From positions 124,001 through 188,000 of the forward strand of contig CDROCS010000171.1 in the NCBI GenBank assembly GCA_977020255.1: a DNA stretch of 64,000 nt. The letters are read 5' to 3'. Below the pieces are notes generated by a model. It was not told the DNA's origin and did no database searches. It saw only the letters and a list, made by a program, of their open reading frames with translations. Source of the DNA: Obrimoposthia wandeli (taxonomy: Eukaryota). Made by a program: the position numbers and the translations under genes. Positions within the stretch are counted from its first letter, which is position 1, and every line of letters starts with the position of its first letter. Of the stretch, positions 1 to 64,000 are shown piece after piece.

Positions 1-1299
1 CTCAATCGTTACTTCACTCGAATTGAGCAGACAGGATTTCGCCTTTCTAAGACGCCGTGTCTTCCGTACAGCAGCCTGCCTCGTTCGCTTCTGCGGGAAA
101 AGAGAAATTTTGGCCCATGTCTCCTCAGTTAATATTATTGGTTCCTGCAACAAAAAAACATTAATAAAATTTAAACATATAAATAATTTACCTCAATAAC
201 GGGCAGTTTAGCCTGTTTCACCAACTTGGCCTTCTTCCGATGGACCGTATTGGTTTTGACCCGATGACGTCGAGGTTTCTTAACTGCCGCTTGCTTCCTA
301 TCGACAGGTAGTCTCCGAGTTGCCTCCTCCCAAATTTCCTCCACCAATTCGGCTTCCTAAGTGGATAATTAAATAAATTTACTAATTTATAATAATATAC
401 CTCAATTTTAGCCGGAGTCTGTAGGTATCTCTGATCACTCCTGGGATCATCCTGGCTACATTGACTCGCCAAGTATTGCGGTTCAATTAGCCTCTCAATC
501 GTGGTCACTGACGGTACCAAATCCAGTTGCAGTTTCTGAAAATAAAATTAAAAAACATTTTAAATAAATGATTTCTAACCTCATTCGTCGCCTTTATTCT
601 CCTAACAGGACGTATCGGAGAATGTGGCCTTCTGAATGGATCAGGCCCTGTATTGTCGGGTATCGGAGTCGGAGTTGTAGAGGGAGTGAGACCATCCCAT
701 TCGTCGGTGAACAGATGCCACTCATCTTCATCCATTTCTGCAACCATGGAATCGTTGGCTCCTGGGGCTCCAATACTTGGCTGTATCCATTTCTCCTCCT
801 CCCCATCCGACGGAACGTCATCAGTAACCAACTCCTCGTCTGAGTCTGGTGCCAGTATTATCTCCGGTTGAGACAGCGGGATCAATTTCCAGGGGCATTT
901 GATTGCCGCCTCAAAATTGTCAAAGAGATTTGATCTCGTTGCTGCTACTGCTGAAGTTGCCGGACGATTGGCTTCTGTGTTAAGCCTGGGAGTACAGTCT
1001 TCCCAATTCTCTATCGAATCCTGACTAATCAGATCGATATATTGGGATCTCTGTACCCCACCTCGCACGCTCATTGGTTCTTCTCTTGGAGTTGAGCTGG
1101 CCAATGGCGGTTCTTCTCGCAACACTTCGGCTCTTGCTGCTGCTTCTCCTTCGTCTCCCTCACTCACCACTGACGAGTCTTGACTAAGTAAGTCAATGTA
1201 CTGCGCCGGTGGTGGCGTTCGCTGCTGTACTGGAGAGAGATCCCCATACAGCTGAACCTCCGTCTCTTCATCTAAATCGACGTTGTTGAAATTTGACAT
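1..1299 (-). CDS. Multi-exon Polinton gene A, copy 1 (acidic, SIM-like N-terminus; basic repeats), 3' end outside window
   Basis: ATG 1299. Predicted exons 1299-580, 535-401, 356-192, 144-<1, joined by phase-0 GT-AG introns (579-536, 400-357, 191-145). The spliced frame is open. Confidence 0.75.
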
Positions 1300-1348
1300 T
1301 CTTGATTAATGATATTTGATTTATGAAAAATAATGAAAAGAGGTTTCC

Positions 1349-1391
1349 TTATATACAAAAATAATAGACTAACCCTCTCTTGTCGTCCAAT
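1349..1391 (-). promoter_or_regulatory. TATA box plus CCAAT motif upstream of gene A
   Basis: TATATAA on minus at 1355-1349, about 50 bp upstream of the ATG. CCAAT at 1387-1391. Both are conserved in copy 2 (about 62277-62320). Confidence 0.5.
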
Positions 1392-1668
1392 GAGAGCGGG
1401 TTATTCAAATAATTTATTTGAAAATCAGTAAACTTTTCTCAATTTTTACCTATGTTTGAATGCTGGAATGTCATTGGATAAAACATATTTTCTTAAGATT
1501 TTGTTGCATAAGTTTAACATCCAATGAAAACGTATTATTCAAAGAATTTATGGTATTTTCTTAAATTTTGTTGATGTTTGAATACATGTATGTTTTTGGA
1601 TTTAAAATAGTAATATTTTTTTGGACTGTACATGTTTGGATGGTATAAAAAATTCATGAACTCATTTA

Positions 1669-1721
1669 AGGTCAAGTTAAGGTCATGACCTTATGATGTC
1701 ATCATCATGAGGTCAAGGTCA
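1669..1721. promoter_or_regulatory. Cluster of AGGTCA nuclear-receptor half-sites
   Basis: AGGTCA at 1669, 1680, 1710 and 1716; TGACCT at 1686. Contains the 16-bp palindrome TAAGGTCATGACCTTA (1678-1693) and TCAAGGTCA (1713-1721). Confidence 0.45.
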
Positions 1722-1810
1722 TTTAAAGTCATGATGACTAATTTGATGACTCACCAAATAAAAATGAAAATTATTTCGAATTTATGTACTTGATTATTTA
1801 AAATTTTTTG

Positions 1811-2015
1811 TGACCCTATATATGTATCTTTCTTATAAATTCTTATAAAGAAATTTTTTTTATGACCTTGTATATATGTATGGATATAAATTCTTATAAA
1901 GAAATTTTTTTTTATGACCTTGTATATATGTATGGATATAAATTCTTATAAAGAAATTTTTTTTTATGACCTTGTATATATGTATGGATATAAATTTTTA
2001 TAAGGAAAATTTTTT
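1811..2015. repeat. Subterminal 52-bp tandem repeat x4
   Basis: TGACC recurs at 1811, 1863, 1915 and 1967. Unit approx TGACCTTGTATATATGTATGGATATAAATTCTTATAAAGAAATTTTTTTTTA. Confidence 0.9.
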
Positions 2016-2036
2016 CGCGCCCAAAGGGCGCGAAAA
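2012..2036. promoter_or_regulatory. Perfect 11-bp hairpin made of two inverted E2F-consensus sites
   Basis: TTTTCGCGCCC-AAA-GGGCGCGAAAA. TTTCGCGC is the classical E2F consensus. Confidence 0.45.
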
Positions 2037-2216
2037 TTTTTTTTGCGAGCCTGTATTTATTACTCGTTGATCCACCGCGGGCCCGGAGGGCACGCTTCGG
2101 CCTCTCAGGACCTTAATCAAAATTTTGGGGGCATTATGAGATTTTTAAATTTAAAGGGTGTTATATGGATTTAATTATTTTTTGAGTTTTGGGAGGGGGG
2201 GGTAGAAAATTTTTCT

Positions 2217-2310
2217 ACACACCTACACGAAATTTCACTCCACACACATGCACGGTTTTAAAGGACAAGGGGGGAGGGGGTGTGGATTAGACCGGACACA
2301 TCCACCTACT
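2217..2310. repeat. Right terminal inverted repeat of Polinton copy 1
   Basis: Reverse complement matches 48133-48230. The terminal 35 nt are identical. Confidence 0.9.
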
Positions 2311-5019
2311 GCAATGAATTGCTTTGTATGCCACCGCACAATACCCAGAAATCCAAAAACTGCTAATGACTTCGTGTTAGCTAATTCATTTGAGACAATA
2401 CAAATCAGTGATCACAAAGCTGTATAAGAGCTATTGTATGATATTACAACTAGAAAATGCGACAAACTTTAATAAAGTTAAAATATTATGCATACAAAAA
2501 AGCTTCATCGTAAAGAATGTACTTTCTCTTCTTAAACACTTTATGAATTGTATTAAAAATTTATATTATAACAAATCAAAAGTCGCCAGGCAGTATACAA
2601 ATAATAAGTTTGAAAATGTTTTGTATGGATAGTTTTTGTAATTATTAAATTTTGTCACATTTTCTAGTTGTAAGACCATACTTTCTTCTAAAATGATTCA
2701 AAACCTGACGACAAATGATACTATAATGTACCCATATCATCATCAGATGCTCTAGCAAAGAAGAAATCTAAATAATCCCAGGAAATGATTCAATCCCAAA
2801 CGAAAATGTAATGTCTAATCAAAGTTTATTTCAGTGCTTGCTGTTCTATGACTTCTAGTCAGAGAAAGATTAACAATTTAGAATGATGTTTTTGTTGTTC
2901 AAAGTGGGGATCATATGACGAAAATTGATCTCGCTGTATAATCTGTGAGAACTAAGTGGATATTGTTTTCAAATAAACAGGTGTGCTAACTGTTGAAACT
3001 TATTTGTGTCAACTGTTTATTGAAAATCAAAGTTTAATATATTGTTATTTAACTTCTTTAATGTGCTTAATTATAAATATAAATGAAATAATAATAATAA
3101 TAATAACCATAACCATATCTGATTCACCCAGTCGAAATTCCCAACTTACCCTATTTAAGTACATGTCATCCTACAAATCTTTATAACCTTATCAGAAACA
3201 GTTAATGATATACGACACTAAAAAATATTCATAAAGCCATGTAAAGAAAATTATGACATTACAATCTAAATGGTAGATACAGTGATGTTTGATGTCCAAC
3301 CCGTCCCACTGTATATGTTGAAAAGCCAATTTTCTTGAACTATGGTGGATCTTTTTAATTTAAAATTATCATTTTTTATAGGTATTTCAAAGTATTTAGA
3401 TATTTTAGGTTCAACATACATTTTAAATGTATCTAGAAGAAAAAAAAAATTTGTGACGAATTCTCGTTTGTATTGGAAACCAATGTAATATTATTAAATA
3501 GGGGAAGAAATTTTCGATAAAGCAATTAACACTAAAAACCACAACATTAAAAGTCTCTGAAATTTTCAATTATCTTAACTTTAAAACTTGAATTTTGATC
3601 ATATCATCGAAAGTTCAATTTCACTATTTCAAAGCCCCGTATTTATAACTATTTTTCTTATTATAAACGCAAATAATCCTAATTAAATTAAATAATAATA
3701 CAAATAATTTGATTCCAGATATTCTATTTTATTTACATTAAAATAAATAAATATTTTGAAGTTTTTAAAGTTTTCAAAATCGAAACGTTAATATACTTTC
3801 TCCTTCTTAAAATTAAATTAATACTACCTGATTTTTCTCAAAGTACTAAGTAAACGATTCGGTGACTTATTTGATAGGGCGATAAGCTTAATCTTACACA
3901 ACGCAAGTCATGAAACTATAATTACATTTTGATTTATTTTAAAACATTATTAATTCATTGTAACTTTCTTAACAATTCCAAACAAATTTGAAAACTCATT
4001 TCAGTTAATGATTTTTTAAGACATAACATACTAAAATAGTATTTATTATAAATATTGTTAATCTTGTTAATTTGATGAATATTTTGGGTTTGTTCCAAAT
4101 TCTAAACCCAATAAAAATGGCAAAAAATAGGATCATATTTTGTTTGAAAGAAATTGTAATTAAGAATCAACTTTGATAACAGTGTGAAGTTTTTGTCAAT
4201 TTCTATTTGACTATATTTGTAGCAGCAATTGTAGAAGTGCTCTTAGAAACGCTAATAGAGATAGAGAGATAAATGGTAGTCGGCGGCGATGAACAGCAGG
4301 AAGAAAGCGTCCGTAACAAAAATCGACGGCTGCTGAGATAGACTGCGAGAAGAGCACATGGAGAGAAACCGAAGGAAAAGACAGGAATAGATATAGAGAC
4401 AAACAGGAGAAGATGGGATAGCTGATGCACGCATTTGAAACACGTTGAGTCACAGTCATCCAGGTGTTAGATTTAGTAATTGAGAAATTATTGAAAAATT
4501 AAATAATTTATACTAAAATAAAATCCTTGAAAGCAAGGTTGAAAATTAAATATTTAAAATTAAGTTAAAATATTAGAGGATAAAATCAGGGGTAAATATT
4601 AATAGGACCACGAAGGTCGTGTGTAGTGTGTCGTATATATAGGTTAAGATTATTAATACAAAAGTGCAAAAATAAGAATAAGAGTTAATTGGAAAAGGGA
4701 ACTAAGAAGAAAAAGGAAAACGTCAATCAGGAAAAATTCGCCAACGTAGGCATATTATTTTAATTAGATTTTAATTCCACTGACTTTCAAGAGCCAGGTG
4801 GAAATTGCCTCCACTCGACGACCGACTATATAAGTCGCCTCAACCAGTCAGAAGAAGAAGAAAAGTCATTGTCAGAAGAAGAAGAAAAGTCATTGTCGCA
4901 GTCATTGTCGCCGGAGACACACCAACAGCGGAAAAACTTGGGTGAGCGCTCCTAATTTGAGCCACATTAATTCGATCATTACAGAAATACAACAATCTCA
5001 TCAATCTGAAAATAGACAA

Positions 5020-5393
5020 CTCTATCTGATCCCGCGCCAGCCGATCGCACTACTCTATCTGATCCCGCGCCAGCCGATCGCACTACTCTATCTGATCCCG
5101 CGCCAGCCGATCGCACTACTCTATCTGATCCCGCGCCAGCCGATCGCACTACTCTATCTGATCCCGCGCCAGCCGATCGCACTACTCTATCTGATCCCGC
5201 GCCAGCCGATCGCACTACTCTATCTGATCCCGCGCCAGCCGATCGCACTACTCTATCTGATCCCGCGCCAGCCGATCGCACTACTCTATCCGATCCCGCG
5301 CCAGCCGATCGCACTGCTCTATCCGATCCCGCGCCAGCCGATCGCACTACTCTATCCGATCCCGCGCCAGCCGATCGCACTACTCTATCCGAT
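5020..5393. repeat. 33-bp GC-rich tandem repeat, 11.3 copies, inside the LTR
   Basis: Unit CTCTATCTGATCCCGCGCCAGCCGATCGCACTA. A T>C variant marks the last copies. Confidence 0.95.
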
Positions 5394-5562
5394 TCAGCTC
5401 AGCAATTCCCTCCGAGTTGGAATCAGTTCAAATTGTCTCACCGTTCCAGATCGGTCAATCTCCAGTTCTCAACTACAGTTTCTCAACTCAATCTCCAGCG
5501 CACTTCCAGCCATCATCTTAAACTAAAGGTATAAATACCCACAAATTTGGTGTGAATTAAAT

Positions 5563-6360
5563 TACATTTTGACTCCAAGATTTGAAAGTTGCCCTTAGTA
5601 GAAGAAATTGATTTGATATTAGAAATTGTATTTTATTTTGAGTTTACATTTGACTCCAAGATTTGGAAGTTGCCCTTAGTAAAAATAATTGATTTGATAT
5701 TAAAAAATCGTATTTTGAGTCTACATTTTGACTCCAAGATTTGAAAGTTGCCCTTAGTAGAAGAAATTGATTTGATATTAGAAATTGTATTTTATTTTGA
5801 GTTTACATTTGACTCCAAGATTTGGAAGTTGCCCTTAGTAAAAATAATTGATTTGATATTAAAAAATCGTATTTTGAGTCTACATTTTGACTCCAAGATT
5901 TGAAAGTTGCCCTTAGTAGAAGAAATTGATTTGATATTAGAAATTGTATTTTATTTTGAGTTTACATTTGACTCCAAGATTTGGAAGTTGCCCTTAGTAA
6001 AAATAATTGATTTGATATTAAAAAATTGTATTTTGAGTCTACATTTTGACTCCAAGATTTGAAAGTTGCCCTTAGTAAAAGTAATTGATTTGATATCAAA
6101 AATTGTATTTTGAGTCTACATTTTGACTCCAAGATTTGAAAATTGCCCTTAGTAAAAGTAATTGATTTGATATTAAAAATTGTATTTTATTTTGAGTTTA
6201 CATTTTGACTCCAAGATTTGAAAGTTGCCCTTAGTAAAAGTAATTGATTTGATATTGAAAATTGTATTTTATTTTGAGTTTACATTTTTGACTCCGAGAT
6301 TAGAAAGTAAAGTTGCCCTAGTAAAAGTAATTGATTCCGATATTAAAAATCAAAGAGAAT
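5563..6360. repeat. 77/82-bp AT-rich tandem array, about 10 units, with 159-bp higher-order dimer
   Basis: TACATTT(T)GACTCC starts at 5563, 5645, 5722, 5804, 5881, 5963, 6040, 6117, 6199 and 6281. Confidence 0.9.
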
Positions 6361-8859
6361 TTAGTAAAAGTTATTACATTTTGAGTTTACATTTTTGATT
6401 CCGATATTGAATTAAGAATTGAATTTTACAAAATTGTGTAAACTACTGTACAACTTATAAACTTAAATTGCCGCATTGTTAGAGTAAAGACTCTAACGTC
6501 AACCGACTCTAACACCTAAAATCGATACGTGGTTCATCCCCACTCGAGTAGAGACTTACAGAAGTCTTAGGAATTTTTACCATACTTTTTAGAAAATACG
6601 TACGTAAACGTATTGTTGTGTTTTAGTTTCGTGAGTTACCAATAAACGATTTCCTACATTAGAACACGTTGTTTTTAAACCCTTCAGATTAAGAGACGTC
6701 AAACCAAACACCTTCAGATAAGAAAGAGAAATAGGCAACCATAACACTAAGTAGGCCACGACCAACTTTAAGACCTGCTTCTATTCGAACTCACGTTGGG
6801 GCCCTCCGCACATAAGAGGATCTATACAAGTCTCGTATAGAAACCCCAACACAGGATACGACATTAGGCAGCAAGATAAGGGGACTGGTGGTGGACGACG
6901 GCAGAAAGAGAGGTAGCGCGGGGAAGAGACGAATCAGATGAACCTGGGACAGTCTGTTCTGGGGAGTTCTGGGTGAATCTCAACTTCCCAAACCTCGCTT
7001 CAATCGCAGATCCAATCCACCCTCAGTGGTCCACTCGATTTGCGACTGAATTTCCCTAATTTCTGCCGAAGCCGGCAGTAACAGTCGGCAGCCGACTCAC
7101 GAACCCATGGTAGGGCAAAATGGTCAACTATGTAGGCAGTCATGGTTTGATTTATGTTCCTTACCCGATTGTAGATATTTTGGCAATCAAAGTTCTTAAT
7201 TAAGTAAATTATTTAATTAATAAACTCAAGAATCATAAATAAATTTTAAAGAAAACTCCCTGAGGATACCACAAAACACTTTTAGAACCTCATACAATAA
7301 AAAAGCAGAAAACATGGCTCTTACTTACATATTTTCAAATATTTTCATATATTTAGAAATTATGTCATTCTGCAAGACGATTCATTTATTAATTGTGAAG
7401 TGTGGTTTACAATTTTGTATTAAAATCAATACTTAAACTACAAAATATGAATTTATTAATTCATAAATATTGTTTTTTAAATATTGATTTTCGTTCTCAT
7501 ATTATTAGTCTGTCGTAATAAATATTGATATTTTAAGAAAATTTGAATTTACAAATTCAATATCAAACAATTAACATAATAAATTAAAAAAACAAAAAAT
7601 GTTGTCTCATTTGAATAAAATAAATAGCTGAATTATACTCATTATAAGTTACATCAAGTTTAACTTAAATTCTTTAAATAATAGGCTCCATATTACATTA
7701 GTAAATACCTAGTAAAAACCCATTAAAATCTCTGTAAATAGTATTAAACATGTTTTAACATGAGTTTTAAACTGCAGCTTAGTTAGGACTCAGGATAAAT
7801 TTCCTGCAAAACTCAGTATAACACCAAAGTTCAAACCTGGGAAAAATTGCCATTAGTTTAATGCTGAGGCCCATCTGAGTCTTTAGTATCAAACCTGTCG
7901 TAGAAATGCGTTGTTACTGGTTTCGTAAATGTTCGTTTTTTATACAGTGCCAATTTAATAATGGTAAACTATTCCCCAATAGCCAGGCCTGTATTTTTCC
8001 ATGCTAGAGCATAGCTGGGTTTCTCCACTGAGTTAGTTTAAATTTATTTTCATTGTCAAATAAAAAATAATATTTTAACCTCTTTACTAATGATTTTTAA
8101 AATTTTATCGACTGTTTAATCTGCTTGTGTCAAGGCGAAAAGTCATTTTTTATTCACTACTTTATCTTCTAAAAAACACATTGAAACAGTTTTAAAGAAA
8201 CTAATAATCAACAATCAAATATTTAAAACGTTTTCATTATAAAAAATTTTAAAATGAAATTTAGACTTTTAACAGACACTCAAAGGAATTATTAATTTGC
8301 ATAAATTAGAATTTATGATTCCATTATGTCAGTTTCTCTGTGAAATAATTTAGTTAAAATAATTAGACTAAATTTGATTTTGATTAAAATTTAATCCATA
8401 TTTATAAAACTACGTATAATTATAATTACTTATTATTATTTTACAATTCATCTTACAGAAATATTAACTGAATCTAATTGATATTGAATTTGAGTTATAC
8501 CAAATTTGCGATTGTTTCAAAGTGCTAATGAAAATTACAAGACAGTAGTAGAGCAATAAAATAGGAAAATTGATTAGCTCCTGGTTTGTAGTGTAGAACA
8601 GCTGAACACTTTGAAACCGATATGGATGTGAGGAAATTATATACGTAGATTATGTGTGACGTCCCAAATTTGTCATTTGTCCATGTATGGTCTTATTTAT
8701 CTATGATATCCTGACTAAACCTCAAGCTGGAAGTAACCGAAAAAACCGCTGTTTATAACCGACAAATTCAAAATGACAAGTATTCTAATTCTTATTTTTA
8801 CTTTTTTGCATCTTCAGGTATAATTTTACACTTTACATTGTACATTAATATCTCTAGAT

Positions 8860-9900
<1,041 letters not shown>

Positions 9901-10949
9901 GACTTTTTATCTGTAGAAATGAGTACTGTTTAAAGATGGTTTCTACAAAATTTTGTAAAAATCCAAATGAAGATTTACTTACAAACTTTTAAACTCCAAA
10001 AAGTCAAGTCTGATAGTAGTTCTGTATGGTCGAACAAAGACAATGCAAATCTGTAAATTTATGTAAGTTAGAAAAATAAATTAAGTCAATAGTATGAAAA
10101 TATTTCATGACAAAAATATTTAATTTTCCAATATAATCTTCGAATAAGTTATAAAAAATGTATTTAGAAATTATATACCAACCTTGAAAATTTATGCTAT
10201 AAATGTAATACTCTGAACTGAACATTCCTTTGCGGAATCACTGGGTCCTGTGAAATCCACTTTAGAAATCACTTTCCATATCACAGATTCTTAAACATTT
10301 TTGTACTTGATCTATTTTCGTGATACGAGATTTTTGATTGACTGACAATATATAGGCATAAGCAGTTCATACAAAAATCAAATAATTTTTAATTGAATTG
10401 ATTCAAAATAATTAAATAAATACATATAGATTAAAATTAAAGTATCATATTAAATTATTAAAATATTGATTAAGTTAAGAAACTTTATCTGGTAAATTAA
10501 GAAACAAAAATTTTAAAAATGTCAGTGTATATTTAATGAAATGAATAAGATTTTACTGTCTTAAACTGTTACTCTATTCTTGGATAATTTGAAATATCAC
10601 AGGTATAATGGCTATTTTCACAATACTAAGACAGAAACGGTGATTTGATTTAATTGAAACTGTGTCGAAAACTGTGATTCCCACACGTATGTGGTAGCAA
10701 ATGGAAGAATTTTCTTAATGTTAATTCAGAGAGTAATGAAAATTCTTTCTTAACATAATTCCAAAGAGAATTCAAGTTTTTTAAGTAAATTCAAGCTTTA
10801 TAGTTCTTTACATTGAATGGGGTTCGTACTCAATCAAATTTATAAGTGTTAAATTCAGGTTAAAAATATTTATATAAGAAAAAAGAATTCAAAAGCTTCA
10901 TTTGTCATTAAGACTTTCCCTGTTTTTTTCACAAAGGCTTGGATTTTAT

Positions 10950-11880
10950 CACTCGAATTAAAAATGTTCGTTTACTCTTCCAGAAGAGACAATTTCGGTT
11001 AGTTGATTTTTTCAAAGTTATCTGTTTAATAACATAATTTAGAAAGCCAATCATCATTGCAACAAAAAATTCTGAATCATTTAAGTTTGCTTTTGCGACA
11101 AAAAAGCATAAGCTCATATTTCAACTCAATTAAGAGTATCAAAATTTAGGCAACCATGTAATTTCTATGTGCATCAAAAGTTATACATGGTTCAAACCCA
11201 TATCTTTACAGATATTTGAAAATAGGCATATATTTAACAAAGTTCATAATTCTAACTGCATCTCGTAAAACTAAGTTTAAATCCAAAAATATCTTCATGC
11301 TCACCAATACTTGGCGATGAATGATGCTATGTGCAGTAATAGCAGATTTAATTTAAAGAAAAATCCGAAGTGTCTTCCTGTCATTGCTGCTGCCCTATCT
11401 GATCATACACCAACACAATTACTTCAATGTATACTTTTTACTTTGACAAAACTAAGTTAGAAATACGTCTTAGCCTGTTGTATATCCATCTATTGGTCGA
11501 CAAAATAAAAAAGTCTTCGTGTATATTGCGGTCATAACACCATCTCACATATGTTAGTAATTGAGACGTGTTTGTAGGAAGAAACGTTTCACTTTACTAT
11601 TTTAACAAGTTGTTGAAACAGATTGTTATTTATAGCTGCGATCAAATGATATCGTTTTTTTGAACTCATCAGCATACGTTTTTCTATGTTCTGTTTCGAT
11701 AATTTGAACTACAAGTGACAAAACGAGATCTTCAGCAACATACAAGACAAACGAAACTGGAACTGTATATGTTTGAGCTGCACTAACTTCCGATAAATGC
11801 TCAAATAGAGTATGAAATAGTTTTGATGGTTCAGAAATGTTTGGTTTTGAAATCACCTTCATATTAATATGGTAAAATGT
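10950..11880 (-). pseudogene. Buster/ZBED5-like hAT transposase catalytic-core remnant
   Basis: Minus-strand fragments SQLLTYVR, HEDFLFCRP, SDRAAAMTG and HSIIHRQVL, interrupted by stops and frameshifts. Confidence 0.65.
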
Positions 11881-14529
11881 GAAACTTCAAGTTCAAATAA
11901 TTGAATAAGAAATAATCGTATGTAAAGACTGGAAATATAAGTTTTGATGTAAAAATCGTAAAACTACAACAGTATACAACAGTGTGCAATTATTGATAGG
12001 AGATTGTTCTAATTTTGAGAATTCAGAAGATATATAAATGCGTTTCTGTTCAAAATATATTATAGCCGGTAACTTTAAAGCCTTTGAATAATTATCATTT
12101 TATTGTTATGGAATTTACGCTATGATAAATATATTATGCTATGTATTCTGCAGAGATAACTTTCAAATGATGGTCAAATATTAAATTATGTAAAACTATA
12201 AACTGTAAAACTTTGGTATAGAATGTTTTTAATTATAAATCGATGTTGTGTAAAGATTTTTTAAATTCTTTCCTAACATGTGAAAATAAAAGTAAAATAG
12301 TTTCCTCATAAATATATACTACAAATATTTACTTTAAGTAAAATAAAATTAAGAATCTTAACCTTGAATAACAGAAGTGGCTCATTGATTGGGTGATTTG
12401 TAGGCGAATGGGATGGGATATTTTCTCCTCGTTGTTCCGGATTATATTGACCATATATAGCTAACAAGGTCAAAAGACCGTCCAGGATAGTCACTGGTTG
12501 AGGTTGACCTAGATTCGTGACCTTGAGATTAAATAGTGCCAGGACGTACATTTTGCAGACAAATTCAATAATTCAAAACCACGAACGTGAGTTAGCATTA
12601 TTGTGTATTAAAAACGTTTTCAAATATTAATTATTATATTTTTAGATAAAACGAAATCTTTATCCGAATCAGAAAAGTCTAATTTATTATTTTTCTTTGT
12701 TAGTGATTGAAATATTTTTGTTAATATTATATGTAACTTTTTTAATGGTATTATTTTAATTCTTTTAATTAGTTTAGCTAGATTTTTTAAAAAAAAATCA
12801 ATAATCACATTACAAAAAACTAAAATTTAATGCAGCTTTTTAATATGTATGATTTTATTTCTGTACTATGATTATGAATCTGGTACAGTACGTTTCCCAT
12901 TATCCGGCTCCCAATTACCTAAATATGTTATAAAATTAAAAAAATATATATATATATAAATACAATTTTTATTTTGTGGAATGTACTATGTCTAAAAGTA
13001 AAAAACGTCAATCAACAAAAGAAAAAGAGTTGTTATAACAACTGATGATAAACTTCATATATTGAAGGATATAAAAACCAAAGTACGAAGTTGGGTTCAG
13101 CCAAACGTTTGTTATAAATTTTGTTTCTAAAGCTGCCTACTAACAAACGTGACCAGCAGGAAAAGAGACCGTTATGAAGTTGGAAAGTTATGAAGACCTG
13201 AGCTTTTGAAATACTTGGTGTCGCACTATGCACCTTGTAATATTATCAAATAAAACACTTTTCTATGTGGAAAAATAAAATATTAGAAGGATTTTGGTAA
13301 GTAAGGGTTGTTTTACGAAATTTAGAATGCACATCATCATTTTCACACAAGCAAAATTATGCTACTAAATTAGCTTAAATCTAGATTTATATCAAATTAA
13401 TTAAATATTTTAAAAATGACCTATTTTGTGATTTTAAAAAGTTCTCTATTTCCCTGTTTAAAATTTGCTCGTGTTGAATAATTTTCTCATATACAAGATC
13501 CGCGTCATCGTCTAAAGTTGTATCTTGTTAGATTTGTTAAATCAATAAATTTGAATAACAATAGTAAAGGAATTTTCCTCATCATCTACAGTTGTTTTTG
13601 GCTTTTATTGTGTAGTCCAATACAATGGAAAATATATAACATAGATAAGAATGACTCACTTCACTTCAATTGGTCCTATTTAACCACCAAGCTAATTCGA
13701 TATTCTTAGACCCAAATCAGATGCGAACTAGCAGCTGGTACATCAAATTGTTTAGATCATGAAAACTTTGTATTCATTTTCTAACTTTAATGAAGTGCCT
13801 TAAAACAGCTCCTTCACCAGCTGACATTATTATAAAATTCAAAAATTTTATGGAGCTTTAGTAAACTATATATATTATAAAATCCAATCTTTTTATTAGT
13901 GGAGATTCTGATGCGAATGTTATTAGGTAAAAATAAGGTTAAAATTTCAGTTAAAGTCAAAAGAAGTTAAAAAAATCTTAAGAATGTTTGTAATTTATAT
14001 TGTATTGTAATACGATTTTTTTAAATTTACAAGAATACATGTACGTTAAAATAATAATGATCTATATCATTTTTTACTTCATTTAATTATTAATTTCATA
14101 TACATTTATATATGCCTAAACTGGCTTCCAATAATATTGTAAAGTTAAATGTGATAATAAGTTATTACCATGAAAATTTGTGAAGAGCAGCAACGATACT
14201 CTGTATTGCAAATTATGTTAAAGTTATGTGATAAATAGTAAAGTAATTAAAGAATTATAAGAATTTCGTCAGGTTATTAAAGCCGAAGAAACCAATTCAA
14301 CGATTTCTAGTGTCTCACAATTTGAAATATGCAAATAAGATTTATTATTTAATTAATATTATTCTTAGTTGTTTCTAGAAGTTTATATTTCGCTTAAAAA
14401 ACTTCTTGATCCATCATACAAAAATATTTAATCTATTTAATAATCCTTGTCCATCCAAATCAAACCGTTCAACTGAAGTGAAATATTAAATAAAAAAAGG
14501 AAAAATTACAGAATGAACACTTATTTTTA

Positions 14530-15422
14530 ATGATTTATGAAACAACCTTAGATAATGAGAACTATTTTCATATCCTTACAGGTTCGTTAAATAATCCATT
14601 TGATTTTTTAGTAGATTGTATAAATTTAAAAACGAATGTAAATAGTCCATTTATATGCCAAACTATTGATGATATTTTAAAATTTCTAGTTGTTGATCGA
14701 TCAAATTTTAATCTTCTTATGACGGATGCTGCTTCGTATATGATTTTAGATGATAAACACTTAAAAAAATGCATCCACTATTATTGCTCATTATCTGCTT
14801 TGCATTCTTTTGCAAAATAGTTTTTTACGTCTACATAATAATTATTCTTCGATTGATGATGTATATGTGCTTCTGTTAGAACAGCTACAATTAAAAAAGT
14901 AGTCGTAGGGGATTATTTAAAGATATTGACAATCCTCAAAACCTGTTATAACAAGATTGGGTACTTGATTATCTGTATCACTTTGGAATTCTGAAAATAT
15001 ACCAGTTGTAAAACAATTAAATAAATTATTTTTCTGGAAATGAAATTTTAGTAAGTAGAGCTAAATTAACAATTAATCATCCTTCACTTTAACAATAATT
15101 AATTATTGTAGCGAAATACAAGAATATTCGATAATTAATTAAAATGTATCGATTAAATGAATATACTGTTACAGATTCAATAAATGCTATAAATGGGATA
15201 AGTTTAAAGCATGATCCATTCGGTATTATGGCTTATAATAATAAAAGATTGAATCGAAATGACTTAAAAACATTAATTGATGGAGAGGGATCTGACATTG
15301 CTCCTGCGATTTTTACATTACTGCAGAATTGCCATCCAACAAATTTCCCTACAAAAAGAGATTTTTCGATGTGGAAACATCTTGTCAGGAAAGACAGAAT
15401 TTCAAACCGTAAAATGTTATAA
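14530..15422 (+). pseudogene. Decayed hAT-like (DUF659-type) transposase
   Basis: ORF fragments ICQTIDDILKFL...LLMTDAASYM and C-terminal PTNFPTKRDFSMWK...R, recognised by motif only. Confidence 0.5.
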
Positions 15423-16635
15423 ACTATATTTAACTGATGCACAACAAATTTTTATGATTTGGAAATAAATATATTATTGTTTTATAGTTTTAGAATTTTT
15501 TGAGTCAAAATAAGGTAAATTTATTTTGAAATATAAAGTCAATTTTTAAAATGTTTTATAACAAATTTTAGGTTGCACTGATTATAATAAATTATTTCAC
15601 AGTAATCAATTTAAACATATTCAAGTAGTGTAACAAATGCGCGATGATTTAGCGCTTGTTTATAGATAAAGATTATTGTTTTAATTACGGATTCTGCATC
15701 ATTATTCTTCAGCAATCTTTTCGCACATTATCTATGAACTATCAGTTTAAGATAACTGATCTACAGTATTCCAATACATTTTCTCACGGGAATCACATAT
15801 ACAGCAACAATTTGCCAAATTATGTGCTTATAGTGCTTTTGTATTTATAAAATAAGATAGGATATAATATATTTATGAAACGCCAGAATCAAATTACTCA
15901 AAGACAGATTAAATTTGCTTACAGGAAATCCTTCAATTTTCATTATAAAGCAGCAGGCACTCTTCAAAGTATGTTTTAAATATGAAAGTCCTCGGCGTTG
16001 TTTATAAGTCTAAATTCTATCAATTCATGATTCATAATGATATATTATTATAAAATTTTTCATAAAATACTCAATAATAGAGGCTTTTACAATTAGCTTT
16101 TGTGATTCTTCCCGTCTCTTTGTCATTTAATTTCAATTTTTAAATGTTATCAGATCGCTGATGTATGTTGGTTGATAAAAATATATGTTTTCTGAATAAT
16201 TAACAGAATTTAAAATTCAATTACCGATTTTATCGGTTGCCAATGATAAATCTATATGATAAGGGGCTATGCTATCTCTTTTTGTCGTTAAAATACTAAC
16301 CTTGAATTTTGTTAAAATAACTTTGAGGGGATTAAAATGTTTCGTTAGTGGCGTATAGAGCAGTGATATCTGAAATCTAATCTTTAACTAACAGCTCAGT
16401 GCGTAACCATAATTGTCTGTGTTAGCCGCAATTGGACTATCCATACAAGCCGTTTAAAAATAATTCAAATACTTTTCAAAATTCAAAACTTTATTATTTT
16501 ATTTACAATATTTAAACAAATTTTGAGAAACTTCCACTGTATATTCTAGCCTATTCTAGAATATATTTTTATATATTTAAATTTTATTTATCAAAAATTA
16601 CATTTTTCTCAACCTCCTTACATTCCCCCTCTTTT

Positions 16636-16923
16636 TTACATTTTTTTAATCTTTTCCACATTCCGTATAATTTGCTTTTTTCCTTTGTCTTCTAGCTTGT
16701 AACTCCTATCATGGAGTTTTTCGATAATTTTGTAAGGTCCTTCGTAACAGTCTTCATCTTTGTTTCGAACTTCTTTGTTAACCCAAACATCTTCGCCTAT
16801 CTGAAATGTTCTCCGAGTCTCTTCTTCCTTTTCATCGCTACCATCCTTTAATCTGACTCTTATTTTATGTCGATCTGTATCATCATAATTGTACCATTTT
16901 AATGTATCAATTTTTTCCCCCAA
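16636..16923 (-). pseudogene. Retrotransposon integrase C-terminal (SH3-like) fragment
   Basis: FQIGEDVWV...YEGPYKIIEKLHDRSYKL immediately upstream of the PPT. Confidence 0.75.
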
Positions 16924-17742
16924 AAACTACTTCTTCTGGGCTGACTCCTATTGTCTTTTGCTTCGTTGCGTTAATCGTAAATTCCACCTCTGGTAATATC
17001 TCTGCCCAACTTGTTAAGTTTGGGCAATTTCTTCTTATATGCCCTTGCATTTTACATCCGAAGCAATTAATGGTATTGGCATTCCTTTTTCGGCATTCCC
17101 AGCTGATATGTCCTCTTTCTCCACATGTCCAGCATCGTTTATCAGCCTCACTGCGACTATCTTGTCTTATAAACCGTTCTTGTCCTCCATTTGTTGTTTT
17201 ACGTTTCCACGCTTCGCTGAACGTTGGTTTCATCGCGCTTACTTGATGCGTTTCTTTCTTGATCTCATCCATTTTCTTTATCACCTTCTTAATTTATGTT
17301 GCTTCTGAGATCTCCTGCATTTTTATCTCCTTGTGCGTCTCACTGTCGTTTATACAGTGAAGAAGGAAGCATTTTTCCAAATCTTCTTCGTCCCATTTGT
17401 GTTGGGCCAATTTCTTTACAATTTGTCTTATTTTTACAAAATATTCTTCTGCGCTTTGTCTTCATTTTTCCGATAGGTTAAAGCTTCTGTCAACTCTTCT
17501 ATCCTGGACGATTTCTTTTGGAATGCTGCTCGCAATTTCTCGTCAAATCGTTTGACCGAACTATCCACATTTTCATATTGAGGTATTAACTCATATGACA
17601 GTAATGCTGTTACCATCGTCTGTCTCGCCTTGTTGTCCATTTTTGCCAAGTCGAAGTATCTTCTGCAACTCGAAATAAATACTTCTACATCATCTTTCTT
17701 CTTAAATCGGTCCGGAATTAATCTTGAGATTAATTGTTCCAA
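16907..17742 (-). pseudogene. gag: gag remnant with two CCHC zinc knuckles fused in frame to an integrase C-terminal piece
   Basis: CWTCGERGHISWEC and CFGCKMQGHIRRNC followed directly by WAEILPEVEFTINAT...GVSPEEVVFG. Confidence 0.8.
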
Positions 17743-19419
17743 GGTCGTGGTAAGCCGCGATTAGACTATCCATACTAGCCGTTTAAAAATAATTAAGTAA
17801 TTCAAATACTTTTCACAATTCAAAACTTTATTATTTTATTTACAATATGTTAACAAATTTTGAGAAACTTCCACTTAGTATATTCTAGCCCGCATATAGT
17901 ATAATCTCTAATTCAAATGTCATGTGAATAATCTTCATATATTTAAATTTTAGTTATCAAAAATTACATTCTTCTCAACCTCCTTACAGTCTTTATTCAA
18001 AAAATGTTATCTCAAATTTATCTGTGATTCATGCAAAACAATGACACAATTTCTTACAGAAAATTTTGAACTAAATTGTGTCATTCTTTTCTATACAAAT
18101 GTAACATAATTTCTATAATCTAGAATATGTATTTAATCTTTTGAAATAAAATTCCTTCAATTTACCAGTAATGATTTCACTTCTGAATGACTCTGCAGCG
18201 CTTGTCGTTTTTATTGCTCTTTTACGAGTTTGTCAGTAGTCTACTCGATTGGAAATATTGATTAATTCGATTTGTAGAAGTTTGGGAATTAGTTGGAAAA
18301 TTTGGTACGATGTTCTAATTACTACAATGCCTATTAGTGTTAGAGTTAAATTTAAAATAACATTAAAATAACAAATGTTTACCATTATATTACTATCCTT
18401 AAAAACTTTTAAGCAAATAAATAACAATTGCTTAAGTTATGAATAAAGTGTATACCAAAATACTTATTAAAATGTTATGTAGTGACCCACAAGTAAGAAT
18501 AATAATTTTAAAATATTAATTAATTTTGTGTAAAATTCACCTTTTTACAAATAACATTTTAAAGAAAGACCTTAGATCAAAATCTAAACTACACATAAAT
18601 TAGTAATGAAATATCGATTTTTTTCATGTATGCTCGAAAGGTTTTCACCTTTCACCTTTTGTATTAAGAAAAGATTTACAAAAATGTGATTTTTTGTTAA
18701 TTAAATTGTTAACTAATTAAACTTTAAAGAAGAATTTCTAAACATCTAAAAGTCGCAAATAAATGAACAAAACATCATTTTAAAGCATATATTATTTCCT
18801 ATTGAAAAATGTACGCTCATCAAAATCCCACCTTTGGGTAAAAAAGTCATATAGTATAAGAAAGTACATAAAACTTTACAATACTAACAGGCAAACACAT
18901 ACTAACGGGTTACCCGATGGAACCTAAGTGGGCAAATTATCTAAAGGACCAAACCCAATTTAGATTAAACTAATCTAAATCAAAAGCCCCGACAGGAAGA
19001 CCTGGGCACTACATAGTAATTAAAAGAATATAAAAATCCTGGCTTTTGGAAATAGGATCACTTTACAATTTTACTGGACATCGTGCAGATTTCCTCCTTA
19101 GAATATTACAGATCTTTATTTATTTTTATTTTATTTTGTTTTAAATTTTAAAGTGTTCATCATCAGTGTCGTCATTTTTTTATGTTAAAGTTTTAAAATA
19201 TTAAAATTTTGTTAAAGTACTCTCACAATTGTTGGATCTCTGGTCATTTGTATTATACTGTTATTATTCACCAGTTTGATGACATTAATAAAATCATATA
19301 TAACATGTTGGTTTGTTTTAAGCCCAACATTAGGAAATAATACTATTTTTTGCATGTTTACAAAGGTTTAAGTGATTTTTAACAACTGAAAATCTAATAA
19401 AAACAATTGGATAATTTTC

Positions 19420-19653
19420 ACTCGGTTCATACCACATATCCAGTTCTGCTTACCGAAAAGGACCCACTCGGCATTCATGTCAAATTGTTCTACTCTGATC
19501 AATAAAGCCATAAATCATACCCATTTAAAGTTTGAGAATACGTTGAGGATGTTATATTCTCGGTACTTCTAATCATTCACTTTACCAAACACAAATACGC
19601 TCCAAATTTCAGCTATCCCGAGAGAATCATCAAATGCAACCAGATACTAGATG
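19420..19653 (-). rRNA. 28S: 28S rRNA pseudogene fragment
   Basis: Reverse complement of conserved LSU segments (CCAGTTCTGCTTACC, CCCATTTAAAGTTTGAGAATA, TTCAGCTATCC), with many substitutions. Confidence 0.85.
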
Positions 19654-21330
19654 ATTTTTGTACCTTAATAGAAGTCTGATTATCCATAGAAGTCGTTTTT
19701 CTTCATCATTCCCTTCAAGATTGATATTCTTGTAAAGAGTTTCATAAGTAATACTAATTTAATTTAAGTAAATACAAATTATTCAAAATATATAACGCTT
19801 TCAAATTTACAACAACATTCGTGAAAGTATAACTACACATGTAAATCAGCTTGATTTGCTGACTGTTCCGAAAATAATAAATTATTACAGAATAATTATT
19901 GCAAAATAGTGTTTATTTATTAAGTGTAAATAGCAGTATTTTTGTTTGATTCGAGTAATACAGAACAAAAATAATTTCCACAATATATATATATATATAG
20001 AAAAATTAAAAAACGTAAATTTCATTTGATGCTGACTACCGTAAATTAAAACTATCGCTATTTGACGATGATGACTATTTTACAAATATTTTAAAATAAT
20101 TAATGGTAAAATAAAAAGTTACTGGTAAGCGTATAACCATGACCAAATTTACATACGTGGAACTTTCAATATGTACCTAGCCTAAAATAGAAATATAACA
20201 AATATAAATCATCACTATATATAGGTAAAAATTATTTATTTTATTTTAATTAATCTCTTTTATTTACTTTGTTTTTCGCACATTTTCAAATTTCTGCTGC
20301 AGGACAAGGGCCCCAAGACTAGAGGGTTCAATTGGAGCCATGATAAAAATAAAGTTATGAAAAGATAGTAGAATTGTAGATACACTTCATTCTAAATGCA
20401 TTTCTGCAGGTTGTAAATTTCAGAACAAATATTTTCAAGTTGCTAATGAAATAAATTGATTGATTACCAAAATCATTAAAACTATTTACTTGCTTTTGTT
20501 TTAAAGAAAACAGCATAGCAAAAACATATTTTTTATTTTATTTTATATAATTATCATTTGAAAATATAATAAACCGAAAAAGGAAATTATTTTAATAATT
20601 ATAAGCCGCTTATTTTTACATTTTTATTTTAATTATAAAATGAAGCACAACAACTTTTCATTTAAACTATACGTACTTAAATTTCTATTTTCCACATGAT
20701 CCTTTTGAAACAAAATCATAATTTTTTATTATTAACTTTTTTAAAGAAAAAAATAGTTTCAAACATATTGGTGAAATGATTATTAATTTAAAGTATTACA
20801 ATGAATTGTCAAATTAATAAATTTATAAGAACATGCAATTATCTATTAAGAAAATATTTTACTACAATGCTAAAACCTGCATTTAATACACCAAGACTCG
20901 ATTTTCAAATGTATTTTCTGTTTAATATTCGAGGATAAATCACTTACAGAAAATTTTAAACAAAGCCGTCAGTACGAGTGAACACTTATTGAAACTTCTT
21001 TGGATACCGTTCAATGACAAAGATTAATTCTTATCAAAAATGTATTCTCTCACAAAAGCCTTAGTAAGGATAAGATGTTTTTGAGTCTGGTTCAATGGAC
21101 ATGTTCAATGTAGGCTGATGCACATATCAATAAAATGTTTGGTATTAGTCTTTAAAAGATGTAAAAATTAATTCCCATTAAAATACTGCTACAATTTTAA
21201 AATCCATTTAGTATAAGAGTTTCGCATATCATTTTAATTCACTATAACAGAAGTTAATTTCTTTAAAGGTACTTATATTATACCTAGAATAAACGTTTCA
21301 AAAATAATGAAAGAATAGCTGCTGTAGCTG

Positions 21331-21791
21331 TTGAAATATCCTCAATTAATTGCTTTTTATGGGTTTTGGATGTTGAGAGAGGAAATTCAGAACTTTATGA
21401 AGGAAAATGACAGCGACACTACTCAATCCCTTGGTGAGCAATGGCTTTTGGATTTGTGTTTTCTAACAGATATAACAAGGAAGTTGAATGAACTGAATTT
21501 GAAACTGAAATGTGCAACTCATATAACTACAGAATATTATCAGGACATCAGAGCATTCGTCACCAAACTTTTACCGTACAAAATACAACTGAGATCAAAC
21601 AATGCCGCTCATTTCTCTATATTAAAGGAATTTACTGATGACAGACTAGATGTTTCAAAATATGCTACAGAATTTGCCAAACTGCCCAAAGGATTTCTAG
21701 AGAGATTTGTCTTTTTGAAAAAGGATGGGCAAAATTTCCAAATTTGTATGTGTCCATTTAATGTTGACCTTCAACACGGAAATCTCACCCG
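21331..21791 (+). pseudogene. hAT transposase fragment (GTF2IRD2/SPIN-like), truncated by the gap
   Basis: WLLDLCFLTDITRKLNELNLKLK matches the typical WLxDLAFLxDIxxHLNxLNxxLQG motif. Confidence 0.65.
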
Positions 21792-21924
21792 NNNNNNNNN
21801 NNNNNNNNNNNNNNNNNNNNNNNNNNNNNNNNNNNNNNNNNNNNNNNNNNNNNNNNNNNNNNNNNNNNNNNNNNNNNNNNNNNNNNNNNNNNNNNNNNNN
21901 NNNNNNNNNNNNNNNNNNNNNNNN
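21792..21924. other. Assembly gap (133 N)
   Basis: Run of N. Confidence 1.
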
Positions 21925-22247
21925 ATAGTATTTGTGTGATAAGTAGCACAAACTGACTTATTAGAGGAATCAATGGCTTTTAGCCAAATGAGATGGAGCA
22001 ATAACAGGTCTGTAATGCCTTTAGATGTCCGGGGCCGCACGCGCGCGACAATGGCAGTATCAACGAGTATTCAATCCTAGCTAGAAATGACCGGGTAACC
22101 TGCTGAAACACTGTCGTATCAGGAATTGTGGATTGCAATTTTTCCACATGAACGAGGAATCCCTAGTAAGTGCAAGTCATTAGCTTGCGCTGATTACGTC
22201 TCTGCTCTTTGTACACACATCCCGTCGCTACTACCGATTGATTGGTT
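21925..22247 (+). rRNA. 18S: 18S rRNA 3'-region pseudogene fragment
   Basis: GCAATAACAGGTCTGTAATGC, GATGTCCGGGGCCGCACGCGCG and TTGTACACAC.TCCCGTCGCTACTACCGATTG; mutated at normally invariant positions. Confidence 0.9.
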
Positions 22248-24151
22248 GACCTTCAGTCGAATAGCGAGTTTAAATATATGTATGAAAATAAAAATAAAAT
22301 GGAATTTACCAGCTCAGAACATTTTCCAAAATCGAAACAAATGGCAATGTGCATTGTAGCTGCTTTGTATCAAAATTAAAAATTGTTTAACCAAAGTATC
22401 ACAATAAAATTCAGACGAATCAACTACGTTGTGCTACCCCAAAACCTCCAATTGATATCAAAAAATCAAATCAAATTCAAAAGCAAGTTTCAAATTAACT
22501 AAAATGCAATATTTAATTTTTTTAATATGTTTGGCCCTCAATGAATCTGAAATTTCTCTTTTTATCTCAATATATAATTTGGGCAATACTGATACAGATA
22601 ATAATACATAGCTTGGGCGTTAAATTGAAATTGAAAAGATAATTAAGAAGAAATTATAATTACAAATTAAAATTACAAACTTCGGGAACTGCCTCCGCAT
22701 ATCAACAAGAATATGATCAATTGCTGTTAAATACAAAAGTTTTATCAAGACGTTTCAGTTTCACAAACACGGCAGTGGATTATTTATTATTCTCTTTCAA
22801 TTGAAGAGAACTTATAAAAAAAATTATAAATAATCAACCATCTGATTTCATATTTTCTTTGAGACTCGTTTTCGTGACTAGTGGAAATTATAACTATTGC
22901 ATGTTTTTCAAACATGTCGTTGAAGAAATGTTTGTGAAATATATATAAATAAATATGTACCTAAATATATATGCATGTGCTATACTCAATGAAGAAAATA
23001 ATTAATGTGACAATGACATTTTTCCTGTAAATTTCGTCACTCTTTATTGCACCACTACTGTTGCTGCTGACTATTAATGCAAAATGATTGTCTGTTAATC
23101 TTGTTTCAGATTTTAGATTTTAGATTTTAGATTTTTCATAAAAGAAAACCTGTCCACACTTGTAGACACTTACAAACATAGATACAACTTTATTTGGATT
23201 CTTAAAGATTTCTTGGTATTCTTCTTTATTTAAATACTTATTACATAATTCCAGTAAACTTACTTCTCTGTGAGCAACTTACAGTCTTTGCTTTGAAACT
23301 ATATTAATTCTATCAATATCTATCCTCAATTCCATTAAAGACAACAGAGAATAAGTCAAAAAGTAATCTGGGATAAATCTTCAAAATCAGTTGTCAAGGT
23401 TTTAGATAAAGCATCATATTTTTCGAACGTGTTATAGTACACTGAACAAAATATTTTTAAGAACTTCCAATGGCTTTTAGTAGACACAATCAGATTCTGA
23501 ATGAAAGTTTTAGAAAACAACGAATGCGTGGAGTTAAAACTAACTTTTATCAGCCTGTCCGTAAATTTCAGAAGTTTCTAAGTTTAAAAACACCAGAAAT
23601 TTCAGAAAATTTGATGGAGAATATACAATTTTAAAATTTAAATAATTTATGAAGTGGTATTAACTTCATTATAAAATATAAATATAAATTTAATTTCCGA
23701 ATATATATTCAGATGTAAATCTAGAATAAAATACGACATAAACTTTTTAAAATTATTTTCCTTTAAAAAATATGAAATTTTACTTTTTCTTTCTACACAT
23801 CCAAATATTTCAAAACAAAAGTTCCTGACAAAATAATATATAAATTGAAATAGCTTGAGATCTAGAATTTTACACTTCTGTTTATTTCAGTCACTCGACC
23901 TTTAAGATGAACATTGGGCTTGTATACTCAGCTAAAAACGCTTTTGTGAGTGTTCACAAATTTTGTGTTTTGATTTCAAAAGACTTTAAGAGCGTATTCA
24001 AGAACTTTCCTTGACTAAAATTCTCCTTAGCTAAGGAACTGCTCATTTGATTTTAATCCTCAATTAATATCGAGTTTAACTGTTATAAATTAATGGGGAA
24101 AAAATCCAATAAAAATGAATAATTTAAAATAAGATGTACTAAATGATTATA

Positions 24152-25760
24152 TTAAAAGTATAACATTATGTTTAACGAATTTTCAAATACTGGACAATTT
24201 TTTATGAAATATTTTCTTGCTGGCAACATTTGTGCTGCATGTCCATAACCAGAAATGTTTTTTGCCAAGATTGTCACTGTTTGTAGCTGCTGTTTATCAA
24301 ACAAATATTTACATAGAATCGGACAAATGCAATGCACCTTTCTTTCAGATGACCTTGCAGGGGTTTCAATTTAAACATTTGTCGGATTTATTTATTTATT
24401 TATTTGTATTGTCATTTATTTCAGAGTTATCTACAAAATGGAAGAATTATTTTATTAGTTTTAATTTCTATCGAGATATTGTCATAGCAATCACTGGACA
24501 TTCCACCATCTCGCCCTTTTCCCGAAAATTACTTTCTTGGGTACGTTTGTTAAATGAGCTGGTTATCAAAATTCCAAGAAACTGTATCATTTTGTTTACG
24601 ATTAAAATAACTTCATTGACGGTACAATTTCCTCAAAAAGAGTCTAAAGCACCTTTTTAGACACAATGATCCAATATTGAACATCTTTAATCGAATCGAA
24701 TGATGTATAGTACACTTACTTCGAAGAAAGAATTATTTGTTTTGTACATGAAACTAATGTGTTACTTTTTACAAATTTCCCAATTTAACCATTTTCATAA
24801 AATTGCATCAATTAAAACACAATTATAAATTGAGATAGATATTTAACTGCAAAAGACAGTATAAAAGCAAATATAATACTCGACAACACATATTTCTAGT
24901 AAATATGCTATGTTATGTGTGATGTTCCAATATTGTATTAATGGGTCTTAATAGATTATATTTTACAATTTCCAAAATAGTGTTTTATGACAATTAATTA
25001 TATCAGGAAACTTCATTATTATTTGTGGCCACCTGTATGTGCCTGTGTGTACACAATCGAGAGTGAGAAAGAAGGAGACGGATGGATTGCACGTTTATTA
25101 CTTGATAAATTGCGACATTGCGTGTTTGTGTGAGCGTATTTCTGTGTGATAGCCGGACGTGTGAGATTGCGAGTTGTGGTTTGAGGTTGAAATGAGCCTC
25201 TAAGAGACCAATATATTGTTATGTGATCTTAAGTGCTTTGTATTTATTAAACAAGTGTATTGATGTGTTCGAGTGTCCGGCTTTATTTTTATGTTGATTA
25301 GCCAGTTGTTGATAGAAATAAATTAATGGGGACATATGTAAATTTTGTTGTAACAATCCTTCTGTAGAATTTGTCTATATTATAATACTCAAGCAGATTC
25401 CCGTCTATCTTCATTCTCTTAGCTGCTTGTCCAATAACGTCTCTTTGATTTTCCAAGGTATTTTAAAAAAAAGCTTGGACTTCAAATTTCCAACGCACTG
25501 ATATTTTTCTGACATGCGTTAACTGATTTTTTCAACATAACTTTTCATATACTCATTATCCACTTATTTCGATTGAACATAACTACTTTTATTATAAAGA
25601 GATGTCTCCAGAATAGAATTTTCTGAATAATTTTTACGTTGACAGAATCTTCACCTTGTATTTTGTATTTTATTTGGTTGGTTTCTGTTGCTGCTATTCT
25701 TTCTTTCCAATAGTGACGAACAAGTCTTCGAATAACAATGGTTATCCTGCATTTTTAACT
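24152..25760 (-). pseudogene. Decayed transposase-like coding remnant, family unassigned
   Basis: Coding-like fragments (VHCICPILCKYLFDKQQL...GYGHAAQMLPARKYF; RRLVRHYWKER) broken by stops. Confidence 0.3.
25024..25334 (+). mobile_element. Probable small solo LTR (311 bp)
   Basis: GC-richer island TGTGGCC...GGGGACA, imperfect TATT/TATG TSD. Confidence 0.45.
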
Positions 25761-26899
25761 AATAAAATCTGAATATTAAAATTACATATGATTTATAAAT
25801 AACTTTTAAAATGTTTTATTATTTGAAATCCTAGACTCAACCGGTAGAGAAATATGATTCTTAATTTATTATTAAGAATATGTACATAACTTTTAGAACA
25901 ACCTAATAATATTCCTATATTTGTTTAATATTCAATTTTATTTAGTAATAAAAGTTTTTCCAATCAAATTTAATTAAAACCCCATAAAAAATCATTTTAA
26001 ATGCATTTTTATGACTTATGTTTTGTAGATACTAATAAATTCAAATTTAAATAAGTGTTTAACATAAAAAGGAAAAAATGCCACTTTGAATATATTATTT
26101 TTACAAAATTATATAAAAATAAATTAATATTTTCTTTTATATTATAATTATTTAATGAATCGCATTCCCATGTAAGAATATTTATTTTTAAATGCCAACA
26201 CAATATTTTAGGCAATTTCGCTATTTTTATATAGCTTTAGTATTCAAATAAAATACTGCCCATCGACAATTTTACGCCTGTCTCCAATTCTCATTCTGCC
26301 AAAGAATTTCCCCCTGACTGCTCCCATAATCCGGATCAGTCCTTATTTCTGGATCTCATACTTTACCCAGCTGCACTCTTAGACTAGGTCATAAATCCAA
26401 TGAGATAGACTCGATCGATGCAAGTAAACCGCAGCCTTATCTGATGAATTTAATATTCATTTATTGAAATACGACACCGAATAACCAAATAAATCTCAAC
26501 TGTAACAAAAACCATTAAATGAAACTGTCAATTTTTACTTGATAATTTATCATTATCGTGAAATAAAATAATGTTTAGCTGTTAGGAATTTTGACTTTTA
26601 TTGTTTCATTCCATGTCATTTGCTATCACGCCATTTCATCTTTTTTCAAACAAAGTTAAAATTTAGGGAAGGGGTCATATTTCCAAATTTAGAAAAACGA
26701 ATTTGGTTTAAATATCCGAAATTTAGAATATGCACATTTTAAGTTATTAAGAAGTGTTCTCATAAGTCAAATTATAAATATGTTTTTCTCGACAAATTGT
26801 AATAATTGTTGTTATTGTCAAAAAAGTTTAAAAACTAAAGTAAAAGGGAAAAATAAGAAACAACATAATCATCAGCGATTTGTAAAGCTCTCATACATA

Positions 26900-27700
26900 T
26901 TTTTGATTAAGTTGCACAAATTGCATTCTTCGTCAAAATTAAATTATTCGGGAATTCGTATTCTTATAAACATGTCGTGATATTATGATTAGATCTAGGA
27001 AGTTAGCCGGCCACTTGATAGTTCTGATATTTTTCATTCTCAAATACATCAGAGCTTGTTTTGAAACTTCAGAGGAAGCCTTATCTTCCTGAAAGTGGAA
27101 AGAATCTGTTTCAAAATCGGATACAAAATTAGTTTCAAGTATATCGATGTATTTTCTACTATGTATATTACCATTAATCCACACAATAGGTCTTTTTCCA
27201 TGAAAACCTATGGCTCCAAGATCATCCTTTGGTAAATATTTTTTATTAGATCATATCAATAGTGACAACACCCATGTAGACCACTCAAACAAAACGTTTT
27301 ATCATAACTTAATACCAGTTTATTAAAAGTCATACTTCTGCATCCGTTTTTGAAAATTGAGCTGCTAAATTTCTATGAGTTTGTGTGAGATTGGCGAATT
27401 TTGCATATATTTTCCTGGTGCACTGGTGTTTAAGATATACCTAATTGATTCTGGCTTATTTATACTGGATTATCATTCTGAAGATCTCACAAACTAATTT
27501 GTTTGTTAGATGTCATTCTGAGAACTTGCATTTTGATTCTTTTCTTGAACTTCTACTTCCTTTCGGAATTTTTTATTGCTGTTATATAACTTGTTGGTAC
27601 CTTTAAGAAGTTATGGAGCTTTCACAATGAAGCCTGTTTTCCTTCCTTTTCTTCTTCATTCGTAATTTTTTCTTTTCTTTTTGATTAAGAAAACAACTTT
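26900..27700 (-). pseudogene. Tc1-like DDE transposase remnant
   Basis: ILGAIGFHG...YIDILE...FQEDKAS...IKWPANFLDL corresponds to the Tc1 FQQDNAP/WPxxSPDLN region. Confidence 0.75.
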
Positions 27701-27826
27701 GTTCCATATTTATATCTAAGAATTTTCAAACAATGATTAAAACCCAAAAACGACTTATAACTGTAATAAAAAGAAACTGAGAATGATTTCAAATTGCAAC
27801 AACTCTAAACCTAAAATGAAGATGCT

Positions 27827-27948
27827 TTGATTATTCTCCTTACTTGATGGATGTACGAAGCACTTCCATCTACTTAAAATGCAATAAATTAAGCACAAAA
27901 TGCCAACGATCTTTAGTCCGGAGGATGGTAGCACTCTATCTGAATAAA
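27827..27948. repeat. 122-bp dispersed direct repeat, copy 1
   Basis: Ungapped and highly similar to 30399-30520. Confidence 0.85.
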
Positions 27949-30398
27949 AATACGCTTATGAATTTAAAATATATGTTGTTTATTTAAAAGATGCATAATA
28001 ATTATACACCTCATTTTTTATCGTTGTATACAATCCATACGTTATATTTTTTAATTCGTCGTTCTTGAAATTATTGTAACACACTTTAGAAGGATTTTAA
28101 AAATTATTTAATTAGTTATAAATCACCGGGAGAAAATCAATAGTCGTGTGATCATGTGTCCTTCAACCGACGTTAAAATTAACAAAATATGTCAAGGACT
28201 TTGTCGATATTTATCTACAGATGTTGTAAAACTGTTATTGCATTCTATAAGCCCAATATACAGTGACATGCATAGGTAAGGGACATTTAATCGTAGTTTT
28301 GCAGAAACAACGTTTACTCACCAATTCACATTTACTTGGGTCAGTCAAAAAGAGAAAATATCATAAGACAACGAATATTTTTTGAATACATTGAAACTTC
28401 CAGCTATAACAAATAATTATCAGATGCATATTTTATGTCTTTAAATTCTCAAAATGTTTGCTAACTTCCTTCAAAAAGCAGTAGTTTTAAATTGCTTTAC
28501 ATGTGTCATAAAGAAATTCTTGATGTCGTCACTATCTAAATTCCAGTGACGGCACTTAGATGCTTAGAAATAAAATAGCCACCACCAGTCAACATATAAA
28601 TCTAGACATTTGGAAAAATAGGAATATTCAATTGAGATATATTTCGTTAATGTTGTTTACAAATGATTGTGCAAACAACGTTTAATAAATAAAAATACAT
28701 TAACATTCTATAAAGATACACATTGAATATAAAGTGTTTTTGGCTCAGATATTATTTTAAACCTTTTTAACATACTCCAAATGAAATTAAATCTTAAAAG
28801 GAATGATGAGTATAAAGTGAAAAATAATCAAATAAATTCTTTGTTTTTTCATATTAAAATCGCTGGCACTTTATCTGACTACATAGTAATAAAATATTTC
28901 GATATAATTAAAGCTCAACACCTTTTCGAAAGACATTCCTCAATTTTTGTTATACTTTTGAAGCCTACAAGATTATTATTTATCGCGGATATATTATCTA
29001 ATAGTAAATTATATCGAAATTTTTGTTGACCTAATCACACTTGCAACTACTATTTATTAAGTGACAAGCGGAAAAAAAAAAAAAACTGGGACCAAGAGCA
29101 GTTTAATAAACTTTTATCTAATTGAACTCATGTGAAGTTACGTTTATGGCGAGAAACGTTTGTGCGTTCTCCGATTTCTTTCTCCTGTTTAAAATTATTT
29201 AAATAATATTCTTTCAATATATGTAAATATATGTTTCAATGTTTCCTATATGCATATTTCAAAATTTTGACGGATGCATATTCTGAAAAAAAGTCAAAGA
29301 CATCAAAGTATGTCAAATCTAGTCATATACCAACAAAAAATTTAATGCATAAACAGCAAATTTTATAAATATATATATAAAATCTGAATTAGTGACTTAT
29401 ATTGAGTATAAAAAATAATATTAGCTAACATTTGACATTGAAATTTATTAGTTTGAAAATGTATCAATTGTTTAAAAGTAAGATTACTGATCTTTGTTTC
29501 GTTTATTAGTATTGTTTGAATAAACATATTTTATTCAAGAATGACAAATAACTACGGAAATCCTTTGAGAACTTAATTAGGAAAGATATTCTTGAACTAT
29601 TTCAATAACAAAGAACAAGAGAAAATTTATGTATTTTCAATTATATATGTTTTGTTATTTTTTTTGAATTCCAAATAACTTTTTGAAAATCTCATAAGAA
29701 TTTTTAAGAAATTTAATTGGTTTTTCAATTTGAAATTTAGTTTACGAAAACTGTTATTTTGTGATATAAAACCAGGTATCTAAGATGGTGAATACCTACT
29801 TGAATATTACAGTTTCGCAAAAGATATTGGATGTGTACTCTACTCAAATCGAACTATGGTTAAACAAATACACGAAACAGTAAAAAAACTTTAAAAAATA
29901 CGAAATTAATTGTCAAAACAAACCACAATATTAATTACACAAAGTATTTTATCATCTAAACTAGATTTTAAAACATTCCTCTTTACAGTACTGTAGAATA
30001 TTACTAAAAGGAGTTGCAAATGATTCAGAACCGAGCTGCACACTTCTTATTTCAAATTAAAATATCTGAAAGTATATATAATCAACTAAGAGAGCTTAGT
30101 TTGTTACCTATTAGACAAAGAATATATTATAAAATTAGAAGTGTTTATCCAGTATATCTTTGTTATCTAACAACATAATAAAAGATTCAGACTGTAATAA
30201 CTTTTATTTTCTGACAAATAATTTAATTTTTCCTATTATTTAGGAACCAAAATAAACCAATTTGTACAAAGAATCTATTAAAATAAACCAAATAAAATAA
30301 GACAAAGAATTCCCACTCATATTTTTGGCAAGGTCAGAATATTTACACTGTTAAAAAATATAGTTTTTTAAGTAAATGAATATTATTAACCAAATGCA

Positions 30399-30520
30399 TT
30401 GATTATTTTCCTTACTTTATGGATGTACGAACCACTTCCATCTACTTAAAATGCTATTAATCAAGCAAAAAATGTCAACGATCTTTAGTCTGGAGGATGA
30501 TAGCAATCTATCTGAATAAA
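30399..30520. repeat. 122-bp dispersed direct repeat, copy 2
   Basis: Ungapped and highly similar to 27827-27948. Confidence 0.85.
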
Positions 30521-30819
30521 TATTTATACGAAAAATTGTTTATTTAGATAATTTATTTTTGAATTATATCTTAGGTTAAATAATTGTCATCTGGTGTTAA
30601 TAAATAAAAATACAAGATAAATATACAATTATTAAAACAATAATTAATCAAAATACAACTCTGATTCTATACTTTTTTTTCAAATGCTTTGTAAAAGATT
30701 CAAAACCTGTGAGACATTTTTTGATTTCTACACTCGAAGAAATATATATATATATATATATACTTCGACTTATCAAATTATGAAATTTTGTCCACTCCAG
30801 AAATTAGGATAAATGATTG

Positions 30820-31480
30820 AAAAAAAATGGAAATCGGTTGAGTATGGAGTATGTGAAAGGACTTCATACTTCAAGTTCCTTAATTGCTCATGTGTTCGAA
30901 TCAAAACATGCGTGGAGCAAAATGGGTCTTTTCTGATTAGCTAAACTGCGTTGTTAGAATAATAATTTTGATTTCATATGTAAATTTCTGTGCAATAAGA
31001 GTCTGAATTAATTGTTTCGCCTGTATTCTAAACACTGTAATGCATAATACTCGCCATATACCAACAAACAGTTATAATAACCTTTTTAAGTGAAATTATG
31101 GTTTCAGTATTGCTGTGGTGCTTCATCCGTTTCACACTACTTCTCATATTGTAGTACTTTTTCCAAATCATAAATATTTTAATTTTATGAATTTATGTTA
31201 ATGCGTGGTGTACCAATTTTGTCACGTACTATAAGAATTTGATTTTACAGCTTACTCCAGGTCATCCTTATCTATAATAATAGAAGCTCCACGACCTACT
31301 TGGTCTGCTAAGTCAGTAACGCCAGACCTAAACTTTTCAAACCAACTTTATGTGGTACTTTCATTAGCAAAACATTAACCACACGCCCTATTTCTCTTTC
31401 TGAATGCTTCCGTTGCTGCAAGATTTTATTTATTTGCATGTGAAAAATAATCTGTTTTTATTCCAATCCATGCCAAATTA
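30820..31480 (-). pseudogene. mariner (DD34D-type) transposase remnant
   Basis: Minus-strand fragments WFEKFRSGVTDLAD, DEAPQQY and YEVLSHTPYS resemble the mariner HTH and YSPDL regions. Confidence 0.7.
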
Positions 31481-32772
31481 TCAGTCAATTTCTAATTTAA
31501 AAATTAAAAAATTATTCGACATCAAATAAATTTAATTTATGCGCAATAAATGAATAATGTGAGAACAATATTTGATTCATTTAAAGATGTAGTGAAATTC
31601 TAACATTCAAATCGACAATAACTATACAGCAACCGCATATTTATATATAAAATACATATTTTAATAAAATAAACACAGTGAACTAATTAAAAATAACAAT
31701 TTTGTATGTATTCAGTTAAATTTAAATCGACAAATTCTTATATTGATTATTTTCTTATCATTATTACTAAAGTAAACATACCCATTTTATTTAATTTATT
31801 GTAGAAATATACCTGAAATCTTTTGTAACAAAATTATTTTATATCACAACTTCGCCTTACCAAAATTGTCCCACTAAACATTAACTCGTATTAAATTCGT
31901 ATTAAATTTGGTTAAGATAATGTTTGGAAAAAATGCAAATGGAAATCAAGTCATTGAAATACAATTTGTTAAAAGCTTTTTGCTAATATTTTTATTTAAT
32001 GAAATTAAATTTTCGTGCAACAGCCATTGACAAGAATCAAGTAGACAGCTATTTATAAATCAATTTTCTTTAAAGGAATGTGAAATTCTTTCAAAAACTA
32101 TCTTATTTACCAATTTAGGGATATTTAATATTCACTCTTTTATTTTATCCAATTTATTAACGCCACTGAGTAATATATTAAGTGAACCTAAATCTAAATA
32201 AAATTCTTTAGTTTAACCGAAATTGTTTTCAAAAATAAAATGAGTACATTTTTATTTAGTCGATTAAAAATTTTGTCAATGCTGATTTAGTGCCAACTTT
32301 TCTCCGTGTATGTTATATAAAATAAGAAAAATAAGCTTTGGAACAGTAAGCAAAATTGTGAAAACAATGGAATGGTCCCAGAAATTCCGAATTCAATATT
32401 GTAGAAGATGTTTGGCGAATGATATCAAATATTCTAAATTATAATACTCATTAAATCAGTAAACCCCAACTGGAGAATTCAATTGAGAGCTCTATTCTAG
32501 TAATAATGTAGTTTCATAACACAACTTCATAATATTTTCTTAATTACAAAATAACACACATTACATCATCTTCATAACCACCCAAGCTGGTTTTAGCATT
32601 GTTTTCCGATACATTCTAAACTTGAAACTCAACATCATCCTTCAATAATGTAATTATATCGTTCTTCTTTGCCGGAATTATTACATTATTCGTCACACTC
32701 ATTAAATTCATCATAATTCATAATCTTTATGATATCAACTTTACTTCATCAATTCATATTTTATTTTTAATA

Positions 32773-32776
<4 letters not shown>

Positions 32777-32837
<61 letters not shown>
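32777..32837. repeat. (TA)n microsatellite, about 30 units
   Basis: Direct observation. Confidence 0.95.
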
Positions 32838-32839
<2 letters not shown>

Positions 32840-35800
32840 TATAAAGCAATACATTCCCATATATTAGCTTTTAAAACATGGCTATTTATGACCGTTACAA
32901 TAATACGTGCGTAAAAGAAATACAAGGCTCTGTAAAGTGTTTATACAAATATGACCTCTCCTTTGTCTATTTGAATATAATAATTTGTAGTTATAGGGAG
33001 TGTTATTAATTATGAAACTTTTTCTGATGATAAATTTCTTAAAATGAATATAAAATTATGATTGATTCAAAATTATGTTTTTTGTTTTGTTGTAAAGCCC
33101 AAGAAATATGTTCGGTACTAACTTGCATGAGGTGTTAATAAATAGAAACAATATATCTCGGTACATTTTACTGTTTTCCCAACATAACAATTTTAATTAG
33201 AAGAGTATCAAAAATCCCAACTTCTTTACGAGAATTTCCGAATTTCCGAGAAAGTTAACTTCAGCTTAGACATATCAGAAAAGTCATAGATATTTTTATG
33301 ACAAAGTATGTCATCTGTTTCAAACAGAAACGAAGTTGGATTCATTAATCATGTTGAAGTTTGATTTTAAGAAGATTTACAACAAAAACTTTGTAATCTT
33401 TCTGATGCAGAAAGAAACTAAAATTGATATTAAGATGTAATATATGTTTATATGTATTTAATTAATTCATTTTGAGGGTTTTCGTAAATTAGACATTGAA
33501 ATAAACTTAAAAGAAAAACGATTATATTTTTAGGAGTACATTTTTCCCAGTCATTCTTTATATAAAAGCTGTGTGAAATGCATTAAATTTTAGATAATCA
33601 TCAACTATATAAATAATCCTGGAAATTATTTAAAATATTCTTATCACACTAAACTATTAATTTTTTCACTAAACTCGTCCTTTATAGAGGAGGGTATAGT
33701 TATGATGTACTAGCAATATCGTACTCTCTCTTTCGAAAATAATAACGCATCATGTATCACGTAAGATTTTAATAAAATATAGTTACGTAAAATAACGGTT
33801 TATTTATTTTATATTAAATGTTAATAATATTACATTAATATTTGTTCTAGTATTTATTCGCTGCAGGCGTTCACTTTTAATTTTCTCTCATAAAAAATTG
33901 GCTTCCAGATATATTTCCACACTTATTGGGAATGTCCAGGAAGATATCATTAGTAGCATATATATATTCTTGTTCCTACATGATTTCAACTAAAATGATT
34001 GGACCATATACTGTATGATAGAGACAAATGTGTCACAATATGCTCCTTTAATTTGATTTCAGTTAGTTTTATGTAAAGAATTCATTTCTATGGAAATAAT
34101 TTTGGAGATAATTAAGATATTTGAATAATACTTTGCAAACTCAGCCTAGACATCGACCACTATTTGTATCCCAAATTTCATTAGGCATAATTCAATTGTA
34201 GCAGGAGACGGAAATTGAAATTGTTGCTTTGTTTCAGAAATATTGAAATTCTTATTATACGTAGTTGAAACTTCGCATTTGTGGCCTAAACCTCCATAGC
34301 TAGTTGCCTTCCAAATTTGAAATGAGTCTCACTCGTTTAAATTTAGTTTTTCTTTCAGAACTATCGAAATTCCTGGGCGTATTGACTTTCAGATCAATAA
34401 TCTCAAAAATGTCTAAACCGATTTTGTTGAAACGTACAAAATAGATTAGGAACATTCATAACTACGTGTATACAAAGTTTCATTTAAATCCGACTGTTCT
34501 GATTTGAGAAAAATGAAAACCTGGCTGAATCCCCTCCAAATTCCGACTGGAAAACATAACGTTGAGAGGAAGAAATTCCAAATATGATTGTATCAAATAA
34601 CGACATTTTCCAAACTTTCAGTTAGATTATTTTCTCCAATGATATTTAAAAATCTTGTTACGCCATCCATCATAAATTTCCTTGAACTTATATGGGAAAA
34701 GTTTGTCGTGAATTAATTTCAAAAAAGTAACATTTTGATTATTTGATTTTTCTGTACTCTTGCATAATTATTTGAGGTGACATTTTTATTATTTCAAAAA
34801 AGTTAGAGAGATTGACACATAAGTAAATAAATAGTGGAAAATGATTCAGTTTAATTCCACTGACAAAGTACTGGATTACTAATAAATAATTTAATAAAAT
34901 GCGGTAAAAAAATCAAAAGTTATGTTGCATTAAACTCAATTAACTTAAATTCCTCAACTTTCATTTTTGTTATTTATTGATGGTTATCTAAACAAATGCA
35001 TTAAAAAGGAATTTTTGCACTAGTTGTGTAAATGAAAAAATACTACAATGTACGAAGAATTTATATAGTTATATACGTCAAAGCAACAGGATAATTTTGT
35101 TTAAATTATTCCCCATAATAAAAAATATTCCTTGACCAGCAATAAATACATGATTTGATTTTGTGGTAGGGTAGTTGTGACCCTTCAAACTAATTTCCTT
35201 TGATTATCGAGATTTCTTCACAGCATCCACTGCCGCAGAATATATATTCTGTCTATTTGTTTATCTCAAATTCATATCATGTTATTCATAGCAATTCGTC
35301 GACAGGGGTAATATTTACTCTCTGTATGAAGCGAACACTGCTCCCATTTTCATTGTATTTTTATATTAACTCCAGCAACTTCATGACAAGCAAAATCAAT
35401 TTTCACTAAAGTAACTAAATAAAACAAACAAATATTATAATCAATAATTTTGTTTTGATTTATATTTTTATGTGATGAATAATTTTACATTATATCGGCT
35501 GAACTAACCAAAAAGATATAATTAACTTATTGCATAGACGAATTAGTTAATTTTAAAAAGGCATTAAAAATTCAAAAGAACTATATAAATCAAAATATTT
35601 TAAACATTCGGTTATTTTAAAAAAGAAAAAAAATGATTGTGGAAAGAAAACTACATAAAATATAAACTAAACGTAATACAAAAATCGGTGTTAAGTTTTC
35701 AGGGACTTCGAATATTTGCAAAATACTTAAACATTATTTTTGCCAATTCGTTAGAGGATATCAATAAAAAAATAGTACTTGACAGTTTCGAAGAGTTGCA

Positions 35801-36372
35801 TTAAGATACAGGTGTAAGAATTGTAACATAAAGAAAATGACATATTGGACTTGTGACGCTGATGTTCCGGAAACTCTAAGCAAACTTATCGAATCGATGC
35901 CTCGTAGAGGCAATCAGCAAAAGTGACAAGAAACTTTAAGAACATGTTTCTGTTAATTTAATGTAAATATGTATATGTTGTGCATTTCTTTCCGAATGTC
36001 ACAATTGTTTTAAATTTCTAGTAGGCCTTAGTTGAATTAAATTCTTATAAATGATAATAGAAAAACACATTTGTATTCACTGATTTTATTCAATTTTAGA
36101 TCTGAAAGAATATCAGTACGAATTTGTATTTTTGTATCTAAAAAATTATTCTCCATTTGATTTGAGAGTAATAAATATAATTTCATCATCACTAGCACGA
36201 ATTTTGAGTTTATTTTTATTTAACATTTTAATATCAGGTAACTCAAGAAATACAGAACCTTGGCCACAGAGAATAGCTAGGCATTATTAATTCAGCAACG
36301 TAAAAAACGCATCCAGTGCCATTTAAGTATAATCTAAAATGAGAGACTGGCAATATCATATCTTTTGCCAGC

Positions 36373-36592
36373 TGTTATACATAAAAGTTAGGACAATCAC
36401 ATCACGCCTGGAATATGTTGTGGTAAGCGATGAGAGTGATGTGACTGACCTAACAAAAGTGTAGAACACAGAGAGAACTAAAAAATTGTCGATAGCGTGG
36501 CGAGACATTAAAAACACATAAAGTTTGAAACTAGGATAAGGGTTAATTATAGACGTTTTAGAGACAAGCCCAGTTAAAACTTTGTTCTAACA
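36373..36592 (+). mobile_element. Probable small solo LTR (220 bp) with internal hairpin
   Basis: TGTTA...TAACA termini, flanks GCCAGC/CCCAGC, inverted repeat 36387-36405 / 36436-36454. Confidence 0.5.
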
Positions 36593-38099
36593 CCCAGCTG
36601 GACCCCACTATTAGTCCTGTTTACCCATGTTTAATCCTTTTAAATATCACTATTTTCCATGTTTAAACAAGGGTATTGTACTGGGCTTTTGCAGGGAATT
36701 CAATGATTTTATATTGGGTCCCAACTTAATCCTTATTTTTAATAATTTAATGCTGGACACAGCTGACAGCAAGGACGCCAAGTCTGATGCTATCTGAAAT
36801 AGTTCATATAAATTCATTTTTACATACAGTTCCCAGTATGAAGCTTAAGTTGCATAAAAAAGAGATTACAAATGTTTACTAAAATAAGAATGATTATGAT
36901 TTTAAAAAACATTTAAAAATACGCAGAAAGAAAATATTGAAACACCGAAGCATTACTAAAATAAATTATCAGCGTTTCAGGCTAGAACTACACCTACCTT
37001 TTCTCCACATTGATCTCTTGTGTTCAGGAAGAAATTGACATTTCTCCCTTGATCTCGAAACTTAGTTTAGTGACCTCTGTAATAATAGTATAAATTAATT
37101 TGTAGAATCATTTACAATTTTTACCTAGAAAATTAAGAAATCGTTCTTTTTTATGTATTTTGAATGTACAGAAAATATAAGAAAACATATAGTTTTCTAG
37201 CTAATGTGTATTAGTAGTAAAATATATATTTGCTAAACACATATTTTAATTATCCAAGTTCAAAAGAAAAACACCCTAGTTTGTTACTTCATTTGTTTGT
37301 AACATCATAAATAATAGATCGTAGGGAAATTGCAATAATTACAATTGCGATACAAAAAAATCGAATTGGTATTCAATCAATTTCTGAAAGAAGATTACCG
37401 TACTTAATGCTTGTTTGAATTTAGAAATTATTATTTCTGATAAAATAATTTTTTGAATACGTTTTTGCTATTTCAAATTCTACAGACGTTTTCTGATTAA
37501 ACCTTAGTTTCGCGTTAAAAGAGAATATTGAGCTACAATTTGTAAATAACAACAAGATTTTGAATTATAAAAATGATAAAATATGAAAATAAGGTTTCTA
37601 AAACATTAGTTCCTAATTTTCCATTAATCGAAGATAAATTATTCTAAAATTTGAGGTGTTTAATTTTACTTATACAGTGTAAACCCATTATAACGACCCA
37701 TGCCTTTAACAAACATCATGTTACAAAGAGCTGTTTTTTTATTCATCATTTTGGCTATTCACGAATATTATCTTTCCTCCAAAAAATTAATTAAAATAAA
37801 ACAAGATTTGTTAGCCTCTATAAGAACTGTATTTCGTGAATTACTAGGAATTGAAGTCGTTGCAGTTATTTTAAATCAACCCACAGACTTATCTGAAATG
37901 TTAATTTTTTTAATGTATTTTTAAAATGTTCCTGAACAGATATTTACACTATATTTCTCCACTATTCTTTTTTTGCATTTAAAACAAATATCAAGGATAT
38001 TACCCATGTATGTCTGCATTTTTATGTCACTATATATAAATGTCAAATCGACAATTATCTAGAAATTTGTCAAATTGAAGTTGGACCTCTTTCAAACAT

Positions 38100-39700
38100 A
38101 TTTATCACTTCAAAAATAATAATTACGATGTCCCAATTACAATGCATCAAAGGTGGCGCAAGAATCTTCTATATTATGATTTTTGTAGTTGCACAACTCC
38201 AGACAGAAATTGACTTTTATAGTAAAAAAAACTGTTCTTCTCTTTAGCGGAATGGTTGTCTTTGTTAGCTTGATGTCTCATAATTTGAAAGACTTACATC
38301 TTTTTTCAAAGTCATTTCCATTTATAAAATATTTTCTAGTTCAGTTTTTTGAAAAATATTTATTAAATATAATTCCTATATAAATAAATTACATGGAAAT
38401 ATTTGTCACGCATAATTTCTTTTTAACGCAAAAATTTCAATTTAGGAGACAAACCCCAATCTTCCAAAAGGAAAATATTTAATTTTATTTTCTTGGGAAA
38501 TTACGTTGAAATGGAATATATTTCAGATTGTAAAGTAGGCAGACATCTTCTAGATTAAAGTCAACTGAATATGGTACCTTGCAAACAAATTTGTAAGTAT
38601 AATTTTTTGTCCTAAAACATTCAAACATTTTTGCTCGAATCTTTACCATTATTAAATTAGTGATTAAACATTAATAATATATTTAAAATAGTGCTAATAT
38701 CCAATGAAACAATGATTCATCAGCGCTTGCTGTTTTCAAGATATATATTTTCCTGCGTAATATTTTCTGGACAGTAAATTCTTCCGTTATTTCTTGATTT
38801 TTTCAACATTGTTGTAGTTATTTTGTATGTATCGGTAAGTTATTGTAAAGATTTGGAGCATGAATTAAAAATATTCAATGACTCTTTTTGATATTTTTTG
38901 TAAAACGTCGGATCTTGAATTAACTATATAAAACTTGCAATATTGAAATAATTTTATAAATTAAACGCATATTTGTACGCTTAGAAATAACAAATATTTA
39001 AAGAAACAAAGCAGTAGTAAACATATAATTAGTTAGGATAAAATGTCTACCACTGATTTTGAACGGATTTCTAAAAATTTTATTTTCCATATCAATTTTA
39101 TCCTATATTTGTAAATTTTAAAATTCAATTGGGGCAATTGGATTTTGTTATTCTAGTAATTGTGTCCAATGATGTTGAAATTATCTATAATTATCGGTAA
39201 TTACACTATGTAACAATAAATTCTCTGTAATAAAACAGCATATTTGTAATCTAAATGCGCTTATTACATAAAATGTTAATGTAAGGATTCCATCCCATTA
39301 TGGATTATTAGGTACGGTTTGTTACGAAAACAGAAAATTCTTGTATTCGTTTCTAATAAATTCCATTGTTGCGAACGTGAGAGAAGTATTTCAGCTTGCC
39401 ATTTAGAAAGATTTAAATATCTTACAAATTCATTTGACTGGCTTGACATATGAATAGATTTAGTCTCTTATTACATTATTATCTCTATCTGTAGTAAAAC
39501 TTTCGATAATAATCGCATAGGTATCTATCTCCAATATAAAATTTTTACAAATTCCGGTTGACAATTTAATAGAATAATGATGCAAATAGTCAAAATGTTT
39601 TTATCACATTTCTTAATCTTTCTTGTTTCATAATCTAATGATACATTTGCGTTGAATTTCACATTGAACGCTAAACAATTTGATGATTTATTAGTGTCAT
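38100..39700 (-). pseudogene. Highly decayed Chapaev3/CMC-like transposase remnant
   Basis: KILAPPLMH near 38150 resembles the LPPLHIKLG motif. The segment near 39360-39440 is homologous to 43319-43400. Confidence 0.35.
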
Positions 39701-39759
39701 ATAGTTTCTTCTCTAAGACTCATCGCACATAATACAATTCTTTTTACATCTATACGTTT

Positions 39760-40250
39760 TTTGACAAAATCCTCCAACACGTTATTATTTATAAAACCTT
39801 ACCTGATTCAGTCCAACGAGAGCTTTTTGGAAAGAAAATCCAAAACAACGATAAATAATTTTTCTCATCTTTACCATCATTTGCACAATTCTTCGAAAAT
39901 CAATATTAAATTTCTTTCGACAAAATTCTCAGACATGTTACGGTAAAAACAGGTCAAAACCTACAGACGTTATTTCTTAATAGTTTTTAAACTTTTCTGA
40001 CTATAATTCAGACGATCTTGTAAGAATTTTCACTAAAATATGACATTTGACATAATTGATATAATGTGTAAACCATTCGAAGTTTTATTGCTATAGAATT
40101 CGTAATTGGGAGTATTCAGTTAAAGAGGATCTTAAGTTAAATATAAAACCCCAACAGAGGTTCAACTAAGTCTAAATGCGAAGAATCAACTGTTACGAAG
40201 GATATTTGAAGTTATACACAGAACAAAGATAGAAAACGAAAAATATGTTG
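39760..40250 (-). pseudogene. Gypsy pol (RNase H/integrase) remnant
   Basis: Degenerate minus-strand motifs (VDSS..., IDF...NDGKDE...V.DFLSK). Confidence 0.35.
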
Positions 40251-41588
40251 AAGTTAACCATCATTTAAAAATCAATAAAAGTTAATGAACAGAGCAATTT
40301 TTTAAAATAAATTTCTAGCAATGATTGATGTTTAATTCCCTTATGTTGAATTTTAGAATTAAAATGAACAACAACAAAAAATCATTTTTTTATCGGAATA
40401 AAAAGTTTCTGGAAAGTTTTGGATTTTTATTCATTTGTTTTGAAGATAAATTTCCAACATATTTATTCTTTTCAAAACTTTTTCTCAAATTTGAAATAGG
40501 CATAATGTTTTGCTTTAATACGAATATTTAGTGGGTCAATTTTGGTAAGCAGAATTAGCGATGTACCAAATTGTACCAAACATCCGGTTAATTAAATTTA
40601 AATAAATATTTTACAGTGGTTTAAGATTAAAATGAATTCTGCCGTTGTTAAAATAATATAAGAATTAGACAAATTACCATTTAATATTAAGCAATGTTTA
40701 CCTAAAAAACTTATCTTCTTTTTTATTTCTGCATCAGAAATTCATTGATAATGACCCAATCCAATGATTTAAAGTCTTTCATACAATCATTATTCAGGTA
40801 CTTGCTTAACAGTTTCAAACATGCAAACACGATGATAAATTATGCATCACAAAAACAATTGTCGTATTTATCACTATTCTAATAAGAAATAATTGATTTT
40901 AAAATATGATATTTTAACGATGGTATGTTAATTAACTAATATCTTACATTTTCTTGACTTTTTATGCACATAAACATCTAAATTCTGTTAAAATACTATC
41001 GATTGAGGTCATTTTTGACAGTGGCCCTAAACAGCTTTAAACGGCCATATGCAATTTATTTTATATAACTTATGTAACATATATTGATAGCGAATTAATG
41101 TCATTGTTACGACGATATTCTGTAATTTTTACTTTGTCCATATAAAAATCAGACAAATGCTAACAGATAATAAAAATTATCAATAAAATCAGCATCTAAC
41201 AAAATCAATGATGTAATTTAAACTGTTTAATTACCTACGATAGTAGTTATCCAGCCATACACACGTTGCAAAGAAAAGGGGCTTACTTTTTTCTAAAGCG
41301 TTTGTATTAAAATTGAATAGTGCTGTCATTTTAATTTAAATATATGGATAATATGGAAAATATATCCCCACACGAAGAAAGAAGGATATTTTATGAACTA
41401 TCATATGTTTCTGAAGATTCAGAGATTGTTTTATATATTCTTTCATTTAAAAAAAATTATAGGACTGATTGCAACTTTGATGTAAGTGTGGAAACGTTGC
41501 CATTCAGTGAAAAACAGAAGAATGTAGGTGTTTTTGATATTTAGACTTTTTAAAAGTAATTTAGAATATCCCCTATCTCAAAAAGACC

Positions 41589-41864
41589 GTGATTAGAGCA
41601 TATGAAAGAGGGGAAGACTGCCATATTCTTGCTCGACAGCTTCAAATAAAAGAACTTACAGTCCGGGCAAATTTCAGCAGATACAAGCAAACAAATATCA
41701 TCAGCTGGGGTTCAAGAAGTGGATTGAAATACATAATATTTCAAGATGTTGGCCAGTTGCTGCTATACCAGCTCATTCAAAATCATTTTATGACTCAGAA
41801 AAATGGCACAATTTCTCACTTCTCACGATGTCCTCTGAAATTGTTTAAATGTGCCGTTCGATAA
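41589..41864 (+). pseudogene. Tc1/IS630-like HTH fragment
   Basis: IRAYERGED..ILARQLQIKELTVRANFSRYK pattern. Confidence 0.4.
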
Positions 41865-42579
41865 TGTTTTATACTAAAATTGCTACAATATTATTTATAC
41901 AACTTGAGAGTAAATCAATATTTTCGATTTATTTAATTTAAAATAAATTGTGAAACATAATATAATGCCAAATGGACGTAGTTCTATAAGCACACCTGCA
42001 CTTTATGATGGCTAAAATATCAATTGTGAGTACTGTTACAATACTGATTTAAAATTCAGTTGCTACTAAATGGAATCCCATCCATTAGTCGCTATTAAAA
42101 ATGGATAGAGTGTGCGTTGAGTACATTCGTGACATTCAAAACTAGAGATAACTCTTTCCATGCTTTTGATTTACTTTTCATCGATTTGAAAATTATCGTG
42201 ACAATATTTAAATTAGTCAGTGATCCAACAAGTTTAATATTCAATTCTAAAAGGGATAATTGAACAATAATCGTTTTAGTTATGTGTTATTTAGGACTTC
42301 GATTTCATTGTCTTTGATTTTCTTTCCCAAAATGTATTTTCTCGAATAACAAACAAAGTTATACACGAATTGATTTTCACATTTTGAACTGACAGCGAAT
42401 AACTTTGGTAAAGATAAACCGAAATACTAAAAATAGTGAAATATCGATATCAATTAGTGGAATATAAACTCTAATTCTCGAGTTTTATTTTTATTCTTAC
42501 GTAATAGCTTAATCAATATATCAAAATTACAGAGTATTCCATAAATCACTACCACATAGAAATTTTTAACCAATAAGTG

Positions 42580-43150
42580 TATTTAATTACACTTTGTGAC
42601 ACAAATATTTACAATAATTACAACACAGGATATGTTCATTTGTCCATAGGATACACTTGCTAGCCCTTCTTTTCAATACGCAAATGAAGCCCAATATACG
42701 GTCATTAAAAGTTTGAAATAATTTTTCGTTGAAAGCTGCAGGAATTTTTGTGCAGCAATTATCATCAATTTGTTGACATTCTGGGTTTTCTGTGAACTAA
42801 ATCTAGGATTCAACCTGCTCAATAAAGCATTATCACCGATATCAAGTCAGACATTCTTGGTGGCCAAGGTATGGAGCAACTCTACCACCTGCCCTGAAAG
42901 GTTTCCATCGGGTATTCCTATATGACCACGACTGTGTGAGCCAGTTGAGCCTCTTGTTGGAAAGGGGATAAGAGTATTCCATTATCTTCTAAAGCAGAAA
43001 CAGAAATGTAACGGGAAAATCTCGATATAGCTACCTGCTGTTGGAGATATGCATCCTGGTGTTTTTGAAGCGGTTCTATACGATAGATTCCAGCAGAATG
43101 AAAATGTCCTGGCTATAGGGATATGCAGATATTCGGTTAAGAGAAAATCT
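42580..43150 (-). pseudogene. Possible Harbinger/HARBI1-like nuclease remnant
   Basis: Weak motifs (QDAYLQQ, LDIGDN, FNDRI). Confidence 0.3.
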
Positions 43151-43249
43151 ATTGATTGTGCTTATGTCAATAACAATTTCACAACTGAAGCTAAGACAGC
43201 AATCGATGACATTAATTTCTTGGAAAAAAACATTTAAACATGTATATTT

Positions 43250-43800
43250 AATTATTATCTTATTATTAGGTACAATACGTCAAAAAACATGAAATACTCA
43301 TATTACTTTCTAATAGTTTCCCCACTGTTGCGAACGTGAGCCAAGCTTTTCAGCTAGTAGTTTAAAAAGATGCAAATCTCTCATTAAGTCATTTAACTGA
43401 CCCTGATTTATTAACTAAGGTTCTCTAAATATTTCCATTTTACAATATGTTTCTGTAAAAATTTATTCCGATAGAGAAATTTTACATATTACAATGATCA
43501 GTTAATTAAACAAGATAATAAATATTACTGGCATTTTAGGCACAAAATCATATCTAAAATTTCTTGTGGATTAGATAGTGCCCCAAAATAATTATTTTCG
43601 AACGCACAACAATACATAGAAAATTTATTTTCATTAGAGGAAAAAATACTCTATATCGTTAAATTTTGTTTTATAAATAATTTATCCGGAAATTTATCAT
43701 TACGTTACATTTTCTTAAATTGCATTTTTGAAAGATGACCGTAGAATAGATACAAAAGTTAATTTTGGAACTTTCTTAACGTTTCAATTCCAATCTCGTT
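43250..43800 (-). pseudogene. Second Chapaev3-like transposase remnant
   Basis: QLNDLMRDLHLFKLLAEKLGSR resembles the ELNDLVRDLxLSKxxAELLGSRL motif. Confidence 0.45.
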
Positions 43801-44799
43801 ATTTATTCAAAAGCTGTAATTCGCTGGTGTGGGGATTAGGCATCTGTCATTAGGCCGGAATCGATATTACTTTAGAATTGATTAATTACCAGATCAGAAA
43901 TGACTTTCAATTCTAATTTTGGAGAACATTTCAAATTAATCCGACATTTTATTATATTTGCTCGCTGATATCAATCTCCTTATTGAATATCAATTGCTAG
44001 TCTCGTTACAAGATCTGATTTTATGATTATTTTATAGTCATACTCAGTTAACTAATCAGTGTTCCGTAACTGTTCTCCGGTGTGTCTGAAGTGCCAAAGA
44101 GCAAAATATAAGAAGTAAGAGTGACCGGTCATTCAGTGAATCAGTACTTAAATCTTTATATTCTAAGGCGTGGATACACATTCAAAGTTTCTAAGAAATT
44201 CCAGCAGGATGGGGTGCACAACGGGGCAGAAAAACGAAATGTTCTGTTGACTCTTTAAATAAAGTGAGAAAAGATTCTTTCTATCAGTGTGCTATTCCTT
44301 TGTATGTTTCAAGGAATTACAAATTTGATTCATATTTGAGAACTATTTGATGAAATATTTTCAAAAACATTTGTTGTTGCTCTCTTTAGACTATATGGTG
44401 GGTGAGCTCAAATGAGCAAATGAGCTTAGAAACGTTAAAAGGGTACATGGAATTCGAAATTTGGAATATTTAGGGTCATCAGAGGGGTTAAGGTTGCTTT
44501 TATACATTCCAAAGAGTTTGCATTGTCAACTTCTCCTTTGGAATAGTTGAACGACATTTTGAGGTTTTAAACCTGAAGAGATTTTACTATTCTAAGAGAA
44601 TCATTTCCCCAGCTTCTTAAAGAAACAGAAGGCAGTCTATTTTCCTTTCAAATATTGCAATATTCTCTATACGGTACAACCGACCAAATCAATAATTGCA
44701 CGCACGCCAATGTAATTAACCCGACTACAATAGACAGTATGCAAATCTTATAAAGTTCATTGCTTATCTGGTAGCCTATGCCATGTGATCTATCAGGCA

Positions 44800-45130
44800 G
44801 CTTCTCCAGTGTCTTGCTGTTGACCTCGCTGTACAGACAGCTAATGCGTCATCTAAAAATCAAAACCATATTCATCTCTGTAAACGTAACCTCTTTGATT
44901 GTGTGTGAATCGACAATACCGGCGACTCTTGTGTGAGAAAATGCTATTGGTACAATTAGAGGATCTTGAGAAATGTTTGGAAAAGACTGAAGAAAATAAA
45001 AGCTCCGGAATCTGTTCAAAGACCTTACACACATTCTGGTAAAATTCAAAAAGCGAACTTATTACCATAAGCTACGTAAAGCAGTGGGGAGCCTCGATGT
45101 GAACATTTGATTTGCGATTGCAGTAATTTA
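44800..45130 (-). pseudogene. Reverse-transcriptase remnant (LTR/DIRS-type)
   Basis: FYFLQSFPNISQDPLIV...MVLIF followed by LDD after a frameshift. Confidence 0.35.
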
Positions 45131-48100
45131 GACGATGAATGGCGAGATAACAGCAGAGAATGAAGAAGAGCTAGCGTCTTTTGCTGAGGAGTCTCGAGGA
45201 ATAATTAACAATGGAGCTTTGAAATTATTATTTCATCACATTTTCCAACTGTGTATTTTATATATGAAATAAAATTAAAAACAAAATATTATTATGGTTC
45301 TTCGTCGGGAAAAACATCTGCCACGAAATATCTACCCCCATAAAATTCCTTTTATTTATTTTGATCGCCCGCCATTTGTTCTGCTGCGACTCTAAGATAC
45401 ATTTTTACATGCCGTGTTTAGTTTGTTCTCTTGTTAATCGTTCTGCGCACGATGATTGTCGTGTTACGATATTTGAGTAATAGAAATAACAGTCACAGAA
45501 CAGGCATCTGCTTACCTCGACGGACCATTCACCCCGAGCTACTTGTATCTACATTTCCTATTAAAATGATGTACAACATCCGGAATACGGTTTCTGAATT
45601 GTGTATTTTCATTTATATTAGATTTTTTAAAATATTAATTAGCTTTAGAAAATTTATTTTTACTATATATTATATCTACTTTATGCCAATGGATTTTAGC
45701 GGATTTAGATTTTCAATAAATGTAACCGTATAACTATTAAAATTCTTTAAAATTATCGCTCGCCACCAATATTTTTATACTTAAATTCTCACCTTATTTA
45801 TCTTAGTTTGTCTTATTGTCTTACTCTAATAATGAAACATACTTTTGCGATAATCCTTAATTAATTTATATTGGTTTTATAGATAAATAATATTAGATTC
45901 ACAAGAAAACAATGTTTTTTCTCTCTGTCAATTGTTTTAATGTGATTTCTTAAAAAATCTTAATTAGAAGAAGTTTCATATGATTTATTCAACTTATTAA
46001 TTTATTTAGTTGTTATTTTAATATTTATAAAATTCATGTGGTTTGAAGATATTTAAAATTCATGTATTTTAAATTTCATATTTTAATAGAAATCAAATAA
46101 TTTTTATTTAAATTTTTAACTCTAAATACATGATAAATTAATCTCAAATTTTAAATAAACAATTTTTAAACAAAATATATTGAAATCTTTGTTAAATTTC
46201 TACATAAATAGACTGATAAAGTATATCAATGTTTTATTAATGGTATATTCAGTTGTAAGTTGTAATCATATATAATGTTTAACTCTGTCAAATTAATTAT
46301 ACTTCTAAAAAGGAGCTTCTTAAAATAATTTCAATGCATAGAAGAAGAAGTCATATTTATAACTTTTAATAATTTTGTGGCCGAATTCTTTAATGGTCTT
46401 TGATGGATTTTACCTTATACCAATGGTGAATATAATTGTATTGTTCATAAACTGGTTTTGTTTTTGAAGAGATTTAATACAAACGATCTTATGGTGATAA
46501 CTTCTAAAATTATGAGAAGGAATGTCAAACCTTTCAAACACACATTTTAGTTAACGAATTTTGAAAAGATTAAAAGATTTTGACATACCTTATGTTTTTA
46601 AATTTATCTTTCTTAATTGACTTTACAGGGAAACTAAATGATCAGACATGATTACTTCAGCAGCTATTAGTAATGTTAAAATCAAATTTTAAATATCTCG
46701 AATAAAGACATTTTTAATTATTAGATTTGGGGAGAAAATCCTGACATGACTACAAACAAAATGTATTTGCAATGTTTATCAAAATAATTTAAGTATGGTT
46801 AGAATTAATTGTCGACCTCGGTGGTTTTTCGAATTCTTTAAAATTTTATTTTAAATAATACAACTAGAAAATGAATTCTGCTGATAAATATACCAAAGAT
46901 AAAGTTCCAATTGTAAAAAAATATTCCTCATACGATGATATCTGGCTTGGATTTTGATTATTAAGCCAAATTCCCGCTTTTCAGATATAAATATCATAAA
47001 ATTCAAGGAACGAAATTATTTCAATGATGTTAGTCAATGTTTACGATAATTTTTTTAATACAGCATAATAGCGCATAAAAATCAAATTTATATTTAAAAT
47101 GGTATTTACTTTGAATTTAAAAAGTATTCTTGGCAAAAAATTAATATTAATTTTAATCAAAATAATTTCCTTAAAATTAGTGTGTCACAATATAGGCATG
47201 CAAATTTCAAACCTATTTTTAGACATACAATTTTAAACAAATTTTCACTTTGTACATTGACCTTTATTCAAAATAACTTCTTTAAACTACGTTTGATATT
47301 TTGGCATGTTAGTTTCATCATTTAATCAAACAAATCGTGCACTCTTATTCCTAAGTATTTCTTTAGTATCTTTTAGTAAGCCCAGATATTTTCTATGTGA
47401 TTTACATCTGTAAAATTAGGTGAACAAAATCGCAAAAATTCTAGGAATAATTCAAATAAAAATCTTGCTGGTAGATCCTGTCATTGTGCAATTTTGTTAA
47501 TGCATTTGTAAGTACATCTATGATATTATCAGAATTTGCATTTTTTTTGCACTTATGGTTTCTGCAATTTTTGGTTTTCTAACACATATACTTCGTCTGG
47601 ATGATAATCAAATTGAAGATTCATCTGAAAAGTAAACTTTATTTTAGTTAGAATTATCGTCCATTTTGTTAAGACAGATAAAAACATTAAAAATAAAACA
47701 TTTTCTTTTTTAATTAAAAACACTGACACAACTTTGATTCAATTCTTTTAAAGTGGCAATTTATTATAACTTAAAGTTCCGTGTTGATATTTAAAGTTAT
47801 AGTTATTCTAAATTTCTGAAGCTGTTTTAGCTATTTAACTTTCTATGTATATTATCAGAAACATCTTTTTAAAAATTGTCACTTTTGATTGATATTATCC
47901 CTCAAAATCCAGAATAACGTAAGAAATTGCACTTAGAGTCAGAATAACCTGATTAATTTAATTGTTCTATATAGTCTATTTTATAAATGAACGACTATGC
48001 CATGTAAATAGCCTTTGGATTTTTAAAAACTCTTCCTATTGTATGTGTTTAGATTCATATTATTATCTGCTATATTTAACATTATGTGGTATGATTTTCG

Positions 48101-48132
48101 TTTTGGAATTTTGGTTAATACGATATATTGGC

Positions 48133-48230
48133 AGTAGGTGGATGTGTCCGGTCTAATCCACACCCCCATCCCCCCCTACTGTCCTTTAAAACCGTGTAGG
48201 TGTGTGGAGTGAAATTTCGTGTATGTGTGT
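48133..48230. repeat. Left terminal inverted repeat of Polinton copy 2
   Basis: Reverse complement of 2217-2310. Confidence 0.9.
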
Positions 48231-48504
48231 CTCCATTCCATCCAAAGGGGGGAAGGAAGGGGTACCACCACCCCCACCATATTTGTTAAACTTTTACCAT
48301 GAATCTCAAAAGTGGTTAGAGAAGACCACGAGAATCCATATTGACCCCGACGGCTTTTCGCAGACGAGATTTCAAATATTACTACTAATTTTAAGAAAGA
48401 TTTTATATTAATAAATTACTACATGTTAAATATCTATGTCAGATCTATATAATTTAGAGAAGCAAAAACAAAATACGAGACAAAATTATTTTTCAAAATA
48501 TTTA

Positions 48505-48911
48505 TTAAACATAAAACAACATATTGGCTTCACTCAAAGTCCAGAGAGGCTGCATTTTCCCGTCATCAGCAAAATATTCATTCAGACGTATTGAGATATT
48601 CCATAGTTCTTCATCTAGAATTGGAGCAATCAAATATCCTAGATCATCTTTAAAATCCAGACTGGGATCAGTTTCAAGCTTGAAACAATTTCCTTCATAT
48701 ACATAATCAGGAATGAAAAATATCCCAAAATATTTTTCAGTTGATCAAAATCAGTTGTTGTTAAAATTTCGATGAGATATTTTTTCTCCACTTTTGATAT
48801 TTTCACAGGATTCATAACTCGTATAATTTGATGCCTCTTTAATATATTACATAGTTTTCCTTTTGAAATTCTTTCTGGATAATAAAAATTTGCTACACAT
48901 CTCTTATCCAT
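48505..48911 (-). pseudogene. Polinton OB-fold/SSB-like paralog 2 (1-nt frameshift near 48722)
   Basis: MDKRCVANF...LKRHQIIRVMNPVKI...DFDQLKNIL, then in a shifted frame FFIPDYVYEGNCF...DDLG...WNISIRLNEY...MQPLWTLSEA. Aligns with the 49045-49521 product. Confidence 0.6.
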
Positions 48912-49044
48912 TCTAAAATAAGGAAACTGATTAAAAACAATGTTTATAAAAAATACACATAAGATACAAATAAGATACAAATAAAACTGATTATTAAATG
49001 AAAGAAACATAGTAAAACCGATTACAATTTATTACACACAAAAG

Positions 49045-49521
49045 TTAAAACATAGAAATATGAGCACGTTCAATTTTCCACATAGGCAACTTTGTTCCCA
49101 TTTCATCTTTCTTGTAACCATAAAGTCGAATTGTTACAGTCCATTGGTTCTTTTTCGGAAACGCATCAATATCAACATATCTTCCATAGTCATCTAGAAA
49201 TGCTTCATCGGCTCCTCGGATATAAAATTCGTTCTTATTGAAAGTAAAATTCGGAACTGCCTTTTCTATTTTCTGTTTAAGATATTGAAAATCAGGTTTT
49301 TGAATACCTGATAGATAGTAGCTGAACTTTCTTCTTTCAATTGTCACAGGATTTACTAAAGCAATCAGCTGAGCCTTCTTCAAGAATCTGACTTTGTATT
49401 TGAAATATTGTTTCACTTCTTCATACATATCCTTATCCGATTCTTCAAACATTTCTTCGTCATCGCTTAATACCCGTTGGCTATCATCCATTGTTGATAA
49501 TTGTCTTTGATATGAATGCAT
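49045..49521 (-). CDS. Polinton hypothetical protein, OB-fold/SSB-like paralog 1
   Basis: Intact 158-aa ORF with upstream TATAAAA (49559-49553). C-terminal WTVTIRLYGY...PMWKIERAHI resembles the terminal OB-fold strands (inference). Confidence 0.65.
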   Translation of the reverse strand: MHSYQRQLSTMDDSQRVLSDDEEMFEESDKDMYEEVKQYFKYKVRFLKKAQLIALVNPVTIERRKFSYYLSGIQKPDFQYLKQKIEKAVPNFTFNKNEFYIRGADEAFLDDYGRYVDIDAFPKKNQWTVTIRLYGYKKDEMGTKLPMWKIERAHISMF

Positions 49522-49732
49522 TTACTGTGATTTGTCCTCCAATGGCGCATTCTTTTATACTAATTTCTAACAAAGACATTAATCTCATTGGTTAATATAA
49601 CTAAAGCATTGAATTTGATTGGACTAAATCTATATTAAAAATCAAAATTGATTGGAAGAAATATATCATCCAATTATAATAGGTTTGCAAGATAATTACA
49701 AGAAACGTGCAATAAAAAAGCAGGTTCAGACA

Positions 49733-49767
49733 TATATAAAGAAGATTTTACAGAATACAATTTCAGT
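49733..49767 (+). promoter_or_regulatory. TATA box + initiator for the TBP-like gene
   Basis: TATATAAA at 49733-49740 and TCAGT at 49763-49767, about 30 bp apart. Several CCAAT/ATTGG motifs lie in 49580-49680. Confidence 0.6.
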
Positions 49768-49770
49768 CTA

Positions 49771-50253
49771 ATGAAACTCGTAAATATAAATTATAAAGGT
49801 AGAACAGAAGATGATGTTTCGTACTTACCATTCAATGAATGGAAGCCGAGACAATATGTAGAAAAGTTTGACAATTTCACAGTTGTTATTTTTCCTACAG
49901 GTTAGTTTTTTATTTTATTTTTATATTGAATTCTTTAGGAAATTGTCGTGAGATGCAAAATACCAATGCTTGGGTTCAATTTACCATTTGGAATTCAAAT
50001 CACTGCAATACAATCAATCACGATTTCGGCTAATCTCGGGAAACAGATAAATCTTTTTAAAACAGCAGAGAAAATGAAAGAAGAATGCATGTTTGAACCA
50101 GAAAATTTTCCTGCTCCCAGTTATTTGAAGTTTAAACCGCTATGTGTAAATATATTTTCCAGTGGTAAAGTTATGATATTGGGATTGAAAAATTTTGATT
50201 ATCCAGACATAGTTGATTTGATTTTAGAAAATATATCTTATTACATCTTGTAA
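49771..50253 (+). pseudogene. TATA-binding-protein-like gene (two TBP repeats; 38-bp intron 49901-49938; frameshift near 49950)
   Basis: Repeat 1 MKLVNINYKG...TVVIFPTG|NCR. Repeat 2 FEPENFPAPSY...CVNIFSSGKVMILGLK matches the TBP YEPExFPGL...LIFxSGKVVLTGAK motif. Confidence 0.8.
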
Positions 50254-50296
50254 TCTTTTTTCTATAAACAAACCCCGTTTAAACTTATTGTTTCAA

Positions 50297-50569
50297 ATGA
50301 ATAATACTATAAATAGAGACAATGAAGTGGATCGGCTTGCCGATGAAATATTTTCTGGAAAAATCAGGGGTAAAGAAATTTTATCAGAATTAAAAAATAA
50401 TGATATAACAAGAGATAACATTGAAATATTGGTTAGATCACACGTTATTCGAGAATTTAGAAATCGTACACAAATAAATAAAATTATAGCCAAATATTCA
50501 TTAATTAATTTTTGTATTTCATCTACAATAGCTCTAACATTGTACATTTCAATAAGGAAACTTCTATGA
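50297..50569 (+). CDS. Small Polinton protein with C-terminal hydrophobic segment
   Basis: Open 90-aa ORF ending YSLINFCISSTIALTLYISIRKLL. Confidence 0.55.
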   Translation: MNNTINRDNEVDRLADEIFSGKIRGKEILSELKNNDITRDNIEILVRSHVIREFRNRTQINKIIAKYSLINFCISSTIALTLYISIRKLL

Positions 50570-50606
50570 TAATATAAACAATATTAAAAATGAAAGAGTA
50601 TATGCA

Positions 50607-51254
50607 ATGGAGCTAAATAATAATGCTGTATTTCAAATAGTTGGCCCAAGTGGAAGTGGAAAGACACATTTCGTCTGTAAATTGTTGCAAAATGAATCTC
50701 TTTTCAAATCTAGTTTCAAAAATATTTATTGGCATCATGGTGGAGGAGGGGAAAGCGGGTTAACCAAAACAGAAGTTTGCAAGTTGAAGGGTATAAAATT
50801 TATTGAAGGATTTGATGCAAATTGGTGTGAAAGATTGAAAAAAGAAGATGTAATAATAATTGATGATTTGTATGAGGAGGCTAACAAGGAATCGGACTTT
50901 AATAATTTATTTACAAAGATTGCAAGACATCGTGGAGTTACAGTTATATTTATCACTCAAAATCTGTTTCACCAAGGAGGTCACCATAGAACAAGAAATC
51001 TTAATGTACATTACTTAGTTTTATTTAAAAATCCTAGAGATCAAACAGTTGTTGATTTTGTGGCCAGACAGGCATTTCCTCAAAATAAGAACTTTCTAGT
51101 TGATTCATTCCACGATGCTGCTAAACAAGCACATGAGTATTTATTTATTGACTTTACACAAGCTTGCCCAGATGATTTACGTGTTTTAACAGACATATTT
51201 AATTCTAAGGGAGTAACTGTTTATAAACAAATAGAGAACAATTATAAAAAATAA
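50607..51254 (+). CDS. A32/FtsK-like DNA packaging ATPase
   Basis: Walker A GPSGSGKT, Walker B VIIIDD, and RHRGVTVIFITQNLF. Confidence 0.92.
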   Translation: MELNNNAVFQIVGPSGSGKTHFVCKLLQNESLFKSSFKNIYWHHGGGGESGLTKTEVCKLKGIKFIEGFDANWCERLKKEDVIIIDDLYEEANKESDFNNLFTKIARHRGVTVIFITQNLFHQGGHHRTRNLNVHYLVLFKNPRDQTVVDFVARQAFPQNKNFLVDSFHDAAKQAHEYLFIDFTQACPDDLRVLTDIFNSKGVTVYKQIENNYKK

Positions 51255-51261
51255 ATTCGCA

Positions 51262-51400
51262 ATGCCTTTTACAAAGTTGATAGTAAAACGTAAAGTAAAA
51301 TCTAAGAAATCAAAAAAAGAATCATTAAGAAAAAAGAAGTGAAAAAATTAATCAAATCTGTAGTTAAAAATAAAAAAAAACTTAAATGGCTTCGAATATA
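51262..51400 (+). pseudogene. Small Lys-rich basic protein (frameshift in A-run)
   Basis: MPFTKLIVKRKVKSKK, then in a shifted frame RIIKKKEVKKLIKSVVKNKKKLKWLRI*. Confidence 0.45.
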
Positions 51401-51432
51401 AACAATATTTAAATTGAACCTTTTTTATTAAA

Positions 51433-51762
51433 ATGAAGAAAATGCAAAGAAGCATACCCTATTTTAAAGCTTTAGTTAAAGCCTCTTCTAATAAGAGAAT
51501 GATTATTCTTAAAGCATTCCCATCCTTTGTTGTAGATGATTTATTGGAAGTTTTATATAATATAGTTTTGGGTCGAGTAAAAGTTGGAAATCGGAAAAAT
51601 ATATTAAAGAAATATAGAAAAACTCTTCTAGATATTGCTAATGTAAAAAGTAAAAAAAGGAAACGAAATATTATTCTTAAACAGAATGGTGGTTTCATAG
51701 GGGCTGTTATTCCAGTTGTTGCTTCAATTATCAGTAATATTATAGCTGCGACACGTTCATAA
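51433..51762 (+). CDS. Conserved Polinton virion protein with QNGG|F amphipathic C-terminus (adenovirus pVI/pX-like by inference)
   Basis: LLEVLYNIVLG...KQNGGFIGAVIPVVASII pattern typical of Polinton/adintovirus core genes. Confidence 0.7.
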   Translation: MKKMQRSIPYFKALVKASSNKRMIILKAFPSFVVDDLLEVLYNIVLGRVKVGNRKNILKKYRKTLLDIANVKSKKRKRNIILKQNGGFIGAVIPVVASIISNIIAATRS

Positions 51763-51790
51763 ACAATTATTTCTAAAATCAGCTAAAGAT

Positions 51791-52009
51791 ATGGGTGCTA
51801 GCCCTTCTTTACCTAAACTTAAATTTTCTTTCGATTCAAATTGTTGTAATGGAGAAGATATAATTCAATCCAAAAGATCCAATTGGCTACACAGGAGTTT
51901 CAAAATTAGCAAAAAGAACAAAACAAAATTACAAGAAAACGCAGAAATGGCTGAGCGATCAGTTAGCCTACAGTCTGAACAAGCCGATGAGAAGAAGGTT
52001 TCCAACTAG
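51791..52009 (+). CDS. Putative N-myristoylated small protein overlapping the integrase 5' end
   Basis: MGASPS fits MGxxxS. Open 72 aa in a different frame from the integrase. Confidence 0.45.
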   Translation: MGASPSLPKLKFSFDSNCCNGEDIIQSKRSNWLHRSFKISKKNKTKLQENAEMAERSVSLQSEQADEKKVSN

Positions 52010-52875
52010 AGCTTACAAAACCAGCGGTCCTAATAATTTATGGCAAATGGATTTGATGGAGATGATCCCATATTCTTCCATTAATAAGGGATATCGATAT
52101 ATTTTAACATGTATTGATGTATTTAGCAGGTTTGCTCGAGCAATTCCAGTTAAAGCAAAGTCTTCAATAGCTATGCTTGAAGCCATTAAAGAAATATTAA
52201 AAGAGGACATTCCACAAAATGTGCAAACTGATTTAGGAAAAGAATTTTATAATAAGCAAGTTCAATCATTATTTAAACAAAATAATATAAATCATTACTC
52301 TGTGTTTTCACAATATAAAGCAGTAGTAGAAAGATTTAATCGTACTCTAAGAGATCGAATAAAAAAGTATTTCACAAAAGAAGGAAATAAAAAATGGATC
52401 CAAGTTTTACCTAAAATAATACATGCATATAATCACTCTGAACATAGAGGTCTCAAGGGAATGAGACCTGTTGATGTTACTAATAAAAACTCTATGGACA
52501 TTTGGATGAACAGGAATAAAAAAGATAAAATTAAAAAAGCTAAATATAAGAAAAACGAATATGTTCGAATTTCGAAAATTAGCTCTACTCCATTTATTAA
52601 AAACTTTGATCAGAATTGGAGCGATGAAATATTTTGTATAAGTAAAATTGATCAAAAGAGTAATCCAATAATGTATACTATTAAAGATGCTGACAATAAT
52701 ATCGTTCACGGTAAATTTTACGAGCAAGAACTACAAGTAATATCAAATAAACCTAGCGTTTTCCGTATTCAAAAAATATTAAAATCTAAGGGTACAGGTA
52801 AACATAAACAATACTTTGTTAAATGGCATGGTTATTCAGACCCAACTTGGATATCAGCATCTAATATAATATTAA
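51849..52875 (+). pseudogene. int: rve integrase with C-terminal chromodomain (premature TAA at 51861-51863)
   Basis: MEKI*FNPKDPIGY...WLSDQLAYSL; catalytic WQMDL, QTDLGKEF and VERFNRTL; chromodomain KQYFVKWHGYS. Confidence 0.92.
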
Positions 52876-52879
52876 TTAT

Positions 52880-53928
52880 ATGTATATGGTTTTACCAAGT
52901 AACGGATGTCCGAAGACTCAACCAGATAATGACGCTAGTAGCTTTATTATCGATTGGGAAAATTCTATAAATCTCCAAGGAGAATGGGAAGCGGCTTTAA
53001 CAGAATTTTCTTTTTATTATTCTCCAATTACTATCAAAAAATCTCACATATTTCGTTTACAAAAGAAGTTGATCATGAAAAAACAACTGAAGTTGTGATC
53101 GGGTTTGATAGTAAAGGACAATTATATTACAATTGTATAGATAAAGAAGTGAAAGTAATATTTGAAAATAACAAAGTCAGATTTAAAAATCGATTAAAAT
53201 TTCTTCAAGTTATTAAAATTAATTTTGAATCTAAAAAAGAAGCTCTTCAATTCAGTTTTGATAGTGAATAAACAGTAGCTCGTAATAAACGGGATATTAT
53301 CTCATCTAATTCGGTTAGAAATGTTCCTGGTAGAGTAGCAAAAGTGTTGTTACTTGAAACGAGACCAAAGACTGTAGTGGAACTGAAAACGTTTTCAAAA
53401 GATTATAAAATAGATAGTGAAGTGAATTTCTGTAAATTAATACAGAAGGAATGTAGTGAATATTTGGATAAATGTGAAACATTAAATGGTAAATTAATGT
53501 TTACAGTAAAGAGCAATATAAAACGAGTTTCATTTGATGATAAACTCGCTAAAAACCTTGGTTTAAACAGAAATAGCTTTGAAACCTATACAATAAAAAC
53601 CATAAAAGCTAAAAATAAGGCAAAACTTTTAAATGCTGTTAATCATTTATATATTTATACTAATTTAATAGAACCAACGCTTGTAGGAGGACAGCGAGTT
53701 CCACTTTTGAGAACAATATGGATATCTAAAAATGAAACTAGAGATGGGGACACTGTCGGTATGTGTATAGATCAACCAATGTATCTTCCAGTTTCTCTCT
53801 TTTCTATAAACAATATTGAAGTAAATATTAGAGATGATTCCGGACAACTAATAGATTTCACGTACGGGGCCAAGACAAGTTTAACAATACATTTAAGAAA
53901 ACAAAATGGCGAATCCAGCAATAATTGA
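52880..53928 (+). pseudogene. Penton / minor capsid protein (frameshift about 53050, stop at 53269-53271)
   Basis: N-terminal LPSN...SF...LQGEWEAALTE and C-terminal YIYTNLIEP..VG...PLLR...IEVNIRDDSG motifs. Confidence 0.85.
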
Positions 53929-54283
53929 AGCTTATAGTCAAAGCCAACAAGGTGGAGAATTACCATATTTTGTTGGTAAACAATACGGATCTGGCTGGCT
54001 TAGAACATTAGGTAGATTTGCCTTTCCTCTTTTAAAGAGACTCGGGCGATTTATATCAAAATTAGGAAAGGATTACCTTTCATCAAAAGACAACAAACTA
54101 ATACCAACTTTTAAGAAGCATGCGCTTGATGAACTTGATAATGTTTTACCTGAAGTTGCTAATTTGATTAGAAAACGTAAATCAAATAAAAGCCAAGGAG
54201 GTAGTGGATTTAAAAGTAAAAAGAAGCTAAAAATTAATATAAACAAACGTAAGAAAGTTGAAGGAACAATATTTGCAAAATGA
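53906..54283 (+). CDS. pVII-like basic core protein
   Basis: QQGGELPYFVGKQYGSGWLRTLGRFAFPLLK with QxGxG motifs and a basic C-terminus. Confidence 0.75.
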   Translation: MANPAIIEAYSQSQQGGELPYFVGKQYGSGWLRTLGRFAFPLLKRLGRFISKLGKDYLSSKDNKLIPTFKKHALDELDNVLPEVANLIRKRKSNKSQGGSGFKSKKKLKININKRKKVEGTIFAK

Positions 54284-54465
54284 GTTGCGCCAAAACTGAA
54301 TTATGTATTTTTGATAAACCGCCTCCACAAGTAGTTGTAGATAATGCTTCCTTTGACGAAATATTCCTAGTTAACTCAGTTTCAGGAACCACTTTAACCG
54401 ATTTAGAATTTAATATTAATGGTTCCAAGAGCGAGTATTTAGATTTGAATGATACTTTGCTTTAT
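54280..54465 (+). pseudogene. Hexon / major capsid protein, 5' stub only
   Basis: CAKTELCIFDKPPPQ...LEFNINGSKSEYLDLNDTLLY is the Polinton MCP N-terminus. It then runs into antisense PolB sequence. Confidence 0.85.
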
Positions 54466-54475
54466 GATCATCATA

Positions 54476-57400
54476 CGAAACCTGTCCCTCGCTTTCATCC
54501 TTAAATTTCCCGATAATGTCCTTTAAACTCATAGAGTGTAGAGGATGGTTAACGGGATATTTATGGGTATCTAGTAAGTTGTCCCTAAACATTGCTGGTA
54601 ATAATTTATTATTTAAACTAACATTCCTACATTCTAAAAAGAAAGAGTCAGTGTCCCCAGCTGCGATTTTAATCTCACAATTAAATTCTTGTCGGTATTT
54701 CTCCAATTCTATGTATTGAAGCTCATACATTCTGAGTTTAGAAATGTCTAAAACCGTTTGACCTATATAACTCGGTCGATTGAGACAAATACTCTGTTTT
54801 ACTAATAACACTGCTACCAAGTCATCTGCAATTGTAAAACTACGCTTGAAGTTGTACTTGCTAGTATATGTTATTAGTTTACGCTTATCATTGCAAAACC
54901 GTAGACAAATACGTTTCCGCAAGTCCTCTACAGTTTTTCCAAAGAGACTATTACTTTTTAACTTGTAAAAATCTCGATCGAATTTGCTAGTGGCCAAATT
55001 ACGTTTTCTTGAATTCTTCTCAATATAGTCTTTAAACACAAAGTTTTGACTGAAGCTTATAGCACGATGAATTCGAGTAACTTTCGCTCCCAACTTTAAG
55101 TAGAATTGAAGAAGCCGCCAATGCACAACATAATTCAACTTGTCTTCATGGGTTAACAATAATTTCTTAACCTTTGAATTAGGTGGGCATTGATGAACAG
55201 GCGCTACTGGAAGATCATCTAATTTATCATGCACATTGGGAGGGATTTTTATGTCCACCTCAACCAAATAGCCGACGTCGGATGAAACTGTATCAACAGT
55301 AGCCAAATCTGTCATCAACTTATTCAACTGATCCACATCATAAACCCACTTAAAGTTGGCATGAGGTAGAGGTTGAGTAAGCGCCCACCCATACAAATTA
55401 TTAATATCGATGTACAGAATCTCCGTGGATTGATTTTTGACAACATGATGTTTGTTGACAAAAGTCATTCCACCGCGTATACCATAATCATACATTTGAT
55501 ACATCGCGGGATCTTGCAGTAACTCGATATTAATTTTAAGAGTTTTTATTGCTGTTGCCCATAAAAGACCAGGTAAACTAAAGAAATGCATGGGATCTAG
55601 CCCATCTTCTGCTAAAGACTTTACACGAAAGGACTCAAAAACATCAGCTAAAAGATAAATGTCTAACTTCATATAATAAAGCATATATTCTAAAAGATTT
55701 CGACAATTATTCACCCAAAATGTACGGGCCTCATTATAGTCTTGAAGACTTACACCCTCAAATTCAGTTATGGGTGGGATTTCACTTGTATTTTCTAAAT
55801 CTGCGAAAGTTTTCGCAAATTTATACGGAAAAATCCCCTTATCGTTAACCGAAGCTGGGAACACTGACTGTGTGATTGGCCATGCATTTAAAGATGCCGT
55901 TAAATTTTTTAAAGACCCGCTCAAAAACTGCAGAGAATCTATGAATCTTAAACTGCAGAATTATATGCAGTTAAAGATAAATATTTCTCCGAAGTTTGAG
56001 GTATACATGAAATTTCCCAAGAGCTTAATGTACCCAACGCGTATTTAAGTATATGATGCAAATCATATCCTTTGAGATTATGAAACACGATGGGAATGCG
56101 TGGTTTTTTAGGGAGACGACGGCCAAGGTTACAAAGGTTGCACGCCGCTCCCAAGTATCGCCCCGTAACATGATCGTGATCTCTGACTAACTTAGACTGG
56201 GTTCCACACAAATAACATAATCTACAAGAATTAAAATTAACCCAGTCTATGCCTGTCATGATCATTGCTTGATGAGCATTAAGATCATACCACGGTTTGA
56301 CAATTGTTGTTCCTAATTCCTCTAATTTTAACATCAAATCTAAAATACAATTTGGACCGGAAAATTTATGATACTGGATAATATTGGGGCCTAAGAATAG
56401 TAGTCTTGCCGAAGCCGGTAGGTGAATACTCTCATACTGGTCGTGCAATGCTAAAATTGACTCAAAATCTGCATACACCCTGAATTCCACGGGTATGCAT
56501 TTTGCCCAATCCCTGAATTTTAAATCCTTATCCTTAGGCATGCTATATAGCGTATTGTCATCAGGATTCAGTGAACATAATGTCAGATATTTGCTGTAAG
56601 AGAGCTCGGATCGGAACCCATGCAAACATCTATGACACCACTTACACATTATCCTAACTGGTAAGGATCCATTATCTAAATTTAGAAGACGATCTAAACT
56701 GGGAATTGCAGCATAATGGAATTTATTATTCTGTTCGAGCAAAATTAAGTTGACCTAAGTCCCCTCATTTTAGCTCCTATAAATTACATCTACAAAAGGA
56801 TTTTTAAAAATTTCTTCATCTGTTACATTAACTGGGATATCAGTATTATATTTGAATACATTAATACTCAAGTTATTAAGATGTTCAAATCTTGATATCG
56901 CAGTTAATTTAACAGGAAAATCTATTCCATGATACTGCAATTCATTTAAAAAAGGGGTATATTTACTGACACGCTCTCTATGCTCAGTAATTACATCCTT
57001 TTGAGGATGGCCAACACGCTATACAGAAAGCAAAGGTTATCACTGTTTTGTATGTTAACAATGGAACGTGAAAGTTGAAGAGATCTAGGTGAAGGAATGT
57101 ATGAACTCCCCGAAAGATATATCATGTCAGTGAACTTTGTTAGAACAAAGCTAACATCGTGAATTCTAACTAGAGTCCATCCACTACTTAACTCGCTATA
57201 ATTAGCAATTTTTTCATCCAGTTTTTTTCCAATTTCAGTTACAAAATTATCATAAAAAACAGTTGCTTTATGTGAAATTACCCAAGTTTTAGTTTCCTCA
57301 TTGACATTTTTAAACTGCACTGTTGCGCAAAATTGAACCTTAGCCTGTCCTAATTTAGTCACTTCTGATTTTAAAAGATTTTCAATATTTGAATCTACAC

Positions 57401-58666
57401 CTACGTTTAATAAAATTTCATTTCCTAATGGCACCTTAACTATAACATATTTATTATTTAGGTGATACTCTATAGTAGCACCATTTTCTCTACGTTTTTT
57501 GGGTGGGACCTTATTAAGAAATTGGCCTCGCCTCTTTCTTCCGTTTGTCGCTGACAAACCTCCCCCTAATTGAACGGTAAGACAACTATTTATATTAATA
57601 GTTGAGACAATCGCAGCTGAGGTTGAAGGTGCTGCTATTGGTGATGCTGCCGATGTTGAGACAATTGCAGTTGATGTGGAAGCTGCTGCTATTGTTGATG
57701 CTGCCGATGTTGAGGCAACTGTAGATGATGTTGAAGGGACCGCTGACCTTTCCGATGAAGAAACGGCTGTTGTAGAAGTTAGTGCTGCTGAAATAAATAT
57801 ATTAAAAAAATAAATATATTTTTAAAAATTATTACCTCTAAGACGTGCTAACATCGATGTAGGCACTCGCGATGGTGGAGGCATATCTGTTGTAGCAGAT
57901 GACGATTGTAGAACTGTATTTCCTGAATAAAAAATAAAAATAAAATATATATAATAAAAAATAAAATATATAATTTAAAAATAATAATAAAAAATACCTA
58001 ATGAAGGCAATCCAAGTTGAGCTGGAATGAAGTCCTCTTCATTGATGGAATCCATCCAGCTGTCGTCCGACATCTCGACGAATTCTGATTCCTCGATGGT
58101 CTCCAACCAGGTGTTGTCGCTCCACTGCTCCATCTCGAAATCTATCTGGGTGATATTTCGCATCCAGTCATTGTTTGAGAATTGGGTTGCTGGTGCCAAT
58201 TCCTCAAAATCTTCTTCGGATATGTCGTTCATCCACTCATTGTTAGACATTTGAGTGGATGTGGCAGCAGCAGAATCAGGAGCCGCGAGAGAAGGACCAA
58301 TGGCAGGACCATAAACTGGTAGACTGACTGCCACTGGAATTGGAGGTGGAGCTCGAGCGGCCTGCGAATCGCGCACCAATTGGACGATATCCCTCTTCTT
58401 GTTGTTGGCCGTGAAACACGATAGGTGAGCTCGATGTTCACAGAAGAATTCTCGAAACTCCTTCTCCTCCATTGTTCTGCAGAAGGGGCAGACGAAGAAC
58501 AGAACACCTTGAGACTTGGTCCGGTAGTATGCAGACATTGTCTCCATGCAGGACTCTCCTCCATGCGGAGCCGAAGCACCGCAATACGCAGGGAATAGGT
58601 TACACGTAATCTGAAATAATAAATATTAATAAGAAAATAATAAAAATAAATTCTTACCATAGGCAT
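54476..58666 (-). pseudogene. polB: Protein-primed DNA polymerase B with spliced N-terminal RING-like/acidic-repeat extension; C-terminus deleted
   Basis: Predicted exons 58666-58658, 58610-57998, 57922-57836 and 57787-about 54476, all phases compatible. PolB motifs DHDH, IVFHNLKGYD, YIDINNLYG, KSNSLFGK and GDTDS. Frameshifts about 57000 and about 55950, stops about 56760-56780. Confidence 0.88.
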
Positions 58667-58920
58667 TATTTCAAATTGTCGGGGATTTAAATGAAGAAAG
58701 TGTTTGCTTATATACTAAAATTTATGCACACATGCTCTTTTCCTATTGGATTAAAAAATTGAATTTATTCCTCCACTGAGAAGGATTGTTTATCTGTTAT
58801 TGGATGAATTTGGATTATTTATATATTAAAGGTTGAAAAATCTTTATTCCTCCAATCAAAAGGCTTATTTGTAAATAAATGTAAATTTTAATAATGAATT
58901 CCTCCAATTAGAAGAATTGT

Positions 58921-59409
58921 TTATCTACATGTCAAGTAATAATAAGAAAGACTTAAACATTTTTTATATGCGCAATGGTCACCATGATTACGACATGGAC
59001 AGCAAATATTTTGTGGAATATTTAATAGATGATCACGTGAAATATTTAAAGTATTCAACCTCAATTTAGGAAAATATTTTTTTAAAGTCTTATATTTTTT
59101 ACCATCCATGTCATCTAAAACATAAAAAATTCCATTTTCAATTTCAAAATTAGATTTAATAGTATCGAAAATACATATTTCACAAAAAGCCTTATGTCCT
59201 TCTTTCCATTTTAATAAATGGAAATATTTAGTTAGATATAAATTAGTAAATTTTTTCTTATAATCTAAACTTTTAAATGGGATATCTATATGAAATATGA
59301 AATGCAAAGGATGAAAAACGTCGCATAGATCCATAATACATAATTATTTTATAATATAATCCTCATTTTTGTTAATGAAAGCCTCAAAATCTATGATATA
59401 TTCCTGCAT
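58921..59409 (-). pseudogene. Conserved Polinton protein, DEDD-exonuclease-like N-terminal motif and Cys/His C-terminus
   Basis: The 137-aa ORF extends upstream through a frameshift and stop to MQEYIIDFEAF (ATG 59409). C-terminal CCPCRNHGDHC. Confidence 0.55.
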
Positions 59410-59532
59410 AATTACCCAAATCTGTAGAAAATCCCGTTGTTTATAACGAAAAACTATTAATCAAAAATTTATTAAAATGACGAGGTAGTATTTAGACAAT
59501 TTATAACATAATCAATAAAGACAAAATAATAA

Positions 59533-59863
59533 TCTATAAAATTAATGTTTTTGTGGAAGGACCCTCTTCCGGTTTAATCTGGAGGATTCGCTTTCTTGCT
59601 GCTCGCCGAACATCCTCCGTCTCTTCTCTTCTTTTTTCCTCCACTTTCCTTTTTTACATTTCGATTTTCTTGTTCCACTCCAAAACCCGACGTCGTTCTG
59701 CTAGCCGCCTGTCCTGAATATCCACCCGACGATTCCACTCGGTCGCGACAGCAGTATATAAATTCTGGTTGAGGATCCTCTTTCGTAAATCTCCTTTCTT
59801 CTCATTTATTCTTATATTTGACTCGATCTTCGTCACCAAACTTTGCATTTTAATAAATTCCAT
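59533..59863 (-). pseudogene. Basic coiled-coil protein (premature TAA at 59654-59656)
   Basis: The frame continues past the stop as KRKVEEKRREETEDVRRAARKRILQIKPEE.... TATA-like run at about 59898-59907. Confidence 0.5.
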
Positions 59864-60113
59864 TTTTTAATTATGAAGATGTTAATAAATTTGAACCTAT
59901 ATATATAAATTAAAGATATTTTTAATCCAATCACAAGCAATTAAAATATATTTATCAAATGGAAGTTTAATAAATATATAACTAATCATTGCATTTATAT
60001 TTAATCCTAAAAAATTAATTATTCCTTAACAATCCAATCACATTCGAATAAGGTAACTTTATTTTAATAAACTTACGGAGGATATTTTAATATTACTAAA
60101 TTCTAAAAAAAAA

Positions 60114-62219
60114 CTAATGTTTATGAATTATATTCTTGAAAATCCTTACGAAGTCTTCATTGGGATCATCGGGGTCGTATTCTCTCCGACTAAGTATTAT
60201 AGGAGAAAGCGGTACTGGTTCCTTCTTCTTTGGCCGGCCCGGTTTCTTTTTCGGCTTCACCGGTTGCTGTACAGCAATTGTCCTTCCCTCAGGTTTTGGC
60301 AATAGTTGCCGCAATGTTTTGGGAGGAGGTGCAGCCGATGTTGATGGCCCCGACATAGAAGCAGTAGGCTTCCTCTTCCGCGGAGCTTTCTTCTGTTTCT
60401 CCTCCTTCTCACGCTGAAGCTGGCGTGAGACGGCATCCTGTTGCCCACGCGAATCTGGAACCATTGCGGGTGTATCCAGTTCCGCTAGGAATTCGTCCAA
60501 ACCAGCGTCATCCCAGGCCCTCTTCAAGTTCTGGCTGGTTGTTGGACGAGGAGAAGCAGTATCCTGCAGGCGTTGTTGACTCGAGTGCGGACTTATCTCG
60601 ATCGGCGAGACTGGGATCCTCTCATATAAGATAGGCCCGTCGTCCATTGGAGGAGGGAGAATCTCCTGCTGGCCAATCACCGCCTCAGAATAATGGCCAA
60701 TTGAGGTTTGAATTTTTCTCGCGCGCCTCGTCTTCTTCACCTCTGCCCGCTTTGTCCTTTTCTTAGGGAAAGGAGTAACTTCTCCTCAAGTCTCCTCAAT
60801 TATCCGGACAGGTTCCTGCAAATGAAAACAAAAATAAAATTTCAAATAAAATTTTATTTAAATAAAAAAAAAATTTAAAAAGAATTACCTCAATAATCTT
60901 AGACGGAAGGTTTTCCTGCCGCTCACTCGTTACTTCACTCGAATTGAGCAGACAGGATTTCGCCTTTCTAAGACGCCGTGTCTTCCGTACAGTAAGCTGC
61001 CTCGTTCGCTTATGCGGGAAAGGAGAACTTTTGGCCCATGTCTCCTCAGTTAATATTATTGGTTCCTGCAACAAAAAACATTAATAAAATTTAAACATAT
61101 AAATAATTTACCTCGATGACTGGCAGATTAGCCTGTTTCACCAACTTGGCCTTCTTCCGATGGACTGTATTGGTTTTGATTCGATGACGTCGAGCTTTCT
61201 TAACTGCCGCTTGCTTCCTATCGACAGGTAGTCTCCGAGATGCCTCCTCCCAAATTTCCTCCACCAATTCAGCTTCCTAAGTGAATAATTAAATAAATTT
61301 ACTAATTTATAATAATATACCTCAATTTTAGCCGGAGTCGGTAGGTATCTCTGATCACTCCTGGGATCATACTGGCTACATTGACTCGCCAAGTATTGCG
61401 GTTCAATTAGCCTCTCAATCGTGGTCACTGACGGTACCATATCCAATTGCAGTTTCTGAAAATAAAATTAAAAAACATTTTAAATAAATGATTTCTAACC
61501 TCATTCGTCGCCTTTATTCTCCTAACAGGACGTATCGGAGATTGTGGCCTTCTGAATGGATCAGGCACTGTATTGTTGGGTATCGGAGTCGGCGTTGTAG
61601 AGGGAGTGAGACCATCCCATTTGTCAGTGAACAGATCCCACTCATCTTCATCCATTTCTGCAACCATGGACTCGTTGGCTCCAGGGGCTCCGATACTTGG
61701 CTGTATCCACTCCTCCTCCCCATCCGACGGAACGTCATCAGTAAACAGCTCCTCGTCTGAGTCTGGTGCCAGTATTATCTCCGGTTGAGACAGCGGGATC
61801 AATTTCCAGGGGCATTTGATTGCCGCCTTGAAATTGTCGAAGAGATTGGATCTCCTTGCTGCTACTGCTGAAGTTGCTGGACGATCGGCTTCTGTGTTCA
61901 GCCTGGGAGTACAGTCTTCCCAATTATCTATCGAATCCTGACTAGTCAGATCGATATATTGGGATCTCTGTACCCCACCTCGCACGCTCATTGGTTGTTC
62001 TCTTGGAGTTGAGCTGGCCAATGGCGGTTCTTCTTCTAGCAACAGTTGGGCTCTTGCTGCTGCTTCTCCTTCGTCTCCTTCACTCACCACCGACGAGTCT
62101 TGACTAAGTAAGTCAATGTACTGCGCCGGTGGTGGCGTTCGCTGCTGTACTGGAGAGAGATCTCCATACAGCTGAACCTCCGTCTCTTCATCCAAATCGA
62201 CGTTATTGAAATTTGACAT
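60114..62219 (-). pseudogene. Multi-exon Polinton gene A, copy 2 (SIM-like motifs, basic repeats, AT-hook)
   Basis: Exons 62219-61500, 61455-61321, 61276-61112, 61065-60889 and 60815-60114; phase-0 GT-AG introns of 44, 44, 46 and 73 bp. One TGA at about 60786 lies where the paralogous exon 4 has TGG. Confidence 0.75.
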
Positions 62220-63050
62220 TCTTGCTTCTTGATTAATGATATTTGATTTATGAAAAAATAATGAAAAGAGGTTTCCTTATATACAAAAATAATAGACTAA
62301 CCCCTCTTTTGTCGTCCAATGAGAGCGGGTTAATCAAATAATTTATTTGAAAATCAGTAGGCTTTTCTCAATTTTTTAACTATGTTTGAATGCTGGAATG
62401 TCATTGGATAAAACATATTTTATTCGAAAATATAACTATTTTCTTAAGATTTTCTTAAGATTTTCTTGTATAAGTTTAACGTCCAATGAAAACGTATTAT
62501 TCAAAGAATTTATGTTATTTTCTTAAATTTTGTTAATATTTGAATACATGTATGTCTTTGGATTTAAAATAGTGTTGGGGTTTCTATACGAAACTTGGTA
62601 TAGAGCCTCTTATGTGCGGAGGGCCCCAACGTGAGTTCGATTAGAAGCAGGTCTTAAAGTTGGTCGTGGCCTACTTAGTGTTATGGTTGCCTAATCTCTT
62701 GTACTATCTGAAGGTATTTGATTTGATGTCTCTTATTCTGAAGGGTGTAAAAACAACTTGTTCTAATGTAGGAAATTGTTTATTCAAAATTCACGTAACT
62801 AAACACCACAATACGTTTATGTACGTATCTTCTAAAAAGTACAGTAAAAATTCCTAAGACTTCTGTAAGTCTCTACCACAAGTGGGGATGAACCACGTAT
62901 CGATTTTATGCTAAGGGTGATCGAGTCTTTAGAGTCGTTCCTCTAACTCGCGAATAAGCTCAAGTTAAGATTTTCAAATTAATGTGGCTCTTATGTCAAA
63001 TTTCAATTTAACTTTATTGGTAAACTTTTATCTTTATACCAAAACTATGG

Positions 63051-63198
63051 CAATTTAGACAAAACTTCTCTTCAAACTTTTATGTCAATTTAGACAAAAC
63101 TCCTCTTCAAACTTTTGTGTCAACTTAGACAAAAACTCCTCTTCAAACTTTTATGCAATTTAGACAAAAACTTCTCTTCAAACTTTTATGCAATTTAG
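63051..63198. repeat. 35-bp tandem repeat x4
   Basis: CAA(T/C)TTAGAC at 63051, 63086, 63121 and 63156, with a partial unit at 63191. Confidence 0.9.
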
Positions 63199-63231
63199 GA
63201 CAAATTAGACAAATTGTAATGTCAACTTTAT

Positions 63232-63570
63232 GACAATTTTAAGATAAGGGAAAAACTTCTTTTATTTACTTCAGGACAATCTTAAGACAAATTATACAAA
63301 TCGTAACTTTACGACAATTTTATGATAAGGGAAAAACTTCTTTTATTTCCTTCGGGACAATCTTAAGACAAATTATACAAATCGTAACTTTACGACAATT
63401 TTATGATAGGGAAAAACTTCTTTTATTTCCTTCGGGACAATCTTAAGACAAATTATACAAATCGTAACTTTACGACAATTTTAGGATAAGGGAAAAACTT
63501 CTTTTATTTCCTTCGGGACAATCTTAAGACAAATTATACAAATCGTAACTTTACGACAATCTTAGGATAA
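63232..63570. repeat. 81-bp tandem repeat x4
   Basis: GACAAT starts at 63232, 63313, 63394, 63474 and 63555. Confidence 0.9.
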
Positions 63571-63653
63571 TTTTAGTAATCTCTCTTACGTTTTTTGATG
63601 TGTCTCGAGATTGAGGTATCCCGAAGCGCTCCGGAATATACTGCGATCGAACA

Positions 63654-64000
63654 GAGTTGTAGAATATTGGTAGTCGACGATATTTCTTTTAATAATAACT
63701 TTGAGTTGTAGAATACTTGTAGTCGGCGATATTTCTTTTAATAATAACTTTGAGTTGTAGAATATTTGTAGTCGGCGATATTTCTTTTAATAATAACTTT
63801 GAGTTGTAGAATATTTGTAGTCGGCGATATTTCTTTTAATAATAACTTTGAGTTGTAGAATATTTGTAGTCGACGATATTTCTTTTAATGATAACTTTGA
63901 GTTGTAGAATATTTGTAGTCGGCGATATTTCTTTTAATAATAACTTTGAGTTGTAGAATATTTGTAGTCGACGATATTTCTTTTAATGATAACTTTGAAT
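63654..64000. repeat. 49-bp tandem repeat, at least 7 copies
   Basis: Unit GAGTTGTAGAATATTTGTAGTCGGCGATATTTCTTTTAATAATAACTTT at a 49-bp period. Confidence 0.95.

Follow-up and report, generated by a model that had tools for sequence, protein, structure and literature searches.

A decayed Polinton element with short, probably host-spliced introns in its polymerase and two other genes

The window, the whole 64-kb stretch of DNA analysed here, contains a main copy of an element of the Polinton/Maverick type and a second copy that is 95% identical to it over 1.5 kb (Table 1). The left terminal inverted repeat of the main copy pairs with the right end of the second copy, each retaining one end only inside the window; on its right side the main copy is truncated by a repeat whose TG start suggests an LTR. 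Like other Polintons and Mavericks, the element also carries a protein-primed family B polymerase (PolB), an rve integrase, an A32/FtsK-type packaging ATPase, a pX-like gene and presumed capsid genes. In the flanks, 30 of the 166 open reading frames (ORFs) of at least 50 aa, together with 10 other ORFs, matched nothing beyond retroelement fragments (zf-CCHC, integrase SH3-like) and weak hits. Viral contigs scanned with a single PolB, with the terminal motif and with a TBP-like relative yielded no loci. The main copy is probably a Polinton/Maverick (adintovirus-like) that has decayed, lost its right part and undergone internal deletion, in an AT-rich eukaryote, itself probably an animal. Being broken, it need not be expressed today.

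Table 1 Features of the two element copies, numbered from the first base of the window
Feature	Position	Strand	Remarks
Second element copy	1..2312	-	gene A exons 1-4, same three introns, upstream region, right terminal repeat
Left terminal inverted repeat	48133..48230	+	begins AGTAG; 89-95% complementary to 2217-2312
TBP-like exon 1, 43 codons	49771..49900	+	N-terminal match (E<=0.01) to 16 of the 44 top-scoring TBP-like relatives
TBP-like intron, 38 nt, phase 1	49901..49938	+	GT-AG, 87% AT; retention gives a stop
TBP-like exon 2	49939..50253	+	Pfam TBP E 4.5e-11
Virion/integration module, without introns	50228..54471	+	single-block matches to L031 ORFs
Eight ATAAACAA boxes	50264..54246	+	five are placed ~32-41 nt before a start codon; candidate late promoter
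Unknown ORF	within the 50228..54471 module	+	
A32-like ATPase	50556-51254	+	PF04665 (Pox_A32) E 2.5e-6, above cut-off
pX-like gene	51418-51762	+	Adeno_PX E 0.02
rve integrase with chromodomain	~51828-52868	+	rve (PF00665) E 4.4e-13, Chromo E 2.8e-5; stop near its start
Penton-like gene (presumed), broken	~52880-53928	+	
Small basic ORF	53897-54283	+	
Presumed major capsid gene, first ~62 codons	within the 50228..54471 module	+	
PolB last exon	54473..57787	-	Ser/Thr-rich linker, then conserved polymerase with endonuclease VII insert
PolB intron 3, 48 nt, phase 1	57788..57835	-	94% AT; in-frame stop when retained
PolB exon 3, 87 nt	57836..57922	-	only stop-free frame is the one used
PolB intron 2, 75 nt, phase 1	57923..57997	-	96% AT; in-frame stop when retained
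PolB exon 2	57998..58610	-	Cys/His zinc-finger-like domain and acidic Trp repeats
PolB intron 1, 47 nt, phase 0	58611..58657	-	GTAAGA..TTTCAG, 89% AT; gives exon 2 its start codon
PolB exon 1, coding part, 3 codons	58658..58666	-	TATA box 48 nt upstream
Gene A candidate introns 5 and 6	60007..60149 (60149-60103; 60076-60007)	-	GT-AG, AT-rich
Gene A	60150..62219	-	exons 62219-61500, 61455-61321, 61276-61112, 61065-60889, 60815-60150
Gene A introns 1-4	61499-61456 (44 nt), 61320-61277 (44), 61111-61066 (46), 60888-60816 (73)	-	GT-AG, all phase 0
LTR-like repeat	62572..62947	.	truncates the element on the right; 6478-6852 matches it in inverted orientation (88.7%)

Within the virion/integration module, the penton-like and major capsid genes were labelled from motifs and are presumed to be such. 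Pieces of these capsid candidates matched two L031 ORFs, 429 and 518 aa long, neither of which had a Pfam match; the 429-aa ORF, the presumed major capsid protein, also had no PDB match. This gene is mostly deleted in the window (~62 of ~430 codons left). The presumed adenain-like cysteine protease of L031 has no match in the window; its gene follows the capsid gene in L031, a place at which the main copy carries a deletion. The ATPase and the integrase each align as one block to an intronless relative, and the initial annotation of capsid, ATPase and integrase as unspliced thus stands for these two and, for the capsid gene, over the remaining codons only. The sequence supports a lack of introns in the surviving virion-module genes of the main copy, whereas the pX-like virion gene of L018/L019 holds a candidate intron. 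The ATAAACAA box, a motif picked by eye, occurs eight times against 0.72 expected, a number reached in 0 of 500 shuffles, and being common to the virion-module genes it suggests a separate late class.

The eight short AT-rich GT-AG introns first noted in three other genes (one in the TBP-like gene, three in the PolB leader and four in gene A) were all found at the sequence level, at 38-75 nt and 85-96% AT, as compared with ~46-52% GC for gene A exons and for exons 2-3 of the PolB leader. A possible fifth gene A intron, placed at 60152-60104, does exist as a candidate, although at shifted coordinates (47 nt) and, like candidate intron 6, in a stretch spanned by no second copy or homologue. All eight introns have the GT-AG ends and T-rich 3' end of the U2 type and keep the frame on removal, and every PolB-leader and gene A exon then uses its only open frame. 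A TTAAT-like word, a possible branch-point motif, lies near the 3' end of five, although this word is frequent by chance at such AT content. When the AT dip was held in place and each block was shuffled 5000 times, the chance of finding splice donor and acceptor at the two block edges, together with a length that preserves the frame, was 0.07-0.13 per intron (product 7e-9) in this control built around introns already picked. Both splice sites were present at only one of the eight places on the antisense strand, and a similar scan rule found 10 matches in 41 kb of flank. Overall, the eight blocks are very probably real spliceosomal introns.

PolB illustrates how such introns can hide a gene, as its start escapes ORF callers, in keeping with an earlier expectation that ORF-based annotation would miss most of the structure. 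In adenovirus E2B, a short upstream exon would give the first three residues, a detail for which a literature search found nothing. The last PolB exon is broken near 57000, 56760 and 55960 and lacks its 3' end. Its core, without a Pfam match on its own, is 57.5% identical to that of intact P0003, which matches DNA_pol_B_2 (PF03175) at 7e-28; across three frame segments, identity to P0003 is 41-58%, and the insert matches Endonuclease_7 (E 3e-5). Exon 2 matches the N-termini of intact PolBs (P0003, E 1e-9; 9 of 121 proteins at E<=0.01) and shares eight invariant columns with L014, L015, L028 and L029. In relatives, a methionine is placed 2-5 residues ahead of the first cysteine. Finger and polymerase share a single ORF in those four loci and in P0003, P0021, P0022, P0035 and P0039 (five of the 47 closest proteins with the full finger), and these alignments mark the finger of the leader as a native feature of this clade's PolBs. 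A fold model of the leader (pLDDT 71, from 5 sequences) gave no Foldseek match at E<=0.001, a best VIA Z of 3.4 and Atlas hits below 0.9; a RING identity, also considered, lacks support.

The TBP-like junction is in frame, with a frameshift a few codons downstream of it in the main copy. Across the junction the spliced frame reads G-N-C-R, corresponding to a conserved G[KNSQT]CR found in 20 of the 44 best relatives, and eight TBP-like proteins begin right after the junction position. TBP-like proteins that open with MGC include P0126, from a 7.4-kb contig. The product (~147 codons) has a shortened first repeat and a single PF00352 match, as opposed to the full two-repeat core of ~180 aa close to eukaryotic TBP that marks the cellular protein. 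Its best solved-structure matches are archaeal TBPs (E 5e-13, compared with 1e-5 for a human-length 339-aa chain), and its closest relatives are unnamed proteins of 135-175 aa. By sequence, therefore, the TBP-like protein is of a short viral type and not host-like, contrary to the initial annotation of the spliced genes as host-like regulators. Nor are introns confined to regulatory genes, as three lie in PolB, the core polymerase, and L013 has two within conserved PolB.

Gene A is GC-rich, adjoins the terminal inverted repeat and encodes a low-complexity protein with motifs that, we assume, resemble SUMO-interaction and AT-hook motifs. No homologue was found among 2131 candidates (longer proteins only) or in 92 loci, and there was no usable Atlas hit. 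The main copy has a premature stop at 60788-60786, and exons 1-4 are all open in the second copy. Compared over 386 codons of the spliced frame, the two copies gave a pN/pS of 0.39 (Fisher p 0.001), showing at the sequence level purifying selection on gene A in that frame; the signal is weaker for exons 2-4 alone, where 7 codons differ synonymously and 13 non-synonymously. The two indels located in exons each span 3 nt, the sole 1-nt indel of the gene body falls in an intron, and the introns carry one substitution in 134 bases. Each of the four introns directly follows GAG, and intron 3 plus exon 4 aligns to intron 4 plus exon 5 with a score of 105, as compared with 37-62 for the other five pairs. 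Among 17 introns compared, 12 of 136 pairs were alike at p<=0.02, eight of them inside one gene; similarity is thus mainly between neighbours, with no cross-gene intron family. Many near-identical introns at unrelated sites, the signature of introners, were not seen among these 17. Location in a low-complexity linker (seven of eight introns, p 2e-4) predicts the spliced/unspliced split better than does a non-virion function (p 0.03).

Six close loci cover the PolB leader, all on short contigs and several with shared name prefixes, so possibly not independent. Four have an intronless leader, and the other two carry four introns apiece at different positions: L017, with 46-50-nt introns flanking three 66-nt exons, all in frame, and L013, with 40-45-nt introns, two of them within conserved PolB, which jointly leave an open frame up to where the contig stops. 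In a PolB tree (quick search, SH-aLRT support only, no named reference polymerases), intronless L028 separates L013 from L017. With intron-bearing and intronless forms interleaved and positions mostly differing, the proposal of an intron-rich lineage shaped by long nuclear co-evolution is not borne out. Because two relatives have introns elsewhere and four have intronless leaders, these comparisons indicate patchy gain and duplication, not one old intron-rich lineage.

The best explanation overall is probably that of a decayed Polinton with short introns, spliced by the host and gained repeatedly within the element clade. PolB, gene A and the TBP-like gene would be transcribed by host Pol II from ordinary TATA/CCAAT promoters, and the host spliceosome would remove the short AT-rich introns lying between GC-richer exons. 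Introns would have arisen repeatedly, mostly in low-complexity linkers, multiplied via tandem duplication of exon-plus-intron units and, since retention breaks the frame, become obligatory once present. The intronless virion module of the main copy would probably form a separate late class with the ATAAACAA box, at which the TBP-like protein may act.

It is unlikely that these introns descend from an old intron-rich ancestor and were lost patchily in the intronless relatives. A 15-residue intron-like read-through in P0010 at the site of L013's fourth intron, where position and apparent phase agree although the two are not sisters, and the eight TBP-like proteins starting immediately after the junction suggest that some positions may be older and shared, with later losses, and the uniform intron style across elements would also fit. 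However, the linker is unalignable and no counterpart in L013 or L017 could be assigned to any of the three PolB introns of the window, both conserved-region introns of L013 are absent from the window's PolB, the leader is intronless in four of the six close loci, and local duplication explains several introns.

The GC-rich gene A beside the terminal repeat, with no homologue, resembles the cargo region of nematode elements described by Widen et al., and gene A and the TBP-like gene could be captured host cargo that brought its introns along, with the PolB leader exons recruited from such cargo. This is improbable, as the leader finger appears native to the PolB clade, the TBP-like family is intronless next to PolB in L031 and far from eukaryotic TBP, and L013 has introns in conserved PolB. 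These objections do not reach gene A alone. Still less credible is that the AT-rich blocks are unspliced insertions or spacers of a dead element with chance GT-AG ends: the main copy has many other breaks and the scan rule finds matches in the flank, but frame is kept at all eight, the sense strand is favoured, motifs continue across junctions, the two copies are conserved, and L013 and L017 provide parallel cases.

Polintons/Mavericks (class Polintoviricetes) include the proposed adintoviruses of animals, with Alpha and Beta PolB classes and an N-terminal OTU domain on PolB; TBP appears among the gene labels of one figure legend (PMC8502044). Published accounts give core genes without introns for intact vertebrate elements (PMC8097293) and for a nematode element (10.1101/2022.07.12.499685). 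In contrast, the window's PolB is split by introns, which is unusual because Polinton core genes are normally described as intron-free, and has a zinc-finger-like leader, with no OTU domain detected by Pfam in intact P0003; a short TBP-like gene is a further difference. The literature yielded no paper on introns in core PolB, although Repbase entries and supplements may already note multi-exon Polinton genes. As surveys recognise intact Mavericks by intronless ORFs (PMC8097293), an element whose core genes are split would be counted among the broken ones or would lose the N-terminus in its annotation.

In nematode Mavericks, a GC-rich, poorly conserved 2-5-kb region beside the terminal repeat carries intron-bearing cargo (wosp/wasp proteases, KRMA kinases; Widen et al., 10.1101/2022.07.12.499685), as gene A does here, but those introns lie in captured host genes whereas the window also has them in its element-native PolB and TBP-like gene. 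Dinoflagellate Maverick/Polinton-like elements invaded by introners (PMC11957031) likewise hold spliceosomal introns, which are copies of intron-generating transposon families, unlike the window's introns. Adenoviruses, related nuclear viruses, offer a functional analogy without being members: E2B expresses polymerase and pTP from spliced mRNAs (PMC11304566). Adenoviral introns are long and lie in shared transcription units, including those of late genes, and these viruses have no integrase; the introns here measure 38-75 nt and fall within single genes.

Introns in PolB would tie replication to the host spliceosome and put transcription in the nucleus. The origin and spread of new short introns is a long-standing open question, for which close relatives with differing intron content would offer a compact system of short-intron birth and spread by exon-intron duplication. 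A two-tier programme in an animal Polinton clade, with spliced early genes (PolB, the TBP-like factor, a regulator) dependent on host Pol II and intronless virion genes switched on by the TBP-like protein via the ATAAACAA box, is conceivable though doubtful. If true, host splicing would gate the shift of the element from transposon to virus, and early genes, the core polymerase included, would gain and lose short introns fast. Together with the late box, the TBP-like gene would provide an early/late switch that can be tested.

All eight short introns that had been proposed for the element (one in the TBP-like gene, three in the PolB leader and four in gene A, a low-complexity-protein gene) were present, with lengths of 38-75 nt, GT-AG ends and an AT content of 85-96%. 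When phase was walked from the start codon, each exon of the PolB leader and gene A landed in its sole open frame. In block shuffles that kept the AT dip, splice sites arose at both edges with the frame preserved in 7-13% of trials for any one intron, giving a combined probability of 7e-9 for all eight, and on the antisense strand both splice sites occurred at one of the eight intron places. A fixed scan rule, tuned after the introns had been seen, recovered seven of the eight, all on the sense strand, with 10 matches in 41 kb of flank. Overall, it is very likely that these introns are real. The possible fifth gene A intron exists as a candidate segment at revised coordinates, and is joined by a further candidate. 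In gene A, the unit of intron 3 plus exon 4 and that of intron 4 plus exon 5 are duplicates of each other, and exon 5 contains one premature stop in the spliced frame versus 8 and 10 in the other frames.

Comparison with relatives was used to assess the spliced products. In the TBP-like gene, exon 1 aligns with residues 1-43 of intronless relatives, a match seen for 16 of the best 44. Across the junction the spliced frame gives G-N-C-R, a motif conserved in 20 of the best 44; a separate frameshift lies a few codons past the junction. The start codon of PolB comes from a 3-codon first exon, and exon 2 encodes a Cys/His finger with matches at the N-terminus of intact relatives. A rough motif rule applied to the 47 closest proteins placed the full finger in one ORF with the polymerase for 5, half a finger for 14 and none for 28. 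Intronless leaders of the same kind are found in the DNA of four relative loci (L014, L015, L028 and L029), so the leader in the window must be joined to the polymerase. Acidic repeats with the pattern W-M/L-x-x-I-x-E also occur three to four times in the leader and presumably resemble activation-domain motifs.

The two window copies of gene A differ by 22 synonymous and 29 non-synonymous changes over 386 codons (pN/pS 0.39, p 0.001), a selection signal that weakens when exons 2-4 are taken alone. Exon indels are 3 nt long, and the sole 1-nt indel falls in intron 3. Across 134 intron bases there is 1 substitution, fewer than in upstream DNA (p 0.03); between the two copies, synonymous sites differ at 8.3% and upstream DNA at 3.9%. 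Selection, AT-biased mutation or conversion may account for this low intron divergence.

Coordinates of features in the window and in relative loci.
Feature	Sequence	Position	Strand	Remark
Candidate fifth gene A intron	window	60149-60103		
Further candidate gene A intron	window	60076-60007		
Gene A segments compared	window	61499-61066 vs 579-145		
Acidic repeats, PolB leader	window	58010-58260	-	
ATAAACAA box	window	50264-54246	+	L018 counterpart at 2221-2228
Introns in conserved PolB	L013	718-760 and 1133-1176		
Four-intron region	L017	80-469		
Candidate pX-like intron	L018	1930-1880	-	
Candidate pX-like intron	L019	1919-1869	-	
T-rich tract	window	~48915	-	
T-rich tract	L028	~270-320		
Penton-like ORFs	L031	1130-2686 and 9017-10525		
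Small broken ORFs	window	58921-59480, 59574-59866, 48505-49521	-	
Tandem arrays	window	4917-6400 and 63026-64000		
Gypsy-like remnant (presumed label)	window	16639-17760	-	zf-CCHC match
hAT-, Tc1-, mariner-like fragments (presumed labels)	window	9066-9224, 26942-27250, 30776-30940	-	
Protein-like stretch	window	42640-43271	+	

Among 13 relative loci of 44-56% identity, six cover the PolB leader, and four of these six are intronless there. In L017, four introns of 46-50 nt surround three exons that each measure exactly 66 nt, and two of these exons are visible duplicates. L013 has four of 40-45 nt, two within the conserved polymerase (one inside the SGSSYI motif), and removing all four leaves the frame open up to the contig end. 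The best account is that short introns were gained repeatedly, and duplicated, in early genes, core polymerase included. Gain alone is countered by a 15-residue, AT-codon read-through in the relative protein P0010 at the site of the fourth L013 intron, and by eight TBP-like proteins that begin immediately past the window's TBP junction. The P0010 read-through follows residues LIEKG in frame, and its site seems common to the second L013 intron tabulated. No cross-gene intron family was found among the element's introns. A single lineage in long co-evolution, as first suggested, was not borne out: in a quick tree of 78 PolB cores, which excludes L029 and other short loci and precedes completion of a careful search, the window falls within a 35-row clade (SH-aLRT 99), with intronless L028 separating L013 from L017.

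Nor are the spliced genes regulatory and host-like, since PolB belongs to the core enzymes, and archaeal TBPs match the TBP-like protein better than eukaryotic ones do; this protein also has intronless relatives, that of L031 adjoining PolB on its downstream side. L031, a more distant, complete-looking relative, also carries two long penton-like ORFs. No report of spliceosomal introns in an animal Polinton core polymerase was found in a search outside subscription journals, Repbase and supplements. In published accounts, intact vertebrate elements lack introns (PMC8097293, citing Kapitonov and Jurka), nematode Mavericks have intronless core genes and intron-bearing cargo beside the TIR (10.1101/2022.07.12.499685), dinoflagellate elements contain introners (PMC11957031), pPolB2 of nematodes and oomycetes carries an HNH insert (PMC10748475), PLVs have group I introns (PMC12220804) and adenovirus E2B is spliced (PMC11304566). 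The available parts of PMC11071308, PMC6431247, PMC5718144 and 10.1101/2024.03.25.586562 hold nothing on introns in core Polinton polymerase, and a term search of the text available for 10.1101/2023.10.06.561300 and 10.1101/2025.02.07.637071 returned no instance of "intron".

TATA boxes lie 36-64 nt upstream of PolB, gene A and the TBP-like gene, with 2-5 CCAAT words within 260 nt, making it likely that host Pol II would transcribe these genes and the spliceosome remove their short introns. Introns lie mainly in low-complexity sequence (gene A and the leader make up 23% of the coding DNA yet hold seven of the eight, p 2e-4) and are absent from the virion module (p 0.03); both values overstate the significance, since introns that arose by duplication do not count independently. 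The initial description of the virion genes as unspliced holds for those surviving in the element, the presumed major capsid gene being reduced to ~62 codons. In L018 and L019, a 51-nt candidate intron lies near the end of the pX-like virion gene; its removal enters the longest open frame, and retention also gives a plausible end. The motif ATAAACAA, chosen by eye, occurs 8 times in the module versus 0.72 expected, with a start codon 32-41 nt downstream of five copies; in L018 it lies 33 nt ahead of the pX-like gene. The proximal promoters of the three spliced genes lack it. ATAAACAA is a candidate late promoter, hypothetically linked to the TBP-like protein. A T-rich tract ending in TTTTAG and abutting a start codon, in the window and L028, is possibly a 5'-UTR intron (GC-AG in L028) or a trans-splice acceptor.

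Judged by its sequence, the element at window 48133-62572 belongs to the Polinton/Maverick group. The terminal repeat at its start is complementary to the right end of another copy (window 1-2312), and its genes include those for an rve integrase, an A32-like ATPase, a pX-like protein and the TBP-like protein; no protease match was found in the window. Its PolB core is 57.5% identical to the intact relative P0003. The element is decayed: the PolB gene changes frame near 57000 and again near 55960, has stops near 56760 and is missing its 3' end. Small broken ORFs had no Pfam match, and one presumably resembles an exonuclease-type accessory gene. The right end is cut off by an LTR-like repeat with another copy at 6478-6852.

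Flank GC of mostly 23-35% indicates an AT-rich eukaryotic host, presumably an animal. A protein-like, GC-richer stretch without a Pfam match may be what is left of a host exon; a possible GT-AG segment of ~30 nt comes after it. The flanks also hold what we take to be a Gypsy-like gag/integrase remnant and fragments of three further transposon types. Tandem arrays, with units of 33 nt, of 78-81 nt and of 35, 81 and 49 nt, adjoin both LTR-like repeat copies.

Follow-up and report, generated by a model that had tools for sequence, protein, structure and literature searches.

A Polinton-linked family of compact TATA-binding proteins and the promoter word it may read in Obrimoposthia wandeli

The window, a 64,000-nucleotide stretch of the Obrimoposthia wandeli genome (assembly GCA_977020255.1, contig CDROCS010000171.1, positions 124,001 to 188,000), contains a Polinton that begins at position 48133 and ends about 1.1 kb past the window end. 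Terminal inverted repeats starting with AG, a protein-primed DNA polymerase (PolB), an rve integrase and a packaging ATPase were all present, as in Polinton/Maverick elements. The host genome is of animal type, 1.35 Gb in size, and harbors at least five Polinton families (A–E) bearing a gene for a TATA-binding protein (TBP) homolog, referred to below as mini-TBP. Family B was reached via its ATPase and family E via its polymerase, neither of them via TBP. The window element belongs to family A, and its mini-TBP gene is the first of a plus-strand block with ATPase, integrase and capsid genes (Table 1), as the first-pass annotation of this DNA had stated.

Table 1. Features of the window Polinton and its mini-TBP gene, in window coordinates
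Feature	Position	Strand	Remarks
Left terminal inverted repeat	48133..48230	+	begins AGTAG; right one about 1.1 kb beyond window end
ORFa, unknown family	48639..48911	-	apparent ORFb paralog by eye; TATAAACA 37 nt before ATG, at 48948
ORFb, unknown family	49045..49491	-	divergent orientation to TBP gene; canonical TATAAAAG at 49559
Five CCAAT/ATTGG boxes	49539..49674	.	ORFb-TBP divergent promoter region; 0.48 expected; noticed post hoc
Canonical TATA box TATATAAAG of TBP gene	49733..49741	+	
Initiator-like TCAGT	49763..49767	+	30 nt after TATA start
mini-TBP exon 1	49771..49900	+	ATG 49771; 130 nt; most of trimmed first repeat
Predicted intron	49901..49938	+	38 nt, phase-1, GT..AG
mini-TBP exon 2	49939..50253	+	second repeat; frameshift near 49950 in window copy
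TATAAACA	50263..50270	+	34 nt before 90-aa ORF (ATG 50297)
TATAAACA	50573..50580	+	34 nt before ATPase ATG
A32-like packaging ATPase	50607..51254	+	Pox_A32 2.5e-6
TATAAACA	51222..51229	+	inside ATPase end; 40 nt before 26-aa basic ORF
TATAAACA	51397..51404	+	36 nt before core-protein-like ORF
Core-protein-like ORF	51433-51762	+	weak Adeno_PX match, E 0.02
CATAAACA	51758..51765	+	33 nt before small ORF overlapping integrase start
rve integrase with chromodomain	51864..52970	+	
Minor-capsid-like gene (broken here) and pX-like gene	52942..54283	+	no Pfam match over cut-off; both labels presumed from position
TATAAACA	54238..54245	+	42 nt before major-capsid-like ATG (54280)
Deletion junction	54467..54470	.	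about 2 kb less than sisters: most of major capsid gene, protease, polymerase end
Protein-primed PolB	54416..57821	-	split over several frames in window copy
TATAAACA	59438..59445	-	36 nt before conserved ORF with DEDD-like start (label by eye; no Pfam match)

At the deletion junction, seven of eight sister copies have about 1.9–2 kb of additional sequence and one has 0.85 kb. In the stretch deleted from the window copy, the sisters carry a protease-like gene and a 415-aa capsid-like gene; the latter had no Pfam match and is presumably the major capsid gene, judging from size and position. The protease gene has an apparent short intron just 3' of its start codon in families A (L037, near 8130) and D (L318, near 7940). 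Of the 79 TBP loci, 19 contain homologs of ORFa/ORFb, and intron-like stretches are often present upstream of them. For the beta-rich C-terminus of ORFa/ORFb a nucleic-acid-binding fold is a guess, and the single-sequence fold of ORFb was unusable (pLDDT 44). CCAAT boxes occur in NF-Y-driven two-way promoters; their cluster at the ORFb-TBP promoter is not supported as a trait of the whole mini-TBP family (19 vs 13.6 expected in 36 relatives) and is particular to family A. Tandem arrays with units of 33, about 80 and 49 nt occupy positions 4917-6270 and 63026-63998, the second group lying inside the right arm of the Polinton.

The exon-2 frame of the mini-TBP gene matched the Pfam TBP family PF00352 (4.5e-11, 42.9 bits at a cut-off of 22.9) and 35 PDB sequences, down to 5e-13, all of them TBP or TBP-containing. 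The gene is a TBP homolog, as had been claimed from the letters alone. Read through its own splice, the window copy stops after 74 aa owing to the frameshift, and none of the GT..AG pairs near the intron whose frames were checked bypasses the break. This copy is therefore frameshifted and dead. The first-pass annotation had wished to see frame continuity near 49950 verified in intact copies; of the best-scoring sister copies, 22 of 29 have an open frame across the predicted intron. The open sisters encode 149-176 aa, which makes the stop at 50251-50253 atypical. The sisters come from a search of the host genome that scored 150 places, all with at least 93% identity, out of 31,239 loose candidates, a number that is not a copy number. 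Exon 1 was present in 29 of the best 30 copies; these were chosen as the best exon-2 matches, which biases the open fraction upward. A further family-A copy has its right end at positions 1-2310 of the window, and its TBP gene (L365) is likewise cut off after 74 aa. The same stop also occurs in L016, and its sharing by the window copy and the upstream copy on the same contig suggests a local duplication.

Families A, B and D have a GT..AG intron of 35-40 nt, differing in its AT-rich sequence, at the same glycine codon. At that site, families C and E have no intron and a continuous frame, and all 69 metagenome relatives covering the junction are continuous without one (68 by pattern, one by eye). 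As expected of a spliceosomal intron, it has GT..AG ends, and once it is excised the exons form a single frame, uninterrupted as in the homologs. The 38-nt size suits the host, since host TBP has a 47-nt intron, located at another site. Because A, B and D share the site and C, E and the metagenome relatives are continuous, the predicted short intron is well supported and was probably gained in the host lineage. The intron proposed from the window sequence thus stands, with comparison as its basis. Its joint was not among 15 listed joints from four runs of one sample (204 more are outside this list, and the kind of the runs is unrecorded), which bears neither way.

A full-length relative of 152 aa (P0002), used as a query, retrieved 92 homologous proteins, 70 of which were aligned; fragments, some near-duplicates and two archaeal-like matches were left out. 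A profile search gave 393 matches at 1e-12, 120 of them listed. Full-length relatives scored 61.3 and 65.5 bits against PF00352. From metagenomes, 79 loci were kept, comprising 72 family members and seven cellular-TBP-like loci (L131-L137) that were not counted as family. Core Polinton genes accompanied TBP in 36 of the 79 loci; among the 30 loci of at least 3 kb, 24 had them. No matches for the TBP, ATPase or capsid alignments were found in a viral contig collection, and none for the ATPase in a phage collection.

In a tree of 56 rows, the 31 family rows formed one side of a long branch (support 100/99), the other side holding 18 archaeal and 7 eukaryote-type rows, 25 cellular TBPs in all; the tree names no donor. 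An open family-A copy is identical to family B at 79 of 144 positions and to host TBP at 33 of 101. Between family A and the other families, pS was 0.69-0.95 and pN 0.25-0.36, most pairs being saturated at silent sites and the L086 row, a misread frame, being left out; where dS was measurable, dN/dS was 0.15-0.25 (about 0.2). Since the tree split, the identities and a pN far below pS agree, mini-TBP is, by these comparisons, an old, constrained Polinton-linked gene family of about 150 aa. Recent capture from the host, which the first-pass annotation had named as a possible refutation in the form of a host pseudogene absent from other copies, was rejected: the gene is family-wide, open in most of the sister copies examined and far from host TBP. 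The host genome itself encodes a canonical TBP and several TBP paralogs, including intronless divergent ones; two of the latter (L050, L051) have open frames of about 230 aa, and the canonical gene has an inverted paralog adjoining it (L047). Several BRF/TFIIB-like paralogs were also seen (L294-L301), some duplicated on one contig.

The structure predicted for P0002 (not for the window copy) had a pLDDT of 95.5 and consisted of strands, with no helix of four or more residues in positions 1-82 and helices only at 83-93 and 133-151. All 38 listed PDB matches of this model in Foldseek with E<0.001 were TBP-containing (TM 0.68-0.77), and viral TBP-like folds scored below cellular TBPs. The hhalign alignment to cellular TBPs (99.3%) spanned both repeats, with an 11-residue gap at helix H2. 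The model and alignment show a predicted two-repeat saddle of the TBP type in which helices H1 and H2 of the first repeat are missing, so the doubt raised beforehand about whether the fold is that of TBP is settled in its favor. With helix 2 gone, the protein would no longer offer surfaces to partners such as Mot1/BTAF1, TAF1 and Brf1.

The word TATAAACA occurs at nine sites in the window element, seven of them 34-42 nt upstream of a start codon. Of the other two, one is the palindromic partner of another site and one lies inside the minor-capsid gene. Six sense sites fall in the structural block, where 0.41 would be expected (0 of 300 shuffles). Enrichment of the 8-mer in the window as a whole is only mild (15 vs 8.9; 4 of 100 shuffles). 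In family B, a gene with BIR and RING domains (IAP-like) lies directly 3' of the TBP gene and behind TATAAACA (L158:3547-4443), and a frame resembling it by eye is located near the family-D TBP (L319). IAP homologs are mentioned in the adintovirus literature (PMC8502044).

Among the relatives, near-duplicate upstream windows were removed and one window per gene with a start far upstream was dropped. All 18 relatives counted for the ATPase have ATAAAC upstream of it (0.66 expected); the figure is 5/7 for the core-like gene, 5/8 for the capsid gene and 7/11 for the DEDD-like gene. It is the top 6-mer of the structural-type windows (35 of 44), at a median of 37 nt from the ATG; the preceding base is T in 26, C in 8 and G in 1, and the following base A in 31 and G in 4. 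Where the word overlaps the upstream gene, it is read in differing frames. All five TBP-bearing host families contain it. Within 60 nt it is rarer before the pX-like gene (1/6), the protease (0/4) and the integrase (3/8), and some copies lie within genes and are followed by no ATG. No excess of initiators was found 3' of the word (6/28 vs 6.8 expected).

The TBP gene itself has a different upstream region, with ATAAAC in 2 of 38 relatives (1.48 expected) and a canonical TATA in 18 of 38 (3.05 expected), the other 20 promoters being without canonical TATA. In 13 of 15 TATA-bearing relatives, an initiator-like word follows the TATA at 24-33 nt (3.6 expected). The TATA-TCAGT spacing reported at first for the window gene is indeed present, but the pattern alone is common in the AT-rich DNA here, with three occurrences in 14.5 kb of the element and 12 in 41.5 kb outside; it gains weight only because of its position and the relatives. 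These counts show two putative promoter classes, TATA with an initiator at the TBP gene and the ATAAAC word at structural genes.

We propose that mini-TBP is probably the Polinton's own late-promoter factor, reading the ATAAAC word to switch on the structural genes. Early on, the mini-TBP gene would be transcribed by host TFIID and RNA polymerase II (Pol II) from a standard TATA and initiator, and the spliceosome would remove the short intron in families A, B and D. The product would bind ATAAAC, whose C is generally unfavorable to ordinary TBP, and would recruit host TFIIB and Pol II via its stirrup, turning on the packaging/capsid (structural) block. Lacking helix 2, the product would evade the usual convex-face partners of TBP, and the C in the word would keep the structural genes quiet until the factor is made. 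Wild-type TBP disfavors C in the downstream half of the box. C is disfavored there also in the selections with the yeast variant TBPm3 (PMC1636458). The suggestion of the first-pass annotation that the protein redirects host Pol II to the TATA promoters of the element is the best reading as far as redirection goes; its likely target is (T/C)ATAAAC(A/G) before the structural genes and not canonical TATA. The canonical TATA and initiator of the TBP gene most likely serve host TBP to make mini-TBP.

The word could instead be read by a host factor (host TBP, a paralog or a forkhead protein), with mini-TBP a helper or otherwise employed, but we consider this unlikely. ATAAACA fits the forkhead consensus, several divergent TBP paralogs are available in the host, and wild-type TBP was crystallised on a C(-25) variant according to the title of PDB 1qn3. 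Against these points, the word has a single orientation (35 sense vs 0 antisense in 44 windows) and a narrow distance from the start codon, the forkhead core GTAAAC occurs in only one of the 44 windows, and the word recurs in relatives from many metagenomes. It is also absent from a family of the same host in which TBP was not detected. This family F is a distant Polinton whose integrase frame is PLA2-like; it also has a jelly-roll capsid, an A32 ATPase and a PolB of another type. TBP was detected neither in its best-preserved copy, of about 14.7 kb, nor in eight further regions; strong TBP matches near family F adjoin A-E-type genes, and a weak edge match (E 0.014) lies outside F genes. ATAAAC preceded the ATPase in none of 17 family F copies, the ATPase start not being located in 3 of the 20 loci. 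As a control, F is one distant, more decayed family that counts once and in which a very divergent TBP could be missed. Family F (L308-L310 and related loci) is of the Alpha type; its start codons are preceded by an A/T-rich run of another kind, and its copies are frequently interleaved with family A-E elements.

The DNA-binding face of mini-TBP is consistent with an altered specificity. Surface positions were counted in the 70 aligned relatives, with yeast numbering. For I194, V203, L205 and P191 the numbering follows PMC1636458. Asn replaces V71, Arg replaces V122 and Met replaces T124 in all 70 relatives, and Arg replaces I194 in 69, Cys V203 in 70 and Asn L205 in 70. Yeast I194, V203 and L205 are the three residues that alter TATA specificity in TBPm3 (PMC1636458). 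The residue mapping is supported by hhalign; a gap adjoins the Cys, so its match to V203, resting on strand periodicity, is less sure. The first-pass annotation had singled out the DNA-intercalating Phe residues and the TFIIB surface. Three of the four Phe are kept (69, 70 and 70 of 70), but at the first position the residue varies (Tyr 17, Cys 16, Phe 12). The first central Asn is kept in 68 relatives and the second is Ser in 67. Two C-terminal stirrup glutamates, which have a role in TFIIB contact (PMC10005294), are kept in 68 and 69 of 70, as judged by sequence.

A retained TFIIB-contact stirrup with the other partner surfaces gone is what a poison subunit would look like, and mini-TBP might then hold TFIIB or occupy host TATA boxes, dampening host transcription, for example of defence genes. 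Such a decoy or dominant negative, put forward at the outset as the other option, is quite improbable: it accounts neither for the private promoter word nor for the invariant new residues on the DNA face. The kept stirrup also speaks against a role of mini-TBP as a DNA-bending factor for replication, integration or packaging, as does the location of the word, which precedes start codons and has none of its nine sites in the left terminal repeat. TBP folds do bend DNA, and the TBP gene adjoins the ATPase/integrase block in many relatives, yet this is the least probable of the readings that we weighed, and a part in transcription is preferred.

All 22 open family-A copies have Ser at a position where 69 of 70 relatives have Arg, and a protein with this substitution may be impaired. 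Together with the variable 3' ends (149-176 aa) and the presence of four other TBP-bearing families in the same genome, this could mean that the family works as proposed while the family A gene is weakened and borrows the factor from the word-sharing families B-E. We hold this to be very improbable, since family A retains the remaining invariant positions, its pN is much lower than pS in comparisons with the other families, and the open copies have a mean identity of 98.4% over 231 pairs, indicating recent expansion.

A wider reading has, in our view, slightly less than an even chance. Mini-TBP and its word would be a lineage-wide orthogonal switch with the smallest natural two-repeat TBP, in which one early gene retargets host Pol II to a private word. 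This would give an element of less than 20 kb a true early/late cascade, and co-resident families, sharing the code, could cross-activate one another. On the question of whether animal Polintons ever behave as viruses, a dedicated late factor with a matching word ahead of the capsid and packaging genes, if real, would argue for a timed virion programme, and the word and factor would offer a simple marker of when these elements switch on. Mini-TBP would also be a natural TBP with altered specificity, out of reach of the usual regulators, and a probe of the parts of TBP needed for Pol II initiation. The value lies in the family; the dead copy in the window adds little.

Polinton/Maverick elements (adintoviruses) have PolB, the rve integrase, the A32 ATPase and terminal inverted repeats in common with those described here, and their protease and capsid genes have probable counterparts in the protease-like and capsid-like genes of the sister copies. 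TBP is outside their recognised core genes, as the first-pass annotation correctly stated. The transcription factor reported for some Polintons is VLTF3 (PMC11131425). A "TBP" label is found in the MELD/adintovirus genome maps of Starrett et al. 2021 (PMC8502044; 10.1101/697771); there it is a figure-legend abbreviation in the section on non-animal datasets, and the accompanying passages give no family, structure, promoter word or mechanism. A search by term found no TBP in PMC12220804, PMC11131425 or 10.64898/2026.06.19.733378, and no account of the mini-TBP family or of the promoter word was found in the literature searched, a scope lying outside subscription journals and Repbase.

Like cellular TBP, mini-TBP is a two-repeat saddle with three of the four intercalating Phe, the first central Asn and a FEPE-type stirrup. 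It differs in its length (about 150 vs 180 aa), the absence of H1/H2 in the first repeat, Ser for the second central Asn, the fixed Arg, Asn, Cys and Met on the DNA face, and its location on a mobile element. The TBP-like proteins of giant viruses (mimiviruses, ASFV B263R-like), which appeared among the Foldseek matches, are also divergent viral TBP folds; they serve a virus-encoded RNA polymerase, whereas no RNA polymerase gene was seen in these Polintons, and host Pol II is indicated for mini-TBP because of the short spliceosomal-type introns. The TBP mimics of beta- and gammaherpesviruses (KSHV ORF24, EBV BcRF1) also have a virus-encoded TBP fold, for which recognition of a variant TATA ahead of late genes and use of host Pol II have been proposed; each is a large protein that carries a Pol II-binding domain at its N-terminus and acts in a six-protein complex (PMC7498053). 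The likeness lies in a word before structural genes, although the word is another one (ATAAAC) and late timing is only proposed here. Unlike these mimics, mini-TBP is, in the members covered, a bare core of about 144-160 aa with no Pol II-binding domain, is nearer to the cellular TBP fold and would rely on TFIIB. That mini-TBP drives late genes as the herpesvirus mimics do is, by this analogy, the best reading, and mini-TBP with its word would represent a new form of viral TBP mimicry, in an element that is far smaller.

Follow-up and report, generated by a model that had tools for sequence, protein, structure and literature searches.

Within the 64,000-nucleotide stretch of DNA analyzed here (the window), we found a real, selected and probably spliced orphan gene of a runaway Polinton/Maverick family, broken in the window copy. 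Intron-bearing accessory genes of Mavericks are already known, and this gene is a new variation on them, its predicted product being a disordered protein with SIM-like and AT-hook-like motifs.

The gene lies in an element whose termini (AGTAG...CTACT) match each other in inverted orientation over ~99 bp and come with a 6-bp target duplication, the terminal repeats with AG...CT ends and the duplication length by which Polintons are recognized. The element and a second copy of the gene are placed as follows:
48133..64000, no strand assigned: Polinton/Maverick carrying the gene, with its right end ~1.15 kb past the window end
1..1299, minus strand: neighbouring gene copy, exons 1–3 and most of exon 4 inside the window, 93% identical

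The element has the Polinton gene set of integrase, packaging ATPase, PolB, capsid and protease, the last supplied by the neighbouring copy: compared with that copy, the window Polinton has an internal deletion of ~1.96 kb at ~54470, and the protease was lost with it. Pfam recognized an integrase (rve) with a chromo domain, a Pox_A32 ATPase and TBP-like matches; the PolB and capsid genes were assigned by motif reading and layout, without a Pfam match. From the right end inward the order is the studied gene, a small basic ORF, an exonuclease-like ORF and PolB; the gene, called terminal in the preliminary description, is the outermost one and lies upstream of the PolB unit. Intronless core ORFs are a reported trait of vertebrate and nematode elements; here, as read from the DNA, the leader of PolB has short AT-rich GT–AG introns. 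In the 1.35-Gb genome assembly, a 27-nt degenerate pattern for the peptide YIDLTSQDS of the studied gene matched at 6,633 places and its reversed control at none, and a pattern for the PolB leader of the same family matched at 6,020 places; the two counts indicate that the gene travels with the Polinton.

Several features of the element were recorded in passing. Three copies of the family lie within ~90 kb on one contig (window 1–2312, window 48133–64000 and L054 from 4117 onward). A TBP-like single-repeat ORF (49939–50253, plus strand; Pfam TBP, E 4.5e-11) is present in a sister family too. The exonuclease-like ORF (58921–59421, minus strand), which we take to be of the DEDD type, is 42% identical to one that a sister family has behind its protease, and here it lies upstream of PolB. 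The small basic, coiled-coil-like ORF (59534–59863, minus strand) has its own TATA/CCAAT promoter; it contains a stop in the window copy and is open in 18 of 27 full-length matches.

The exon model proposed from the sequence, five minus-strand exons with GT–AG introns coding for ~630 amino acids, was confirmed at 240 + 45 + 55 + 59 + 233 = 632 codons, and every motif quoted for it is present. In order of transcription from the candidate promoter, the parts are:
62277..62283, minus strand: TATA box, 64 nt upstream of the ATG; candidate promoter, its function inferred
61500..62219, minus strand: exon 1, 240 codons, acidic (net –27), predicted disordered (mean pLDDT 44)
61456..61499, minus strand: intron 1, 44 nt, GT–AG, phase 0
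61321..61455, minus strand: exon 2, 45 codons; 135 nt in 76 of 77 copies
61277..61320, minus strand: intron 2, 44 nt, GT–AG, phase 0; 38 nt in the four-exon lineage
61112..61276, minus strand: exon 3, 55 codons, basic repeat unit 1
61066..61111, minus strand: intron 3, 46 nt, GT–AG, phase 0
60889..61065, minus strand: exon 4, 59 codons, basic repeat unit 2; missing from the four-exon lineage
60816..60888, minus strand: intron 4, 73 nt, GT–AG, phase 0; 60–78 nt among 30 copies
60114..60815, minus strand: exon 5, 233 codons and stop; basic repeat unit 3, a conserved acidic helix-like block and an AT-hook-like motif
60786..60788, minus strand: premature in-frame stop at exon-5 codon 10 of the window copy

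All introns are in phase 0, and their GC content is 0.11–0.15 against 0.47–0.51 in the exons. When the window copy is taken together with 29 close ones, GT–AG is found at 117 of 120 junctions, and in introns 1 and 2 of 77 copies we counted no shared variants in 8 splice sites against 15 in 64 interior sites. The neighbouring copy keeps all four pairs of splice sites and differs in exon 1 by two indels of 3 nt each, both as previously described; in its introns, the indels measure 1, 5 and 1 nt. In a lineage at ~70–85% protein identity, the introns (44, 38 and 41 nt) occupy identical places; their lengths have drifted by non-triplets and those of the exons by triplets. The introns of the host SUMO gene are 39–41 nt long, AT-rich and built like those of the studied gene. 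Two of the three proteins matched by this SUMO are from Macrostomum and Trichobilharzia, a hint that the host is probably a flatworm. In four read runs from one sample, of unrecorded kind, the introns were covered and none of the 15 joints listed (there were 151 more) matches a predicted intron. Because the junctions are kept, exons and introns contrast sharply around phase-0 boundaries and the introns resemble those of the host, splicing appears very likely on the DNA evidence, and it would likely be carried out by the host. Upstream, three CCAAT/ATTGG words fall within 300 nt of the ATG (0.48 expected, P 0.012), a TATA box is found near the start in 38 of 40 copies picked by pattern, and the same CCAAT and TATA build recurs at the PolB gene of the element.

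The ~630-residue frame itself, described as open, is not open in the window copy, as the stop at exon-5 codon 10 leaves 408 codons and removes the AT-hook-like motif. The neighbouring copy shares this stop and has one more, and the frame is open throughout in 9 of the 30 closest copies. Two of the three Polinton copies on the contig have the identical exon-5 stop. Among sampled copies this type of stop was found in 8 of 69, and genome-wide in 87 of 3,798 pattern matches, on several backgrounds. We considered whether the recurrence could mark a programmed short isoform and rejected this in favor of ordinary decay, given the low genome-wide count and the several backgrounds. An alternative acceptor beyond the stop is likewise unsupported; in-frame AGs are present but lie within GC-rich coding sequence.

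The number of exons varies among copies. At 40 loci picked on the pattern of the second SIM-like motif, 16 had four exons, 8 had five, 1 had more and 15 were unclassified, so that the earlier description as a five-exon gene holds for the window copy and not for the gene in general. On an exon-1 tree of 48 rows, four- and five-exon copies are separated by a single change (support 89/83), either a gain or a loss, and the five-exon form is lineage-specific. Exon 4 and the start of the last exon are paralogous (44% identity, pairwise E 4e-13), and exon 3 is related to that start more weakly (36%, E 2e-4). As the exons are symmetric and in phase 0, whole exons can be gained or dropped without a frameshift.

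Comparison between copies, suggested in the preliminary description as a check, revealed selection on the protein. Among 30 copies, pairwise pN/pS was 0.54 in frame against 0.92 and 1.19 in the shifted frames. Singletons in this set gave a pN/pS of 0.84 and shared variants 0.32–0.35; for variants in at least four copies, the ratio was 0.32 (14 non-synonymous and 13 synonymous; binomial P 0.004). We then used 89 fetched copies, 40 of the loci having been chosen by the SIM-2 pattern, dropped those covering <85% of the region and left out exon 4, which gave 77 copies for exons 1–3 and 69 for exon 5. For exons 1, 2, 3 and 5, respectively, pN/pS (computed without transition correction, like all values here) was 0.33, 0.46, 0.34 and 0.40 for shared variants and 0.94, 1.32, 0.69 and 0.77 for singletons. 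The contrast between shared and private variants indicates that the gene is under purifying selection during replication in the source lineages and drifts after insertion. The most strongly conserved block is QNLKRAW...SRQLQR in exon 5, with 6 shared non-synonymous and 10 synonymous variants over 41 codons. The constraint is modest (0.3–0.45) compared with the value of ~0.001 reported for vertebrate Maverick core genes (PMC8097293), which was obtained by another method and at another depth.

The predicted protein is polarized in charge, with an acidic N-terminal half and a basic C-terminal half. The low pLDDT of exon 1 suggests disorder, the shallow AlphaFold alignment (11 rows) itself lowering the score. 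Exons 3–5 are basic and contain 5 words of nuclear-localization type against 1.4 expected. The candidate motifs are:
62094..62120, minus strand: SIM-like motif 1, YIDLLSQDS; YIDL in 74 of 77 copies, fifth residue variable
61932..61958, minus strand: type-B-like SIM 2, YIDLTSQDS; candidate SIM, nominal P 0.0045 against shuffles
61629..61724, minus strand: acidic-aromatic motifs DGEEEW and DEDEWDLF; candidate activation-domain motifs, role inferred
60225..60254, minus strand: AT-hook-like motif PKKKPGRPKK with a PGRP core; PGRP in 55 of 69 copies

Post hoc trials covered ~32 motif patterns, placing the Bonferroni line at ~0.0016, which is missed both by YIDLT and by the acidic-aromatic motifs (2 against 0.08 expected, nominal P 0.0025). 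On its sequence, YIDLTSQDS has the hydrophobic core and the acidic/serine flank of a SIM, in which tyrosine is permitted at the first position, and QYIDLxSQDS occurs twice in exon 1 and is kept across lineages. Four SIMs had been proposed. YIDLT and YIDL stand as one type-B-like and one partial motif; VDLDEE, with only two aliphatic residues, and EIIL, for which about one third of the 77 copies have EKV or EIV at the core, are weak. The protein appears to have two copies of one motif and not the RNF4-like array implied by the term poly-SIM. Among 100 listed of 5,370 copies picked by flanking sequence, the common variants of SIM 2 in the Ile, Asp and Thr codons are synonymous (~18, 45 and 6 by eye), and any amino acid change occurs in at most 3. 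Shared amino acid changes are absent from SIM 2, against about two expected over five codons at the gene average; five codons are too few to claim extra constraint. Definitions of SIMs follow PMC4161520, where VIDLT-type SIMs are reported as dominant; further literature compared was PMC8616421, PMC12751080, PMC10748475 and PMC6431247.

The AT-hook label holds in part. The GRP core flanked by K and P is that of HMGA and other AT-hook proteins (PMC11354804), but the protein has a single motif that is PGRP and not RGRP, lacks the central RGR described as important in the HMGA studies within that source, and has no Pfam AT_hook match at E ≤ 5. Two further candidates were dropped: an S/TQ cluster (8 against 5.1 expected, P 0.12) and mimicry of the histone H3 tail, whose words gave KAPRK in 56 of 69 copies and a longer likeness in exon 3 in just 21 of 77.

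We found no homologue outside the genome itself, using single-exon queries, which are weak for a low-complexity protein. Exon 1 matched none of 2,131 candidates among proteins of 421–2000 amino acids; searches against viral contigs gave 0 of 14 and 1 of 53 candidates, the single match (L031) lying antisense inside an unrelated gene; PDB sequences gave no match to exons 1, 3 and 5; and Pfam matches to the gene were all below cut-off. The reading of its function thus rests on short motifs.

With that basis, we tentatively regard the gene as encoding an orphan, disordered, E1A-like early regulator that engages SUMO/Ubc9 and chromatin, a reading to which we give a little less than even probability. 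Its own TATA/CCAAT promoter at the Polinton end would drive early transcription of the gene. The basic repeats would direct the protein into the nucleus and, with the AT-hook-like motif, keep it bound to AT-rich DNA. In the acidic N-terminus, YIDLT/YIDL would serve to bind SUMO or Ubc9 and the acidic-aromatic motifs to recruit the general transcription machinery. SUMO-dependent silencing would thereby be relieved and the element promoters activated, by a regulator without ligase activity of its own. The protein may act in trans, in which case broken copies such as that in the window would still move. A more specific joint reading is doubtful: that a host-spliced regulator acting on SUMO/Ubc9 and AT-rich chromatin defeats SUMO-dependent silencing of transposons, is tuned by the gain or loss of whole phase-0 exons and caused the expansion to thousands of copies, and that Polintons thus have their own equivalent of adenovirus E1A, one whose anti-silencing target is defined.

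E1A is a terminal, spliced, disordered acidic protein, as we propose for the product of this gene, and it is without DNA-binding motifs, of which the studied protein has candidates. The studied protein also differs in having no sequence homology to E1A, in lacking LxCxE, the zinc finger and PxDLS and in being about twice as long. The two share the IDLT motif: EVIDLT of E1A binds Ubc9 and thereby likely limits poly-sumoylation (PMC3685863). In Drosophila, SUMO is reported to link piRNA targeting to chromatin silencing (10.1101/533091), and it is the parallel with EVIDLT and Ubc9, together with this role of SUMO, that led us to adopt the anti-silencing reading. The Oncoids of adintoviruses (PMC8502044) are short-linear-motif proteins encoded upstream of PolB, as here, and have been compared to the early proteins of small DNA tumour viruses. 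They are defined by LxCxE, CR1 or CxxC, and the main text of that paper does not contain the word SUMO. The studied gene shares their position, but it is multi-exon, its product has SIM-like and AT-hook-like motifs, and we found no match in it to LxCxE (with a CK2 site), CR1, paired CxxC or PxDLS. By the published motif test, the protein is therefore not E1A-like.

The main rival, which we consider unlikely, is a plain acidic transactivator or chromatin tether following the logic of VP16, IE1 or HMGA, with the SIM-like words incidental to an acidic activation region. The acidic N-terminus studded with Trp and Phe and the basic C-terminal half fit such a protein, the most conserved block is in exon 5 and is not a SIM, and the element also encodes a TBP-like protein and uses CCAAT and TATA promoters in common; the duplicated QYIDLxSQDS and its retention across lineages argue against incidental words.

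It is less likely that the gene is captured host cargo with a benefit other than self-activation, for example as a germline or stem-cell drive factor. The precedent is the cargo of nematode Mavericks (the wasp/msft-1 proteases and krma kinases; 10.1101/2022.07.12.499685), which, like the studied gene, is GC-richer, bears introns and lies near a terminal repeat; absence of the gene from a sister family also accords with capture. Unlike that cargo, the studied protein is a disordered motif protein without an enzyme or ubiquitin-like fold, and its gene is fixed in thousands of copies. Against capture, we found for it neither a host-type domain nor a cellular homologue, though a single host copy could hide among the thousands of element copies, and its promoter and intron build match the PolB gene of the element. 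The nematode core genes are described as intronless in the same source; here PolB has introns too, one of them similarly placed in a sister family.

Improbable in our judgment is a scaffold of replication compartments or a packaging or core protein that condenses element DNA, with SUMO–SIM contacts building nuclear bodies. A disordered, charge-blocked protein with a variable number of basic repeats would suit this role, but the capsid module already has two small basic core-type ORFs (weak Adeno_PX match, E 0.02) and the studied gene sits in the PolB-side unit.

The preliminary description had paired the gene with a RING-like leader on PolB as a split SUMO/ubiquitin module. STUbLs such as RNF4 and herpes ICP0 do share with the studied protein N-terminal SIM-like motifs with acidic and serine flanks; they differ in their RING, which is absent from the studied protein and, on test, from the element. 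The leader, assigned to PolB by reading of the DNA, is separate from the studied gene:
58419..58666, minus strand: start of the PolB gene, 3 codons, a 47-nt intron (58657–58611) and a candidate eight-ligand zinc-binding leader

Five PolB families of this genome have in common C-x6-C-x4/5-H-x2-5-C and CPxC-x13/14-HxxH, retaining ligands in the order C-C-H-C plus C-C-H-H and not eight conserved ligands in RING order. The cysteines responsible for the resemblance to RING-H2 are missing from the four sister families. At the position before HxxH, where a RING needs a cysteine, those families have S, D, N or G, and 7 of 10 matched copies within the family of the studied gene have G or S; the last RING ligand pair is absent. 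Pfam RING scores were under cut-off (12.7 against 21 and 12.2 against 27.3 bits; E 0.12 and 0.23). A structure model of the leader (pLDDT 70, the one of five above 60) had no Foldseek match in PDB or BFVD at E ≤ 0.001; among weak rows, Kaiso C2H2 fingers recur in PDB and a RING-type protein stands at rank 18 in BFVD (probability 0.09). None of 186 candidates was a protein homologue of the leader. In a complete ~12-kb sister Polinton, the one element examined in full, the leader is present and a relative of the studied gene is not detectable, so SIM-like motifs and leader do not consistently co-occur and the gene is dispensable for that family. On these sequences, the PolB leader is not a RING and the element offers no RING partner.

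A split STUbL, in which the SIM protein and a RING on the leader together ubiquitinate SUMOylated silencers, is thus largely refuted and very improbable. The window leader taken alone does show CxxC-x12-C-x-H-x2-H-x2-C besides the weak Pfam matches, but the RING-specific cysteines vary even within the family, the pattern shared by the five families is a different one without a RING fold match, and the leader is kept without the gene. Equally improbable is that we are dealing with separate short ORFs or decayed sequence and not a spliced gene, as the broken window copy might suggest, given frame-specific purifying selection in every exon tested and invariant splice dinucleotides.

The E1A-like early regulator that we favor would bear on a question, the activation of Polintons and their escape from host silencing, that the accessible text of the literature compared does not address. 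The family offers a candidate regulator with thousands of natural alleles and a measurable selection signal, and the sister family without the gene is a natural control. In the literature covered, by titles and the beginnings of abstracts and with subscription papers and Repbase largely outside its scope, we found no Polinton protein with a SIM or AT-hook. Among the reported drivers of genome growth in planarians is Maverick expansion (10.64898/2025.12.11.693146); were the host one of these animals, a gene acting against silencing would be a direct candidate for the cause. On the DNA evidence, these are also animal Polintons with host-style micro-introns in both an accessory gene and the core PolB gene, and genes so divided would be missed by ORF-based annotation. 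Vertebrate Mavericks are reported to be intronless (PMC8097293), and elements of dinoflagellates to hold introners (PMC11957031).

Some observations concern PolB and repeats elsewhere. Leader-type regions were found at window 58419–58666 (minus strand), L106 8150–8398 and L108 2481–2666, and the intron after the third PolB codon is present in the window family and the L108 family. Behind the leader, window 58030–58250 (minus strand) encodes acidic repeats with the pattern W-[ML]-x-x-I-x-E-x-x-F, of which there are four or five. One sister family has two divergent PolB genes placed head to head (L127 6536–10000 with L128; also L131 and L133–L138), each beginning with the same leader, and in L131 capsid, protease and exonuclease-like genes lie between them. 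A short unit at window 4465–6852, in which two tandem arrays are combined with pieces that match the end region of the Polinton, is possibly a non-autonomous derivative; its part at 6478–6852 is inverted relative to 62572–62947 in that end region. Translation of window 16636–17760 (minus strand) revealed decayed gag-like fragments of an LTR retrotransposon with CCHC knuckles. Divergent ubiquitin-like units of ~89 codons, each ended by a stop, form tandem arrays at L104 136–1557 (minus strand) and on several other contigs.
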